The notes under the pieces are model-generated. The model ran no database searches. It was not told where the DNA came from and worked only from the letters and a program-made list of their open reading frames with translations. Made by a program: the position numbers and the translations under genes. Positions 1-52,803 of a stretch of 52,803 nucleotides of DNA are shown in pieces; position 1 is the stretch's first letter, and every line of letters starts with the position of its first letter. The stretch covers positions 1 through 52,803 of the forward strand of contig RFGP01000009.1 in assembly GCA_003697365.1 (NCBI GenBank). The letters are read 5' to 3'. This DNA is from Chloroflexota bacterium. GTDB lineage: Bacteria; Chloroflexota; Anaerolineae; Aggregatilineales; J027.

Positions 1-24
1 CGCACAGCATATGCAACAGGGGGA

Positions 25-1794
25 TTGGTTGCAATAGCAGTATTAGCGCTTGTCGGCTTTTTGATTTACGGCTTTGTGACCCGTGATCGTGGTGATGCGC
101 AACGAACCATTGATACAAGAGGATTAGTAACGGCCGGACCTATTTACACACCAACCATAACCCCAACCCCAACGCTAAACCCCAACACACCCATTCCAAG
201 CGGTTTATTCGCCACGCCAACGCCCATCGCTATTGCGGGTTTGCCGCGCGGAAATGAGCTCATCCAACCTACACCTACGGATATTTATCCGCCTATTCAA
301 CAAGTGGAAATACGCAATGCATTACCTGCCTTTGAAAGGGGTGATTATCTCGTCATTCGTGAAATATCGACTCCTTTCCAAAGTGCAGAGTCACGGGCGT
401 GTTATGCAGAAACTTACTATTATGATGCTATCGGCCGAGCTAAAGAGGGCGGCACTGATAATCTCAACACCGCCGAGATGTTGCTTGAGCAAGCGCTAAA
501 TTTTGAAACAGAAGCAGGCTTTGATAATACTTGCCAAGATTCCCCGCTTATCAAGGCAGGTTTATGCTTTGTGCTCTATCAACGTGCTACTGCTTCAAAC
601 AGTGTTCGTGAAAGCGTATTAAATCAAGCGTTGCCAATCTGCCAAGAAGCTCATAACGAAGACGAGCGCCTTGTTGATGCAGCGTTGTATTTAGCAGATG
701 TTTATCTCGCATTAGGTGATGCGGCATCAGCCATAGAAGTATTAGAGGAGACGCGAAACTATACCTTTGGGCAAGGAGTAAGACCGAATCTAGGTAATTT
801 GAAATTATTGTTCAAGCTGGCGGATGTTGAAGTCCAACGTGGCAATTATGAAGGTGCCCTAGACTATATCCGTACAGCTTTATATGTTGACCCACTTTCA
901 GAGCCCGCATTGAAAAAACTCGTTGAGATCAATTTATTATTAGCCGAAAATGCATCCTCAGCGCGTGAAAGAAGAATTCGCTATGGGTATGCTGCTGTTC
1001 TTGCAGAAGAACAATATCTCTCACGCTATCCGGGTTCAGCATGGGGCTATGTCTTCGTGGCAGAGGGGCGCATTCGTGAAGGAAATCCTGAACGTGCCTT
1101 AGACTATCTGGAGCGCGTTTTACAAGTTGCCGACCAAGTTGGTGTTGACCCTCTCGCCGTAGAACGTGCCCAAGCTCTACGCGCTGAAATCGCAATGATG
1201 CAAAGTGATTGGCAAACTGCACTACAATATCTCAATGTGTTGATCGATAATGCACCTGATAATCTCCAATGGCGAGAATGGCGCAAGGATGCAGCCCTTG
1301 CGTTAAAAGATTATGACACAGCTCTCGACGATCTTGAGTTCTTGACGCGCCAATCCCCAGAGCGAACGGATTGGATATTGCAAGAAATGCAATTACTCAG
1401 TCAGACTTGCCAATATACATCTGCCATTCGTTGTAATCCGCGTCGTGTACAAACAACACTGACAGACGAATTTATAGCATCTTTAGATGAAGCAGCTGCC
1501 GCAAAGGCAAGGTTATATCTTGCTGAAGCTATATTTGCCGAACTTCCTGCCGACGAAGAAGTTGATGTCTCCACGCTACAATCTTTAGCTGAAACGGTTA
1601 CCGCCACACTTCGCACAGAGCAAACAGCGGAAGCATATTATCTTTTAGGGCGTATTTATGATCGATTAGGTGAATATGAAAAAGCCATCGAGGCTTACGC
1701 TTGGGTGATATACTGGGCTGAACGTTATGCTTATCCCTTCGCAGATGAAGCGCGCGCTGCCCTAGAAGCAGCTCAAGAAGCAATAGAAACCTAG
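25..1794 (+). CDS. Membrane-anchored TPR-repeat protein with Pro/Thr-rich linker
   Basis: 589-aa ORF. It has an N-terminal hydrophobic helix (VAIAVLALVGFLIYGFV), a PT-rich linker (TPTITPTPTLNPNTP), then TPR-like helical repeats (e.g. AEAYYLLGRIYDRLGEYEKAIEAY). The frame is open back to base 1, so the true start may lie upstream of the window. Confidence 0.6.
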   Translation: MVAIAVLALVGFLIYGFVTRDRGDAQRTIDTRGLVTAGPIYTPTITPTPTLNPNTPIPSGLFATPTPIAIAGLPRGNELIQPTPTDIYPPIQQVEIRNALPAFERGDYLVIREISTPFQSAESRACYAETYYYDAIGRAKEGGTDNLNTAEMLLEQALNFETEAGFDNTCQDSPLIKAGLCFVLYQRATASNSVRESVLNQALPICQEAHNEDERLVDAALYLADVYLALGDAASAIEVLEETRNYTFGQGVRPNLGNLKLLFKLADVEVQRGNYEGALDYIRTALYVDPLSEPALKKLVEINLLLAENASSARERRIRYGYAAVLAEEQYLSRYPGSAWGYVFVAEGRIREGNPERALDYLERVLQVADQVGVDPLAVERAQALRAEIAMMQSDWQTALQYLNVLIDNAPDNLQWREWRKDAALALKDYDTALDDLEFLTRQSPERTDWILQEMQLLSQTCQYTSAIRCNPRRVQTTLTDEFIASLDEAAAAKARLYLAEAIFAELPADEEVDVSTLQSLAETVTATLRTEQTAEAYYLLGRIYDRLGEYEKAIEAYAWVIYWAERYAYPFADEARAALEAAQEAIET

Positions 1795-1806
1795 CTTTAA
1801 AGGTAA

Positions 1807-1836
1807 ATGACCCCTATTTTAAAGAGTAGGGGTCAT
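1807..1836. terminator. Stem-loop between the convergent TPR gene and ssrA
   Basis: Perfect 9-bp inverted repeat ATGACCCCT (1807-1815) / AGGGGTCAT (1828-1836) with a 12-nt loop. It lies between two convergent 3' ends. The flanking T-tracts are weak. Confidence 0.5.
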
Positions 1837-1845
1837 TGAATAAAG

Positions 1846-2235
1846 TGGACGTGGCCGGAATCGAACCGGCGTCCGCAGAGCTGGCTATTACGCTTCTACA
1901 GGTTTAGCTGTTTTTTTGTTTTCGCCAACAGTAGCCCGAAACAGCACGGTACACTGTTGACTAGCCGATAAGAATTTCGGCGATGGTTTTATCGGCGTGA
2001 ACCTCGCCTACGTCATCTTTGGTGTCGCCCGCCAAGCCATCCGGATGACGACGGATGGGACGGACGGCTAGGTACTTCTCTGACCTAGCACTCTGGCTAC
2101 GCCGAAATTAGGCGGCGTAAGCGAGAGCTGGAGTGTTGTTATTGGCACTTATTGTGCTTGCCCAGTATTTACGTGTTTGGGCGACACGACCTGCAACGCA
2201 ATAGCGTCCTTCCACGTCGAATCCACTGCACGCCC
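1846..2235 (-). ncRNA. ssrA: tmRNA (transfer-messenger RNA)
   Basis: The minus strand starts GGGCGTGCAGTGGATTCGACGTGGAAGG and ends GGACGCCGGTTCGATTCCGGCCACGTCCA. This gives an acceptor stem with a G3:U pair, a T-arm GGTTCGATTCC and a discriminator A. An internal tag ORF (2108-2146, minus) reads GCC AAT AAC AAC ACT CCA GCT CTC GCT TAC GCC GCC TAA = ANNNTPALAYAA*. Confidence 0.93.
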
Positions 2236-2416
2236 TTGTTAAAGTGCGTTTACATTATACAATGTTTTTCGTTAATATTCTATTGGAAACTTGCTTGTAC
2301 AAACGAAATTTACTGAAAATATTTCACAACGCCAAAGATTAATATTATAATGAAGTTACCTATTAAAAACGCTGAAGGATGGAGACAATCTGACTTTAAA
2401 AGCTGGAGACAACCCA

Positions 2417-3004
2417 ATTACAGAACGACTATTTATTGCGCTTGAGCTTCCTCACAACTTGCAACGAGATGTGCAAAACGCAACACAGGCTTTGCGAGCT
2501 GTTGTTGGCCAACGCGAAGTACGTTGGGTACCTTCTGAAAACTTTCATCTCACCTTAAAATTTCTAGGCGATACAACTTCAGCTAAGAAACAACAACTGC
2601 AGGAAGGCATAAGCACAGTTGCCGCCCAAATGCGAACTTTCTCAGTTTTATTAGAAAGCGTTGGTTGTTTTCCAAATGTACATAAACCGCGCGTCATTTG
2701 GGTAGGTCTTCGAGACACTTCACAGCACCTCATTGCTTTGCATAAGCAAATTGAAGTAATGTCGCAAGCATTAGGTTTCGCAACAGAAGAAAAACCCTTT
2801 CATCCTCATATAACATTAGGCAGAATCAAAGGCCACATCAAAGATCGCACTACTTTGCGTAGAATCGGCACTCATGTTGAACAATTTGATCTAAGCATCA
2901 TTGGAGAATGGCCTTGTACAGCTATTTCATTAATGGCAAGCCGCCTCACACCGAGCGGTTCAATTTACACTTGTCTATATAAAGCACAACTTAAAACGTC
3001 ATAA
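2417..3004 (+). CDS. thpR: RNA 2',3'-cyclic phosphodiesterase (2H phosphoesterase, LigT/ThpR family)
   Basis: Two HxT/S motifs are present (FHLTLKFLG and HPHITLGR). The ORF track starts at TTG 2459, but the conserved N-terminal strand ERLFIALELP lies in frame upstream. The start proposed here is ATT 2417, 7 nt after GGAGA (2405-2409). No ATG/GTG/TTG occurs in frame after the stop at 2351. Confidence 0.8.
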   Translation: MTERLFIALELPHNLQRDVQNATQALRAVVGQREVRWVPSENFHLTLKFLGDTTSAKKQQLQEGISTVAAQMRTFSVLLESVGCFPNVHKPRVIWVGLRDTSQHLIALHKQIEVMSQALGFATEEKPFHPHITLGRIKGHIKDRTTLRRIGTHVEQFDLSIIGEWPCTAISLMASRLTPSGSIYTCLYKAQLKTS

Positions 3005-3027
3005 TAAACAAAAAGGAGCATCAATAT

Positions 3028-3414
3028 ATGACTGAACAAAATCTACAGACTTCCAATCCCTCTAAAGTTGAACCTCAAGAGCTAGCGCGATCGGTAGTCA
3101 ATATCATTGAAGAAATGAAAGGCGAGGATATTGTCTTAATCGATATTCAAGAATTAACACATGTCACCGACTACTTCATTGTTTGTACTTCTGATAACGA
3201 ACGTCAAGCAAAAGCAATTGTAGATCGTATCCGCGAAGACATAAAAGAGGCTTATCATCTTTTGCCATGGCAAATTGAAGGCACAGCAACTGGTGGTTGG
3301 ATTTTAATGGATTATGGACATGTTGTGGTTCATGTCTTTGATCAAGATCAGCGCGACTATTATGACCTTGAGGGACTGTGGCAAGCTGGACGAGTTTTAT
3401 TGCGTATTCAATAA
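3028..3414 (+). CDS. rsfS: Ribosomal silencing factor RsfS (Iojap family)
   Basis: 128 aa with the family-typical block DYFIVCTSDNERQAKAIVDRI ... WILMDYGHVVVHVF. A strong SD (AAGGAG) lies upstream. Confidence 0.85.
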   Translation: MTEQNLQTSNPSKVEPQELARSVVNIIEEMKGEDIVLIDIQELTHVTDYFIVCTSDNERQAKAIVDRIREDIKEAYHLLPWQIEGTATGGWILMDYGHVVVHVFDQDQRDYYDLEGLWQAGRVLLRIQ

Positions 3415-3423
3415 GGAACAAAC

Positions 3424-4008
3424 ATGTCCATTCAAGTTGCTATTTTAATTTTTGATGAAGTTGAAGTGCTCGATTTTGCGGGGCCATTTGAAGTATTTGC
3501 AATCACAAGCCAAGATAGCCCCAACAAGCCGTTTGATGTGTACCTTGTTGCTGAAGAAATGCGCCCCATTCGTGCAAGGCATGGCTTTAGTGTCAACCCG
3601 CATTATACCTTAGAAACTTGCCCCACCCCTGACATTGTTCTAGTTCCGGGTGGCAAAGGTTCACGCATCGCAAAAGAACGCCCCGCCATTCTCAATTGGG
3701 TACGCCATCATGCTCAACAAAACAAACTAACGCTTTCAGTCTGTACGGGTGCACTTATCTTAGGACGTGCAGGAATATTAGATGGACTTTCTGCCACCAC
3801 GCACTGGACTGCATTTGATCTTCTGGCAGAAAACGCTCCAAAGACTAATGTTCAGCGCAACATACGCTTTATAGACAATGGCCAAGTGATAACTTCAGCA
3901 GGTGTATCAGCAGGTATTGATATGTCTTTATATGTTGTCGCGCGTCTGTGTGGCATAGATGTGGCTCAAGAAACAGCGCGTGAAATGGAATATACATGGA
4001 CTCCTTAA
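3424..4008 (+). CDS. DJ-1/PfpI family protein (class I glutamine amidotransferase-like fold)
   Basis: 194 aa. A nucleophile-elbow Cys sits in LSVCTGALILGRAGIL, followed by ATTHW, which is typical of DJ-1/PfpI/ThiJ proteins. Confidence 0.75.
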   Translation: MSIQVAILIFDEVEVLDFAGPFEVFAITSQDSPNKPFDVYLVAEEMRPIRARHGFSVNPHYTLETCPTPDIVLVPGGKGSRIAKERPAILNWVRHHAQQNKLTLSVCTGALILGRAGILDGLSATTHWTAFDLLAENAPKTNVQRNIRFIDNGQVITSAGVSAGIDMSLYVVARLCGIDVAQETAREMEYTWTP

Positions 4009-4040
4009 AAAACACACCGCATCCTAACGGATACGGTGTG
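4006..4040 (-). terminator. Rho-independent terminator of the SBP gene (bidirectional hairpin)
   Basis: Hairpin CACACCG-C-ATCC taac GGAT-A-CGGTGTG (4013-4040). It is followed on the minus strand by a T6 run (complement of A-run 4006-4012). Confidence 0.6.
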
Positions 4041-4074
4041 CAAATTGTCTCTTATTTTAGCAAAGAAACTGAAA

Positions 4075-5280
4075 TTAGCTTTCGCTGCTGCTGGCCAAGA
4101 GTTCTTCAATAGCTTCTTGGGCAGCTTGTGCTGCTGTAGCGGGGTCTTCACCACCTTCGGTGACGGCAGTAATGGCATCACCCAATGAACCCCAGTAAGG
4201 ATCCATACCTTGTGTGGGAAGCGCAACGCCCAAAGCAAATTGTTGGCTAAAGGTTGCAATATAGGGGTCTTCAACTTCTACAGCATCGGAGGGTGGAATA
4301 TGACCAGCAATGGCAGCACCTAAAGCCAATTGTTCTGGGCTAGTAATGAAGGTCAAGAACTCTAGAGCGGCTTCCTCGTTATCAGTAATGCTGCTGATGT
4401 AGAAACCTTTACCACCGAAGAATGGGGCCCAGCGCACACCATCAACTTCTGGCAACAAGGCCAAGCCGAGTTTATCACCCAAATCTTCACGATAGGTGTT
4501 AAGATTCCAAGAACCATCAACAATCATGGCCGCTTGACCATTGCGGAAGAGGACGTTATCGCCAGTATACATTGCTTTGTTGGTCTCAAACACTTGGAGA
4601 TGACGCTCTAGATAACGGACTGCTGCATCATCAGTGTTCCACAAGTTGTTGAATTCTTCATCAAACAATTGACCACCCAAAGCGAAGTAAATGCCCGCTG
4701 TATGATAGAAGCCGGGGTTGAATAGCAAACCAACATCATCGCCTTCTGTCAATTCATTACCCAACTCAACCATTTCGTCAAAATCAGTGGGCACTTCATC
4801 ATCATCAATGAAGTCACGGTTGTAATACAAAGCTACACCATCAAGGGTTACGGGCACACCATAGGGTTCACCAGCTACAGCCATCAAATCCCAAGCGGCT
4901 TCACTGAGGTGGCCTTCCAAGTCAGTATCAGCAATAAGATCACCAAGTGGCTTGATCAAACCAGCACTCGACAATGGGCCTGCCCAGTCAGCTTGACCGA
5001 TTAATAAGTCAGGGCCTTCGCCCGTAGCAACAGCGTTTTCATAAGTAGTACGAAGATCATCAAAAGGAATAAAGCGCAATTCTACGGTAACATCACTATT
5101 TTCTTCAAAATTCTCGACCCATGTTTCCAGCAAATCTGCTTCTGCATCTTGCCAAGAGTGCCAAATGGTCAAGGTAGTATCTTGTGCAGCCACAGGTTGG
5201 TTGCTTGGAACGACACCGAAGCTCACCACCGCAAGCACTGCAACGAGTGAAAAAACACTCAGTTTACGAATAATGCTCAT
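4075..5280 (-). CDS. ABC transporter substrate-binding protein (sugar/family 1 type), orphan
   Basis: 401 aa with a signal peptide (SVFSLVAVLAVVSFG). The overall pattern resembles extracellular solute-binding family 1 (TIWHSW..., PFDDL..., DGSWN). No permease or ATPase gene is adjacent. Confidence 0.75.
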   Translation of the reverse strand: MSIIRKLSVFSLVAVLAVVSFGVVPSNQPVAAQDTTLTIWHSWQDAEADLLETWVENFEENSDVTVELRFIPFDDLRTTYENAVATGEGPDLLIGQADWAGPLSSAGLIKPLGDLIADTDLEGHLSEAAWDLMAVAGEPYGVPVTLDGVALYYNRDFIDDDEVPTDFDEMVELGNELTEGDDVGLLFNPGFYHTAGIYFALGGQLFDEEFNNLWNTDDAAVRYLERHLQVFETNKAMYTGDNVLFRNGQAAMIVDGSWNLNTYREDLGDKLGLALLPEVDGVRWAPFFGGKGFYISSITDNEEAALEFLTFITSPEQLALGAAIAGHIPPSDAVEVEDPYIATFSQQFALGVALPTQGMDPYWGSLGDAITAVTEGGEDPATAAQAAQEAIEELLASSSES

Positions 5281-5530
5281 AGTAAAAATTCCTCCACTTT
5301 GAGATTTTTTATAGATTGCAAAACAATTGCCCTCTGCCTAAGCATAGAGAGCAATCCACAGTAAAGTATAGCATGTCCTCTCAGAATTCAAAATGATTTT
5401 CATCTCATTCTTATGGATTTTTTGCACAATGCACAAGTTATTAATTTTGTGTAGCCTCTATAGGATATGCTGCAGTTGTGGGGTACAATAACCGCTCAAT
5501 ACTTCGTGATACCACAGTTGAGGAGTAGCA

Positions 5531-6985
5531 ATGTCTCTACTGGTTTATAACGTCTTAAAGCGCGAAAAAATGCCCTTCGAGCCCCTATATGAAGGGCGAG
5601 TGAATATGTATGTTTGCGGGCCAACCGTTTATGATGATGCCCATTTAGGACACGCTAAAAATTACGTCTCATTTGACATCATCAACCGTTATTTGCGCTT
5701 TTTGGGCTATGATGTGCTCTATGTTCAGAATATCACTGATGTAGGTCATCTTTTGGATACAGGAGAAGACCGCATCCTACGTAAAGCGCGACAAGCTGCA
5801 TCTACGCCAATGCAGATCGTTGAAACTTTTACGCGCAGCTATTTTGAAGATATGGATGCGCTTAAAGTGCTGCGGCCGGATATTAGCCCTCGTGCCAGTG
5901 CGCATATTCCCGAACAAATCCAAATGATTGAGACGCTGATCCAAAAAGGGTATGCCTACGAAGTCGATGGCAACGTCTACTTTTCAGTGCAATCTTACCC
6001 TGAATTCGGCAAACTCTCGAATCGGCGTGTAGAAGAACAAGAAGCTGGCACACGTGAAGCCGTTCGCTCAGACAAACGTCACCCCGCAGATTTTGCCCTT
6101 TGGAAAAAAGCCGATCCAGAGCATATCCTACGTTGGCCAAGCCCTTGGGGAGAAGGCTTTCCGGGCTGGCATATTGAATGTTCAGCAATGGCACGTAAAT
6201 ATCTTGGTGATACTTTTGACATTCATGGTGGGGGCATTGACAACATATTTCCACATAACGAGTGCGAAATAGCGCAGAGCGAAGCCTGCAATGACGCTGA
6301 ATTCGCGCGTTATTGGTTACTTGTTGGTAGTTTGATGGTGCCCGATGAATTTGGCAATCCGGTTAAAATGTCAAAGAGCTTAGGGAATTTCTATACCATT
6401 AAAGATGCATTAGCACTTTATCGTCCAGAAGTAATTCGCGCATTTATTGCAAGTGGACATTACAGCAACCCAATTACCTTTAGCACCCAAGCCCTAGAAG
6501 ATGCACAAACTGGCTGGAAGCGCATGTATACCGCTGTTCATTTTCTACGAGAAAGAATGCGTTTTGCCCCTGAAAGCGACGAAGGAAATAGCATTCTAGA
6601 AACAGTTCGCCAAACTCGCCAACAATTCCTTGATGCAATGAATGACGACTTTAACACGCCTAACGCATTGGCGGCGCTATATGCCTTAACCCGCGAAGTC
6701 AATGATATGCTCTATAGTAACACAACCATTGGACGCAACGTTCTAGTTGCTATCAATGATGCCTACACCGAATTAGGTGGAAACATTCTAGGAGTTGTTC
6801 CTGAGCAAACTGTCAATTGTAACCCAGAGCGTGAAGCAGACCTCATCCGCTTTTTAGTACAGATGCGTCGTGATGCCCGCAAAGCACGCAATTTTCAACT
6901 AGCAGATCAAATTCGCGACGAATTAGCTAAGCGTGGTGTTACAATTATTGATCCGACAAACGAAGAAAGTTTCTGGTACGTCTAA
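5531..6985 (+). CDS. cysS: Cysteine--tRNA ligase
   Basis: 484 aa with a HIGH-type motif (HLGHAKNY), the KMSKS motif (VKMSKSLGN) and the CysRS Zn-site context (CGPTVYD, WHIECS). Confidence 0.95.
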
Positions 6986-6990
6986 TTCAT

Positions 6991-7767
6991 ATGGCAGAAT
7001 ATATTTATGGACGTTGGCCGGTGCTGGAAGCGCTACGGGCTAACAATCGACAATTTCAACAGCTATTATTGGTCGAGACCATTGAAGAAAAGGGAATCGT
7101 CCAAGAGATTACGAGCTTAGCGAATGCAAAGAACATTAACGTTCGTCGTGTTCCAAAACGCATTGTTGATGATCTCGCACGTGAAGGCAACCATCAAGGG
7201 GTACTGTTGCGCACAAGTGGCTATCGTTACTCTGATGTTGAAAGTATTCTTGAGTATGCACGTCAACGCAATGAACGCCCCTTTTTGTTATTGCTGGACT
7301 TATTGAAAGACCCGCAGAATGTGGGAGTTGTCTTGCGTATTGCTGATGCTGTCGGTGTACATGGCGTTATTATACAAGAACGACGTAGTGTAGGGATTAC
7401 GCCCGCAGTTGTTGCTGCATCATCTGGTGCTTCTGAGCACTTGAAGATTGCCCAAGTTAACAATCTCGTAAATACGATGAAACGCCTGAAAGAAGAAGAA
7501 ATTTGGTTAGTGGGCTTAGATATTGGCCCTGATACAAAACCAATTGATCAGGTTGACCTTAACATGGGCATTGGATTAGTGCTTGGCAGTGAAGGTGAAG
7601 GAATACGCCGCCTTGTACGTGAAACTTGTGACTTACTGGCAACACTCCCTATGCGCGGTCATGTTGAAAGTCTCAATGTCGCCACAGTAGGTTCAATTGC
7701 GCTTTATGCGGCATGGCAAGCACGCGGTTGGGAAGGATGGCATCCTCCCACCCCTACTGATACCTAA
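6991..7767 (+). CDS. rlmB: 23S rRNA 2'-O-ribose methyltransferase, SpoU/TrmH family (RlmB-like)
   Basis: 258 aa. SpoU motifs are present (LLLDLLKDPQNVGVVLRIADAVG; LVLGSEGEGI; PMRGHVESLNVATVGSIALY). It lies immediately downstream of cysS, a common arrangement. Confidence 0.85.
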   Translation: MAEYIYGRWPVLEALRANNRQFQQLLLVETIEEKGIVQEITSLANAKNINVRRVPKRIVDDLAREGNHQGVLLRTSGYRYSDVESILEYARQRNERPFLLLLDLLKDPQNVGVVLRIADAVGVHGVIIQERRSVGITPAVVAASSGASEHLKIAQVNNLVNTMKRLKEEEIWLVGLDIGPDTKPIDQVDLNMGIGLVLGSEGEGIRRLVRETCDLLATLPMRGHVESLNVATVGSIALYAAWQARGWEGWHPPTPTDT

Positions 7768-7771
7768 CTAT

Positions 7772-7798
7772 TGTCCAGATCAATCATTGATCTGGACA
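7772..7798. terminator. Perfect 13-bp palindrome between convergent rlmB and the HAD gene
   Basis: TGTCCAGATCAAT c ATTGATCTGGACA, followed by GTTTC. It begins 5 nt after the rlmB stop and overlaps the last codons (TVQIND*) of the minus-strand HAD gene. Confidence 0.65.
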
Positions 7799-8682
7799 GT
7801 TTCAAATTCCTTCTGAAAGCTCTGGGCTAATTCGGCCTTGTTAAAGCGCACAGCCGAAGATAAGCACAGCCTTACCCCTTTCATAAACACTTCTTGATAA
7901 GGGGTATTTTGCAAAGCATACCATCCTGCCACACCAGTGACCAGCGGCAATACAGGAGCAAGCGTGTTGGGATAGATAAAAATATCTGCTTCGCGCTCAA
8001 CCTTTTCACGAACCACAACGCCGCCAAAACCCACAAACAAATCTACGCCGTTCCCCTTTGTTGCCAAATCACTTGAGCCATCTCCAATAAAAAAGCGATG
8101 GCCAAATAAGTCGCCGGCCAATTCACGCACAACTTCGGGCTTTCCAGATGAAACAGTTAAAGGGCCTTCAGCAAAATCAAGATAACGTTTGTGTTTTTGA
8201 ACGGCTTGATCATAATAGCGCCACCATTCGCCAGAAAGTTCGTTATATTCTAATGAAACAGCGCGGATACGTTCAGGAGGTACGCCTAACCGCTTGCCAA
8301 AACCTGCCACAGCATCCAATAAACCACCGCTAATAATAAACACATATTTTTTTAAGTAATGAAGTGCAGCAATAACTGTTTCAGCATCGGGCACTAAACG
8401 TTCCCAATACAGCTGTTCAATCATGTCTAATTGTCCACGTGTGGGGCGAATGGCTTTCAACCGTTTACCATATACATCCGCTAGGTCTAAATCACCATCC
8501 ATTGCTTTCTGTGTCAAAACGCCGACACGCCAATCTTTACCTTTTAGGCGTGCTAATTCATCCACACCTTCTATTGTGCTTAAAGTGCTATCACAATCAA
8601 AAAATATAAGATCATAAGTAGTCCAACGTAGCATGTTGAGATACTTTCCATATAAAAATACAGCCTTTTTTATTGTACTCAC
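7780..8682 (-). CDS. HAD-IB superfamily phosphatase (phosphoserine phosphatase-like)
   Basis: DxDxT motif in LIFFDCDSTLSTIEGVDELA, plus a later GDGSSD motif. The ORF-track start is GTG 8682 with no SD. ATG 8634 (MLRWTTYDLIFFDCD) is an equally good or better start. Confidence 0.75.
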   Translation of the reverse strand: MSTIKKAVFLYGKYLNMLRWTTYDLIFFDCDSTLSTIEGVDELARLKGKDWRVGVLTQKAMDGDLDLADVYGKRLKAIRPTRGQLDMIEQLYWERLVPDAETVIAALHYLKKYVFIISGGLLDAVAGFGKRLGVPPERIRAVSLEYNELSGEWWRYYDQAVQKHKRYLDFAEGPLTVSSGKPEVVRELAGDLFGHRFFIGDGSSDLATKGNGVDLFVGFGGVVVREKVEREADIFIYPNTLAPVLPLVTGVAGWYALQNTPYQEVFMKGVRLCLSSAVRFNKAELAQSFQKEFETVQIND

Positions 8683-8739
8683 TTGATGATGAAAGGTAGT
8701 TGTTCGATTGTGCTAAAGAGGTGGTTTTCTTAAAATTAC

Positions 8740-8791
8740 CGATAACCGCGCCCAAAGCCCCTTGCTTTAGCGATGGGGATGTAGGGCGCTT
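8740..8791 (+). repeat. 52-nt hairpin-forming repeat, copy A
   Basis: CGATAACCGCGCCCAAAGCCCCTTGCTTTAGCGATGGGGATGTAGGGCGCTT. It matches the reverse complement of 13235-13286 at 49 of 52 positions. Internal stems are GCGCCC/GGGCGC and CCCC/GGGG. Confidence 0.85.
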
Positions 8792-8796
8792 GCTTA

Positions 8797-8805
8797 TGGT
8801 ATAAT
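8797..8805 (+). promoter_or_regulatory. Candidate extended -10 promoter element (TGgTATAAT)
   Basis: TGGTATAAT at 8797-8805, immediately 3' of repeat copy A and reading toward the GT2 gene. No good -35 element is seen. Confidence 0.35.
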
Positions 8806-8879
8806 ACAATCTAGACGCGCCTCAAAGAAGTAACCTAGTAATAATGATAATAGAGCGACGCAAAACCTACAAATTTAGG

Positions 8880-8960
8880 CTGTATGAAGACGGTGTAAGA
8901 CGTGTTTCGCACGCGACCGTTGTGGACGGCAAGAATCCCCTGCCTTTATGCATGGGGAGT
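8880..8960 (+). other. Possible IS200/IS605 right-end (omega-RNA-like) remnant with terminal GC hairpin
   Basis: ...GTGGACGGCAAGAATCCCCTGCctttatGCATGGGGAGTATGTCAAGC. The hairpin spans 8936-8958 (8 bp with one bulge). Its shape resembles the 3' ends I recall for TnpB-associated RNAs. No tnpA or tnpB ORF is present. Confidence 0.25.
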
Positions 8961-9042
8961 ATGTCAAGCTAGCATACTATCCAACAGCAAGCTATAATGC
9001 CGCCGTTCTATCAACAAAATTCAGTAGAAAGAATCAAAACCT

Positions 9043-10068
9043 ATGGCCATCGTAAGTAATCGCAACCATAATTACCCATTTGATTTATCGGTGGTGTTGC
9101 CTGTTTATAATGAAGAAGATAACCTGCGTTTGTTGCACCAAGAACTGAGCGACACGCTGGAAAAAATGAATATCGCCTATGAAATCATTTACGTTGATGA
9201 TGGCAGCCGTGATCGTAGTGCAGAAGTAATGATGGAAATTGCTAATGAAGATCAGCACGTCAAAATGGTCTTCTTACGTCGTAATTTTGGACAAACTGCA
9301 GCAATTCAAGCGGGTATCGATCTCGCAACAGGGGCCATTATATGCTTAATGGATTCTGACCTACAGAACGACCCTAACGACATACCGCGCATGAAGGCAC
9401 GTATGGATGAAGGCTTTGATCTTGTGAGTGGTTGGCGACGCGATCGTAAAGATCGCATGATTACACGCCGCATCCCCTCCATGATTGCCAATGGCTTAAT
9501 CTCGCGTGTAACCAATGTACGCCTACACGATTATGGTTGCACCCTAAAAATGTACCGCCGAGAAGTTCTTGATCATGTGCGGTTATACGGTGAAATGCAT
9601 CGCTTTATCCCCGTTTTGGCAAATGCGGCAGGGGCAAAGATCGATGAAATGGTTGTTAATCATCGTCCCCGCATTCATGGAAAGAGTAAATATGGCCTTT
9701 GGCGAACAGTAAAAGTTGTGCTTGATCTTATTACGGTCACATTTCTTACGAAGTTTAATACACGTCCGATGTATATCTTCGGGGGTATTGGCTTTGCTTT
9801 TCTAGGGCTCAGTATTCTACTATTTGGCTCAAGTATCATTCATAGCCTTATCAGCGCTCAACCTATGGTTGCGACACCAATGCCTTTCTTTAGTGCCGTG
9901 TTCCTCGTAGGTGGCATACAAACAATTTTGCTTGGGCTTATTATTGAGTTACTCATGCGGACATATTACGAATCACAAGGCAAAGGCCCTTATGCCATTC
10001 GTGAAGTCGTGATGAATGAATCAACAAGAGAACAGCAACGCGATTTAGTTGCAGAATTATCTTCTTAA
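9043..10068 (+). CDS. GT2-family polyprenyl-phosphate glycosyltransferase (GtrB/ArnC/DPM1-like)
   Basis: 341 aa with GT-A motifs (VVLPVYNEE, YVDDGSRD, DSDLQNDP) and two C-terminal TM helices, as in GtrB/ArnC-type enzymes. Confidence 0.8.
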   Translation: MAIVSNRNHNYPFDLSVVLPVYNEEDNLRLLHQELSDTLEKMNIAYEIIYVDDGSRDRSAEVMMEIANEDQHVKMVFLRRNFGQTAAIQAGIDLATGAIICLMDSDLQNDPNDIPRMKARMDEGFDLVSGWRRDRKDRMITRRIPSMIANGLISRVTNVRLHDYGCTLKMYRREVLDHVRLYGEMHRFIPVLANAAGAKIDEMVVNHRPRIHGKSKYGLWRTVKVVLDLITVTFLTKFNTRPMYIFGGIGFAFLGLSILLFGSSIIHSLISAQPMVATPMPFFSAVFLVGGIQTILLGLIIELLMRTYYESQGKGPYAIREVVMNESTREQQRDLVAELSS

Positions 10069-10086
10069 GGCATACGATACATTGTG

Positions 10087-10110
10087 GCGGCGAGAAAATA
10101 GCCTCGCCGC
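10087..10110. terminator. GC hairpin between convergent GT2 and acyl-CoA dehydrogenase genes
   Basis: GCGGCGAG aaaatagc CTCGCCGC (8-bp stem). There is no clear T-tract on either side. Confidence 0.4.
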
Positions 10111-10132
10111 ATTCATCAATGTTCGGAAAATT

Positions 10133-11293
10133 TTAGCGAACGTTATAGCCATAAGATTCCAGCACACGACGCGCAATAACTAAGCGTTGAATTTGGCTTG
10201 TTCCCTCACCAATTGTCATCAAACGTTGATCGCGGTATATACGCTCTACCGGAAATTCGCGACTATAACCATAAGAACCATGAATTTGTATAGCGTTAAA
10301 ACATACGCGCTCTGCCACTTCAGAAGCAAAAAGTTTGGCCATAGCGGCTTCCTTGCTGAAGGGTTTTCCTTGATCTTTTAACCAAGCAGCGCGCATCGTC
10401 AACAAACGTGCGGCCTCAATTTCGAGCGCGCCATCGGCAATCATCCATTGAATTGCTTGATGTCTCGCGATTGGCCCGCCAAATGCTTCTCGTTCATTAG
10501 CATAGCGTACTGCTTCATCAAAAGCTGCTTGTGCCAACCCAACACTTAATGCCGCAATTGTGATCCGTCCGCCATCTAGCGTTTCAAGTGTCTGCTGAAA
10601 ACCACGCCCCTCTGTTCCTAAGATAGCATCTTCAGGCAATCGTACATTTTCATAGGTAATCTGTTGCGTAAGCGAGCCATTTAACCCCATTTTCTTTTCC
10701 GGTGGATGAATCGTCACACCTTCTAGATCAGGCTCTACTAATAACATCGAAAACCCTCGTGACCCCGCTTCTCGATCTGTCCGCGTGAAGGTGATAATCA
10801 CAGGCGCAAAACCGGGGTTGGTAATCCATGCCTTATGACCATTCAATACCCATTGCCCGTTTTCGCGGTAGGCATTCGTTTTAATATTACTCAGATCAGA
10901 ACCCGCGTTAGGTTCTGTGAGGGCTAATGCCCCTAAATATTCTCCTGATACCAGCTTGGGCAAATATTTTTCTTTCTGAGCAGGCGTGCCCCATTTTACA
11001 ATTGGGGTTGTCCCTAAGCCATTATGGGCAGCAAGCGCTAGTGCTGTTGAGCCACAAGCACGCGCTACTTCTTCTAATGCTAATGCTGCGCTAATAGTAT
11101 CGAGCCCTGCTCCGCCATACTCTTCAGGGACTTGCAACGCAGTAAGGCCTATTTGTGGCATTTTTTTTATAGCTTCCCAGCGTAGCTTCCCAGTTTCATC
11201 AACTTCGGCAGCATATGGTGCAAGCTCACGCTGACAAAAGTCGCGCACAGCATCACGATACATACGTTGTTCTTCGGTTAGTTCAAAATGCAT
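10133..11293 (-). CDS. Acyl-CoA dehydrogenase
   Basis: ACAD pattern throughout (MHFELTEEQRMYRDAVRDF..., ALTEPNAGSD, catalytic-base context IGEGTSQIQRLVIAR). The start was moved to ATG 11293, preceded by GGAGAT. The ORF-track start at 11380 would overlap the upstream gene by 44 nt. Confidence 0.88.
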   Translation of the reverse strand: MHFELTEEQRMYRDAVRDFCQRELAPYAAEVDETGKLRWEAIKKMPQIGLTALQVPEEYGGAGLDTISAALALEEVARACGSTALALAAHNGLGTTPIVKWGTPAQKEKYLPKLVSGEYLGALALTEPNAGSDLSNIKTNAYRENGQWVLNGHKAWITNPGFAPVIITFTRTDREAGSRGFSMLLVEPDLEGVTIHPPEKKMGLNGSLTQQITYENVRLPEDAILGTEGRGFQQTLETLDGGRITIAALSVGLAQAAFDEAVRYANEREAFGGPIARHQAIQWMIADGALEIEAARLLTMRAAWLKDQGKPFSKEAAMAKLFASEVAERVCFNAIQIHGSYGYSREFPVERIYRDQRLMTIGEGTSQIQRLVIARRVLESYGYNVR

Positions 11294-11336
11294 GGTGTTA
11301 ATCTCCAATACGTCACCACTAAAAATTATAGACACA

Positions 11337-13091
11337 TTACTTGCGGAACTGTGTAGAACGCCATGGGCTGAATAATTCACGCAGCTTAAGGCGTTGATAT
11401 TTTCCGGTGCTTGTTACAGGAATATCTTTTCCAAAAACAACTACTTTCGGGCTTTTCTCAAAAGTCATGCGTTCGCGGCAATAGTTGATAATTTCTTCTT
11501 CAGAAACGTTTGCACCTTCTTCCAAAACCACATAAGCGCCAACTTCTTCGCCATAGTAATCGTTTTCAAAAGCGATTGCTAAGCCGACTTTTACCCCTTC
11601 TATCTCTAATAAAACTTCTTCAATATCAAAGGGACTAAATTTTACACCGCCGCGATTGATCAATTCTTTAATGCGACCAGTGATGAAAAAGAACTGTCGT
11701 CCATGTTCATCTTCTAGATAAAAGCCTTCATCACCGCTGCGGAACCACTCAAACTTAAAAGTTTCGGCGTTTGCATCGGGGCGTTGATAATAGTATTTCA
11801 TGACGTTGTGCCCACGAATGCAAATTTCACCACGCTCATTTGGCCCAAGTTGTTGACCATTACCGCTTGCATCAAAAATTGCCATCTCATTTGTCGAGAT
11901 TGGACAGCCAATACTTGGATACCCATAATCTTGCATCCAATGCTGATGTGTTTCCCAATCCAAATCGATAGGCAAAAAGCAGCTATAGCAAGTGGTCTCA
12001 CTTAAGCCATAACCATGCAAAATTGGAATGCGAAACTGATCTTCAAAGCGCTTAGCCAATTGAACGGCCAATGTTCCGGCCCCACAAATTAAATGGCGAA
12101 AATGTGCTAAATCTTCAGCAGAAACGCCATCCCCATAGATACTTTTTCCTTCGGCAACTTGGGCATCTGCATATTCACAGCTAAACTGCAGTAATGTAGG
12201 TACAACACTGACAATATGTACCTTCTCTCGCGCGATTCGCTCCCAAAAATGCTTAGAGCTATAGGCACGATTTAATACAGTACTCCCCCCCACATATAAC
12301 GGGGTGACTAACGTAACAATAATGCCATTGACATGATGAATTGGCAGCACACACATTAAACGCTGGTTGCCTGCGATGCCTTGCCATGAAGAAATGCCGT
12401 AAGCATCAACCAACATATTATATTGCGTCAAAACTACGCCTTTGGGTGCACCTGTTGTGCCGCTCGTATAAACTAACAAACTTTCATCATCTAATGAGGT
12501 TTCATCAGAAAAATCCAGCTCTGAAGATTGTTCAGCTAACAAAGTCTCAAAATAGGGGTACTTTGAGTTAGATTCGCCACCTACCTGAATAATTTGGCGG
12601 ATATTTTCTGCCCCCAGACCTTCCTCTTTGCTGTGCACAATATTCTCTGCTCGCTCAAGATATTCATGCCGAGCAAATAAAATCACTGACTCGCTGTTGC
12701 GTAAAATAAAAGCAATGCGTTGATCATCTTCAGCAGTATTTTGTGGGGCAATTGCTGCGCCTATTTTCCAACAGGCAAAATAAATGATCACTGTATCATG
12801 ATGATTGTAAGCGAGTGTTGCCACACGGTCGCCACGCCGAACACCTAGCTTAAGTAATAAATTCGCAACTTGATTCACCTTCTCATTAAACTGTGCATAG
12901 GTAAACTCTTCACGGTGTCCATCACTGTCATAATGAATTAAAAAGACCTTGTCGGGTGATTCCTTTGCGCGACTATCAAGTAAATGCCGTATGCTTCGAT
13001 ATGGAACAAGACGACTCGATTGTGGGCGGTTTCGTAGTTGTTGTGCTTTTTCAATTTTAGCTTGTGTTGCAGCATCCACAGAATAATTCAT
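11337..13091 (-). CDS. AMP-dependent acyl-CoA synthetase/ligase (ANL superfamily)
   Basis: 584 aa with the AMP-binding motif LVYTSGTTGAPKGV, plus YGLSET and GDEGF...GRIKELINRGG. An SD (GGATGGAG) precedes the ATG at 13091. Confidence 0.88.
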   Translation of the reverse strand: MNYSVDAATQAKIEKAQQLRNRPQSSRLVPYRSIRHLLDSRAKESPDKVFLIHYDSDGHREEFTYAQFNEKVNQVANLLLKLGVRRGDRVATLAYNHHDTVIIYFACWKIGAAIAPQNTAEDDQRIAFILRNSESVILFARHEYLERAENIVHSKEEGLGAENIRQIIQVGGESNSKYPYFETLLAEQSSELDFSDETSLDDESLLVYTSGTTGAPKGVVLTQYNMLVDAYGISSWQGIAGNQRLMCVLPIHHVNGIIVTLVTPLYVGGSTVLNRAYSSKHFWERIAREKVHIVSVVPTLLQFSCEYADAQVAEGKSIYGDGVSAEDLAHFRHLICGAGTLAVQLAKRFEDQFRIPILHGYGLSETTCYSCFLPIDLDWETHQHWMQDYGYPSIGCPISTNEMAIFDASGNGQQLGPNERGEICIRGHNVMKYYYQRPDANAETFKFEWFRSGDEGFYLEDEHGRQFFFITGRIKELINRGGVKFSPFDIEEVLLEIEGVKVGLAIAFENDYYGEEVGAYVVLEEGANVSEEEIINYCRERMTFEKSPKVVVFGKDIPVTSTGKYQRLKLRELFSPWRSTQFRK

Positions 13092-13234
13092 GGAAGCATC
13101 GCTCCATCCTGAACATAATCTAACATAAAATATTTTAAGATTTTCGGGGATAAGAATAACAAAAGAATACTAAACTGACTAGCATTCTTCTTTAAAATTA
13201 AAAGGGGGGTTTTGTTTCTTAACTGAACTGAGTT

Positions 13235-13286
13235 AAGCGCCCTACATCCCCATAGCTAAAGCAAGAGGTTTTGGGCGCGGTTATCG
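13235..13286 (-). repeat. 52-nt hairpin-forming repeat, copy B (inverted relative to copy A)
   Basis: Plus strand reads AAGCGCCCTACATCCCCATAGCTAAAGCAAGAGGTTTTGGGCGCGGTTATCG. It matches the reverse complement of copy A at 49 of 52 positions. It lies between the spoVS stop and the acyl-CoA ligase start. Confidence 0.85.
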
Positions 13287-13349
13287 ATAAAAACGTTATA
13301 CACTTTTTAACTTTTGAATTTCGCGCACCGGTACTCTCAGGGTATGCTC

Positions 13350-13679
13350 TTAAGCGTCTTTAGATTGGCTTTTTACCATAAAACGAATTGCTGTACGTTC
13401 TTGCCCATTAATGATCACATCCGTAAAAACAGGGATCAAAGTTATGTCTGTTTCTCCTGAAAGATAACTGCGCGCAATAGCAATTGCTTTAATTGCCTGA
13501 TACACAGCCCCCGCACCGATAGCCTGTACTTCGGCATGGCCGTGCTCTCGGATCACGCCAGCAATTGCACCCGCTACAGCTGTACTGCGAGAATTACTGG
13601 CGACCTTGATGACGTTTGAAGCAGCTGAATCTGAATATGATGTTGAGTTAGAAACAGATGCCTGTTCAGCGGTGTTCAT
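13350..13679 (-). CDS. spoVS: SpoVS-family protein
   Basis: Strong resemblance to SpoVS (IKVASNSRSTAVAGAIAGVIREHGHAEVQAIGAGAVYQAIKAIAIARSYL ... PVFTDVIINGQERTAIRF). ATG 13679 is preferred because AAGGA lies 8 nt upstream. The ORF track extends to 13706. Confidence 0.85.
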   Translation of the reverse strand: MNTAEQASVSNSTSYSDSAASNVIKVASNSRSTAVAGAIAGVIREHGHAEVQAIGAGAVYQAIKAIAIARSYLSGETDITLIPVFTDVIINGQERTAIRFMVKSQSKDA

Positions 13680-13706
13680 AAGTTTATTCCTTAGTAAAGT
13701 CATCAT

Positions 13707-14316
13707 TAGCTACGATTACAAGTATACATCCCTCTTTTACTCTAAATACGCTTAATATGAGTAATATCAGTCCAGATCAGGAAAAACGTCATAAGTTAAA
13801 TAAAATTAAACAAAATACGCTTTCTTCCATCACCGCCAACGAAAAAAAGCCATTCTTGACACCTCTGAAAATTTTAAGGTTTCTCATAAATTTTCAGAAA
13901 AGTTGTGTCGAAACACCATATATGGTGATCAAGTACTATTAATACCCCCATATATTGTGTAGAACAAATTTGCGTTAAATTTATCTAATACGAATTTGGT
14001 GATTTTTGGAGAACAAATAGGTTGTAAGTTTTCAGAGTTTTTGTTAAACTTCTTTTCAAATTGATGAGAAGACCCATAAATAAAATTTGAACGAAAAAAC
14101 AACTCAGTAACAACTACTATCATCAACACCGAGAGATGCTGTTCCCACACTTGCATAAGTGTTTTCCACCACTAATTGGGTTGGGTCTAATCATCTAAAA
14201 CAGGAATGTATCACATTATTTAAATTAGACTTACCGCGTAAGGAATGCGTGTTATTTAGCATACCTAACTAAGGCATTGCTATTACTTACTCGGTTAGTA
14301 TGGCAGGGCAGAATAA
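13707..14316. other. 610-bp AT-rich non-coding region upstream of dnaA (candidate oriC / dnaA promoter)
   Basis: This is the longest gene-free stretch in the window and is visibly AT-rich. It contains only degenerate DnaA-box-like 9-mers (TTTTCCACC at 14162-14170, TGTGTAGAA at 13957-13965, GTTCCCACA near 14141). No perfect TTATCCACA was found. Confidence 0.3.
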
Positions 14317-15720
14317 ATGCTACCACAAGAAGTATGGAAAGCCGCAAAAGGATACTTAGAAGTTAATCTACACAAAAATATGTACAGGGCGTGGATACAC
14401 GACTGTGAGTTTGTTTCTTTTGAAAACGATACTTTTACTATTTCTGTTAAAGATGACTATAAATATGACTATATCTCTCAGCGGCTTTGGCCAGCAATAC
14501 GTCAAGCCTTGACACGTGTATATGGTCAAGAAGTTGAGGTGTGTTTTGTCCTTGCTGAGGATAGCCGCCCTGCCCCTGACTTGCCAAGCATTCCTAATGT
14601 CTATCCTATCCAGAAAAAATCATCTTCTGCCCCGACCTTTACTGATGATTATGCAGAATTTTCGCGCCCGAATTTTGGTTGGAAAAGTAACCTAAACAGC
14701 AACTATACCTTCTCTGGTTTTATTACGGGCCCCAATAATCAGATGGCTTATGAAGCTGCTATCCAAGTTATTCAGAACTTTAGAAAAACAGCCTATAACC
14801 CATTAGTATTCTATGGTGATGTTGGCTTAGGAAAAACACATTTATTACATGCGATTGGGAATGCTTACCAAAAACGTGGCTATAAAGCACTTTACGTTAC
14901 TGCTGAAGAATTCACTAATCAAATGGTTGATGCCATCCGTGAAAAGCGGATGAGCGAATTCCGTGAACGTTATCGCTATATTGATGTGTTGTTGATTGAT
15001 GATATTCAATTCGTAGCGAGCAAAAATAGTACCCAAGAAGAGCTATATCATACTTTTAACGCGCTTCATGATGGTAATAAACAAATTGTTATTGCTGCCG
15101 ATCGTCGCCCTACAGATATAAAAGGGCTCAGCAAGCAATTAGCCTCGCGGATTGCTTGGGGACTAGCGGTAAGCATCCAAATGCCCAATTATGAAACTCG
15201 GCTAGCAATCGTACAGAAAAAGGCTGCTCTTCAAGGTTTTCAACTTCCAGAAGGTGTTGCGGAATATTTGGCAGAACAACCAACCCAAAATATACGTGAA
15301 CTAGAAGGCCTACTCAATCAAGTGAGTGCACGCGCATCTTTATTGAAGCTCCCCTTGAACTTAGCTATTGTGGAGCAAATCATATCAGAAGGTCATCTAC
15401 AACGTGATATTCACGTTTTCCAACGCCGCTTAACAGTAAGCCAGATGATTGAGCGTGCTGCTGCGGTCATGCAAATTGATCTTGAAGAAATTTTAGGGCA
15501 AAGCCGAAAACGCGAAATTGCAACAGCGCGGCAATGGGTTATCTATCTTACACGCCAAGAAACCAAAGCCTCTTGGCCAGAAATTGGCATTGCAATGGGA
15601 CGTACGCATAGCACAGTCCTAAGAAGCTATCAGCAACTAGAGAAAAAGATCAAAGCTGATCCAGCATTACAGCTTAAAGCCCATGAAATGCGTCATCAAA
15701 TTTTGCAAATGTCCCGTTAA
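14317..15720 (+). CDS. dnaA: Chromosomal replication initiator protein DnaA
   Basis: 467 aa with an AAA+ Walker A (GDVGLGKTHLLHAIGN), Walker B (LLIDDIQF), sensor motifs and a C-terminal DNA-binding domain (REIATARQWVIYLTRQ...IGIAMGRTHSTVL). Confidence 0.97.
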   Translation: MLPQEVWKAAKGYLEVNLHKNMYRAWIHDCEFVSFENDTFTISVKDDYKYDYISQRLWPAIRQALTRVYGQEVEVCFVLAEDSRPAPDLPSIPNVYPIQKKSSSAPTFTDDYAEFSRPNFGWKSNLNSNYTFSGFITGPNNQMAYEAAIQVIQNFRKTAYNPLVFYGDVGLGKTHLLHAIGNAYQKRGYKALYVTAEEFTNQMVDAIREKRMSEFRERYRYIDVLLIDDIQFVASKNSTQEELYHTFNALHDGNKQIVIAADRRPTDIKGLSKQLASRIAWGLAVSIQMPNYETRLAIVQKKAALQGFQLPEGVAEYLAEQPTQNIRELEGLLNQVSARASLLKLPLNLAIVEQIISEGHLQRDIHVFQRRLTVSQMIERAAAVMQIDLEEILGQSRKREIATARQWVIYLTRQETKASWPEIGIAMGRTHSTVLRSYQQLEKKIKADPALQLKAHEMRHQILQMSR

Positions 15721-16346
15721 GTTGGTTTCAGTTGAGACAGCACGACTTCGCGAATTTTATTGGCAATAGTGTTAGGATCATCATTGGCATTGACTTGCTT
15801 CCAACGATTTGGGTCAGCTTGCATTAAAGCCTGATACCCCGCATAAACACGCTGATAAAAAGCCAAATCTTTATCATCCAAGCGATTATATTCTTGCCCT
15901 TCGCGTGCCGCATCATATCGGCGTTGAAGCCCAACTTGTGGATCAGTATCCAAAAAAAGTGTTAAATCTGGCCAAAGCCCATCTGTAGCAAAATTGATAA
16001 TTTGCCTTAAGGGTTCAAGTGGTAATCCATGACCATAGCCCTGATAGGCAAGCGTTGAATCGGCAAATCGATCTGAGATGACAATATTACCTTGTGCTAA
16101 ATGTGGGCGAATAACTTGGCTAACCAACTGAGCACGAGAAGCAACATATAGCAATAATTCTGTGCGTGGATGCATTTCAGCATGTTTCATGTCATGCAAT
16201 ACGTCTCGGATGGCTTCGCCGATGGGTGTCCCACCGGGTTCACGAGTAACTAAGACGCTATATCCTGCTTTTTGCAAAAATTCAAACAAGAGTTTTACTT
16301 GGGTAGTTTTACCACTACCATCCAGTCCTTCAAAAGAAATGAACAT
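15717..16346 (-). CDS. tmk: dTMP (thymidylate) kinase
   Basis: P-loop MFISFEGLDGSGKTTQ and the DRFADSTLAYQG motif. ATG 16346 gives a canonical N-terminus; the ORF-track TTG 16367 overlaps the upstream gene. The stop overlaps the dnaA stop within a shared TTAA (15717-15720). Confidence 0.9.
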   Translation of the reverse strand: MFISFEGLDGSGKTTQVKLLFEFLQKAGYSVLVTREPGGTPIGEAIRDVLHDMKHAEMHPRTELLLYVASRAQLVSQVIRPHLAQGNIVISDRFADSTLAYQGYGHGLPLEPLRQIINFATDGLWPDLTLFLDTDPQVGLQRRYDAAREGQEYNRLDDKDLAFYQRVYAGYQALMQADPNRWKQVNANDDPNTIANKIREVVLSQLKPT

Positions 16347-16351
16347 AAAAA

Positions 16352-16837
16352 CTAACGTCCTAGCCAAGGGGTTGGGTGCGCAATTGCTTCAAGGTGAATT
16401 GGTACATACACCCCTTGAAGTTGATTGTTAAACCATAATACAACCCGCGTATCATAGCGCCCTTGTTGCGTTACGATAAGTGTCAATTGGATAACATTTT
16501 CACCATTGGGCGCTAATAAGGGTCGTCGTCGCCTTGCAAACACGAACGAATACCAAGCCCCTTCATCTTCAACCGTTCGATATTCGGGCACCGCACGAAT
16601 GACCTCTATTCCCTGCTGAAGAAAAGTATCCTCAAGGCCAACACTCACAACTTCGCGCTCACTGTCTGTTTGATTTTTGAGAGTGAGCGTCAATGTAAAA
16701 GGCTCATCAACAAATATGGTTGTAGGCATAGTTGCGGATGCTTTGACACTTTGATTTTCAGTTCCTAAATAATAAAGTGCTGCCAATATAAGCAACACAA
16801 CAATAACAATACTTCCAACCCACTTGAGGATTCTCAT
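16352..16837 (-). CDS. Hypothetical membrane-anchored protein
   Basis: ORF with an N-terminal TM helix (ILKWVGSIVIVVLLILAALYYL). ATG 16837 has GGAG 8 nt upstream; the ORF track starts at 16873. I recognised no family. Confidence 0.5.
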   Translation of the reverse strand: MRILKWVGSIVIVVLLILAALYYLGTENQSVKASATMPTTIFVDEPFTLTLTLKNQTDSEREVVSVGLEDTFLQQGIEVIRAVPEYRTVEDEGAWYSFVFARRRRPLLAPNGENVIQLTLIVTQQGRYDTRVVLWFNNQLQGVYVPIHLEAIAHPTPWLGR

Positions 16838-16910
16838 CAAAAGAACTCCATATCTATTTTTGAGGGAATTCAAAAATAAGATGATACAGTATGTCCTTAT
16901 AAGATTGGAG

Positions 16911-16945
16911 AAAAATCATCCTGCCAAGTTTTTCAGCAGGATGAT
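16911..16945 (-). terminator. Rho-independent terminator after the R3H ATPase gene
   Basis: 10-bp stem ATCATCCTGC / GCAGGATGAT (16915-16945) with an 11-nt loop. A T5 run follows on the minus strand (A-run 16911-16915). Confidence 0.65.
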
Positions 16946-16949
16946 AGGC

Positions 16950-18686
16950 TTAGTTGATTTCCTCGCGAAATACACGCACATAGCGTTTCGGTTCTCGTCC
17001 ATAACTATGCGAGGCAAGATTTTCGGCCCGAATGGCCTCATGTTGGCGGCGACGAATATGCGCGGCTTGTGGGGTTAAATCTACAGATTCAACGCCTTCA
17101 CGGATTCGCATAATAGCCTGTCTCACTTCTTCCATCGCTGCTTCAAAAGGATCATCGGTTTGTTCAGTATCCAATTGAAACAGATCGATAAGAAAATTCT
17201 CCACTTGTGTATCTGTATTAGCGCGTAATACATGGATTGGAATATTACGACGTTCAGCATCCAAAATGAGCTTTGGACGGCGACGATAATATGTTTTAAT
17301 CGTCACAAGCACATCAGCATTACGCATATCTTCAACCATCTCAATAGGCACATTAAGTTGTTTTGCCATTTCGATGATGCGGTTATGCCCCATACCATAA
17401 GCATAGATTCGCATCATTGGTAAATTCCGACTAGGGCGTACAGCCACCTTGCTCAGAGCTACTTCAAAGTTTTCATTCTGATCAGAATGAGGCTCATGTT
17501 GCCCATTTTGTATCATATCTGCGCGCCTACGTTGACGCGACTGGCGTTCGCCATTGCTTACTGTCCGATAATAAGGGGCGGTTTCATTTTGAGAACTAGC
17601 GCGCCCACGTTTTAGATTACCAATAGGGACATAGTGAGTGTCGGCACTGCGTAATCCTCCACTCTGACGGCTAGTTTCATCCAAAATAGGAATCACAAGC
17701 TCATTGCGAATGACATCATTTTCATCACGATAGCGCAGCTCAGCAGGCACAGGTTGACCACGTAAATGACTATCAACTGCTAATGCCAAGTCATGATGAA
17801 TCACCATCCGATGCCGATCTTGCACTTCGATCAAAACATCAAAAGTGGGTGGTGCACGGCGCTCTAGTACGGTCTTCTGTGTACGTCGTCTTCGCGCTTC
17901 TTCATCTGACAACGTCACAGATTGAATACCGCCTATGAGGTCAGATAATGTCGGGTTGCGCATAAGATTCTCAAGAGTGTTGCCATGCGCCGTCCCGATC
18001 AGTTGTACGCCGCGCTCAGCGATTGTTCGTGCTGCTTGAGCTTCAAGCTCGCGGCCAATTTCATCAATGATAATAACTTGCGGATTATGATTCTCTACCG
18101 CTTCAATCATTACCTCATGTTGTAAAGTTGGCTGAGCAACTTGCATTCGACGAGACAGCCCAATGGCTGGGTGTGGGATGTCACCATCTCCACCAATTTC
18201 ATTAGATGTGTCAACAATGACGACACGTCGCGTATTCGCAAGAATACGAGCTGCTTCACGTAGCATGGTGGTTTTCCCGACACCGGGCGCACCAAGAATA
18301 AGCACGCTCCGTCCAGAGCGAATAATATCCTCGATAATATCTATCGTGCCATAGACCGCGCGCCCCACGCGACAAGTTAACCCCACAATATCGCCATTAC
18401 GATTACGAATTGCACTAATCCGATGCAAGGTGCGCTCGATGCCACCGCGATTATCAGCATCAAAGCCACCTAAGCGCGACACGATATACTCAATATCAGC
18501 ATGAGTTGTTTCGCGGTCGCTCAAAATTTCAGTTCGATTGATATAACGAGCTGTTGGCAGGCGGCCAAGGTCAACAACGATTTCAATCAAATCGTCAGGG
18601 CTACCGATTTGCTCGATAGCATATGCTAGGTTGTCTGGCAACACCGCCATCAGCTTTTCAATGTCATCAGTTATCTGATATTCCAT
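16950..18686 (-). CDS. AAA/P-loop ATPase with C-terminal R3H domain (SpoIIIAA / Ycf45-like)
   Basis: 578 aa. Contains LHRISAIRNRNGDIVGLTCRVGRAV, Walker A LILGAPGVGKTTML, Walker B VIIIDEIG, and a C-terminal R-x-x-x-H motif (IRRRQHEAI ... SYGREPKRYVRVF). A basic, low-complexity insert lies mid-protein. Confidence 0.75.
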   Translation of the reverse strand: MEYQITDDIEKLMAVLPDNLAYAIEQIGSPDDLIEIVVDLGRLPTARYINRTEILSDRETTHADIEYIVSRLGGFDADNRGGIERTLHRISAIRNRNGDIVGLTCRVGRAVYGTIDIIEDIIRSGRSVLILGAPGVGKTTMLREAARILANTRRVVIVDTSNEIGGDGDIPHPAIGLSRRMQVAQPTLQHEVMIEAVENHNPQVIIIDEIGRELEAQAARTIAERGVQLIGTAHGNTLENLMRNPTLSDLIGGIQSVTLSDEEARRRRTQKTVLERRAPPTFDVLIEVQDRHRMVIHHDLALAVDSHLRGQPVPAELRYRDENDVIRNELVIPILDETSRQSGGLRSADTHYVPIGNLKRGRASSQNETAPYYRTVSNGERQSRQRRRADMIQNGQHEPHSDQNENFEVALSKVAVRPSRNLPMMRIYAYGMGHNRIIEMAKQLNVPIEMVEDMRNADVLVTIKTYYRRRPKLILDAERRNIPIHVLRANTDTQVENFLIDLFQLDTEQTDDPFEAAMEEVRQAIMRIREGVESVDLTPQAAHIRRRQHEAIRAENLASHSYGREPKRYVRVFREEIN

Positions 18687-18700
18687 AGTAATGAGATCAC

Positions 18701-19720
18701 CTATTTTTGATCTTGTTGTAATTCAATGTCTCGACTATTAACCCACTTACCAAAACCCACAGTTGCTAACTCCGCTGTAATCCGCTCAAACGAAGGTTTC
18801 GCCCGCACTGCCAGATGTTTCACAAAAAGGATTTGGCGATCAAGTGGATGCATTCCCGCTTCTCGCAGTGGCAAATCTAACCACTCTTGGTAAGATCGTA
18901 TACAGACATAAAGCGGCAAACGCTCAACTTTCGGCCAAAATGCAATTGCTTGTTGAAAGATAGCAGTTGCTTCATCGTACACATCAGGATGTAGCAACGG
19001 ACGAACCAACAAGCCACTGCGCCCTTCTGAAACGCTTAAATGACCCAATAAGCGCCCATCAACTATTGATTCAACAACTAAGCTGCTGTCATGGTTGCGA
19101 GCCGTTGGCTTAGCATAGGGGCAAGCCTGTTGAATCAAACTGGGCAACAACTTTGCGTAGAGCAGATGTAGATACGGTAGATCAGTCACAACGACTGGTC
19201 GTAAACGTAATCGTACTAATGGGAGCGGTGTTAGTTTTTGTGTTGGTTGATAATGATAGATTGTTTGACGAGCATAAACTACAAATCCTACTTGACGTAA
19301 AATTTTGAAAGCGGCTGATGCGGTTTCTGGAAGCTCAGCAATAACTGTCGTTGCACCTCGTTGTGTTGCAACTTGCAGCAACCCCTCAACTAACTGTACC
19401 CATGGACGAGGGTCTGCATCTGAAGGCGGGGCTGGAGCTAAGATAGCAAGGTGCGCATGGGTATCCCCTAGCCGATGCTTTAACTGACCTATATAACCAT
19501 TTTCTTGTTCACGCAAAACAAGTGTTGGTAACCCTAAATCAGCCAAAGGAACAATCGTTAATAATGCAGCCTCAAGAGGACGCACATCTTTTGTTAGTGC
19601 AGTGGTGGTATCCATAATCAGTTGGTCACCAGCCAAACGACTAACAAGTGTTAAATCCATTGGCGTAGGAGAAAAGGCTCGCACTTCAGTCACAAAACGT
19701 ATGTCTTCTCGACACCTCAA
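18701..19720 (-). CDS. Hypothetical protein, possible tandem GNAT-like fold
   Basis: 339 aa. Segments such as ATQRGATTVIAELPETASAAFKILRQVGFVVYARQ resemble the C-terminal half of GNAT acetyltransferases, but no clear acetyl-CoA motif (R/QxxGxG/A) is seen. The start is uncertain (TTG 19720 or ATG 19660). Confidence 0.4.
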   Translation of the reverse strand: MRCREDIRFVTEVRAFSPTPMDLTLVSRLAGDQLIMDTTTALTKDVRPLEAALLTIVPLADLGLPTLVLREQENGYIGQLKHRLGDTHAHLAILAPAPPSDADPRPWVQLVEGLLQVATQRGATTVIAELPETASAAFKILRQVGFVVYARQTIYHYQPTQKLTPLPLVRLRLRPVVVTDLPYLHLLYAKLLPSLIQQACPYAKPTARNHDSSLVVESIVDGRLLGHLSVSEGRSGLLVRPLLHPDVYDEATAIFQQAIAFWPKVERLPLYVCIRSYQEWLDLPLREAGMHPLDRQILFVKHLAVRAKPSFERITAELATVGFGKWVNSRDIELQQDQK

Positions 19721-20066
19721 TTACTTTGGTACAACATACACATTATGCTTTGACAATTATAGCGACATAATTCAGCAAACAAGCAAAACTTCTAAATGTA
19801 TTGACCAAGCATACTAGCCAATATTCGCTCACATGTTTTACTTTAGCAATATTTATGCCAAATTTGAATTATCTTGCATTCCAATTATACCATAAAAAAC
19901 ACTCACAAATGCTATAAAACCTATCATAAAACCATCTTCACTAAGCGCAATACTCTAAGATTAAAAGTTGGTGTGTAATGCACAATTGGGAATGATGCTA
20001 CTCTGTTGGCACATTCATTGCTACAATTGAGGTAAAACTATAGTATTTATAAGGAATCTAGTTATC

Positions 20067-21497
20067 ATGCGTACTTTCATTATAGCTGATAAACGACTTA
20101 TACAACCTTTTAACGAACCCGCTAGCAATCTTCAGGTTATTAGTCCTTCGGGCTTGCCTGCTAATTTACAAATTCATCATAAAGAAGTAACAGCGCGTTG
20201 TCTTGAGCCCTGCCCCGTAGAAGAAGACCTCACAGAATATGAAGACTTAAAAGAAGTATTGCAACGTGACCGACCGGGAGTACGTGCCGACGATTCCATT
20301 TTTGTTTATCGTGATAATATTTACTTTGATGAAAATTTTTTGAATTATTTTATTAAAGCAGCTCGTAATCTAGGAAAACCCTGCCAAGCAGTTTTGCCCG
20401 CTGATGACCCAGCATGGCAAAAATACGTTATTCCACTAAGCAGTCTAAAACGGATTATTCCACCATCCGGGCCTGAATATTATCCTGTAGAGATGTACTA
20501 CTTGCCTTCAGGGTGGGCCGAACGCCAAGAACTTATTCCTATTGCCATTCCATCAGGGGCAATTGAAAAAGGCTATTACAACATCCCCGATACCATGACA
20601 AATATTAAACTTGATACTCCTAAACGCGGAAGTCGTGGAAGAAAACGCGAAGAGAATGTCCGTAAAGATCAAGACCTGACACATTTTCTTTCAGAACGGA
20701 CTTGTGTAGTTATTGAAAGTTGGGTACATCTGTTCAATGCTGTTATCCCGTTAGGTGTATTCTCACGCTCTAGTCGGTTCGACGAACAAGTTAGCCGTCA
20801 CAATCTTTTCGCACTAAAACTTTTGTTAAAAGCAATTATTGAACAACGCCAAGTATTGTCTTCGTCTGGTGCAGTACAAGTTGGCGCTGGAACAGTTATT
20901 CATCCAACTGCCGTTATTTCTGGCCCAGCGGTTATTGGCCAAAACTGTGACATTGGTCCCGGTGTTGTTATCGATAATTGCATCATTGGGGATAATGTGA
21001 CCATTGCTACAGGTTGCCAACTCATGTTAAGCGTTGTAGGGCATAACTGTTTTCTGCCATTTCGGGCTGCACTATTTATGACGATGTTGATGGAAAACAC
21101 AATTGTTGCTCAAAACACATGCCTTCAAATGTGTGTTGTAGGAAGAAATAGCTTCATTGGAGCAGGTTCAACATTTACAGACTTTAACTTACTACCCTCC
21201 CCCATCAAAGCGCCAAATTATGAAGGCAAATTTGAAGATACACGCCAACCTGTTTTAGGTGGTTGTGTGGGGCACAATTGCCGTATTGGCTCAGGCATGA
21301 TCATTATGCCTGCCCGTATGATTGAATCAGATGTCATTCTGGCTGCATCGCCAGAGCGGCGCATTATACGTAAAAGCATTACTTTTGAGCAAAGCGATCA
21401 TCATGTTTTTCCGCCCAATATTGCGGCTTTGCATCGGCGCTTATATCAACGTGATGAAATTTTAGACGAGAGTCAGTTATTGGATGACTGGATATAA
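20067..21497 (+). CDS. Left-handed beta-helix (hexapeptide-repeat) protein with degenerate nucleotidyltransferase-like N-domain
   Basis: 476 aa. Hexapeptide repeats are visible (VGAGTVIHPTAVISGPAVIGQNCDIGPGVVIDNCIIGDNVTIATGCQL ... VGRNSFIGAGSTF ... VGHNCRIGSGMII). The N-terminus (MRTFIIADKRL) lacks the GxGTRL nucleotide-binding signature. Confidence 0.65.
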   Translation: MRTFIIADKRLIQPFNEPASNLQVISPSGLPANLQIHHKEVTARCLEPCPVEEDLTEYEDLKEVLQRDRPGVRADDSIFVYRDNIYFDENFLNYFIKAARNLGKPCQAVLPADDPAWQKYVIPLSSLKRIIPPSGPEYYPVEMYYLPSGWAERQELIPIAIPSGAIEKGYYNIPDTMTNIKLDTPKRGSRGRKREENVRKDQDLTHFLSERTCVVIESWVHLFNAVIPLGVFSRSSRFDEQVSRHNLFALKLLLKAIIEQRQVLSSSGAVQVGAGTVIHPTAVISGPAVIGQNCDIGPGVVIDNCIIGDNVTIATGCQLMLSVVGHNCFLPFRAALFMTMLMENTIVAQNTCLQMCVVGRNSFIGAGSTFTDFNLLPSPIKAPNYEGKFEDTRQPVLGGCVGHNCRIGSGMIIMPARMIESDVILAASPERRIIRKSITFEQSDHHVFPPNIAALHRRLYQRDEILDESQLLDDWI

Positions 21498-22608
21498 ACC
21501 ATCGATGAGCGAGCATACCTTTGGCTTTATTTTTCACCCTATTAGTATTAAAGAAGATGTCTCACGCAAGTGGCCATGGGTTGGTAAGATTTTAACTGAA
21601 GGGCAAATCAATTTCTTTTCGCGTTTCTTTCCACCCGTAGATATTAGCCATATTCAAGGCATTATTTCTGAAGCAACTGGCGAAAGCGCTGAGGGATGGT
21701 TTGTAGCTTGCCCATACACACCACCAACAATGATGCGCCTTCCAGTGCAAGAAGTGTATCGGAAAATCGTTGCGTGCGGAAAACGCCTCAGTGAAAAAGG
21801 GGCTAAAATTGTAGGCCTAGGGGCCTATACTTCTGTAGTAGGAGATGCTGGTCGCACAATTGCCGAACGGCTCGAAGTTCCAGTAACAACAGGGGATAGT
21901 TATACCGTTTATATTGCCGTAGAGGCCATGCGCGAAGCCGCCCATGTCATGGATATAGACATTCGTGAGGCTAAGGTTGCCGTTGTAGGAGCAACTGGAG
22001 CAATTGGCAGCACATGCGCAGAGCTGTTGGCAAAAGATGTGCCAGAGATAGTATTGGTAGGTCGTAGACTTGATGCACTAGAAAGCACGCGCGAACGCTG
22101 TGAAGGCGCTTTAGCGAGGGTACACACAAGCACAGACATCACCGCCATCTATGACGCAGACCTCATTTTAACGGTTACTAGTGCTACACATAGCGTCATT
22201 GAACCGCATCATCTAAAACCGGGGGCTGTTGTCTGTGATGTCGCCCGACCGCGTGATGTAAGTCGCCGTGTATTTGAACAACGCGACGATGTATTAGTTA
22301 TTGAAGGTGGTATGGTAGAAGTACCCGGCCCGGTCGATTTTGGGTTTGATTTTGGCTTCCCTCGTGGCAAATCTTTTGCCTGTATGGCAGAAACGATTGC
22401 GCTCGCGCTTGAAGGGCGTTATGAAGATTACACAATAGGCAAGCACATAAGCATTGAGCAAGCAAAAGAAATTGGCGAAATTGCCACACGACATGGTTTC
22501 CGATTGAGTGGTTTTCGTACATTTGAAAAGCCGGTTACAGAAGAGCATATTGCTCGTGTACGCGAGCGCGCTCAACAAACAGGGCGCACTTGGCGACCAT
22601 CATATTAA
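21484..22608 (+). CDS. Acyl-ACP reductase (AAR)-family NAD(P)-dependent reductase homologue
   Basis: Blocks align by eye with cyanobacterial AAR: FGFIFHP / FGLIGHL; GLGAYTSVV / ALGGFTSII; VTTGDSYTVY...AKVAVVGATGAIGS / FTTGNTHTAY...ATVAVVGATGDIGS; SFACMAETIALALEG / MFACFAEAMLLEFEG; IGEIATRHGF / IGEASVRHGF. It overlaps the preceding gene by 14 nt. An alternative start is ATG 21505. Confidence 0.7.
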   Translation: MTGYKPSMSEHTFGFIFHPISIKEDVSRKWPWVGKILTEGQINFFSRFFPPVDISHIQGIISEATGESAEGWFVACPYTPPTMMRLPVQEVYRKIVACGKRLSEKGAKIVGLGAYTSVVGDAGRTIAERLEVPVTTGDSYTVYIAVEAMREAAHVMDIDIREAKVAVVGATGAIGSTCAELLAKDVPEIVLVGRRLDALESTRERCEGALARVHTSTDITAIYDADLILTVTSATHSVIEPHHLKPGAVVCDVARPRDVSRRVFEQRDDVLVIEGGMVEVPGPVDFGFDFGFPRGKSFACMAETIALALEGRYEDYTIGKHISIEQAKEIGEIATRHGFRLSGFRTFEKPVTEEHIARVRERAQQTGRTWRPSY

Positions 22609-22691
22609 ACTAGCCAAAATCAAACGTTATTTATGTTATATTTTAGTCAACAAAACAACATCATTGTTCTTTAGCCTTGATAGATAGTCTA

Positions 22692-22700
22692 TGTTATACT
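22692..22700 (+). promoter_or_regulatory. Candidate extended -10 elements upstream of the signalling operon
   Basis: TGtTATACT at 22692-22700. A second, similar element TGtTATATT lies at 22634-22642. Both sit in the shared context TATGTTATA. The -35 regions are weak. Confidence 0.3.
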
Positions 22701-22840
22701 AAAGCAATAATGGGCACAGTAAATTGTTATTACAGAGTTGCCTATCTATTTGCAAACATTCATAGGTCACACATTCAATCACAAACCCTTTGAGGAAAGG
22801 AGGCTAGCGTCAAGCCAACAGACTTGGCGCTGAAGGATTG

Positions 22841-23755
22841 ATGAGCAAAGGTCGTATTTTAGTCGTCGAAGACGATTTTGATATTTCAAACATGTTACGT
22901 ATTTACTTCACGGGGCAAGGGTACGATGTGCAGGTTGCTGCGCGTGGTAGCGATGCTCTAGAGATGACTCGTAAACAACTGCCACAACTCATCGTACTTG
23001 ACATTATGTTACCCGATATGAATGGGTACGATGTCTGCCGAGAGTTGCGTCAAACAACACGCACCAGTCATATTCCTATTATGTTCCTCACTCAAAAAGA
23101 TGAGCGCTCCGACAAGCTCATTGGCCTTGAGTTAGGAGCGGACGATTACATCACCAAGCCCTTTGACATCGAAGAGCTAAAGCTACGTGTCAAAAACCAA
23201 ATTGAACGCGCTGAACGTGAAAACTATACTGATCCTAACAGCGGTTTACCCAGTAGCGCTATCATTGAAAATCGCCTCAGAGAGTTAATGCGCTCAGAAG
23301 AAACATGGACTTATTTAGATGCTAAAATCGAGCACTTCGATGACTTTAAAGAAGTTTATGGCTTCGTCGCCGGCACAGAGGTTCAACGCTTTACATCACT
23401 AATTATTGGTGAAATCGTTGATAAATACGGTACCCCCAATGACTTTTTAGGGCATCCCGGCAGTAATAACTTTGTGATCATCACGTATACAGATCGTAGC
23501 GATGTTTTCGAGCAGAAATTGATCGAACGATTTAATCAAGAGGTACAGCAACACTATTCATTTATAGACCGTGAACGCGGTCATATGCTGCGTGATGGGC
23601 GCGAAATACCTTTAATGACCTTATCAGTAGGCTCAGTATCGAATGCAACGCATCATTTCGCTGATATTCGCGAAATCACTGAGCGGGCTGCTGAAGATCG
23701 ACGACGAGGTGACGAAAGTGAAGACGACAGCGAGCCCATCGAAACATCGTGGTAG
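22841..23755 (+). CDS. Response regulator: receiver domain + degenerate GGDEF domain
   Basis: The REC domain is intact (ILVVEDD, LIVLDIMLPDMNG, ITKPF). The C-terminal GGDEF fold has GSNNF (23459-23473) in place of GG(D/E)EF, TPND in place of the RxxD I-site, and YGFVAGTE in place of NDxxGHxxGD. Confidence 0.85.
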   Translation: MSKGRILVVEDDFDISNMLRIYFTGQGYDVQVAARGSDALEMTRKQLPQLIVLDIMLPDMNGYDVCRELRQTTRTSHIPIMFLTQKDERSDKLIGLELGADDYITKPFDIEELKLRVKNQIERAERENYTDPNSGLPSSAIIENRLRELMRSEETWTYLDAKIEHFDDFKEVYGFVAGTEVQRFTSLIIGEIVDKYGTPNDFLGHPGSNNFVIITYTDRSDVFEQKLIERFNQEVQQHYSFIDRERGHMLRDGREIPLMTLSVGSVSNATHHFADIREITERAAEDRRRGDESEDDSEPIETSW

Positions 23756-23820
23756 TGGAATACAAGGAAGGAGAATGCCCACAACTTCTCATTGAAGTCG
23801 TGTGGCAATAGAAGAGCATC

Positions 23821-26800
23821 ATGAGCTTTGAACTGCTACTAGTAACAGTTGGACTAGCTGGGTTGACATGGCTCTACGCTTTTACACGACAAATGGCGAG
23901 AAGCCAAGCGCGGTTTCGGTCCGTAGATGCCAAGCGCACCATTCCTGTGAATTTGTTGAATAATGATGGTGCGGTGATCGTGGCTGAAGGACGTGGACAT
24001 CTCATCTATATTAGTCCACGCGCCGCTGAATGGTTTGAATTGAGTGGTGTTGAGCCTAATCTGACTATCTTAGCCTCAAGAGTACAACCTGCGGATGTAT
24101 TCCATGATCTTTTTGCGCAAGAAGGTCGAGCTCTATTGCGCATCGGGATGCGACGTGTCGAAGCAGCATCTTATGCGCTTCCGACAGCAGAGGGGCAACG
24201 ATTTGTTGTCTTTATGCGCGAAGTTGCAACAAGTGATAAAGAAGAGATTTTTGATACGGCGCGCGCCCTGACCGTTGTTCAAGACATCAGCAAAACCATT
24301 ACTATTGGAGCTGATTTGAATCAAACCATGACAACCATTCTTACCAGTATCAGCAGTGTTATTGAATACGATGCTGGTGAAGTAATTCTGTGGGATCAAA
24401 CGCTTAATCGCCCGCGCCCTGTCGGAAAAGTAGGAAACGGTTATAGCAATTACGTTAATAGTAGCAACGGAAATGGAAGTTCAGCGGATTCTGATTCAGG
24501 CTATACATCATGGATAGCGCGCTATCAGCAGCCATTATTGCTGAATGATGTATCTGTTCGTGCAGATGTTGGCCCACGCAGCGAAGCCTTTCCATATCAA
24601 AGCTATGTAGGTGTTCCTTTAACTGTCAGTGGGCGTTTTATTGGCACTATCGAACTTGCTAGCAATAAGCCCCATGCCTTCACACATGAAGATTTACGCC
24701 TCCTAGAATCAGTAGCAGGGCAAGCAGCCGTTGCTATCGAAAACTCTAGATTAGCGACAGAACAAGCAAATCGCATTTTACAGCTTAATGGTTTGCAAAA
24801 TATCGCCCAAACAATGGGTGAAGAAGTCGATAAACGTGAGCTCTACCAAAAATTACACGAGCGCATCGCAAACTTGCTCAATGTCGAAATCTGTGGATTG
24901 CTATTATATGATGCCAATACCGACGCGCTCATCAGTCAATTACCTTTTTTTGGTGTGACCGACGCTGTCATGTCTTTGCATCGGCTTGATGTTTCTTCTA
25001 AAAGCCATGCTCACCGCATTTGGCAAAGCAACGTTTGGTGGTATAGCAACCAAGTTCTGAATGATGAAATGTCAAATGCGCTTAATTTACGTGGGCTTGC
25101 AGAAACTATCGGCATTCATAACGCTGCGATGATTCCTGTCAGCATTGGTGGCAAACGTATAGGTATGCTGCTAATAGCGAACAAGCGTGATGATGGCAAC
25201 TTTACTGACGATGATATGCGCCTAGCTAGCATTTTTGCCACCCAAGCAGCAATCGTTGTTGAAAACGCGAATCTATACGAGCGTGAGCGCCACTATATGG
25301 CGGAATTAGCGAATCTACAAGAAATAGCCCAAGGCGTTCGCCGTTCGCCAGAAGACCTTATCGCCCACATAACAGAGCACATCGCACAGCTACTTGAAGT
25401 AGAAATGTGCGGCATATTACTGTATGAAAACGAACGTAAATTATTGGTGGCACAATCGCCATTTTTTGGTATAGATGATGAAACAATAAAATTTTATCAG
25501 ATTCCTATTGAACCAGAATCTATTTTTGTACAACTTCAAGAAGGTAAACCTTATTGGTATAGCAATCAAATAGGCTTAGAAACATGGGCAGGTGCAGTTA
25601 GTTTTGCGCAATTAGCGAATATGGCGGGTGTGCGCAAAGTGATGTTTGCACCTCTTGTTGTGGGGGATATTCAATTTGGGCTACTACAAATTGCCAACCC
25701 TATCAATGAGCGCAACTTTAATCAAGAAGATGGTCGTGTATTAAGCCTAGCAGCTACTCAAGCGGCTGTTTTATTAGATAACACCAATTTACACCAAGAT
25801 GTAGAACGCCTCTCACGCGAAGCATTGGCATTACGTCGTATTGCTGAACGTTTGGCCATGCCGCTTAATGAAACAGAAATCTTTGAAACAGTACTTGATG
25901 AATTATTTGATGTTATAGGCTGTGAACAGGTCGCCATAGCATTATTAGATAACCAAAACGGTAAATTAGTTTATCGAAATGAGATGATGCGTGGGATAAA
26001 GCTCCCACAATCTCCATTTGAAATAGATATTTACAGCTCAGACTTTAACCACAGCCCTATTATGTCTCGCAAGCCTTTTATTAGCTATGATATACCAAAT
26101 GATAAACGTGTCTTGCCCGTTTATCGTGAGCTTGCAACACTCTTACAACTACAAAAAGATGTATTGATTGTTCCTTTGATCAGCAACCAACGCGCTATTG
26201 GCGAGCTAGCGGTTGGTAACAAAAAACAAGGGCTATTTTCTCAATCAGATGAAGAACTTTTATTAGCCATTGGTGCCCAGATAGCCACAGCACTTGAACG
26301 AGCGCGTTTATATTCCTTAACCGATGCTGATTTACGCACACGCATAGAAGAACAAGAGGCTATTCAGCGTATTCATCGTGAGTTAAGCGAAACCCTCTTA
26401 ATTGATCGTGTGCTAGAAGTCATTCGTAATGAAGCCCTTCTCACCACAAATGCGATTGGCGTTAGTGTGGGGTTATTGTTACCAAGCACATTGTGGGTTG
26501 ATGAAGATGTACCTGAGCTTGAAACACGCTTAGGGGCAGAGCTTCTATTTCCTAATGAAACCAACCCAGCCATCATTCATAGGCTTAATGACATAGAAAA
26601 GCGCATGTTTGATAGTGCTGAAACAATCGTCGTAGAAGACTATAGCAACGCAGATATTAATGCGGTGCCATCAACAGCACAATCTGCACTTGTTGAACCG
26701 ATTTATTTTGAAAATGAGATCATTGGCTTTATTCACCTCTATAGCGATAAACCTAATACTTTTGATGCAACAACACAAGCGTTCGTCAAAAAGTTAGGGC

Positions 26801-29800
26801 AACAAGCATCGTTAGCGGTCACGAATGCTCGACGTTATCGCGATCAAGTCCAAGCCAATGAGCGCCTTAAACGACGAGCTGATCAAATACAAAATGTCTT
26901 CCGCTTAGGGGAATTAGTACGGCAAGGAAAAGACATCCACGCAATAATGGATGTGATCGCTAAAAACATCCGTGAAACTGTGGGATTTGAACAAATCTTG
27001 ATCCGTGTTCTTAATGAGCGCGATCAAACCTTTGATGTTGTGAATCATTTAGGTATTGATGCCAAGTCCTTTGAAGACCCATCCGTTCGCTCTCGTTCTA
27101 TTGAGGAAGTTAACGCATTATTTGACCCACGATGGAAGACGGGGTCCGTTTACTTTTTCCCAGCAAATTTTCAGGATGAATGGCGTGCTGGGCTACAAAG
27201 CACAAAACTTGTAGATGATCCCTTAAAGCATACATCTGGTAGCGGGCCACGGCGCTGGCATCCTGATGACCTATTGGTGATTCCTGTATATAATGCTGCC
27301 CAAAAATTAATTGGCATTATCTCCCTTGATGATCCTAAAAATGGAATGCGCCCCACGCGCGAAGTCATTGATTTACTCGAAGGTTTTGCGGCACAAGCGG
27401 CTTTTGCGATTGAAAGCCATCAACTTGTTGATAATATTCGTCAACAAGCCGAAGAAGCCCGTCGCGAGCGGGACCGTCTTGCACAATTAAATCTTGCCTC
27501 TAGTGAAATTCAGCGCGCTCCAGACATGACGAGCCGCTTAAATGCTGTGGCAGCAGCAATCCATGCGGCGGGATGGCAACATGTACAAATCACACTCCGA
27601 GACCCTCAACTTGAGCCCACACAATTTATTAGTGTCGGATATACACCTGAAGAAGAAATTCAAATCCAACGCACCCTAACGCCGGGTAGCGTTTGGCAAG
27701 AGCGTTTCAATGACCTTGAATTCCACGAGCTCAAACTCGGAAATGCTTACTATCTACGCTATGATAGTGAATGGGTAACGAAGAACATTCGGCGTGGTGA
27801 GCCCGCCGATCCCCCCCAAGTTGATGAAGACGAATGGCATCCGCAAGATGTAATATATCTCCCATTAATGGGGCATGACCAAAAACGTATTATTGGTCTC
27901 ATTCGTCTAGATTCTCCTGTAGATGGCAAGCGCCCTACTGAACAATCATTGCAACCAATTGAATTGTTCGCCTTACAAGCAGCAGCAGCCATCGAAAACC
28001 AAAGACTTTATACTGAAACAGTCCGTCAAGCAGATATTGAACAACAATTGAACCGCTTGATGGAAGCAATGGCCTCTACACTAGATCAAGCAGAAATCAT
28101 CTTAGCGCTTTCAGAAGGTTTACGCCCATTTGTTATCTTCACGCACATGCATTTGGCGGTGCGCTCTGACGCTGATCCTGACTTCTTTGAGATGACTCGT
28201 GTAGAGCTAACACCAGATAATCAAACTTACATCTTGCCAGATAATCCTATTCCATTACAAGGAACTGCTGCAGGAGAAGTATACTATACGGGTGAAACTC
28301 GTATTTTTGAGCTAAACGCAGCTGACGCTGAAAGTTATGAATACACCGATTTACAAACATGGGCAGCACAAGGCGAACGCAACGTGTTGATGGTGCCCCT
28401 CATAGCAGGCGGTGATCGTTTAGGTGTGCTGCGTCTTGGTAGTGAGCTCGATCAAGCCTTCCGTTTTGCAGATAGCCAAACCCTTACCTTGATTCAGCGG
28501 ATGGCCAATCTGACGACTGTTTCCATTCAAAACTCTCGTCTATTCAATAACTTAGGTGAAAGCCAATCATTCAACGAAGCGGTCGTTCAATCTATCCAAC
28601 AAGGTATTGTGGTGTTGGATGAGAATCTACGCATTCGTATTGCCAATCAATACATGATGACCCACTATGGTTGGACATACCAAGCAGTAGGGTCTACGCT
28701 TTTTGAGTATCTTCCAGAACTATCGAATGTGCTTTCTCATCCCATTGAGACTGTGCTCGAAACAGGACGTAATACTCAAAAAATGGATGTTACCCTAACA
28801 GGGCAAATTACCAATCTAGAGTTCCTTGTGAATTTCTATATCTATCCTTTGCGACAAGGAACGCGCGTTAACGGTGTCGTATTGCTGATTGAAGACATTA
28901 CTGAACGTGCACAACTAGAAGCTGACGTACGTCGCCGTGCAGAACAATTAGCTGCACTTACCAATGTCTCTAGCAGCATGACGCAAACCCTCCAACCTGA
29001 TCAAGTGGTCGAAGTTGTGTTAGATGCACTTGAAGAAGTTATCCCCTACGATGGTGTGGTGTTGTGGCTAGAACATCCAACCCGTCCCAATAGCTTAGAG
29101 ATTGTAGCAGCGCGTGGGTTTAACGATCCCGCCGCTTCATCAGCTGATGATTTAATACACTTGTGGATCGAAATTGATGACAGCTTGCTCTTCAAGGAAA
29201 TGGCTCAACAACGGCAAGTCGTGAATATTGGCGATACTGCCGACGACCCGCGCTTCCCGATGGGTGCTGAGCGAGTTTATCGTTGTTTCTTGGCAGCTCC
29301 ACTTATCTCTAAGGGTGAGATCATTGGTGTTCTTCAAGTAGAAAAACGTGAGCCTTTCTTCTATGACCAAAACTATGAACAGTTAGCACTTGCGTTTGCC
29401 AACCAAGCTGCAGTGGCACTCAGCAACGCGCGCTTGTTTGCCGAAACACAACAACGCGCCGAAGAGCTAAGGAAGCAAGCTGGTCGTTTAGCACTCTTAA
29501 ACCGCGTTTCAAATGCTTTATCGCAATCGCTAGACCTTGAGAACATCTTTGAGATCACATTACGCGAGACTGTCAATGCCCTAGAAGTTGATTACGCAGC
29601 AGCCATTCAAATAAACATAGATGATGGCATCTGCCGAGTTATTATTGAACATCCACGCGGCAACATTGAGCCAACAATGGCTTTTCGACTTAACAGCTCT
29701 AAAATTATGGAGCGTATCGTTGAAAAAGCCCAACCTGTGCTATTTAATGACATTCAAGCAGAATTGCCCGAACGTCAAGAAGACCTTAAGCGTTTGTTAC

Positions 29801-32724
29801 CACGAGAAGATACCTTACGAACCCTATTTGTTCCATTAGTGGTCAGTGGTAAGGTGATCGGCGTTATTCGCCTAGATGGCGGGCCCGAATCAGAACCTTT
29901 TACTAATGAGCAAGTGGAACTTGCACAAACAATCGCTAGCCAAGCCTCTATTGCCGTCCAAAATGCTAGCCTTTATGAGCAATCATTACAACGTACTTAT
30001 CAACTTGAAACGCTCTTTGAAGCAGGTCAGGCAACATCTGGTGCCATTGATGTCGTTGACGTTTTACGGCGTGTCGCAACGCAAATGTTAATTGCTTTGC
30101 GAGCAGACAGCACCGAAATTATGCGTTGGGATCAGCTAGAAAATTGTCTAATCGTCGACCAAGCCAAAAGCTCTTGGCTTGACGAAACCACAACCGCTGA
30201 AATACGTGGTCTTGTCTATGATCTCACTACATTTCCACTTCGGCGCGAAGTCTTACAAAATCGCAATACCATCACACTGCGCATTGATGATCAAGACTTA
30301 GACCCTTCAGAAAAAGAGCATATGGAAGTGCACGGCGTAACAAATCGTATTCTCGCGCCGCTAGTTGTCAACGAGGTTTCCATCGGTCTTGTTCAAATAG
30401 ACATTCGCGATGAAAATCGGTTTATCGATGCGAACCAAGTGCGATTAGTACGAACGCTCGCCAACCAAGCAGCCGTTGCCATTGAAAATGCACGCCTACA
30501 AAGCGAAACACGTTCGCAAATTGAAGAGCTTTATCTCATTAATGAGCTAGCTAAAGCGGTTTCAAGTACGGTTGATGTTGATGAGCTCTTTGAAACAGTG
30601 AAGCAACAATTACCTCTACTCACAGATGCGCAATATCTATATGTTGCTATCTATGACCGAGAAACGGGTAAACTTAGCTTTCCTGTTGCTTTAGATGATT
30701 ATGGGAATACTTACGATATTGAGCCCTTTGTTCCTTCAGAACACGATGAATTCGGATATATCATCCGTACACAAGCCCCCTTACTGCTAGCAGGGGTTGG
30801 CTTACAAGATGTTCGTAAACAATTTGGCATCACTGAGCCTATGTTCCCTGAAGCCCGCAGCTTTCTTGGTGTGCCAATGATTGCCGGTGATTCATTTGTC
30901 GGTATTCTTGCACTTAGAGATGATCTTGAGTCTCGCAAATTTGACTTTAACGATCAACGCATTTTGTCTACTGTTAGCTCACAAATTGCTGTCACCCTAC
31001 AGAATGCCAATCTGTTCGCTCGGATTACCGACTTTGCCAATGAACTAAATACGCGCGTAGAAGAGCGAACCGCAGAACTTCTACAAGAACGACAACGTCT
31101 CACAACACTGTATGAAATTGCTTCTGAAATTGCCGCCGCCACACTTGATCTTGATCGCGTTTTGAATCGCACCCTTGAGGCACTATCAGAAGCAATTGGG
31201 GCATCAAGTGGAATTGTGTTGGCAATTGATGATATATCTGACATGCTTTATGTCATTGCTCAACGTGGGCTTGATGTGAGCGATGAATCAGAACGTTTAC
31301 AACTAAGACAAAATGAAGGTCTTGCAGGTTGGGTGATTCAACATCGGCAAGGCGTAGTCATTAATGATGTCCAAAATGATCCTCGTTGGATCTCAGTCAG
31401 TGAACGTGATCGCGCTCCTCGTTCAGCCATTGCAGCGCTTTTAGAAAGCGCAGATGATGTGCGCGGCGTAATTATGTTCTTTAGCGAACGAGAAAACGCC
31501 TTTAACGAAGACCATTTACGCCTTGTTACGGCTGCCTCATTACAACTTGCAAATTCAATGAATAATGCTGAGCTATACAGCCTGATTCGTGATCAAGCTG
31601 AGCGTCTGGGTGCAATTCTGCGACAAGAACAAGTAGAGTCTACGAAGACTTCTGCTATTTTGAACTCAGTTGCAGATGGCGTAATGTATGCTAATGAAAA
31701 AGGCATCATTCGCGTTTTCAATAACACCGCGTCGCAAATTCTAGGATTAGATAGCGAACGTGTTTTGAATCGGCATATTCGTGAATTAGCAGGCGTGTAT
31801 GGTGGTCGAGAAACAGGATGGATGGATGCGATCAATAAATGGATGTCTGATCCTACACAACATGTTGAATCAGACTTCGTTGAGTTCACACTCACACTAG
31901 ATGATGGACGAGTGATTAATGTGCGTCTCTCGCCAGTGAATATGGGCGATCAGTTTTTGGGTACAGTTTCCGTTTTCCGTGATATTACTCGTGAAGTAGA
32001 AGTTGACCGCTTAAAGAGCGAATTTGTGGCTACAGTTTCACATGAGCTGCGCACACCTATGACCAGCATCAAAGGTTATGCTGATCTACTCCTACTTGGG
32101 GCAGCAGGCGCACTGACTGAACCACAACAACGCTTCTTACAAACCATTAAACAAAATGCTGACCGCCTTAGCATCCTTGTGAACGATCTACTAGAAGTTT
32201 CACGCATCGATCAAGGTCAAATGCAGCTACGCTTTGCCCCGATTGATGTTGAAGAAGTACTGCAAACTTTACAATCTCATCTTGCAGGGCGCATCAAAGA
32301 TGCAGAACGCGATATTAAGATAGAACTCCACATGGATGAAGAGATGCCGCCTTTGCGTGGTGATTTTGATCGCGTCATTCAAATTTTGCAAAATCTCGTG
32401 GATAATGCTTTCAACTATTCACAAGACCCCTGCACAATTGGTATCCGTGCAGAGTATAATGCACAAAAGCAAACGATCTTGTTTGCAGTCACAGATGAAG
32501 GCATTGGTATTCCTCCCGAAATTCAGGATCGTATCTTTGAACGATTCTTTAGAGGAGATGAATACAGCGATTTGGTTATGGACACACCCGGCACTGGGCT
32601 AGGCCTTGCCATTGTCAAGGAATTAGTGTCAATGCATGATGGCGATATTTGGTTCGATACTGAAGTCGGCAAGGGTACAACTTTTTATGTTGAATTACCA
32701 ATCTATAATGATACAGAGTCCTAG
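23821..32724 (+). CDS. Giant multi-sensor histidine kinase (TM anchor, ~13 GAF, 2 PAS, HisKA, HATPase_c)
   Basis: Single 2,967-aa ORF. It has an N-terminal TM helix. Thirteen GAF-terminal helices of the form QAAVAIENARL recur every ~170-195 aa. PAS domains lie near aa 1580-1700 and 2600-2720. The H-box is ATVSHELRTPMTSIKGY, with N, G1 and G2 boxes (LVDNAFNY, DEGIGI, GTGLGLAIV). Confidence 0.92.
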   Translation: MSFELLLVTVGLAGLTWLYAFTRQMARSQARFRSVDAKRTIPVNLLNNDGAVIVAEGRGHLIYISPRAAEWFELSGVEPNLTILASRVQPADVFHDLFAQEGRALLRIGMRRVEAASYALPTAEGQRFVVFMREVATSDKEEIFDTARALTVVQDISKTITIGADLNQTMTTILTSISSVIEYDAGEVILWDQTLNRPRPVGKVGNGYSNYVNSSNGNGSSADSDSGYTSWIARYQQPLLLNDVSVRADVGPRSEAFPYQSYVGVPLTVSGRFIGTIELASNKPHAFTHEDLRLLESVAGQAAVAIENSRLATEQANRILQLNGLQNIAQTMGEEVDKRELYQKLHERIANLLNVEICGLLLYDANTDALISQLPFFGVTDAVMSLHRLDVSSKSHAHRIWQSNVWWYSNQVLNDEMSNALNLRGLAETIGIHNAAMIPVSIGGKRIGMLLIANKRDDGNFTDDDMRLASIFATQAAIVVENANLYERERHYMAELANLQEIAQGVRRSPEDLIAHITEHIAQLLEVEMCGILLYENERKLLVAQSPFFGIDDETIKFYQIPIEPESIFVQLQEGKPYWYSNQIGLETWAGAVSFAQLANMAGVRKVMFAPLVVGDIQFGLLQIANPINERNFNQEDGRVLSLAATQAAVLLDNTNLHQDVERLSREALALRRIAERLAMPLNETEIFETVLDELFDVIGCEQVAIALLDNQNGKLVYRNEMMRGIKLPQSPFEIDIYSSDFNHSPIMSRKPFISYDIPNDKRVLPVYRELATLLQLQKDVLIVPLISNQRAIGELAVGNKKQGLFSQSDEELLLAIGAQIATALERARLYSLTDADLRTRIEEQEAIQRIHRELSETLLIDRVLEVIRNEALLTTNAIGVSVGLLLPSTLWVDEDVPELETRLGAELLFPNETNPAIIHRLNDIEKRMFDSAETIVVEDYSNADINAVPSTAQSALVEPIYFENEIIGFIHLYSDKPNTFDATTQAFVKKLGQQASLAVTNARRYRDQVQANERLKRRADQIQNVFRLGELVRQGKDIHAIMDVIAKNIRETVGFEQILIRVLNERDQTFDVVNHLGIDAKSFEDPSVRSRSIEEVNALFDPRWKTGSVYFFPANFQDEWRAGLQSTKLVDDPLKHTSGSGPRRWHPDDLLVIPVYNAAQKLIGIISLDDPKNGMRPTREVIDLLEGFAAQAAFAIESHQLVDNIRQQAEEARRERDRLAQLNLASSEIQRAPDMTSRLNAVAAAIHAAGWQHVQITLRDPQLEPTQFISVGYTPEEEIQIQRTLTPGSVWQERFNDLEFHELKLGNAYYLRYDSEWVTKNIRRGEPADPPQVDEDEWHPQDVIYLPLMGHDQKRIIGLIRLDSPVDGKRPTEQSLQPIELFALQAAAAIENQRLYTETVRQADIEQQLNRLMEAMASTLDQAEIILALSEGLRPFVIFTHMHLAVRSDADPDFFEMTRVELTPDNQTYILPDNPIPLQGTAAGEVYYTGETRIFELNAADAESYEYTDLQTWAAQGERNVLMVPLIAGGDRLGVLRLGSELDQAFRFADSQTLTLIQRMANLTTVSIQNSRLFNNLGESQSFNEAVVQSIQQGIVVLDENLRIRIANQYMMTHYGWTYQAVGSTLFEYLPELSNVLSHPIETVLETGRNTQKMDVTLTGQITNLEFLVNFYIYPLRQGTRVNGVVLLIEDITERAQLEADVRRRAEQLAALTNVSSSMTQTLQPDQVVEVVLDALEEVIPYDGVVLWLEHPTRPNSLEIVAARGFNDPAASSADDLIHLWIEIDDSLLFKEMAQQRQVVNIGDTADDPRFPMGAERVYRCFLAAPLISKGEIIGVLQVEKREPFFYDQNYEQLALAFANQAAVALSNARLFAETQQRAEELRKQAGRLALLNRVSNALSQSLDLENIFEITLRETVNALEVDYAAAIQINIDDGICRVIIEHPRGNIEPTMAFRLNSSKIMERIVEKAQPVLFNDIQAELPERQEDLKRLLPREDTLRTLFVPLVVSGKVIGVIRLDGGPESEPFTNEQVELAQTIASQASIAVQNASLYEQSLQRTYQLETLFEAGQATSGAIDVVDVLRRVATQMLIALRADSTEIMRWDQLENCLIVDQAKSSWLDETTTAEIRGLVYDLTTFPLRREVLQNRNTITLRIDDQDLDPSEKEHMEVHGVTNRILAPLVVNEVSIGLVQIDIRDENRFIDANQVRLVRTLANQAAVAIENARLQSETRSQIEELYLINELAKAVSSTVDVDELFETVKQQLPLLTDAQYLYVAIYDRETGKLSFPVALDDYGNTYDIEPFVPSEHDEFGYIIRTQAPLLLAGVGLQDVRKQFGITEPMFPEARSFLGVPMIAGDSFVGILALRDDLESRKFDFNDQRILSTVSSQIAVTLQNANLFARITDFANELNTRVEERTAELLQERQRLTTLYEIASEIAAATLDLDRVLNRTLEALSEAIGASSGIVLAIDDISDMLYVIAQRGLDVSDESERLQLRQNEGLAGWVIQHRQGVVINDVQNDPRWISVSERDRAPRSAIAALLESADDVRGVIMFFSERENAFNEDHLRLVTAASLQLANSMNNAELYSLIRDQAERLGAILRQEQVESTKTSAILNSVADGVMYANEKGIIRVFNNTASQILGLDSERVLNRHIRELAGVYGGRETGWMDAINKWMSDPTQHVESDFVEFTLTLDDGRVINVRLSPVNMGDQFLGTVSVFRDITREVEVDRLKSEFVATVSHELRTPMTSIKGYADLLLLGAAGALTEPQQRFLQTIKQNADRLSILVNDLLEVSRIDQGQMQLRFAPIDVEEVLQTLQSHLAGRIKDAERDIKIELHMDEEMPPLRGDFDRVIQILQNLVDNAFNYSQDPCTIGIRAEYNAQKQTILFAVTDEGIGIPPEIQDRIFERFFRGDEYSDLVMDTPGTGLGLAIVKELVSMHDGDIWFDTEVGKGTTFYVELPIYNDTES

Positions 32725-32771
32725 TCTGTATCTGTCTATGTTTGAATAATGAATAACTTGTGGAGCACACA

Positions 32772-33149
32772 ATGGCAAAAATCTTGATTGCTGAAGACGA
32801 ACGCGACATCCGCGATTTGATTGAATTTACCCTTCAATTCGCTGGGCATGAAGTAATTAAGGCAAGCAATGGCGCAGAAGCCGTTGAGCTGGCCCCACAA
32901 GTCATGCCTGATTTAATCATGATGGACGTGAGAATGCCTAAAATGACAGGATATGAAGCCTGCCGTGAAATCAAAAAAATGGATTCAGTAAAGCATATTC
33001 CTGTTGTTTTTCTATCTGCTAAAGGGCAAGAATCGGAAATCGACACTGGATTAGAAGCCGGCGCATATGAATATATCTTGAAACCTTTTGCCCCAGATCA
33101 ACTGACTCAGCGCATTAATGAGGTGCTGGCGAAGTTCAATATTCAATAG
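32772..33149 (+). CDS. Single-domain response regulator (CheY-like)
   Basis: MAKILIAEDERDIRDL..., phospho-acceptor context LIMMDVRMPKMTG, and ILKPF. GGAG lies 7 nt before ATG 32772; the ORF-track GTG 32760 is less likely. Confidence 0.9.
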   Translation: MAKILIAEDERDIRDLIEFTLQFAGHEVIKASNGAEAVELAPQVMPDLIMMDVRMPKMTGYEACREIKKMDSVKHIPVVFLSAKGQESEIDTGLEAGAYEYILKPFAPDQLTQRINEVLAKFNIQ

Positions 33150-33163
33150 GGGTATTTATTGTT

Positions 33164-34294
33164 ATGAGTGCAATTACGGTTAGTGGTGATTTACTGCATT
33201 ACGAAGTTTTAGGACGAGGTCGGCCTGTTATTTTGTTGCATAGCTGGTTAGGGTCGTGGCGATATTGGATACCCACGATGCAACAGTTAAGTGTCAAATA
33301 TCGCATCTATGCCCTAGACTTGTGGGGATTTGGTGATTCAGGGAAAAACAAACCGTTTTATCATATTGAAGGTCAAGCCCAACTCCTAGAACAATTCCTT
33401 GAGCGTATGGGAATTAGTAAAGCCGTATTTATTGGTCATGGGTTGGGTGCGGCTGTTATGGCACATTTTGCAACACGCCCTAATTGTGGAAAACTCGTAC
33501 ACCGCATGATGGTCATCTCTCCTCCTTTGTTTGGCGCAGGCTTCAGAAACACGTCATCAGATACGTCTACCTCTGCAACAACGACCACATCAACAAACCA
33601 TGACGAACCTACAGAAAAACCAACGGCAACGACCTTTACATTTACGGTAACAGCTTCTGATGATGCCCCTACTGTTGCGCGTTTAAGTGATGCAGATCGA
33701 GCTATGCTACTTAGAGCAGCAGCTAAAAGTGGTACAGATGAGACAGTAGCATCATCAAAGCAACTTACATCTGACACTGATTCCTCAACAGAGGCCCAAT
33801 CAACAGAGCAAACTTCTACAGAAACACCTAAGCCGCTCTCTACACAAGAGATAATCAGCAATAGTGCAAGTAATCCGTTGGCTAATATGGTACAGCGTAT
33901 GAAACCACAGGCTTTGCTGAGCAGACATGTAGATAATACGTCTCCTGATTTTGAGAAATTACGAGTAGAAGTCGAAAAGGCCGATGAAGAAGCGATACGT
34001 GTCAGCTGTTCATCGCTCAGCCAATACAATCCACTGCAAAAACTATTAAAGGTTTCTACACCTACACTGACGTTGTTTGGCGCAAATGACACCTTTATTC
34101 AAATGCCGGATGAATCCATTCTTGAAGCGGTGTCAAACCATGATCAGATTCGGTTACTAGTGTTGCAAAACACTCGGCATTTTCCCATGTTAGAAGACAC
34201 TCCACGCTTCATACGATTATTAAAGGAATTCTTAGAAGCACCAGACCTTCAACAAATTGAAATGAAGGACGAATGGAAACGACGTTTGCGATAA
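33164..34294 (+). CDS. Alpha/beta-hydrolase-fold protein lacking the nucleophile Ser, with a long Ser/Thr/Glu-rich insertion
   Basis: The N-terminal core is typical (PVILLHSWLGSWRYW ... DLWGFGDSGK). The nucleophile elbow reads GHGLG (33434-33448) instead of GHSxG. A low-complexity insert of roughly 110 aa lies at about 33545-33880. The C-terminal Asp and His regions are retained (FGANDT, NTRHFPMLE). Confidence 0.8.
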   Translation: MSAITVSGDLLHYEVLGRGRPVILLHSWLGSWRYWIPTMQQLSVKYRIYALDLWGFGDSGKNKPFYHIEGQAQLLEQFLERMGISKAVFIGHGLGAAVMAHFATRPNCGKLVHRMMVISPPLFGAGFRNTSSDTSTSATTTTSTNHDEPTEKPTATTFTFTVTASDDAPTVARLSDADRAMLLRAAAKSGTDETVASSKQLTSDTDSSTEAQSTEQTSTETPKPLSTQEIISNSASNPLANMVQRMKPQALLSRHVDNTSPDFEKLRVEVEKADEEAIRVSCSSLSQYNPLQKLLKVSTPTLTLFGANDTFIQMPDESILEAVSNHDQIRLLVLQNTRHFPMLEDTPRFIRLLKEFLEAPDLQQIEMKDEWKRRLR

Positions 34295-34340
34295 TCCAAC
34301 TACCATTGACACACCTCATGAGGTTTGATACGCTAGAGTC

Positions 34341-34447
34341 CCCTCACAGTGGGCCTCATGTTCTGTTGCCTTCCGAACCTGGTCAGGACTGAGAAGTAGC
34401 AGCCATAAGGAATGTGCGCAGGTTCATGGGTAAACCTGCTGTGAGGT
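34341..34447 (+). ncRNA. ffs: Signal recognition particle RNA (small/4.5S type)
   Basis: The conserved domain IV core CCTGGTCAGGACT-GAGA-AGTAGCAGCCATAAGG compares with E. coli CCAGGUCAGGUCC-GGAA-GGAAGCAGCCAAGG and has a GNRA tetraloop. A closing helix CCTCACAG (34342-34349) / CTGTGAGG (34439-34446) is present. The exact ends are uncertain. Confidence 0.75.
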
Positions 34448-34457
34448 TTTAAATCCG

Positions 34458-35510
34458 ATGATGACATCAGCTCTCCCCAACCTACCTCAACGTCGTTTTT
34501 ATCTTCTATTTTTAGGATTATTGGTTATAGGTATTGCCATTGTTGGTATAATTTTATGGTGGCAGAATCAATCTAATTATACGGTCATTATTACAATCAA
34601 TGGGCATATACAAGAAATCAACACTTCTGCCAAAACAGTGGGCGAAGCTATTGATGATGCCAATATCTTGATTGATAAAGCAGATCACATTGAACCACCA
34701 CTAAATAGGCCGCTCACTGATGGCATGACCATCACAATTACCAAAGCTCAACAACTTGTTCTCGATTACAACGGGCAAATTCAACGTGTTTATACTCATG
34801 AAAATGACCCCTACCAAATCTTAAGAGAACAAAATATCATGCTCAGTTCAAATGACACCTTCCTCGTTAACTATCGCCCGGCTAATAATATCAGTAATGG
34901 TGAAACTATCCGCCACTTGAAAATCATCAGCGCAAAGCGATATACAATCGTAGAAGATAATATTGTTATAGCTGAAGGAACTTCAACCGTAGCAACTGTT
35001 GGCGCTCTGCTCGCCGAACTTAATATACCGCTATATGTTGCCGATGAAATTACACCAGCGGTGAATCAACCGTTCGTAGACAATCTAACAATTGAAATCC
35101 AGCGTTCAATACCCATCACAATCGTTGCAGACAGCAAGCGTATCATGACAAGGGCAACGGGTGAAACTGTTTATGATGCTATCAACAGCGCAGGGTTCCC
35201 TTTAAGTGGGCAGGATTACACCATTCCAAATAGTGATACTCCATTGCAAGCCAATATGGTGATAGAGATAGTCCGAGTTTTAGAAACAGTTGAAGAGCAA
35301 CACCAAATTATTCCTTACCGAACGCTATACTATCCCACGCCCGAGCTTCCCGCTGGCCAACAAGAAGTAATTCAAATTGGCATAGAAGGACTTCAAGTGA
35401 CACAAATTCGTACAAGGTATGAAAACAACCAAATCGTTAGTCGTGTTCAATCTGTCCCTTGGATTGTGCAACCGCCAACACACCAAATTATCATTTATGG
35501 TATTCGATAG
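34458..35510 (+). CDS. DUF348-repeat + G5 domain protein (YabE/RpfB-like scaffold without a catalytic domain)
   Basis: 350 aa with an N-terminal TM helix and repeated DUF348-like units (VIITINGHIQEINTSAKTVGEAIDDANI...; YTIVEDNIVIAEGTSTVATVGALLAEL...; ITIVADSKRIMTRATGETVYDAINSAG...). The C-terminal G5-like segment is IPYRTLYYPTPELPAGQQEVIQIGIEGLQ. The ORF ends right after G5. Confidence 0.7.
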   Translation: MMTSALPNLPQRRFYLLFLGLLVIGIAIVGIILWWQNQSNYTVIITINGHIQEINTSAKTVGEAIDDANILIDKADHIEPPLNRPLTDGMTITITKAQQLVLDYNGQIQRVYTHENDPYQILREQNIMLSSNDTFLVNYRPANNISNGETIRHLKIISAKRYTIVEDNIVIAEGTSTVATVGALLAELNIPLYVADEITPAVNQPFVDNLTIEIQRSIPITIVADSKRIMTRATGETVYDAINSAGFPLSGQDYTIPNSDTPLQANMVIEIVRVLETVEEQHQIIPYRTLYYPTPELPAGQQEVIQIGIEGLQVTQIRTRYENNQIVSRVQSVPWIVQPPTHQIIIYGIR

Positions 35511-35520
35511 GATTTTATGA

Positions 35521-36351
35521 ATGTCTAGCCCCAAACAACTTTTAGAAAGCTTGGGCATCACCCCCAAAAAATCTTTAGGACAGAACTATTTACATGATCC
35601 TCAAACACTTGACAAAATCGTTGAAAATGCGCAACTGCCCCCTGAATCTACCGTTCTAGAAATTGGAGCAGGATTAGGAGCATTAAGCGTTCGACTAGCA
35701 CCTATCACAAAGCGCCTTGTATTGGTTGAAACGGATACGCGGGTTCAACCTGTTCTGACTGAAAAGTTAAGCAACTATTCACATGTTGAAATACATTGGG
35801 CAGACATCTTAGAAACAGACATTGATGCAATAATGGGTAAAGCACCTTATCATGTTGTGGCCAATTTGCCCTATTACATCACAAGTGCTATTGTACGCCA
35901 ACTTTTAGAAGCTCAAAATCCACCTCAGAGTATGACTATTACTGTACAGAAAGAAGTCGCTGAGCGAATGGTCGCCACCCCCAATAATATGAGCTTATTA
36001 AGCGTAAGTGTTCAATTTTTTGGTGAGCCTCGTATTGTCATGCGGCTAAATCCGGGTGTATTTTGGCCTGCACCAGAAGTTTCATCAGCAGTCGTTTATA
36101 TTGATTTACGCAAGCGCCCATTGCCAAGCGTAGAAAATCAAGAGCAATTCTTCAAAATTGTTCGCGCAGGGTTCGGACAAAAGCGTAAACAGCTAAAAAA
36201 TGCGCTTGCGCGAGGACTAGGCTTAAGTAGTGATGAAGTTGAAGCATGGCTACAAAATGCTGGAGTTCAACCAACACGACGAGCCGAGACACTAACGCTA
36301 TCTGAATGGGCAAAAATTTATCATACAGCATCATTATTTAATAAATCATAA
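35521..36351 (+). CDS. rsmA: 16S rRNA (adenine1518/1519-N6)-dimethyltransferase
   Basis: 276 aa with KKSLGQNYL, the SAM motif VLEIGAGLGALS, and NLPYYITS. Confidence 0.93.
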   Translation: MSSPKQLLESLGITPKKSLGQNYLHDPQTLDKIVENAQLPPESTVLEIGAGLGALSVRLAPITKRLVLVETDTRVQPVLTEKLSNYSHVEIHWADILETDIDAIMGKAPYHVVANLPYYITSAIVRQLLEAQNPPQSMTITVQKEVAERMVATPNNMSLLSVSVQFFGEPRIVMRLNPGVFWPAPEVSSAVVYIDLRKRPLPSVENQEQFFKIVRAGFGQKRKQLKNALARGLGLSSDEVEAWLQNAGVQPTRRAETLTLSEWAKIYHTASLFNKS

Positions 36352-37105
36352 AGCCATAAGCGCTTACATATATGTTACCTTGTTGGCCATCTAATGGTGC
36401 AATGAGCAATTCAAATTCATAGCTTTCATTAGGTAAAAGTTCTAATTCAAGATTTTTTATGCGAAGCCCATGTAGTTGTTGTTGTGTCTCAATAGTACCG
36501 ATGATTAAATTCAAGTGTATTGACGTTTCAAATGAGTTAACAAAATTCCCCTTGATGATATAATCGCGCCCACGCCACTGTGCTTCAATATTCTGTGGTG
36601 TCAATAACACCAATGCAGTATTTCTGCCAGTCAATGATGAATCTTGCCATTGTACATCAGCAATCGCTTGCCAACTTAGTTCTGGTACAGATGTGAAGAT
36701 CGCACGATAGGGAATGCGTTGTTGCGGCAAAATAACAGGAATATCAGGAGACACCTGAGCTTTATTTAGAACGAACCCTTGCCTAGCTATTAATTGTACA
36801 TCCACTACAACTTGCTCAATCGGGTTAGCTGTATAATTCCATACCCACCCTAAGCAAATAAGTGTACCATTAGGTTGCTCATAACAACTGGGGTCTGTAG
36901 CACGAACGGATGTATACGGCTCTGATGTTACAAAATGAGCATTAGGCGTAGAAGAATGATCTTGTGGCGTTATGGAGGAAGGAAACATTGTAATAGGAGT
37001 CGCGGGCTCAGTTTTTGAAGCAGGCGTAGGGCTAATAATTTGCGTGCAAGCAGTTACCAAAACCCCAACCCAACAAAAAATCCAGCGCAAACCCCAACGC
37101 GACAT
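36338..37105 (-). CDS. Hypothetical lipoprotein
   Basis: 255 aa with a signal peptide ending in a lipobox-like VLVTAC. No family was recognised. It overlaps the rsmA 3' end by 14 nt (convergent). Confidence 0.5.
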   Translation of the reverse strand: MSRWGLRWIFCWVGVLVTACTQIISPTPASKTEPATPITMFPSSITPQDHSSTPNAHFVTSEPYTSVRATDPSCYEQPNGTLICLGWVWNYTANPIEQVVVDVQLIARQGFVLNKAQVSPDIPVILPQQRIPYRAIFTSVPELSWQAIADVQWQDSSLTGRNTALVLLTPQNIEAQWRGRDYIIKGNFVNSFETSIHLNLIIGTIETQQQLHGLRIKNLELELLPNESYEFELLIAPLDGQQGNIYVSAYGFMIY

Positions 37106-37373
37106 GCCGTGCCCAATAACCTTCTGGCTGTTTAAATTAAAATTGCCTCAATACCATTATAAACTAATCCTCAAGCCATAAACACTACGTTCTCTTGACA
37201 GGTTTTGAACTCATTAGACTGGATAATCATAATAAAAACACCAGAGTTGTTCTATGCCCCCCTAGAACTAAAAGTGATGTTACAGAAAACGATGTTAAGT
37301 CTCCGAAGTCATTATCAGTAGTAAAAATCCCCCACGCTTAGATGTCGAGAATATGTTAAAATAAAAATAGGAA

Positions 37374-37736
37374 CCTCAAGTTGGCTAGGTGATCGCGCTG
37401 TTGGTTCTATCAACAGTGAGGAAAGTCCGTGCTTCATAGGGTACGATGCTAGCTAACCGCTAGGCAGGGTGACCTGACGGAAAGTGCCACAGAGAAGTAG
37501 ATTGCCCAAGTGTTACTTGGGTGAGGGTGAAACGGTGTGGTAAGAGCACACCAGCGTCACTGGTGACAGTGGCGGCTTGGCAAACCCCATCGGAAGCAAG
37601 ACCAAGCAAAGGTGAGGGGTGACCCGCCCCGCTATCAGCCTTGGGTAGGTCGCATGAGGTGTCGAGTGATCGGCACCCTAGATAGATGATCACCGCCCGT
37701 AAGGGTACAGAACACGGCTTATCGGCCAACTTGGGG
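37374..37736 (+). ncRNA. rnpB: RNase P RNA, bacterial type A
   Basis: Universal blocks are present: GAGGAAAGTCCGTGC (37408-37422), ACGGAAAGTGCCACAGAGAAG, GGTGAAACGGTG, GGTAAGAGCACACCAG and ACAGAACACGGCTTA. The P1 helix pairs CCTCAAGTTGGC (37374-37385) with GCCAACTTGGGG (37725-37736). Confidence 0.93.
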
Positions 37737-37739
37737 TAC

Positions 37740-38870
37740 TCAATTCAATCGCGCTTGTACAAACAACTTATTAAAATCTAGAGGCACAACCTCAAACCAT
37801 GTAATGCCGGGCTTTAGATATAGATGTTCTGTCATTGTATCATCCCGCCAAAATGTTAACATTGCCTCATCTGACCAGCGATGCCAAAACCCATCATAAC
37901 GTAATCCATCACGAAATAGTGTTGCAGGCCCTAATGTCCAAATTTGAATCTCAAAAGCATAGGTAATGTTCCCTTGCCATTCGCTGGCAATTATCGTGAC
38001 ATCTTCTTGATGATGTGCCCAAATGATCACCACATTTGCCGCTGAGATTTGTCGCCCATCAAGTGCATCTAAATGGGGTTCTCCTGCTGTCCAACGCCAA
38101 TATAAACCATCTTGTGGATCATAGCGCCATTCCGCCGCATCAGGGCCATAATGAATCAAAACACGCTCCGCATAACTTTCGGGAAAAGGCGGCGTTGTAT
38201 TTGAAAACACCAGCCCGTTTAGCGTCGGGCGCTGATTAATGCCAAGCTGATCTGCCCTTGCCCAAATTTCAGCAGGACGAACGAATAAATTATGTGGTGC
38301 CTCAAGAGTTGGCTCTCGATAAAATAGCGGTGGCCCAACGTTTTCAAAAAGCCGATCTGCAAAAGAACTTTGTTGTAAACGTAACAGTGTGGGGCCGTTT
38401 GCTCCAGAAAATGCGAATAAAGATTGAAACATCAATGGAATTTGCAAATCAATTAAACGCGCACTTCTCACCGAACCAACATATGCAGGCGTATTGCTAT
38501 AAAAAATTGCCGTAAAGCGCGTTAAAGAACCCTCAACATAATGTTCATACACAATATCTGCTTGAGCGATACCCGCTTGAGGACGAACTTCTTTGGGAGC
38601 ATTACTGATTTTTATCGCTAAAGGTCGGCGCTCTAATACACTTGGATTAGGAACTATAAGGCCTGTAAGCGGATTCATCTGTGATGGAAAAGAATCCCAC
38701 CCAATAGCATCTGGTAATGGCGTTGCTGTTGGAGCTGCTGGCGTTGGCGAAGCGATGGATGAATGCAAATTAGAGCGTGCTGAAGATACTAACACAAATG
38801 CTGCTAATATTATCATTATCAAAATTGAAACAAGCCAGAAAAAATATCTCATAATGTAATAGCTCGCCAT
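37740..38870 (-). CDS. DUF3048-domain (YerB-like) secreted/lipoprotein
   Basis: 376 aa with an N-terminal TM/signal segment. The family-typical block is RRPLAIKISNAPKEVRPQAGIAQADIVYEHYVEGSLTRFTAIF. Confidence 0.65.
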   Translation of the reverse strand: MASYYIMRYFFWLVSILIMIILAAFVLVSSARSNLHSSIASPTPAAPTATPLPDAIGWDSFPSQMNPLTGLIVPNPSVLERRPLAIKISNAPKEVRPQAGIAQADIVYEHYVEGSLTRFTAIFYSNTPAYVGSVRSARLIDLQIPLMFQSLFAFSGANGPTLLRLQQSSFADRLFENVGPPLFYREPTLEAPHNLFVRPAEIWARADQLGINQRPTLNGLVFSNTTPPFPESYAERVLIHYGPDAAEWRYDPQDGLYWRWTAGEPHLDALDGRQISAANVVIIWAHHQEDVTIIASEWQGNITYAFEIQIWTLGPATLFRDGLRYDGFWHRWSDEAMLTFWRDDTMTEHLYLKPGITWFEVVPLDFNKLFVQARLN

Positions 38871-38954
38871 TATAACTTACAAAAATTTTGTATGAACCCG
38901 TACTCCTTGCTATAGTTTAAGCATATTCGGCTTTGTTATAAGCTCGGAGGCCCC

Positions 38955-41012
38955 ATGTCTTTACACAATGCTTTTGATTGGCGCGAAGTTGTTCAGCTTG
39001 CATTGGCTTCACGCTTTCTAGATGAATTAGAAGAAAATGAGTTATTATCTCAAGGACTTGTCACCTACCAATTTTCTGCACGTGGGCACGAACTTGGTCA
39101 ATTGCTGATCAGTCAGCTGCTCACCAAACCATTCGATGCCGCTAGCCCATATTATCGTTCACGGCCATTTATGCTAGGATCAGGCCTCACGCTTGAAGAA
39201 GCACTTGCCTCTGATATGGCGCGCGCTACTAGCATAAGCGGAGGGCGCGATGTCGGTGTCGTGTTTAATATGCCCCGTCGTCATCGTGCTCTTATTTTAC
39301 CAATGGCAGGAGATGTTGGCTCACAATATACCCCTGCCGTAGGGTGGGCGCAGGCCATTCGCTATCGTCAAATTGTCTTAGAAGAAGCGGAAATTGCCGA
39401 TAGTATTGCCGTTGTATTTGGTGGTGATGGGTCTGTTGCTGCTAATGGCTTTTGGTCAGCACTCACTATTGCCACAACCCTAAAACTTCCGATTTTATTT
39501 GTTATTGAAGATAACGGCTTCGCTATATCTGTTCGCAGCCCTCTACAAACACCCAATCAGAATATCGCAGCCAATTTACGCTCATTCCACAATTTGCACA
39601 TTTGGGATGGAAGTGGAACTCAGCCCACTGAAACAGCGACACTTGTTTTTGATGCAGTTCAATATGTCCGTAGCGGAGAAGGGCCGGGATTATTGCGGCT
39701 TACAATGCCACGCCTTTCAGGCCATTCTAGCACCGACAATCAAGCCTACAAATCCCCCGATGAACGCGAGGCCGAATGGTCACAAGACCCAATTCAACAT
39801 TTACATGATGCCGTTGTTCCAACACTAATGACAGAAGATGAATGGGAGCAAGAAGTCCGAAGTGCACAAGCAGCCGTTGATGCTGCCAAACAAACAGCCC
39901 AGAATCAGCCACAACCTGACCCACACACTGTAACCCATTACGTTTTTTCACATCCCGATCAGCCACAACTAGTTGGTGGTCTAGTCGCAGAAGGGATTCA
40001 ACTGCCACAAGGAAACCAAACTCCCAATGTCACTGATCCACGTCGCATTAACATGATAGAAGCGATTCGTCGCGCATTAGATGTTGAATTGACTATTAAT
40101 CCGCGTTGTCTCGTTTTTGGCGAAGATGTTGGTGTAAAAGGCGGTGTTCATGCTGCCACATTGGATTTGCAAGCCAAACATGGAGAAATGCGCGTTTTTG
40201 ACACAAGCCTCTCAGAAGAAGGCATTGTTGGGCGCGCAGTCGGAATGGCTTATGCTGGTCTTGTTCCTGTTCCTGAAATTCAATTTCGCAAGTATGCCGA
40301 TCCTGCTACAGAACAGATCAATAATATTGGAACCATTCGTTGGCGCACCAATAATCGATTTGCTGCTCCGATGGTTATCCGCATTCCGGGTGGGTATCGA
40401 AAAATTGGTGATCCATGGCATAGCGTCACCAGTGAAATTATCTTTGCCCATAATCCGGGTTGGAAGCTCGCTTTTCCTTCCAATGCTGAAGATGCCGTTG
40501 GTTTGCTCCGCACAGCATTACGCGGAAACGATCCTGTGATCTTTTTTGAGCACCGCGCAATGTTGGATGCGGCATGGGCGCGCCGCCCCTATCCCGGTGA
40601 TGATTATATGTTGCCTTTTGGCCAAGCGAACGTGATCACACAAGGTAACGATCTCACTATCGTTACATGGGGAGCAATGGTTGAGCGCTGTCAGCGTGCC
40701 ATAGAATCAGTAGAAGCAAGTATCGAATTAATTGATTTACGTACCATAGTGCCTTGGGATAAGGATACAGTATTAACTTCGGTACAAAAAACAAGCCGCT
40801 GCCTTATTGTTCATGAAGACATCTTATTGGGCGGTTTTGGCGCAGAAATTGCAGCAACAATAGTGAATGAGGTGTTTTTAGACCTTGATGCACCAATTGT
40901 GCGTATTGGATCGCCTTCAGTTCCCGTACCATTTAACACGACATTGATGGATGCTGTCGTACCCACTGTTGAAAAAATTCGCCAGCAAATTATAGAACTT
41001 TTAGCCTTTTGA
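38955..41012 (+). CDS. Fused alpha-beta E1 component of a 2-oxoacid dehydrogenase (ThDP-dependent)
   Basis: 685 aa. The N-half carries the ThDP motif (VFGGDGSVAANGFWSALTIA...EDNGFAIS). The C-half resembles an E1-beta/transketolase pyrimidine-binding and C-terminal domain (VFGEDVG..., FDTSLSEEGIVG, VTWGAMV). Confidence 0.8.
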   Translation: MSLHNAFDWREVVQLALASRFLDELEENELLSQGLVTYQFSARGHELGQLLISQLLTKPFDAASPYYRSRPFMLGSGLTLEEALASDMARATSISGGRDVGVVFNMPRRHRALILPMAGDVGSQYTPAVGWAQAIRYRQIVLEEAEIADSIAVVFGGDGSVAANGFWSALTIATTLKLPILFVIEDNGFAISVRSPLQTPNQNIAANLRSFHNLHIWDGSGTQPTETATLVFDAVQYVRSGEGPGLLRLTMPRLSGHSSTDNQAYKSPDEREAEWSQDPIQHLHDAVVPTLMTEDEWEQEVRSAQAAVDAAKQTAQNQPQPDPHTVTHYVFSHPDQPQLVGGLVAEGIQLPQGNQTPNVTDPRRINMIEAIRRALDVELTINPRCLVFGEDVGVKGGVHAATLDLQAKHGEMRVFDTSLSEEGIVGRAVGMAYAGLVPVPEIQFRKYADPATEQINNIGTIRWRTNNRFAAPMVIRIPGGYRKIGDPWHSVTSEIIFAHNPGWKLAFPSNAEDAVGLLRTALRGNDPVIFFEHRAMLDAAWARRPYPGDDYMLPFGQANVITQGNDLTIVTWGAMVERCQRAIESVEASIELIDLRTIVPWDKDTVLTSVQKTSRCLIVHEDILLGGFGAEIAATIVNEVFLDLDAPIVRIGSPSVPVPFNTTLMDAVVPTVEKIRQQIIELLAF

Positions 41013-41031
41013 AATTAGAGGAAAAAAACAT

Positions 41032-42720
41032 ATGCCCACAGTACATTTCGACCGTTATTATCGTTATGATGAACTTTCTGAAATACTACGAGCGTTTGCC
41101 AATGAGTACCCACAGCTTGTTCGGCTCGAAAGTCTAGGAAAAAGCTATGAAGGCCGAGATATTTGGCTTGTATCTATCACAAATTTTAATATAGGCGAGG
41201 TAGATCGAAAGCCTGCTTTATGGGTGGATGGCAACATTCATGCATCAGAAGTATCACCTTCCAGCGCAGCCTTGTATCTCATCAACAAGTTAGTTACTCA
41301 CTATGATAGCGATCCTGCTATTCAAAGGCTTTTAGATCAGCGAACATTCTATATTTGCCCGCGTGTAAATCCTGACGGCGCAGAGCTTGCTCTAGCTGAT
41401 AAACCACGCATTATTCGCTCAAGTACGCGCCCCTATCCTTATGATGAAGAGCCCATAGGCGGACTGATTGAGGAAGACATCGATGGTGATGGTCGTATGT
41501 TAATGATGCGCATTCGTGATCCAAATGGCCAATGGAAAGCGCATCCTGACGATCCGCGTTTAATGATTAGGCGTGAACCAACAGATTTTGAGGGCGAATT
41601 CTACCGTATTCTACCAGAAGGAAGAATTGAGAATTTTGATGGATACATCATAAAATCACGCCCCCCCAAAGAAGGACTCGACCTCAATCGTAATTTCCCA
41701 GCGAATTGGAAACAAGAACACGAACAAAAAGGAGCAGGTCCCTACCCTGCGTCAGAAGCCGAAACAAACGCAATTATGAGATTTATTGCCGATCATCGCA
41801 ACATTACAGGCGCTATCACATTACACACATTTAGCGGAGTCCTTCTGCGCCCCTTCAGTAATCAACCTGATGACAAATTCCCTGCGGAAGATTTATGGAC
41901 TTATCAAAAGATCGGCCAGAAAGGAACCGAAATTACTGGCTATCCCAATGTATCCGTATTCCATGATTTTCTATATCATCCGGGACAATATATCTCTGGA
42001 GCATTCGATGATTGGATGTATGACCACATGGGAGTTTTCGCATGGACAGTAGAAATTTGGAGCCCACAACGCCAAGCAGGTATTGAAAAATATAAATTCA
42101 TCGATTGGTATCGTGAACATAGCATCGAAGACGATTTGAAAATGATGAAATGGAATGATGAAGTGTTGGAAGGCAAAGGCTATGTAGATTGGTATCCTTT
42201 TGAGCATCCTCAACTTGGGCCAATAGAATTAGGTGGATGGAACGTGCAATATGCATGGCGAAACCCACCGCCTCAATTCCTTGAGAGCGAAATTGCACCA
42301 ATTGCAGATTGGGCAATTTGGCACTTACAAATTGCCCCCCAACTCACAATGCTTGATGTATCCCTCTATCGCTTAGGAAATCATCACTTTCAAGTCCGCC
42401 TCGTTGTCCAAAATGAAGGATGGTTGCCGACATACATCACAAAACGCGCACTAGAGAAAAAGCTCACACGTGGTATTGTATGCGAAATTCAGTTACCAGA
42501 GGGGGCTACATTAAAATCTGGTCAACCGCGCGAAATTATTGGCGAGTTAGAAGGGCGCGCCTATGTTAATTCGGCATTATCCCCTTGGGAAAGCAGCGGC
42601 TTTACCAATGATCGGGCAAAATTTGAATGGGTCGTGTTTGCACCAAAAGGTGGAGAAGCTGTTATTACTGCACATCATGACCGCGCTGGTGTTGTCCAAA
42701 CAACGCTGCGTTTAGAATAA
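41032..42720 (+). CDS. M14-family zinc carboxypeptidase
   Basis: 562 aa with the Zn-ligand motif WVDGNIHASEVS (HxxE), NPDG, DLNRNF, and a later His in ITLHTFSG. Confidence 0.8.
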   Translation: MPTVHFDRYYRYDELSEILRAFANEYPQLVRLESLGKSYEGRDIWLVSITNFNIGEVDRKPALWVDGNIHASEVSPSSAALYLINKLVTHYDSDPAIQRLLDQRTFYICPRVNPDGAELALADKPRIIRSSTRPYPYDEEPIGGLIEEDIDGDGRMLMMRIRDPNGQWKAHPDDPRLMIRREPTDFEGEFYRILPEGRIENFDGYIIKSRPPKEGLDLNRNFPANWKQEHEQKGAGPYPASEAETNAIMRFIADHRNITGAITLHTFSGVLLRPFSNQPDDKFPAEDLWTYQKIGQKGTEITGYPNVSVFHDFLYHPGQYISGAFDDWMYDHMGVFAWTVEIWSPQRQAGIEKYKFIDWYREHSIEDDLKMMKWNDEVLEGKGYVDWYPFEHPQLGPIELGGWNVQYAWRNPPPQFLESEIAPIADWAIWHLQIAPQLTMLDVSLYRLGNHHFQVRLVVQNEGWLPTYITKRALEKKLTRGIVCEIQLPEGATLKSGQPREIIGELEGRAYVNSALSPWESSGFTNDRAKFEWVVFAPKGGEAVITAHHDRAGVVQTTLRLE

Positions 42721-42726
42721 ATCATT

Positions 42727-42756
42727 TGGCCGCCCAATATTGGCGGCCAGTTTTTA
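42727..42756 (+). terminator. Rho-independent terminator after the M14 peptidase gene
   Basis: TGGCCGCC caatatt GGCGGCCA followed by GTTTTTA. The T-tract overlaps the stop codon of the convergent 89-aa ORF. Confidence 0.75.
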
Positions 42757-43023
42757 ATCCTCGTTTGTTTTATCATTTCCTAAACGAGATAGAATCTCCT
42801 TAAAGGCTTCCAGTAAAAAAATAGTATCTGCTTTTTCTAGTTCCTGTGTTGCAACTTCTCGCATCATAGCGACCATCTCATCTTCCGAAAGGATGCCTTT
42901 TTGAATCAACAGTCGTACTACTGCACGAGCAATAATGAGCCCATCAACGCCACGCGCGCCTAGACTTGTTAATCCACCAAAAAAATCAGTCACAATTTCT
43001 TGTGTGTTGCGGTTATCAGTCAT
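42754..43023 (-). CDS. Small hypothetical protein (89 aa, helical)
   Basis: ORF only; no family recognised. It is convergent with the M14 gene. Confidence 0.4.
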   Translation of the reverse strand: MTDNRNTQEIVTDFFGGLTSLGARGVDGLIIARAVVRLLIQKGILSEDEMVAMMREVATQELEKADTIFLLEAFKEILSRLGNDKTNED

Positions 43024-43174
43024 TTGTAGTGTATATCCTTTAACTCAGATACATTATAGCGCCATTGATTTTGGCGCAAATTAAGATTTATTGCTACCTA
43101 TGAATCTGTCATCACAAATTCACTTGTATAATGAAATAAATTTGTTGAGAAGGAATCACAAGGCTGAGAACTGA

Positions 43175-44299
43175 ATGGACTCATTTCCACAGGCGCGCAT
43201 TGGCATTCAACTTGCACAACAAGGCAGGCGCACTGAAGCTATACATTATTTACGACAAGCAACCCGCCAAGAACCACAGCACCCTGAAGTTTGGCTATGG
43301 CTAGCCCATGTTACCCCTTCACTAGAGGAATATCGCTATTGTGTACAACAGGCGATCCGATTGGCCCCGCATCATCAAACTGCCCGACAAATGGAAGCAG
43401 CTTTACGTAATATTCCAGCCCTACCTGCGCAAGTACCAAACGCTACACTTCCTAATACTGATTCCATGAACGTTCGTGTTCCTTCACAACCATTTGTCGT
43501 AGACGAGCATCTTGTAAACCGAATGCAACGCCAACGAAAAAAGCGCTCATTACGTCAAAAACTTATATTGTTCACAGTAATAACGCTCGTCATTGGCTTA
43601 TTAGGTGCAGTTGGCATCATTTTGGGGCGTAACCTAATAGAGAATTCTAATTCAAATACAGCCACGCCTCATGAGCTGTGGTTAACCATTCAGACGAACA
43701 CCCAAACATTACCGATTCGTTTTCGTATGCAAACGCCACCAAGCTGGATAGTAGCGGATGCGGCATCGCCCCAATGGGCTAGTATTAGCCAAAGCCTAGC
43801 AGAAGTCCCCGCTATTCAAGCTAACTGGGCAGGTTTTGCAGCCAATTTGAGTGCCATTCAAATCAATCCTGCTGATGATTCTTTAGAAACTCCTGTCACT
43901 ATCGTTGAAACCAATTTTGACAGTATTATTGCCAGTGGTGGCTATCCTTTACGCCTACAACTCATTCGCTTGGGCGCAATATATGCAAGTATGGATGATG
44001 CAAGTTGTACAGGACTACAGCAGTTGGCCGCCGAGCAACAAAACACCATTGCCACCTCAGGCATAACAGCAACTATTCTCGAAAACCAAGTGGTTCAACA
44101 ACCCAGTGGCAATTGTGTGTATGTCATTCACTATTTCGGAACAAGTGCAATCTCTGGGCAAGACGAACATATTTACGTCATTTATGTACCAGTGGGCACA
44201 ACTTCACTTGCTGAATGGCATCTCACAGTGGTTGACATAAGCCACGACCAATATCGGCCTATGATTGAACAGCTATTAGAAAGCATTCGTGCACTTTAG
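43175..44299 (+). CDS. TPR-like N-domain / single-TM / extracytoplasmic-domain protein
   Basis: 374 aa. It has a TPR-like N-terminus (GRRTEAIHYLRQATRQEPQHPEVWLWLAHV), a basic stretch (RQRKKRSLRQK), a TM helix (LILFTVITLVIGLLGAVGIILG) and a C-terminal domain of unknown fold. Confidence 0.55.
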   Translation: MDSFPQARIGIQLAQQGRRTEAIHYLRQATRQEPQHPEVWLWLAHVTPSLEEYRYCVQQAIRLAPHHQTARQMEAALRNIPALPAQVPNATLPNTDSMNVRVPSQPFVVDEHLVNRMQRQRKKRSLRQKLILFTVITLVIGLLGAVGIILGRNLIENSNSNTATPHELWLTIQTNTQTLPIRFRMQTPPSWIVADAASPQWASISQSLAEVPAIQANWAGFAANLSAIQINPADDSLETPVTIVETNFDSIIASGGYPLRLQLIRLGAIYASMDDASCTGLQQLAAEQQNTIATSGITATILENQVVQQPSGNCVYVIHYFGTSAISGQDEHIYVIYVPVGTTSLAEWHLTVVDISHDQYRPMIEQLLESIRAL

Positions 44300-44358
44300 C
44301 ACAAATGGTCTATTCCAAAAACAAACATAACTATAACAACATTTAGTACTCTAGTATA

Positions 44359-44379
44359 GTTCGTCATCACATGACGAAC
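44359..44379 (+). terminator. Hairpin after the 374-aa gene
   Basis: GTTCGTCAT cac ATGACGAAC (9-bp stem) followed by GTTTAT. Confidence 0.5.
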
Positions 44380-44436
44380 GTTTATGCTATAAATAGCATA
44401 TTCTAATAAATTACTTAAGAAGGAATCGGGTTAGCC

Positions 44437-44781
44437 ATGTATACTCAAAATGAGATTTTATTCCCGCACTACGCGATAGCCGCAATTCGCGATGTGCGCG
44501 GCCCTCAATGGCGCAACTTCATCGATCATATTCTCGCCTTGCCAGAAACTCATGAGGCTTCCCTTGCTTTTATGTTATTGATGATTCGTCTAAACAATTG
44601 CCTAGAATGCGAAACTGATAGCTATCGCGCAATGCGAGGTTGTGAAGCCTGCGCCATACAGACATTGCGTCGTTACAAAGGCGATGATGAAGAATTAATT
44701 CAATTATACGAAAAAGCCCTCGAAGATGTGCGCATTCAAATAGCACCAACTATAGTTCATGATGATCAGGAATTTGTTTAG
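44437..44781 (+). CDS. Hypothetical protein with two CxxC motifs
   Basis: 114 aa. CLEC and CEAC lie 14 residues apart, suggesting a Zn-ribbon or knuckle. No family recognised. Confidence 0.5.
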   Translation: MYTQNEILFPHYAIAAIRDVRGPQWRNFIDHILALPETHEASLAFMLLMIRLNNCLECETDSYRAMRGCEACAIQTLRRYKGDDEELIQLYEKALEDVRIQIAPTIVHDDQEFV

Positions 44782-44887
44782 TGAATTTTTAGCTGAATGT
44801 CCCCAGAGCTTTGTATTCACGTTACAATACATAATAGGCAACAACTTAGATTGAGGATACAAAAACGCTCTAAAGGAACTATACGCG

Positions 44888-46033
44888 ATGACTGATGAAC
44901 AATATTTAGATTGGGAAAAACTCTTTGAATTTCATTCTCAGCTTTATGAGCGCTTGCAACATCCAATCACTAGAGCGATTGAACAAGTTTATCAGTCACC
45001 GCGTCTTACTATTCAACAATTACAACTGGTATATAATCGGCTTCAGGCGTGGTCAGAATGGTTAAAGTGGAAAGCACAGCCAGAATCGTTTGGTGAAGAA
45101 GCCTTCGAGCAAATGCATCTTGGTGAAGCGCCGACGTGGTTTTTTGAAACGCTTAATCGCTCCGTAAGTATTAAGATGGAGCACAGTAAAACAATCTATA
45201 TACATCCTTCCACATTTTATGAGGCACTTTTACTATTGCTGAAGTTAACATATGCTATTGGAAAACTCAGCCATATCACCACAAATGATGCCAATCCACC
45301 ACAAAATGGCATATGGTTACGAATTGTATTCACGCCATCATTAGAAAAAAAGTATAGTAACCTATCAGCTGTTATTGATACACTTGAACAAAATGTAGGG
45401 AAAAACGTCCATTTTGAAGTTGATCTCATTCGCGATCTTTTGTTGATTAATCATACACGCTATGTTCTGCAAACAAACACGCGAACAGGACATCAAGCCT
45501 TTGCGATTCTCATTCCGTCAAATGCAACCGCAGCACATGAAATACAGGGAGATATTCCCCTACAAAAACAAACTACTCAGCCTCAACCTTCAGCTGTACC
45601 CACGAACACTATTCCTGAAAAATTGCCTACAGAAATCCCAACCATTCCCATGCCTGCTACCACTCTGCACGAAAAGGCTGACGAAATTGATCGCAATAAT
45701 AACGTTTTAACCCAGATTCAGGATATATTGCTAGATTACGTTACCACACCAGCACTAGCCTCAAGGCCCGATGATATATTGCATGATATTTATCAATTGC
45801 TTCAACAATTTGATAGCATGAATCCGCCTGAAACCCCCTCAGACCGCATCAAATTGACACAAGTATATGACGTATTAGATACAAGCCCGCTAAAGTTAAA
45901 AAAGGCCCTCCCCGCTATTACCGCAGAGATGGCCAAAACCCGTCTTGCTGCGCTTCAAGTATTATTATTAGAGCCGTTTTTGCCTATTAAGCGCGAACCA
46001 TCATTAAATGGGACAGTTTCCTTAAATAAGTAA
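44888..46033 (+). CDS. Hypothetical protein; N-half faintly histidine-kinase-like with Glu at the phospho-His position
   Basis: 381 aa. EFHSQLYERLQHPITRAI aligns by eye with the H-box EFVATVSHELRTPMTSI (His to Glu). A later RTGHQAFAILIP resembles the end of an HATPase_c domain, but no G1 or G2 box is seen. The middle linker is Pro/Thr/Gln-rich. Confidence 0.45.
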   Translation: MTDEQYLDWEKLFEFHSQLYERLQHPITRAIEQVYQSPRLTIQQLQLVYNRLQAWSEWLKWKAQPESFGEEAFEQMHLGEAPTWFFETLNRSVSIKMEHSKTIYIHPSTFYEALLLLLKLTYAIGKLSHITTNDANPPQNGIWLRIVFTPSLEKKYSNLSAVIDTLEQNVGKNVHFEVDLIRDLLLINHTRYVLQTNTRTGHQAFAILIPSNATAAHEIQGDIPLQKQTTQPQPSAVPTNTIPEKLPTEIPTIPMPATTLHEKADEIDRNNNVLTQIQDILLDYVTTPALASRPDDILHDIYQLLQQFDSMNPPETPSDRIKLTQVYDVLDTSPLKLKKALPAITAEMAKTRLAALQVLLLEPFLPIKREPSLNGTVSLNK

Positions 46034-46035
46034 CA

Positions 46036-46551
46036 GTGATGATGTTGATTACTGATCTTGAATTTATCGCACGACAAGCCGCCGAAAAAGCAGATGATTA
46101 TGAAGCATTTCGCTATTATATTGAATTAGATGAGCGGAGTGATGAAGCGCTTGATGAGTTGGTTGAGCAAATTGCAACGCCCATTATTGCTGCTATTGAT
46201 TGCACTACTTGTGCAAACTGCTGTCGTCATTTAGATGTGTATCTTACTGAAGCAGATGCACAACGTCTATCTTCAGGCACTTTTATTCCATACAGCACAT
46301 TATTGCATCAATACATTGACCGCGAACACGCCGCACAAGTTGAAGAATGGGGGATGTTTCAACAAAAACCTTGTGTATTTCTCAAAGATACTTTATGCAG
46401 CATTTATGAATATCGCCCTGAAAGTTGCCGCATTTACCCAATGTTTACCCCCGATTTTCGGTGGACACTTGAAGATACTTTTGGCGGAATAGGTCTCTGC
46501 CCCATTATTTACAATGTAATCGAGCAATTAAAAATACAGCTAGGCTGGTGA
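46036..46551 (+). CDS. YkgJ-family Cys-cluster protein (UPF0153, putative Zn/Fe-binding)
   Basis: 171 aa with CTTCANCCRH plus downstream Cys residues (CVFL, CSIY, CRIYP). It starts 2 nt after the preceding stop. Confidence 0.7.
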   Translation: MMMLITDLEFIARQAAEKADDYEAFRYYIELDERSDEALDELVEQIATPIIAAIDCTTCANCCRHLDVYLTEADAQRLSSGTFIPYSTLLHQYIDREHAAQVEEWGMFQQKPCVFLKDTLCSIYEYRPESCRIYPMFTPDFRWTLEDTFGGIGLCPIIYNVIEQLKIQLGW

Positions 46552-47019
46552 AGCACACGCAACCACTTTAATTTGTAACGCTTCAATTAATGGCTTGACG
46601 GGAACTTTCAAATTTATGCCACGTTGTCCAGCGCTCATATAAAGTGACTCTAACGCTAAAGCGGCTTCATCTATGTAAATGGGCCAATTTTTAGCTGTCA
46701 AAGCAAGCGCCGAAATTCCACCAACTTTCAACCCCGTGAGCTTTTCAGCCATCTGATGGCTTGCCATCTCAACACGCTTATAACCGACAGCTTTTGCCAA
46801 AGCCTTCAAGTCAAGACTGCGGTCTCCTGCTAGCATCACTAGCATAGGTTTTGATTTGCCTTCTGGCAAAACAACAAGCGTTTTATAAACATGTTCAGGC
46901 GAAGTGCCTATAAAAGCTGCAACACCTTCTGCACTATGAATGCTATCGTCAAATTCAATGACTTCATAGGGAATTTGTCGTTGTTCTAGCCAACGCATAG
47001 AATTTAGCTTCTTTGGCAT
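46540..47019 (-). CDS. ybaK: Cys-tRNA(Pro)/Cys-tRNA(Cys) deacylase, YbaK/EbsC family
   Basis: YbaK-type pattern (MRWLEQRQIPYEVIEF..., VYKTLVV, GGISALAL, IYIDE). ATG 47019 has GAGAGG upstream and lies 14 nt after the upstream gene's stop; the ORF-track start 47079 overlaps that gene. Confidence 0.8.
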   Translation of the reverse strand: MPKKLNSMRWLEQRQIPYEVIEFDDSIHSAEGVAAFIGTSPEHVYKTLVVLPEGKSKPMLVMLAGDRSLDLKALAKAVGYKRVEMASHQMAEKLTGLKVGGISALALTAKNWPIYIDEAALALESLYMSAGQRGINLKVPVKPLIEALQIKVVACASPA

Positions 47020-47032
47020 ATGTGCCTCTCTA

Positions 47033-47332
47033 TTACAGGCGATGACCTTCAGCAACTTCTTGGCTAAAAGACTCTTCACCTATCAAGCAGCGATAAACAT
47101 ATTTAAGTTCATCAAGTGTAGGTGCCCAACATGCTGGTTGATGTACTAAATGCCGCATCACCCAATAGGCATGGCTTAACAGCTCATTATCAAGAGTTTG
47201 TAACTCATCGACTGTCGTTAATTTTTCAGCTTTCAAAGCCAATCCTCGACTGCTGAAAGCGCCTTGCTCGAATTCACGAATAGATTCTGCAAATTGCTGT
47301 GCCAGATAATCACTACGTACTGACAAGTCCAT
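47033..47332 (-). CDS. Hypothetical protein (99 aa), co-oriented with ybaK
   Basis: ORF only; no recognised motif. Confidence 0.4.
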   Translation of the reverse strand: MDLSVRSDYLAQQFAESIREFEQGAFSSRGLALKAEKLTTVDELQTLDNELLSHAYWVMRHLVHQPACWAPTLDELKYVYRCLIGEESFSQEVAEGHRL

Positions 47333-47415
47333 GATATATAACTCCTAAATACATGTCATTTGTCCTGATTCTATTTTGCGCCTTTTTTGATGCGCTGCCA
47401 AGCTATGATTTTACT

Positions 47416-47445
47416 TTGCCAAAACAAATACGCAGGTGCTATAAT
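47416..47445 (+). promoter_or_regulatory. Candidate sigma-70-type promoter of the sdh operon
   Basis: TTGCCA (47416-47421), an 18-nt spacer, then the extended -10 TGcTATAAT (TATAAT at 47440-47445). It lies about 75 nt upstream of the sdhC start. Confidence 0.5.
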
Positions 47446-47519
47446 GTGTTAACCCATGTTAAAACATAGAAATTGGCTTATCGGTTTTAAATATAAATTT
47501 TTGAGGAGGCAAAAGCCGC

Positions 47520-48569
47520 ATGGCAACCCTCGTAACAACTATCACCGAGACGCTCCGTTATCGTGGTAAGATTGGTCAATATAGCTGGGCGTTTCATCGG
47601 CTTTCTGGTCTTGGTATTGTATTATTCTTAATTTTACACGTGATTGATACTTCATGGGCTGCTTTTTATCCCGAATTATACGGAAAAGCAATCCAAGAGT
47701 ACCAAAGCCCACTATTCACCATTGGTGAATTTTTCCTAGTAGCGGCTGTCGTTTACCATGCAATGAATGGTTTACGCATTATTTTCTTTGACTATCGTCC
47801 TCATCTATGGCATTTGCAACAAAAAGCAGCCGTTGGCGTTTTTGCCGCTTCAGCCATCATTCTGCTGCCAACATTCATCATCATGCTCGGACATACTATC
47901 GATTTTTGGGATCGCCCTGCAGAAGAGCGTGAAGTGGCTAGCTTGATGGATATTATCGGCACTCAGTCACAATTCTTGTTGGGTTTCATTGTTATCATTG
48001 GTGTTGCACTTGCAGCATCTTTTGTGATGTCGCTCATTAATGGCGATGAACGTGAAGCCCGTGTTGTCCCCAAACGCCCCAGCCAAGTTGACGCATGGCT
48101 TTGGTCGTTTATGCGTTGGTCAGGCGTGCTCATTGTGCCATTGGTCTTTGGACACTTAGCCATGATTCATTTAATTGGTAGTGTGTTTGATATTAATCAT
48201 GCTGGCGCAGAAGTTGTAGGAACTACGGCCATCAATGAAAGCGGCCGTGCTGCCGAATTTGTAGGCCGTCGTTGGGATCATCTGGTAGCAGGGGTAGCAG
48301 TATGGCGCATCTATGATGGGTTATTACTAGCGTTAGTAGTCATTCATGGTTTCAATGGCTTGCGCTATGTTGTTAACGATTATGCCCACAACAAGATTGT
48401 TAATCGTGCGTTTAATTGGGCTATCGTATTTGGTGGAGCAGCGCTCATCATCTTAGGAATGGCCGCGCTTATCGCGGGTGTAGACGAAACTGCCTATCGA
48501 ATTGCCAGTGATCTCAGCAATGCCGCATCTGCAACAGTACAGAACACTACAAGTCCATTTGGTGGTTAG
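47520..48569 (+). CDS. sdhC: Succinate dehydrogenase membrane anchor, apparent SdhC-SdhD fusion (cytochrome b)
   Basis: 349 aa with about 7 predicted TM helices. Both halves carry related motifs: HRLSGLGIVLFLILH...YHAMNGLRIIFFDY and MRWSGVLIVPLVFGH...IHGFNGLRYVVNDY. Confidence 0.75.
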   Translation: MATLVTTITETLRYRGKIGQYSWAFHRLSGLGIVLFLILHVIDTSWAAFYPELYGKAIQEYQSPLFTIGEFFLVAAVVYHAMNGLRIIFFDYRPHLWHLQQKAAVGVFAASAIILLPTFIIMLGHTIDFWDRPAEEREVASLMDIIGTQSQFLLGFIVIIGVALAASFVMSLINGDEREARVVPKRPSQVDAWLWSFMRWSGVLIVPLVFGHLAMIHLIGSVFDINHAGAEVVGTTAINESGRAAEFVGRRWDHLVAGVAVWRIYDGLLLALVVIHGFNGLRYVVNDYAHNKIVNRAFNWAIVFGGAALIILGMAALIAGVDETAYRIASDLSNAASATVQNTTSPFGG

Positions 48570-48611
48570 TCGTATTGGTAGTTTTTGTTTAATTTTAGGA
48601 GTATAAGAATA

Positions 48612-50408
48612 ATGGCAATGCAAGTACATCATCATCAATTTGATGCGCTCGTGGTGGGTGGTGGTGGTGCAGGATTGATGGCTGCGTTATATGCCAGTCG
48701 TCACGTTCGCACAGCTGTAATCAGCAAGCTATACCCCACACGTAGCCACACTGGCACCGCACAAGGTGGTATTGGTGCAGCATTAGGTAATTTAGAAGAA
48801 GACCGTTGGGAATGGCACGCTTTTGATACCGTCAAAGGCGGCGATTATTTAACCGATCAAAAAGCGGCTAAAGTGCTAGCCCAAGAAGCTATTGAGGCTG
48901 TTATAGAACTTGAATGGATGGGCTTACCTTTTGACCGCAACCCAGATGGCACGATTTCACAGCGCCGTTTTGGTGGACACACCAATAACGAAACCAAAAA
49001 GCCTGTACGTCGTGCTTGCCACTCTGCTGACCGCACGGGGCATATGATTTTGCAAACACTCTATCAGAACTGCATCAAAGAAGATGTGAAGTTCTTTGAT
49101 GAATATCAAGTTGTTGACTTGCTGATGAATGATAAAACCGCAGTGGGTGTAGTTGCGGTGAATATTGACACCGGCGATCTGCATGTCTTCCATGCCAAAG
49201 CCATCACTTTTGCTACTGGTGGTTGGGGACGCTTATGGTGGACAACAAGCAATGCACATAGCTTAACTGGTGATGGCCCAGCTATCACATGGCGCAATGG
49301 CATCCCATTACAAGATATGGAATTTTATCAATTCCACCCAACAGGTTTATATCCATTGGGTGTGTTGATTACTGAAGGCGTGCGGGGTGAAGGTGGCGTA
49401 CTCATTAACGCAAAAGGTGAGCGTTTTATGGAACGTTACGCCCCTACTATCAAAGACCTTGCAAGTCGTGATGTGGTAAGCCGCTCTATCTATCTCGAAA
49501 TTATGGCCGGTAACGGCATTAAAGGTAAGCCTTATGTACATCTTGACGTGCGTCCCGAAACAGTCAATCGCTATTTAGCAGAAGCAGGCGAAAGCCGTCG
49601 GATCGATGCAGATTACGTCTTGCAAAAACTCCCCGATATTCTCGACTTTTGTCGTACTTATGCGGGTGTAGACCCTGTTAAAGACCCGATCCCTGTTGCG
49701 CCAACAGCGCACTATGCTATGGGTGGTATTCCTACTGATATTGATGCCCACGTTATTTGGAATGGTCAAGAAGAGCCTGTATTAGGGCTCTATGCTGCGG
49801 GCGAAGTAGCATGTGTGAGTGTTCATGGTGCTAATCGTTTAGGGACAAATAGCCTTACAGACCTAATTGTTTTTGGTCGCAAAGCAGGCTTGCAAATGGC
49901 CGATTACTGCCGTCAAGTAGGTTTCACTGATCTTCCACCGAACCCAACAGAACGCATTGAAGCAGAGCTTTCACGCATTCGTAGCAATAAGGGTAAAGTG
50001 AAAGCCTATGATATTCGCAAGCAAATGCGCCAACTCATGATGGACAAGGTAGGCGTTTTCCGCGTTCAAGACATGATGCAAGAAGCAGTTGATGGTATCC
50101 GTCAGCTCAAAGAACAATATCGCACAGAGCTGGCTATTGATGATGATGGGTATCGCTTCAATACAGATTTACTTGAAGCATGGGAACTAGGCTGTATGCT
50201 TGATTTGGCCGAGATTACCGCCGTCAGTGCACTTGAACGCAAAGAAAGTCGTGGTGCTCACAGCCGTGATGACTATCCTGAACGAGATGATGAGAAATAT
50301 CTCGCCCATACGATGGCTTATCCTCAAGAAGATGGGCAAATCGTAATCAAATATGATCGTCCCGTAGACCTATCACTCGGCTATGAACCAAAAGAGCGGG
50401 TTTATTAA
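48612..50408 (+). CDS. sdhA: Succinate dehydrogenase flavoprotein subunit
   Basis: FAD motif DALVVGGGGAGL, covalent-FAD His context TRSHTGTAQGG, plus HPTG and RGEGG motifs. ATG 48612 is preceded by AGGAG (48596-48600). Confidence 0.95.
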   Translation: MAMQVHHHQFDALVVGGGGAGLMAALYASRHVRTAVISKLYPTRSHTGTAQGGIGAALGNLEEDRWEWHAFDTVKGGDYLTDQKAAKVLAQEAIEAVIELEWMGLPFDRNPDGTISQRRFGGHTNNETKKPVRRACHSADRTGHMILQTLYQNCIKEDVKFFDEYQVVDLLMNDKTAVGVVAVNIDTGDLHVFHAKAITFATGGWGRLWWTTSNAHSLTGDGPAITWRNGIPLQDMEFYQFHPTGLYPLGVLITEGVRGEGGVLINAKGERFMERYAPTIKDLASRDVVSRSIYLEIMAGNGIKGKPYVHLDVRPETVNRYLAEAGESRRIDADYVLQKLPDILDFCRTYAGVDPVKDPIPVAPTAHYAMGGIPTDIDAHVIWNGQEEPVLGLYAAGEVACVSVHGANRLGTNSLTDLIVFGRKAGLQMADYCRQVGFTDLPPNPTERIEAELSRIRSNKGKVKAYDIRKQMRQLMMDKVGVFRVQDMMQEAVDGIRQLKEQYRTELAIDDDGYRFNTDLLEAWELGCMLDLAEITAVSALERKESRGAHSRDDYPERDDEKYLAHTMAYPQEDGQIVIKYDRPVDLSLGYEPKERVY

Positions 50409-50449
50409 TTCTGTGTAGAGAAAACTTGTCGTAAGGGATGTAAATTAAA

Positions 50450-51163
50450 ATGGATGCAAAATTTCGGATTCGGCGTTTTAACCCAGAACGAGATCAAAAA
50501 CCTTATTGGGCAGAATATACTGTCAAGGATGTTGAAGGTACCGATACCGTCCTTGACTGTTTACATCGCATAAAATGGGAACAAGACGGAACTTTAACCT
50601 TGCGGCGCTCATGTGCGCATGGTGTTTGTGGTTCTGATGCAATGCGAATCAACGGGGTTAATAAGCTCGCTTGTAAAACTTTGTTACAAACTCTGAATCT
50701 TAACCGCCCTATTCAAGTAGAACCTATTTTAGGGCTTAAAGTGATCAAAGATTTAGTCGTTGACTTTGAGCCATTCTTTGAACACTACCGAGCTGTAATG
50801 CCCTATTTTGTACCGAATACCCCCGTGCCCCAAGATGGGCGCGAACGTCGGCAAAGCCCTGAAGATCGTGCACGCTTTGATGACACAACCAAATGTATCT
50901 TATGCGCTTGTTGTACAACCAGTTGTCCCAGCTTTTGGGCAAGTGGTGAATATGTTGGCCCTGCTGCAATTGTGAATGCACATCGCTTCATCTTTGATAG
51001 CCGTGATGGTGCAACAAATGAGCGCCTTAATATTTTGGCAGAGCCCGGAGGTGTGTGGCGTTGCCGCACGATTTTCAACTGTACACCCGCCTGCCCACGT
51101 GAAATTGAAGTGACACGCGCAATCGGTGAGGTTAAACTTGCGATTCAGCGCGGCGTACGATAA
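50450..51163 (+). CDS. sdhB: Succinate dehydrogenase iron-sulfur subunit
   Basis: 237 aa with three Cys clusters: CAHGVCGSDAMRING, CILCACCTTSCP and CTPACP. Confidence 0.93.
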   Translation: MDAKFRIRRFNPERDQKPYWAEYTVKDVEGTDTVLDCLHRIKWEQDGTLTLRRSCAHGVCGSDAMRINGVNKLACKTLLQTLNLNRPIQVEPILGLKVIKDLVVDFEPFFEHYRAVMPYFVPNTPVPQDGRERRQSPEDRARFDDTTKCILCACCTTSCPSFWASGEYVGPAAIVNAHRFIFDSRDGATNERLNILAEPGGVWRCRTIFNCTPACPREIEVTRAIGEVKLAIQRGVR

Positions 51164-51185
51164 TTCGTTGGTTGATAAGCCAAAG

Positions 51186-51214
51186 GCCCACTGCTCTAAA
51201 ATCAGTGGGCTTTT
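51186..51214 (+). terminator. Rho-independent terminator of the sdh operon
   Basis: GCCCACTG ctctaaaat CAGTGGGC followed by TTTT. Confidence 0.8.
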
Positions 51215-51288
51215 CCAATAAAAAGCATCCCACTAAGCTATAATTAAAGGATTAATGTAGTTCAGTCACAACAAGAAAGTTATATAAG

Positions 51289-51726
51289 ATGGTAGCTCCC
51301 ATTCCTCATGAATATGTCTTGTTAGTCGATGATGACTGGTCTAACTTAGAAGTACTAGAAGCCTACCTTGAATTAGAAGGTATCTTAAGTACATTGGCTA
51401 CGAGCGCTGAGCAGGCCCTAAAAATTATGGAAAAAGTGCTGCCATCGTTGATCATTTGCGATATGCGGATGCCGGGTGTCAGTGGACTAGATTTTTGTCG
51501 TCAATTAAAAGCTAACCCCGCAACTCAGCACATCCCCATTGCAATCATTACAGGATTAGAGCGAGATAGTGACATTATCGATGCCCTAGAAGCTGGTGCC
51601 GACGACTTCATTACGAAGCCCTATCATGCCAAGCTACTGATGGCACGGGTGAAGACATTGATGAAGATCACACGCCTTCACTATGCGCTTAATGCTGCAC
51701 TAGCGGAACTCAAACGTCAGCAATAA
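51289..51726 (+). CDS. Single-domain response regulator (receiver only)
   Basis: 145 aa with VLLVDDD, LIICDMRMPGVSG and ITKPY. Confidence 0.85.
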   Translation: MVAPIPHEYVLLVDDDWSNLEVLEAYLELEGILSTLATSAEQALKIMEKVLPSLIICDMRMPGVSGLDFCRQLKANPATQHIPIAIITGLERDSDIIDALEAGADDFITKPYHAKLLMARVKTLMKITRLHYALNAALAELKRQQ

Positions 51727-51802
51727 ATTGGTTTTCTTTGCCCCTAATATCTGTTATAAGTGAGCTAATCGACTATTTGCAGATATTCTAGGAACAAGCA
51801 AC

Positions 51803-52411
51803 ATGTCATACTCATACCCAAATAGCAGTTCCCCTAGCCCACTACTCATTGGTTTAGTTGGTCTGGCACTTGTGTTTGGAGGGTATCTATTATGGACAGG
51901 CTTTCTAAACTGGTTAGATGAAGGAAGCGCAAATACACGCGCTGAAACAGCAACTATTGCTGCACGAAGCACCTCAACTTTTGATGCTTTTGTAAATCAA
52001 CCTACTCTCGTTCTCTATCCAACCTCTACACCTATTCCGCCGTGTGAATATTTTGTAGTGAGAGGCCCTCAAGCTGCCTTTGTGCGCGAATGCCCTGATA
52101 CAAGTTGTAAAGATATAACCTTTATTGAACCTAATGAGACAGTCTGTGTAATTGGACGTGCACAAAGCGAGGAATTCCCCAATGCAGATGATTGGTATGA
52201 AGTTTTACTTGACCCCGATGCGTTTTTACCAGAAGTCAGCTATATGAACGAAATTACATTACGTGCCCTCAATCCTACGCCTACAATGACCCCGACATTT
52301 GAGCCACTTCCTACAATTACCCCAGTACCATCACGAACCTTAGAGCCAACATCCCCTACAATTGAGCCATCCCCATCCGCAATAGATGAGGATGACAACG
52401 TTTCCTTTTAA
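51803..52411 (+). CDS. Hypothetical membrane-anchored protein with Cys-containing SH3-like middle domain and Pro/Thr-rich tail
   Basis: 202 aa with a TM helix (LLIGLVGLALVFGGYLLW), the segment YFVVRGPQAAFVRECPDTSCKDITFIEPNETVCVIGR, and a PT-rich C-terminus. Confidence 0.45.
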   Translation: MSYSYPNSSSPSPLLIGLVGLALVFGGYLLWTGFLNWLDEGSANTRAETATIAARSTSTFDAFVNQPTLVLYPTSTPIPPCEYFVVRGPQAAFVRECPDTSCKDITFIEPNETVCVIGRAQSEEFPNADDWYEVLLDPDAFLPEVSYMNEITLRALNPTPTMTPTFEPLPTITPVPSRTLEPTSPTIEPSPSAIDEDDNVSF

Positions 52412-52419
52412 TACAAATA

Positions 52420-52803
52420 CTAGTCAGCTTCAAAACCTTCTGGAATGTGTAACCCCATTGCATGGAAGCCAGCATCAACATAGATCGTTTCACCGGTGAC
52501 CATGCTCGCCCAATCAGAAGCCAGCCAAACCGCCGCATTGCCCACATCAATTTGAGAAACAAGTGTTTTTAGTGGCGAACTTTCGCCCGCATAACGTGCC
52601 AATGTCCGAAAGCCAGCAATGCCTGATGAAGATAAAGTTTTAATAGCACCAGCACTAATCGCATTCACTCGAATCTTTTTCGGACCCAAATCAGCGGCCA
52701 AATACCTCACACTTGCTTCCAGAGCAGCTTTTGCCACCCCCATGACGTTATAGTGTGGAATAACTTTTTCTGCACCATAGTAACTCAATGTGATGATGCT
52801 GCC
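52420..52803 (-). CDS. fabI: Enoyl-[acyl-carrier-protein] reductase (NADH) FabI, C-terminal part (gene runs off the window)
   Basis: [57 protein letters not shown] is a typical FabI Y-x6-K region. The frame is open to base 52803, so the N-terminus lies outside the window. Confidence 0.9.

Follow-up and report, generated by a model that had tools for sequence, protein, structure and literature searches.

A class-wide four-gene signalling operon of Anaerolineae joins a giant GAF-repeat histidine kinase and two receivers to two apparent pseudoenzymes

We have analysed a 52,803-nt stretch of DNA from a Chloroflexota bacterium (contig RFGP01000009.1, assembly GCA_003697365.1; hereafter the window) and find that it carries a real four-gene signalling operon which is conserved across class Anaerolineae. 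The operon encodes a receiver fused to a degenerate GGDEF domain (REC-pGGDEF), a giant sensor histidine kinase, a stand-alone CheY-like receiver and an alpha/beta-hydrolase-fold protein (ABH) without nucleophile. We regard it as a variant form of two-component signalling that is apparently undescribed: the preliminary description of this DNA recognised no described pathway for the four-gene combination, and none was found in the literature on Anaerolineae GAF kinases, degenerate GGDEF/Chloroflexi, GGDDF, RsbQ modules, PATAN/MglA/Chloroflexi or DUF4388. As a whole, the locus is probably best explained as a class-wide operon in which the kinase signals to two receivers and the two pseudoenzymes serve as binding modules, a mechanism whose partners and biological output we infer from gene anatomy, conservation, residue states and folds. 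The proposal that both pseudoenzymes are binding or scaffold modules is supported and is the best reading, because the four genes are syntenic among relatives, no convincing promoter or terminator separates them and orthologues do not keep the hydrolase Ser or the catalytic GGDEF residues.

The genes and the RNA gene that follows them are arranged as listed here.

22841-23755, + strand: REC-pGGDEF gene (304 aa)
23821-32724, + strand: giant sensor histidine kinase gene (2967 aa)
32772-33149, + strand: stand-alone CheY-like receiver gene (125 aa)
33164-34294, + strand: ABH gene without nucleophile (376 aa)
34347-34444, + strand: ffs, small SRP RNA (Rfam RF00169, 51.8 bits against a gathering score of 40)

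The span of 22692-34294 originally assigned to the operon is correct at its right edge but not at its left. Position 22692 falls inside the 232-nt spacer 5' of the REC-pGGDEF gene, where no ORF opens, and the first gene begins at 22841, an ATG start backed by database protein P0121 (100% identity and coverage). ORF calls reproduce the four co-directional genes with intergenic gaps of 65, 47 and 14 nt. The sole hairpin in any intergenic junction lies over the kinase stop (-9.9 kcal/mol, z -1.95) and has a poor U tract; no convincing internal terminator was found between the four genes in the window, and consensus scans for promoters inside the operon returned no excess of sites over shuffles. 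Together with the short gaps in orthologous loci, with medians of 17.5 nt between kinase and CheY genes and 29 nt between CheY and ABH genes, these results agree with the single transcription unit proposed earlier. Riboswitches or leaders were not detected in the operon by Rfam at the gathering threshold, at which only ffs and the RNase P RNA and tmRNA genes matched. An antisense ORF at 33436-34092 was rejected as spurious, as it sits in the low-complexity ABH insert. The position of ffs after the four genes, also described previously, holds in the window but not as a general feature. An ffs-like match lies 3' of ABH in 10 of 80 loci, as detected by single-sequence nhmmer, which may miss divergent copies, and among the best 80 loci the downstream genes and ffs are common to only the 10 closest. 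Because of this restricted adjacency and a promoter-like site of its own at 34306-34334 (perfect TTGACA, 17-nt spacer, TGaTACGCT; read by eye), membership of the transcription unit is unlikely and ffs is probably a neighbour.

The kinase and the CheY-like receiver contain the following features.

23827..23892 (aa 3-24), + strand: single N-terminal membrane anchor of the kinase (hydropathy scan)
24310..28512 (aa 164-1564), + strand: GAF repeats 1-8 (own-repeat HMM; Pfam GAF families)
28573..28911 (aa 1585-1697), + strand: central PAS domain (Pfam PAS_4 and PAS)
28990..31554 (aa 1724-2578), + strand: GAF repeats 9-13 (own-repeat HMM; Pfam)
31651..32007 (aa 2611-2729), + strand: kinase-proximal PAS domain (Pfam PAS_9, PAS_7, PAS_8)
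32014..32703, + strand: HisKA and HATPase_c core, with His2741 at 32041-32043 (Pfam)
32925-32927, + strand: phospho-acceptor Asp52 of the CheY-like receiver (translation; Pfam Response_reg)

Pfam recovers 12 GAF stretches, PAS, HisKA and HATPase_c in the kinase, and an HMM built from its own repeats resolves 13 GAF units, eight before and five after the central PAS domain, which verifies the number given originally. GAF count per kinase varies across the family from 6 to 14 or more tandem domains. A hydrophobic segment occurs within the first 120 residues in 46 of 47 full-length kinases, that of the window included, and at the very N-terminus in nearly all of them. The kinase boxes read His2741, NLVDNA, DEGIGI and GTGLGL, and the H, N, G1 and G2 residues are invariant in the window and 130 orthologues except for the first Asn (126/131). 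Residues E8, D9, D52, S/T82 (S82 in the window) and K104 of the CheY-like protein are conserved in a set of the same size, and D11, D12, D54, T84 and K106 (acidic pair, phospho-acceptor Asp, Thr/Ser and Lys) are invariant in REC-pGGDEF; Pfam Response_reg scores 102 and 105 bits in the two receivers. Thus, the catalytic residues that the kinase and both receivers were said to keep are conserved across orthologues. A quick look at bilin-type photosensory GAFs gave this idea no support, the kinase having only 7 Cys in 2967 residues.

Combined, these features suggest a kinase that would be tethered by one N-terminal helix, with essentially no extracytoplasmic part and with its 13 GAF and at least two PAS domains in the cytoplasm. 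It may integrate intracellular cues, autophosphorylate at His2741 and pass phosphate to the two receivers. Asp54 of REC-pGGDEF is likely the main output. Phosphorylation would dimerise the OmpR-type receiver and alter what the dead GGDEF domain binds, a partner that is more likely to be a protein than a nucleotide. The CheY-like Asp52 would then be a second acceptor, possibly a phosphate sink or connector.

The motifs of ABH and its insert are located as follows.

33239-33244, + strand: HS, at the oxyanion motif (translation)
33434-33448, + strand: GHGLG, at the nucleophile elbow (translation)
34088-34090, + strand: Asp309 (translation)
34178-34180, + strand: His339 (translation)
33542..33865 (aa 127-234), + strand: Thr/Ser-rich disordered insert (AF2 pLDDT, composition)

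ABH is recognised by Abhydrolase_1 (Pfam, 66.9 bits against a cut-off of 25.8), and its AF2 model (pLDDT 80, >1200 PDB fold matches) shows with confidence an alpha/beta-hydrolase fold that carries a helical cap. The insert, in which pLDDT is <50 over most of aa 127-234 and T and S amount to 24% and 17%, is missing from 262-aa orthologues; the C-terminus is a basic tail, EWKRRLR. A profile search of the PDB was led by CumD, PhaZ, epoxide hydrolases and dehalogenases. The elbow does read GHGLG in place of GxSxG, as had been noted, and Gly is the commonest state of the family: of 201 members, 132 have G at the nucleophile position, 37 have D, 26 have S and 6 have A, with Gly at the root of a neighbour-joining tree and at least 16 changes. 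Orthologues therefore do not keep the Ser. The triad residues Asp309 and His339 are present in every covering sequence (∼195). Many relatives encode in the same neighbourhood a paralogue, ABH2, with an intact Ser-Asp-His triad (pattern HG...GHSMG...D...H in 37/37 sequences) and 33% identity to the ABH of the same genome (E 3e-43). ABH would be the non-hydrolysing paralogue of an active ABH2, its gene tightly coupled to that of CheY, and could act as a ligand-binding or adaptor subunit reporting to the CheY/kinase pair, for example if the invariant His-Asp pair holds the ABH2 substrate or product without turnover.

Alternatively, ABH may still be an enzyme, with His339-Asp309 as a general base without covalent nucleophile, or with Asp or Ser as nucleophile in the variants and water used by the Gly forms. 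Chemistry independent of the nucleophile is found in this fold in cofactor-free dioxygenases and some decarboxylases/lyases. The dyad is present in all covering sequences (∼195), and the cap likewise has invariant residues, K272 among them; because the cap domain is confidently folded in the model, a pocket probably exists. Together with the Ser or Asp variants, which make up about 30% of members, the dyad makes some chemistry conceivable. The earlier judgement that catalysis is apparently impossible was therefore too strong. The nucleophile position, however, has changed at least 16 times between G, D, S and A. The other three states are each one base away from Gly, and such changes among small residues look like neutral drift. 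The oxyanion HG motif is variable as well: the window and its clade have HS, and of 193 others 126 have HG and 67 have HS, HT or HD. In contrast, the active-looking ABH2 holds GHSMG strictly, which is what constraint looks like in this lineage. On this balance we consider an enzymatic ABH unlikely.

REC-pGGDEF consists of two domains.

aa 1-122, + strand: OmpR-type receiver, with Asp54 at 23000-23002 (Pfam Response_reg)
aa 123-304, + strand: degenerate GGDEF-fold domain, with GSNNF at 23459-23473 and TPND at 23432-23443 (translation)

The AF2 model (pLDDT 78) has a palm-like GGDEF fold, and the top Foldseek matches are WspR 3bre, PleD and DgcR (E 1e-16 to 1e-19), with isolated GGDEF domains also among the matches. 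WspR, PleD and DgcR share with REC-pGGDEF the two-domain architecture, the fold and a full phospho-acceptor site in the receiver; unlike them, REC-pGGDEF has G-x-D/N-N-F and neither the metal-binding Asp nor the I-site Arg. Pfam GGDEF (PF00990) scores 21.1 bits, under its 23.8 cut-off, and matches only profile positions 2-115 of 161. The GG[D/E]EF motif is GSNNF in the window and G-[RGS]-D-N-F family-wide (34/35 sequences, with Asn at position 4 likewise in 34/35). In the HMMER alignment to DgcB by which residues were equated, the metal-binding Asp of strand 1 (PleD Asp327) is K162 in the window and K, R or G in orthologues, the guanine-binding Asn335 is K170 and variable in orthologues, and Asp344 is T179 in the window and Asp in 29/35 orthologues. 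The RxxD I-site reads TPND, its Arg position being T, S, N, G or A in 35/35 sequences. Thus, the domain is degenerate as originally described, and orthologues do not keep a catalytic GGDEF either. Judged by its residues, REC-pGGDEF is no cyclase and is predicted to be unable to make c-di-GMP. Across orders, the receiver has a median identity of 83% and the kinase core one of 48%. A receiver is likewise fused to a dead enzyme domain in PopA of Caulobacter and RssB of E. coli, which have an adaptor role, and this use of a catalytically dead enzyme fold for binding is the best functional analogy for REC-pGGDEF. PopA requires c-di-GMP at an intact I-site and is not phosphorylated, and RssB has a PP2C-like domain; the homology seen to REC-pGGDEF is that of the receiver or the GGDEF fold, and an adaptor role would be by analogy.

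The degenerate domain might instead be a receptor for GTP, c-di-GMP, (p)ppGpp or another cyclic nucleotide and not a protein-binding module, which we regard as improbable. Degenerate GGDEF domains sense nucleotides elsewhere, as in PopA and CC3396 (PMC8835794). D201, G204-H205, D275-R277-E278 and R287-R288 are invariant among REC-pGGDEF orthologues, and most of these orthologues retain the Asp344 equivalent. After its own orthologues, the nearest sequence relatives of the domain are the GH[IV]GGDDF subfamily, found in many architectures, which share its G-H before the motif and its C-terminal AAE signature and have intact nucleotide-binding motifs; GGDDF is active in Geobacter GSU1937 (PMC8835794). 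The subfamily retains D-x-D-x-F-K, N-D, G-D and GGDDF, however, residues no longer present in the operon's domain. No member of the family has the I-site Arg, Lys or Arg replaces the metal-binding Asp, the Asn335 equivalent is variable, and the window has Thr even at the Asp344 equivalent.

Relatives of ABH occur in at least 592 species genomes, almost all of which bear the label Chloroflexota or Anaerolineae, and those of REC-pGGDEF in at least 598. Each locus scan covered the best 80 loci, mostly from metagenome-assembled genomes, with ORFs called by a simple first-start rule. With ABH as anchor, CheY lies directly upstream in 74/80 loci and all four genes are visible in 45; a further 26 show kinase and CheY without a visible REC-pGGDEF, the kinase typically reaching the edge of the fetched DNA. 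With REC-pGGDEF as anchor, the kinase is followed by CheY in 59/59 loci, and CheY by ABH in 56/56. The gene-neighbourhood check proposed for these two anchors thus finds the four genes syntenic across a whole class, for which the best explanation is an ancient operon inherited vertically in Anaerolineae. The ABH-CheY link is not obligatory, as in one clade an ABH of the GHSLG type stands alone outside the operon.

Synteny could also be frozen in an origin-proximal housekeeping region without shared function: dnaA, tmk, ffs, the RNase P RNA gene, the tmRNA gene and rsmA lie nearby in the window, and metabolic-looking upstream genes are syntenic too. This is very unlikely, since flanking genes vary between orders while the REC-pGGDEF-kinase-CheY-ABH order does not, gaps between operon genes are a few to tens of nt with overlaps in several species, and, by definition of their families, one kinase and two receivers function as a unit. 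Recent decay of both enzymes in this strain can be dismissed almost entirely: the window is more degenerate than the consensus (GSNNF versus G-x-D-N-F, Thr179 versus Asp, HS versus HG), but the degenerate states are common to the whole family, reading frames are intact and conservation across orders is 53-83%.

Many relatives carry the operon as the 3' half of a more extensive conserved gene cluster, in the order PATAN protein, small GTPase, ABH2, LbH protein, AAR-like reductase and then the four operon genes. The window carries only the last six, of which the first two are these.

20067..21497, + strand: up2, LbH/hexapeptide-repeat protein, 476 aa (Pfam LbH_EIF2B and Hexapep)
21484..22608, + strand: up1, acyl-ACP-reductase / PigE-N-terminal-like NAD(P) reductase, 374 aa (NCBIfam, Pfam Shikimate_DH)

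The two genes overlap by 14 nt, and the NCBIfam scores of up1 (PigE 232.7 bits, AcACP_reductase 127.5 bits) are both under cut-off. Among 72 loci with enough upstream DNA, up1 lies upstream of REC-pGGDEF in 52, often at only 6-21 nt in Anaerolineales, and up2, with or without up1, in 58. The four genes are therefore an operon as described, but not the whole of the conserved unit, which extends to the upstream genes. ABH2, PATAN and the small GTPase, whose G3 motif in relatives is of FGTPGQ-RF type, are absent from the window, and the best 80 loci of the ABH2 scan include none from its nearest relatives.

We know of nothing reported on how Anaerolineae, among the most abundant filamentous bacteria of wastewater reactors, sediments and subsurface habitats, regulate themselves. 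Receiver identity of ∼83% across orders is the level that we would expect of essential master regulators such as WalR and MtrA and, with occurrence in at least about 600 species genomes, makes this system a strong candidate for a circuit central to regulation in the class. A wider reading, speculative and with little weight as a joint proposal, is that the cluster might be a self-contained circuit defining the class: ABH2 would make or destroy a small molecule, ABH would be its non-hydrolysing receptor and, through CheY, would tune the kinase, a membrane-tethered GAF rod perhaps tens of nanometres long, while the REC-pGGDEF output would act with the PATAN/small-GTPase polarity module to govern how the thin, multicellular Anaerolineae filaments grow, divide or move. 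The locus offers for study a receiver fused to a cyclase kept dead through the whole history of a class, an enzyme-pseudoenzyme pair (ABH2/ABH) in one neighbourhood whose dead copy keeps His-Asp while its nucleophile drifts, and kinases that have no extracytoplasmic sensor but 6 to 14 or more GAF domains in tandem.

The likeness to RsbQ-RsbP and KAI2 suggested at the outset holds for fold but not for gene order, and clade membership is unsupported by sequence. RsbQ function requires its catalytic triad. Both systems encode an alpha/beta hydrolase near a PAS-containing signalling protein. In the RsbQ-PAS module, the hydrolase gene immediately precedes that of a protein, in some cases a histidine kinase, that begins with an RsbP-type PAS domain, and the hydrolase is thought to contact the PAS directly (PMC3183031). 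ABH, in contrast, has no Ser and lies downstream of the kinase with CheY between. By profile, ABH lies closer to meta-cleavage-product (MCP) hydrolases, PhaZ and epoxide hydrolases, RsbQ not being among the 60 matches listed; by Foldseek, RsbQ ranks 20th (15% identity), which does not set it above generic esterases. Placement in the RsbQ-PAS module was therefore rejected, and that of the D14/KAI2 clade is unsupported. D14 and KAI2 keep the triad and act via hydrolysis, and GID1 loses the His but keeps the Ser. These proteins use the fold as a signal receptor, and KAI2 and D14 structures are among the ABH fold matches; ABH differs in losing Ser while keeping His and Asp, and identity is only 12-16%. 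Cyanobacterial CdgK/CdgS-type systems, which use active enzymes, are unrelated. Streptomyces conservons combine kinase CvnA, Roadblock CvnB, CvnC and small GTPase CvnD, and a PATAN-GTPase linkage has been noted (PMC4316618). Many relatives resemble them in having the operon beside a small GTPase and a PATAN protein. Neither Roadblock nor CvnC was seen among the called genes of the relatives' neighbourhoods and, unlike that of a conservon, the operon kinase is a giant GAF array with two receivers.

Four co-directional open reading frames were called on the + strand of the window, encoding a receiver joined to a degenerate GGDEF domain (RG), a giant sensor kinase, a CheY-like receiver and an alpha/beta-hydrolase-fold protein that lacks the nucleophile serine (ABH). 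These and their immediate neighbours are arranged as follows.

20067-21497, LbH/hexapeptide protein, conserved upstream neighbour
21484-22608, acyl-ACP-reductase/PigE-N-like reductase, conserved upstream neighbour, its gene overlapping the LbH gene by 14 nt
22841-23755, + strand, RG, 304 aa
23821-32724, + strand, kinase, 2967 aa
32772-33149, + strand, CheY
33164-34294, + strand, ABH, 376 aa
34347-34444, ffs, identified by an Rfam match

RG opens with TTG at 22838 or ATG at 22841, the ATG-start product matching database protein P0121 at 100% identity and coverage and being identical to the gene called in GCA_034435655.1 (contig DAOTWX010000004.1). The left edge of 22692 assigned in a preliminary description of this operon falls within a 232-nt spacer in which no ORF opens. 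Its observation is confirmed overall: the intergenic gaps are 65, 47 and 14 nt, ffs follows the operon, the domain content agrees with Pfam, every motif (GSNNF for GGDEF, TPND at the I-site, GHGLG at the hydrolase elbow) is recovered by translation, and an HMM built from the repeats of the kinase itself finds the proposed 13 GAF units, with a central PAS domain between the first 8 and the last 5. Its interpretation, an intact phosphorelay associated with two pseudoenzymes, is supported and is here extended to a larger unit. An 8-bp hairpin, trailed by a weak U tract, lies over the kinase stop codon (32710-32732; -9.9 kcal/mol, z -1.95); it is not convincing as a terminator and could modulate CheY-ABH expression.

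Conservation of the gene order was assessed in the best 80 loci per anchor scan, with genome totals being lower bounds, in relatives that are mostly metagenome-assembled genomes and whose ORFs were called by a simple rule. With ABH as anchor, relatives occur in at least 592 species-representative genomes, nearly all labelled Chloroflexota, Anaerolineae, Aggregatilineales, Thermoflexus, Ardenticatenia or Phototrophicaceae. Among the best 80 of these loci a CheY orthologue lies directly 5' of ABH in 74, kinase and RG are both visible in 45, and a further 26 show kinase and CheY with RG out of view, the kinase typically reaching the edge of the fetched DNA. When the scan is anchored on RG instead (at least 598 genomes), CheY comes after the kinase in 59/59 loci among the best 80 and ABH follows CheY in all 56 that have enough DNA, indicating that the operon is syntenic in its relatives. 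Median orthologous gaps are 17.5 nt between kinase and CheY and 29 nt between CheY and ABH, with overlaps in several species. The order is broken only in five or six loci of a single clade (L017, L018, L020, L023 and L027 among them), where a GHSLG-type, serine-containing ABH stands alone, away from kinase and CheY; in the metagenome-assembled genome H110_66, RG-kinase-CheY (locus L101) and the lone ABH (locus L027) are on different contigs.

The kinase carries a hydrophobic helix at residues 3-24, its sole membrane segment. Its orthologues range from 1989 to ~3500 aa (loci L002-L166, including L085 and L086) and contain 6 to 14 detectable GAF repeats; the array has grown and shrunk repeatedly around a fixed N-terminal anchor and catalytic core. 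The phosphorelay is intact as proposed: across the window and 130 orthologues, little or no variation is seen at the His, N, G1 and G2 residues of the kinase or at the receiver residues of CheY and RG. The receiver half of RG is under striking constraint, with a median identity across orders of 83%; the corresponding values are 67% for CheY, 53% for the degenerate domain of RG and 48% for the kinase core.

The GGDEF domain of RG scores 21.1 bits against a Pfam family cut-off of 23.8, and its degeneracy is shared by orthologues rather than being a product of strain-specific decay, as diverse orthologues read G-[RGS]-D-N-F, 34 of 35 having Asn as the fourth residue. Sites were assigned by HMMER alignment to the DgcB structure sequence and by the family alignment. 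In orthologues the Arg of the I-site is replaced by T, S, N, G or A and the metal-binding Asp by Lys, Arg or Gly; the position of the guanine-binding Asn varies, and the second guanine-binding Asp is present in 29 of 35 orthologues and replaced by Thr in the window. Identity of RG as a diguanylate cyclase was rejected, as four defining features fail. Since the AF2 model (pLDDT 78, shallow alignment) resembles WspR, PleD and DgcR and the site residues are lost, the domain is predicted to be a GGDEF fold from which the chemistry has gone. Among 1.84 billion cluster representatives, 758 relatives of the degenerate domain are detected at E <= 1e-10; the next relatives after the RG orthologues are GH[IV]GGDDF proteins of many architectures with intact D-x-D-x-F-K, N-D and G-D motifs, so that the degenerate domain looks like a decayed offshoot of a GGDDF-type subfamily. 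GGDDF can be active, for example in Geobacter GSU1937 (PMC8835794). The GH[IV]GGDDF subfamily (database proteins P0311-P0389) gives only partial Pfam matches despite intact nucleotide- and metal-binding motifs, and includes REC-GGDDF, REC-GGDDF-HATPase_c_2, EAL-CBS-GGDDF and hybrid kinase architectures. Nearer, more degenerate relatives carry fused EAD7 or CHAT domains.

Absence of the nucleophile serine from ABH is likewise not confined to this strain. Among 201 family members, 132 have Gly at this position, 37 Asp, 26 Ser and 6 Ala, and Fitch parsimony on a neighbour-joining tree of 193 sequences without an outgroup places Gly at the root with at least 16 changes. All four residues are small and each is one base from Gly, which fits drift at a sterically tight, non-catalytic elbow. 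The triad residues Asp309 and His339 are present in all sequences covering them, and the oxyanion HG is HS in the clade of the window. ABH is an alpha/beta-hydrolase fold, not a serine hydrolase. Its AF2 model (pLDDT 80, shallow alignment) has a full core and a confident helical cap, and the N-terminus (MSAIT) and C-terminal W-x-R-x-x-R tail are both invariant. A Thr/Ser-rich disordered insert (aa 127-234) is missing in the 262-aa forms of Anaerolineales; an antisense ORF of 218 aa within it (33436-34092, - strand) is most likely an artefact of the low-complexity sequence. By sequence profile the closest solved structures are meta-cleavage-product hydrolases, PhaZ, epoxide hydrolases and dehalogenases.

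Of 72 loci, 58 have the LbH gene, the reductase gene or both 5' of RG. Often no more than 6-21 nt separate the reductase gene from RG in Anaerolineales, which suggests a longer transcription unit there. Further 5', 30 of 52 loci contain genes for a PATAN (PatA_N) protein, a small Ras-like GTPase (G1 GPFSAGKT, G3 FGTPGQRRF, G4 NKQD) and a paralogous hydrolase that looks active, ABH2. Anchoring on ABH2 (at least 593 genomes) shows PATAN and GTPase genes ahead of it in 79 of the best 80 loci and the LbH gene after it in most. Together with the LbH and reductase genes and the operon these three form a nine-gene co-directional neighbourhood in many Anaerolineae (loci L085, L086, L096, L108, L115, L117, L126-L165 and L167-L246). 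PATAN, GTPase and ABH2 genes were not found within the window, which holds the last six genes only; judged from gene order, the unit is larger than four genes. Because ABH has its closest relative in ABH2 (33% identical within one genome, E 3e-43), which retains HG...GHSMG...D...H in 37/37 sequences, the neighbourhood appears to encode an enzyme/pseudoenzyme paralogue pair.

The system comprises a giant sensor kinase that is tethered to the membrane and otherwise lies wholly in the cytoplasm, two receivers that look cognate to it, and two conserved enzyme folds that are non-catalytic; it would work like a branched two-component system. The GAF/PAS array would allow the kinase to integrate intracellular cues and to phosphorylate RG as the output and CheY as a sink or connector. 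Phospho-RG may act through a binding partner, in the manner of PopA or RssB, and ABH may be linked to CheY and the kinase as a subunit that holds a ligand or acts as an adaptor, and might sense a substrate or product of ABH2. The link with PATAN and the small GTPase hints at control of polarity, division or motility; a PATAN-GTPase association has been noted (PMC4316618). Identity with the RsbQ-PAS module (PMC3183031) was rejected, as both gene order and triad differ. Compared by fold, RsbQ and KAI2/D14, whose likeness had been proposed, score no higher than ordinary esterases. The Streptomyces conservon is a loose analogue only, and of the extended cluster. No published description of the operon or cluster was found in the literature searched; the system is class-wide and uncharacterised, and offers testable pseudoenzyme biology.

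The genes downstream of the operon vary from order to order, with the YabE-like gene, the RsmA gene and ffs following ABH only in the 10 closest loci among the best 80; it is the four-gene block, rather than the whole region, that is retained. As a perfect -35 TTGACA, separated by a 17-nt spacer from an extended -10-like TGaTACGCT, is found just 5' of ffs (34306-34334), this gene probably has its own promoter, independent of operon read-through. Other housekeeping genes in the window are listed below.

1843-2235, tmRNA
14317-16367, dnaA and tmk
37377-37737, RNase P RNA

Together with ffs they lie inside ~36 kb, a stretch which looks like an origin-proximal housekeeping region.
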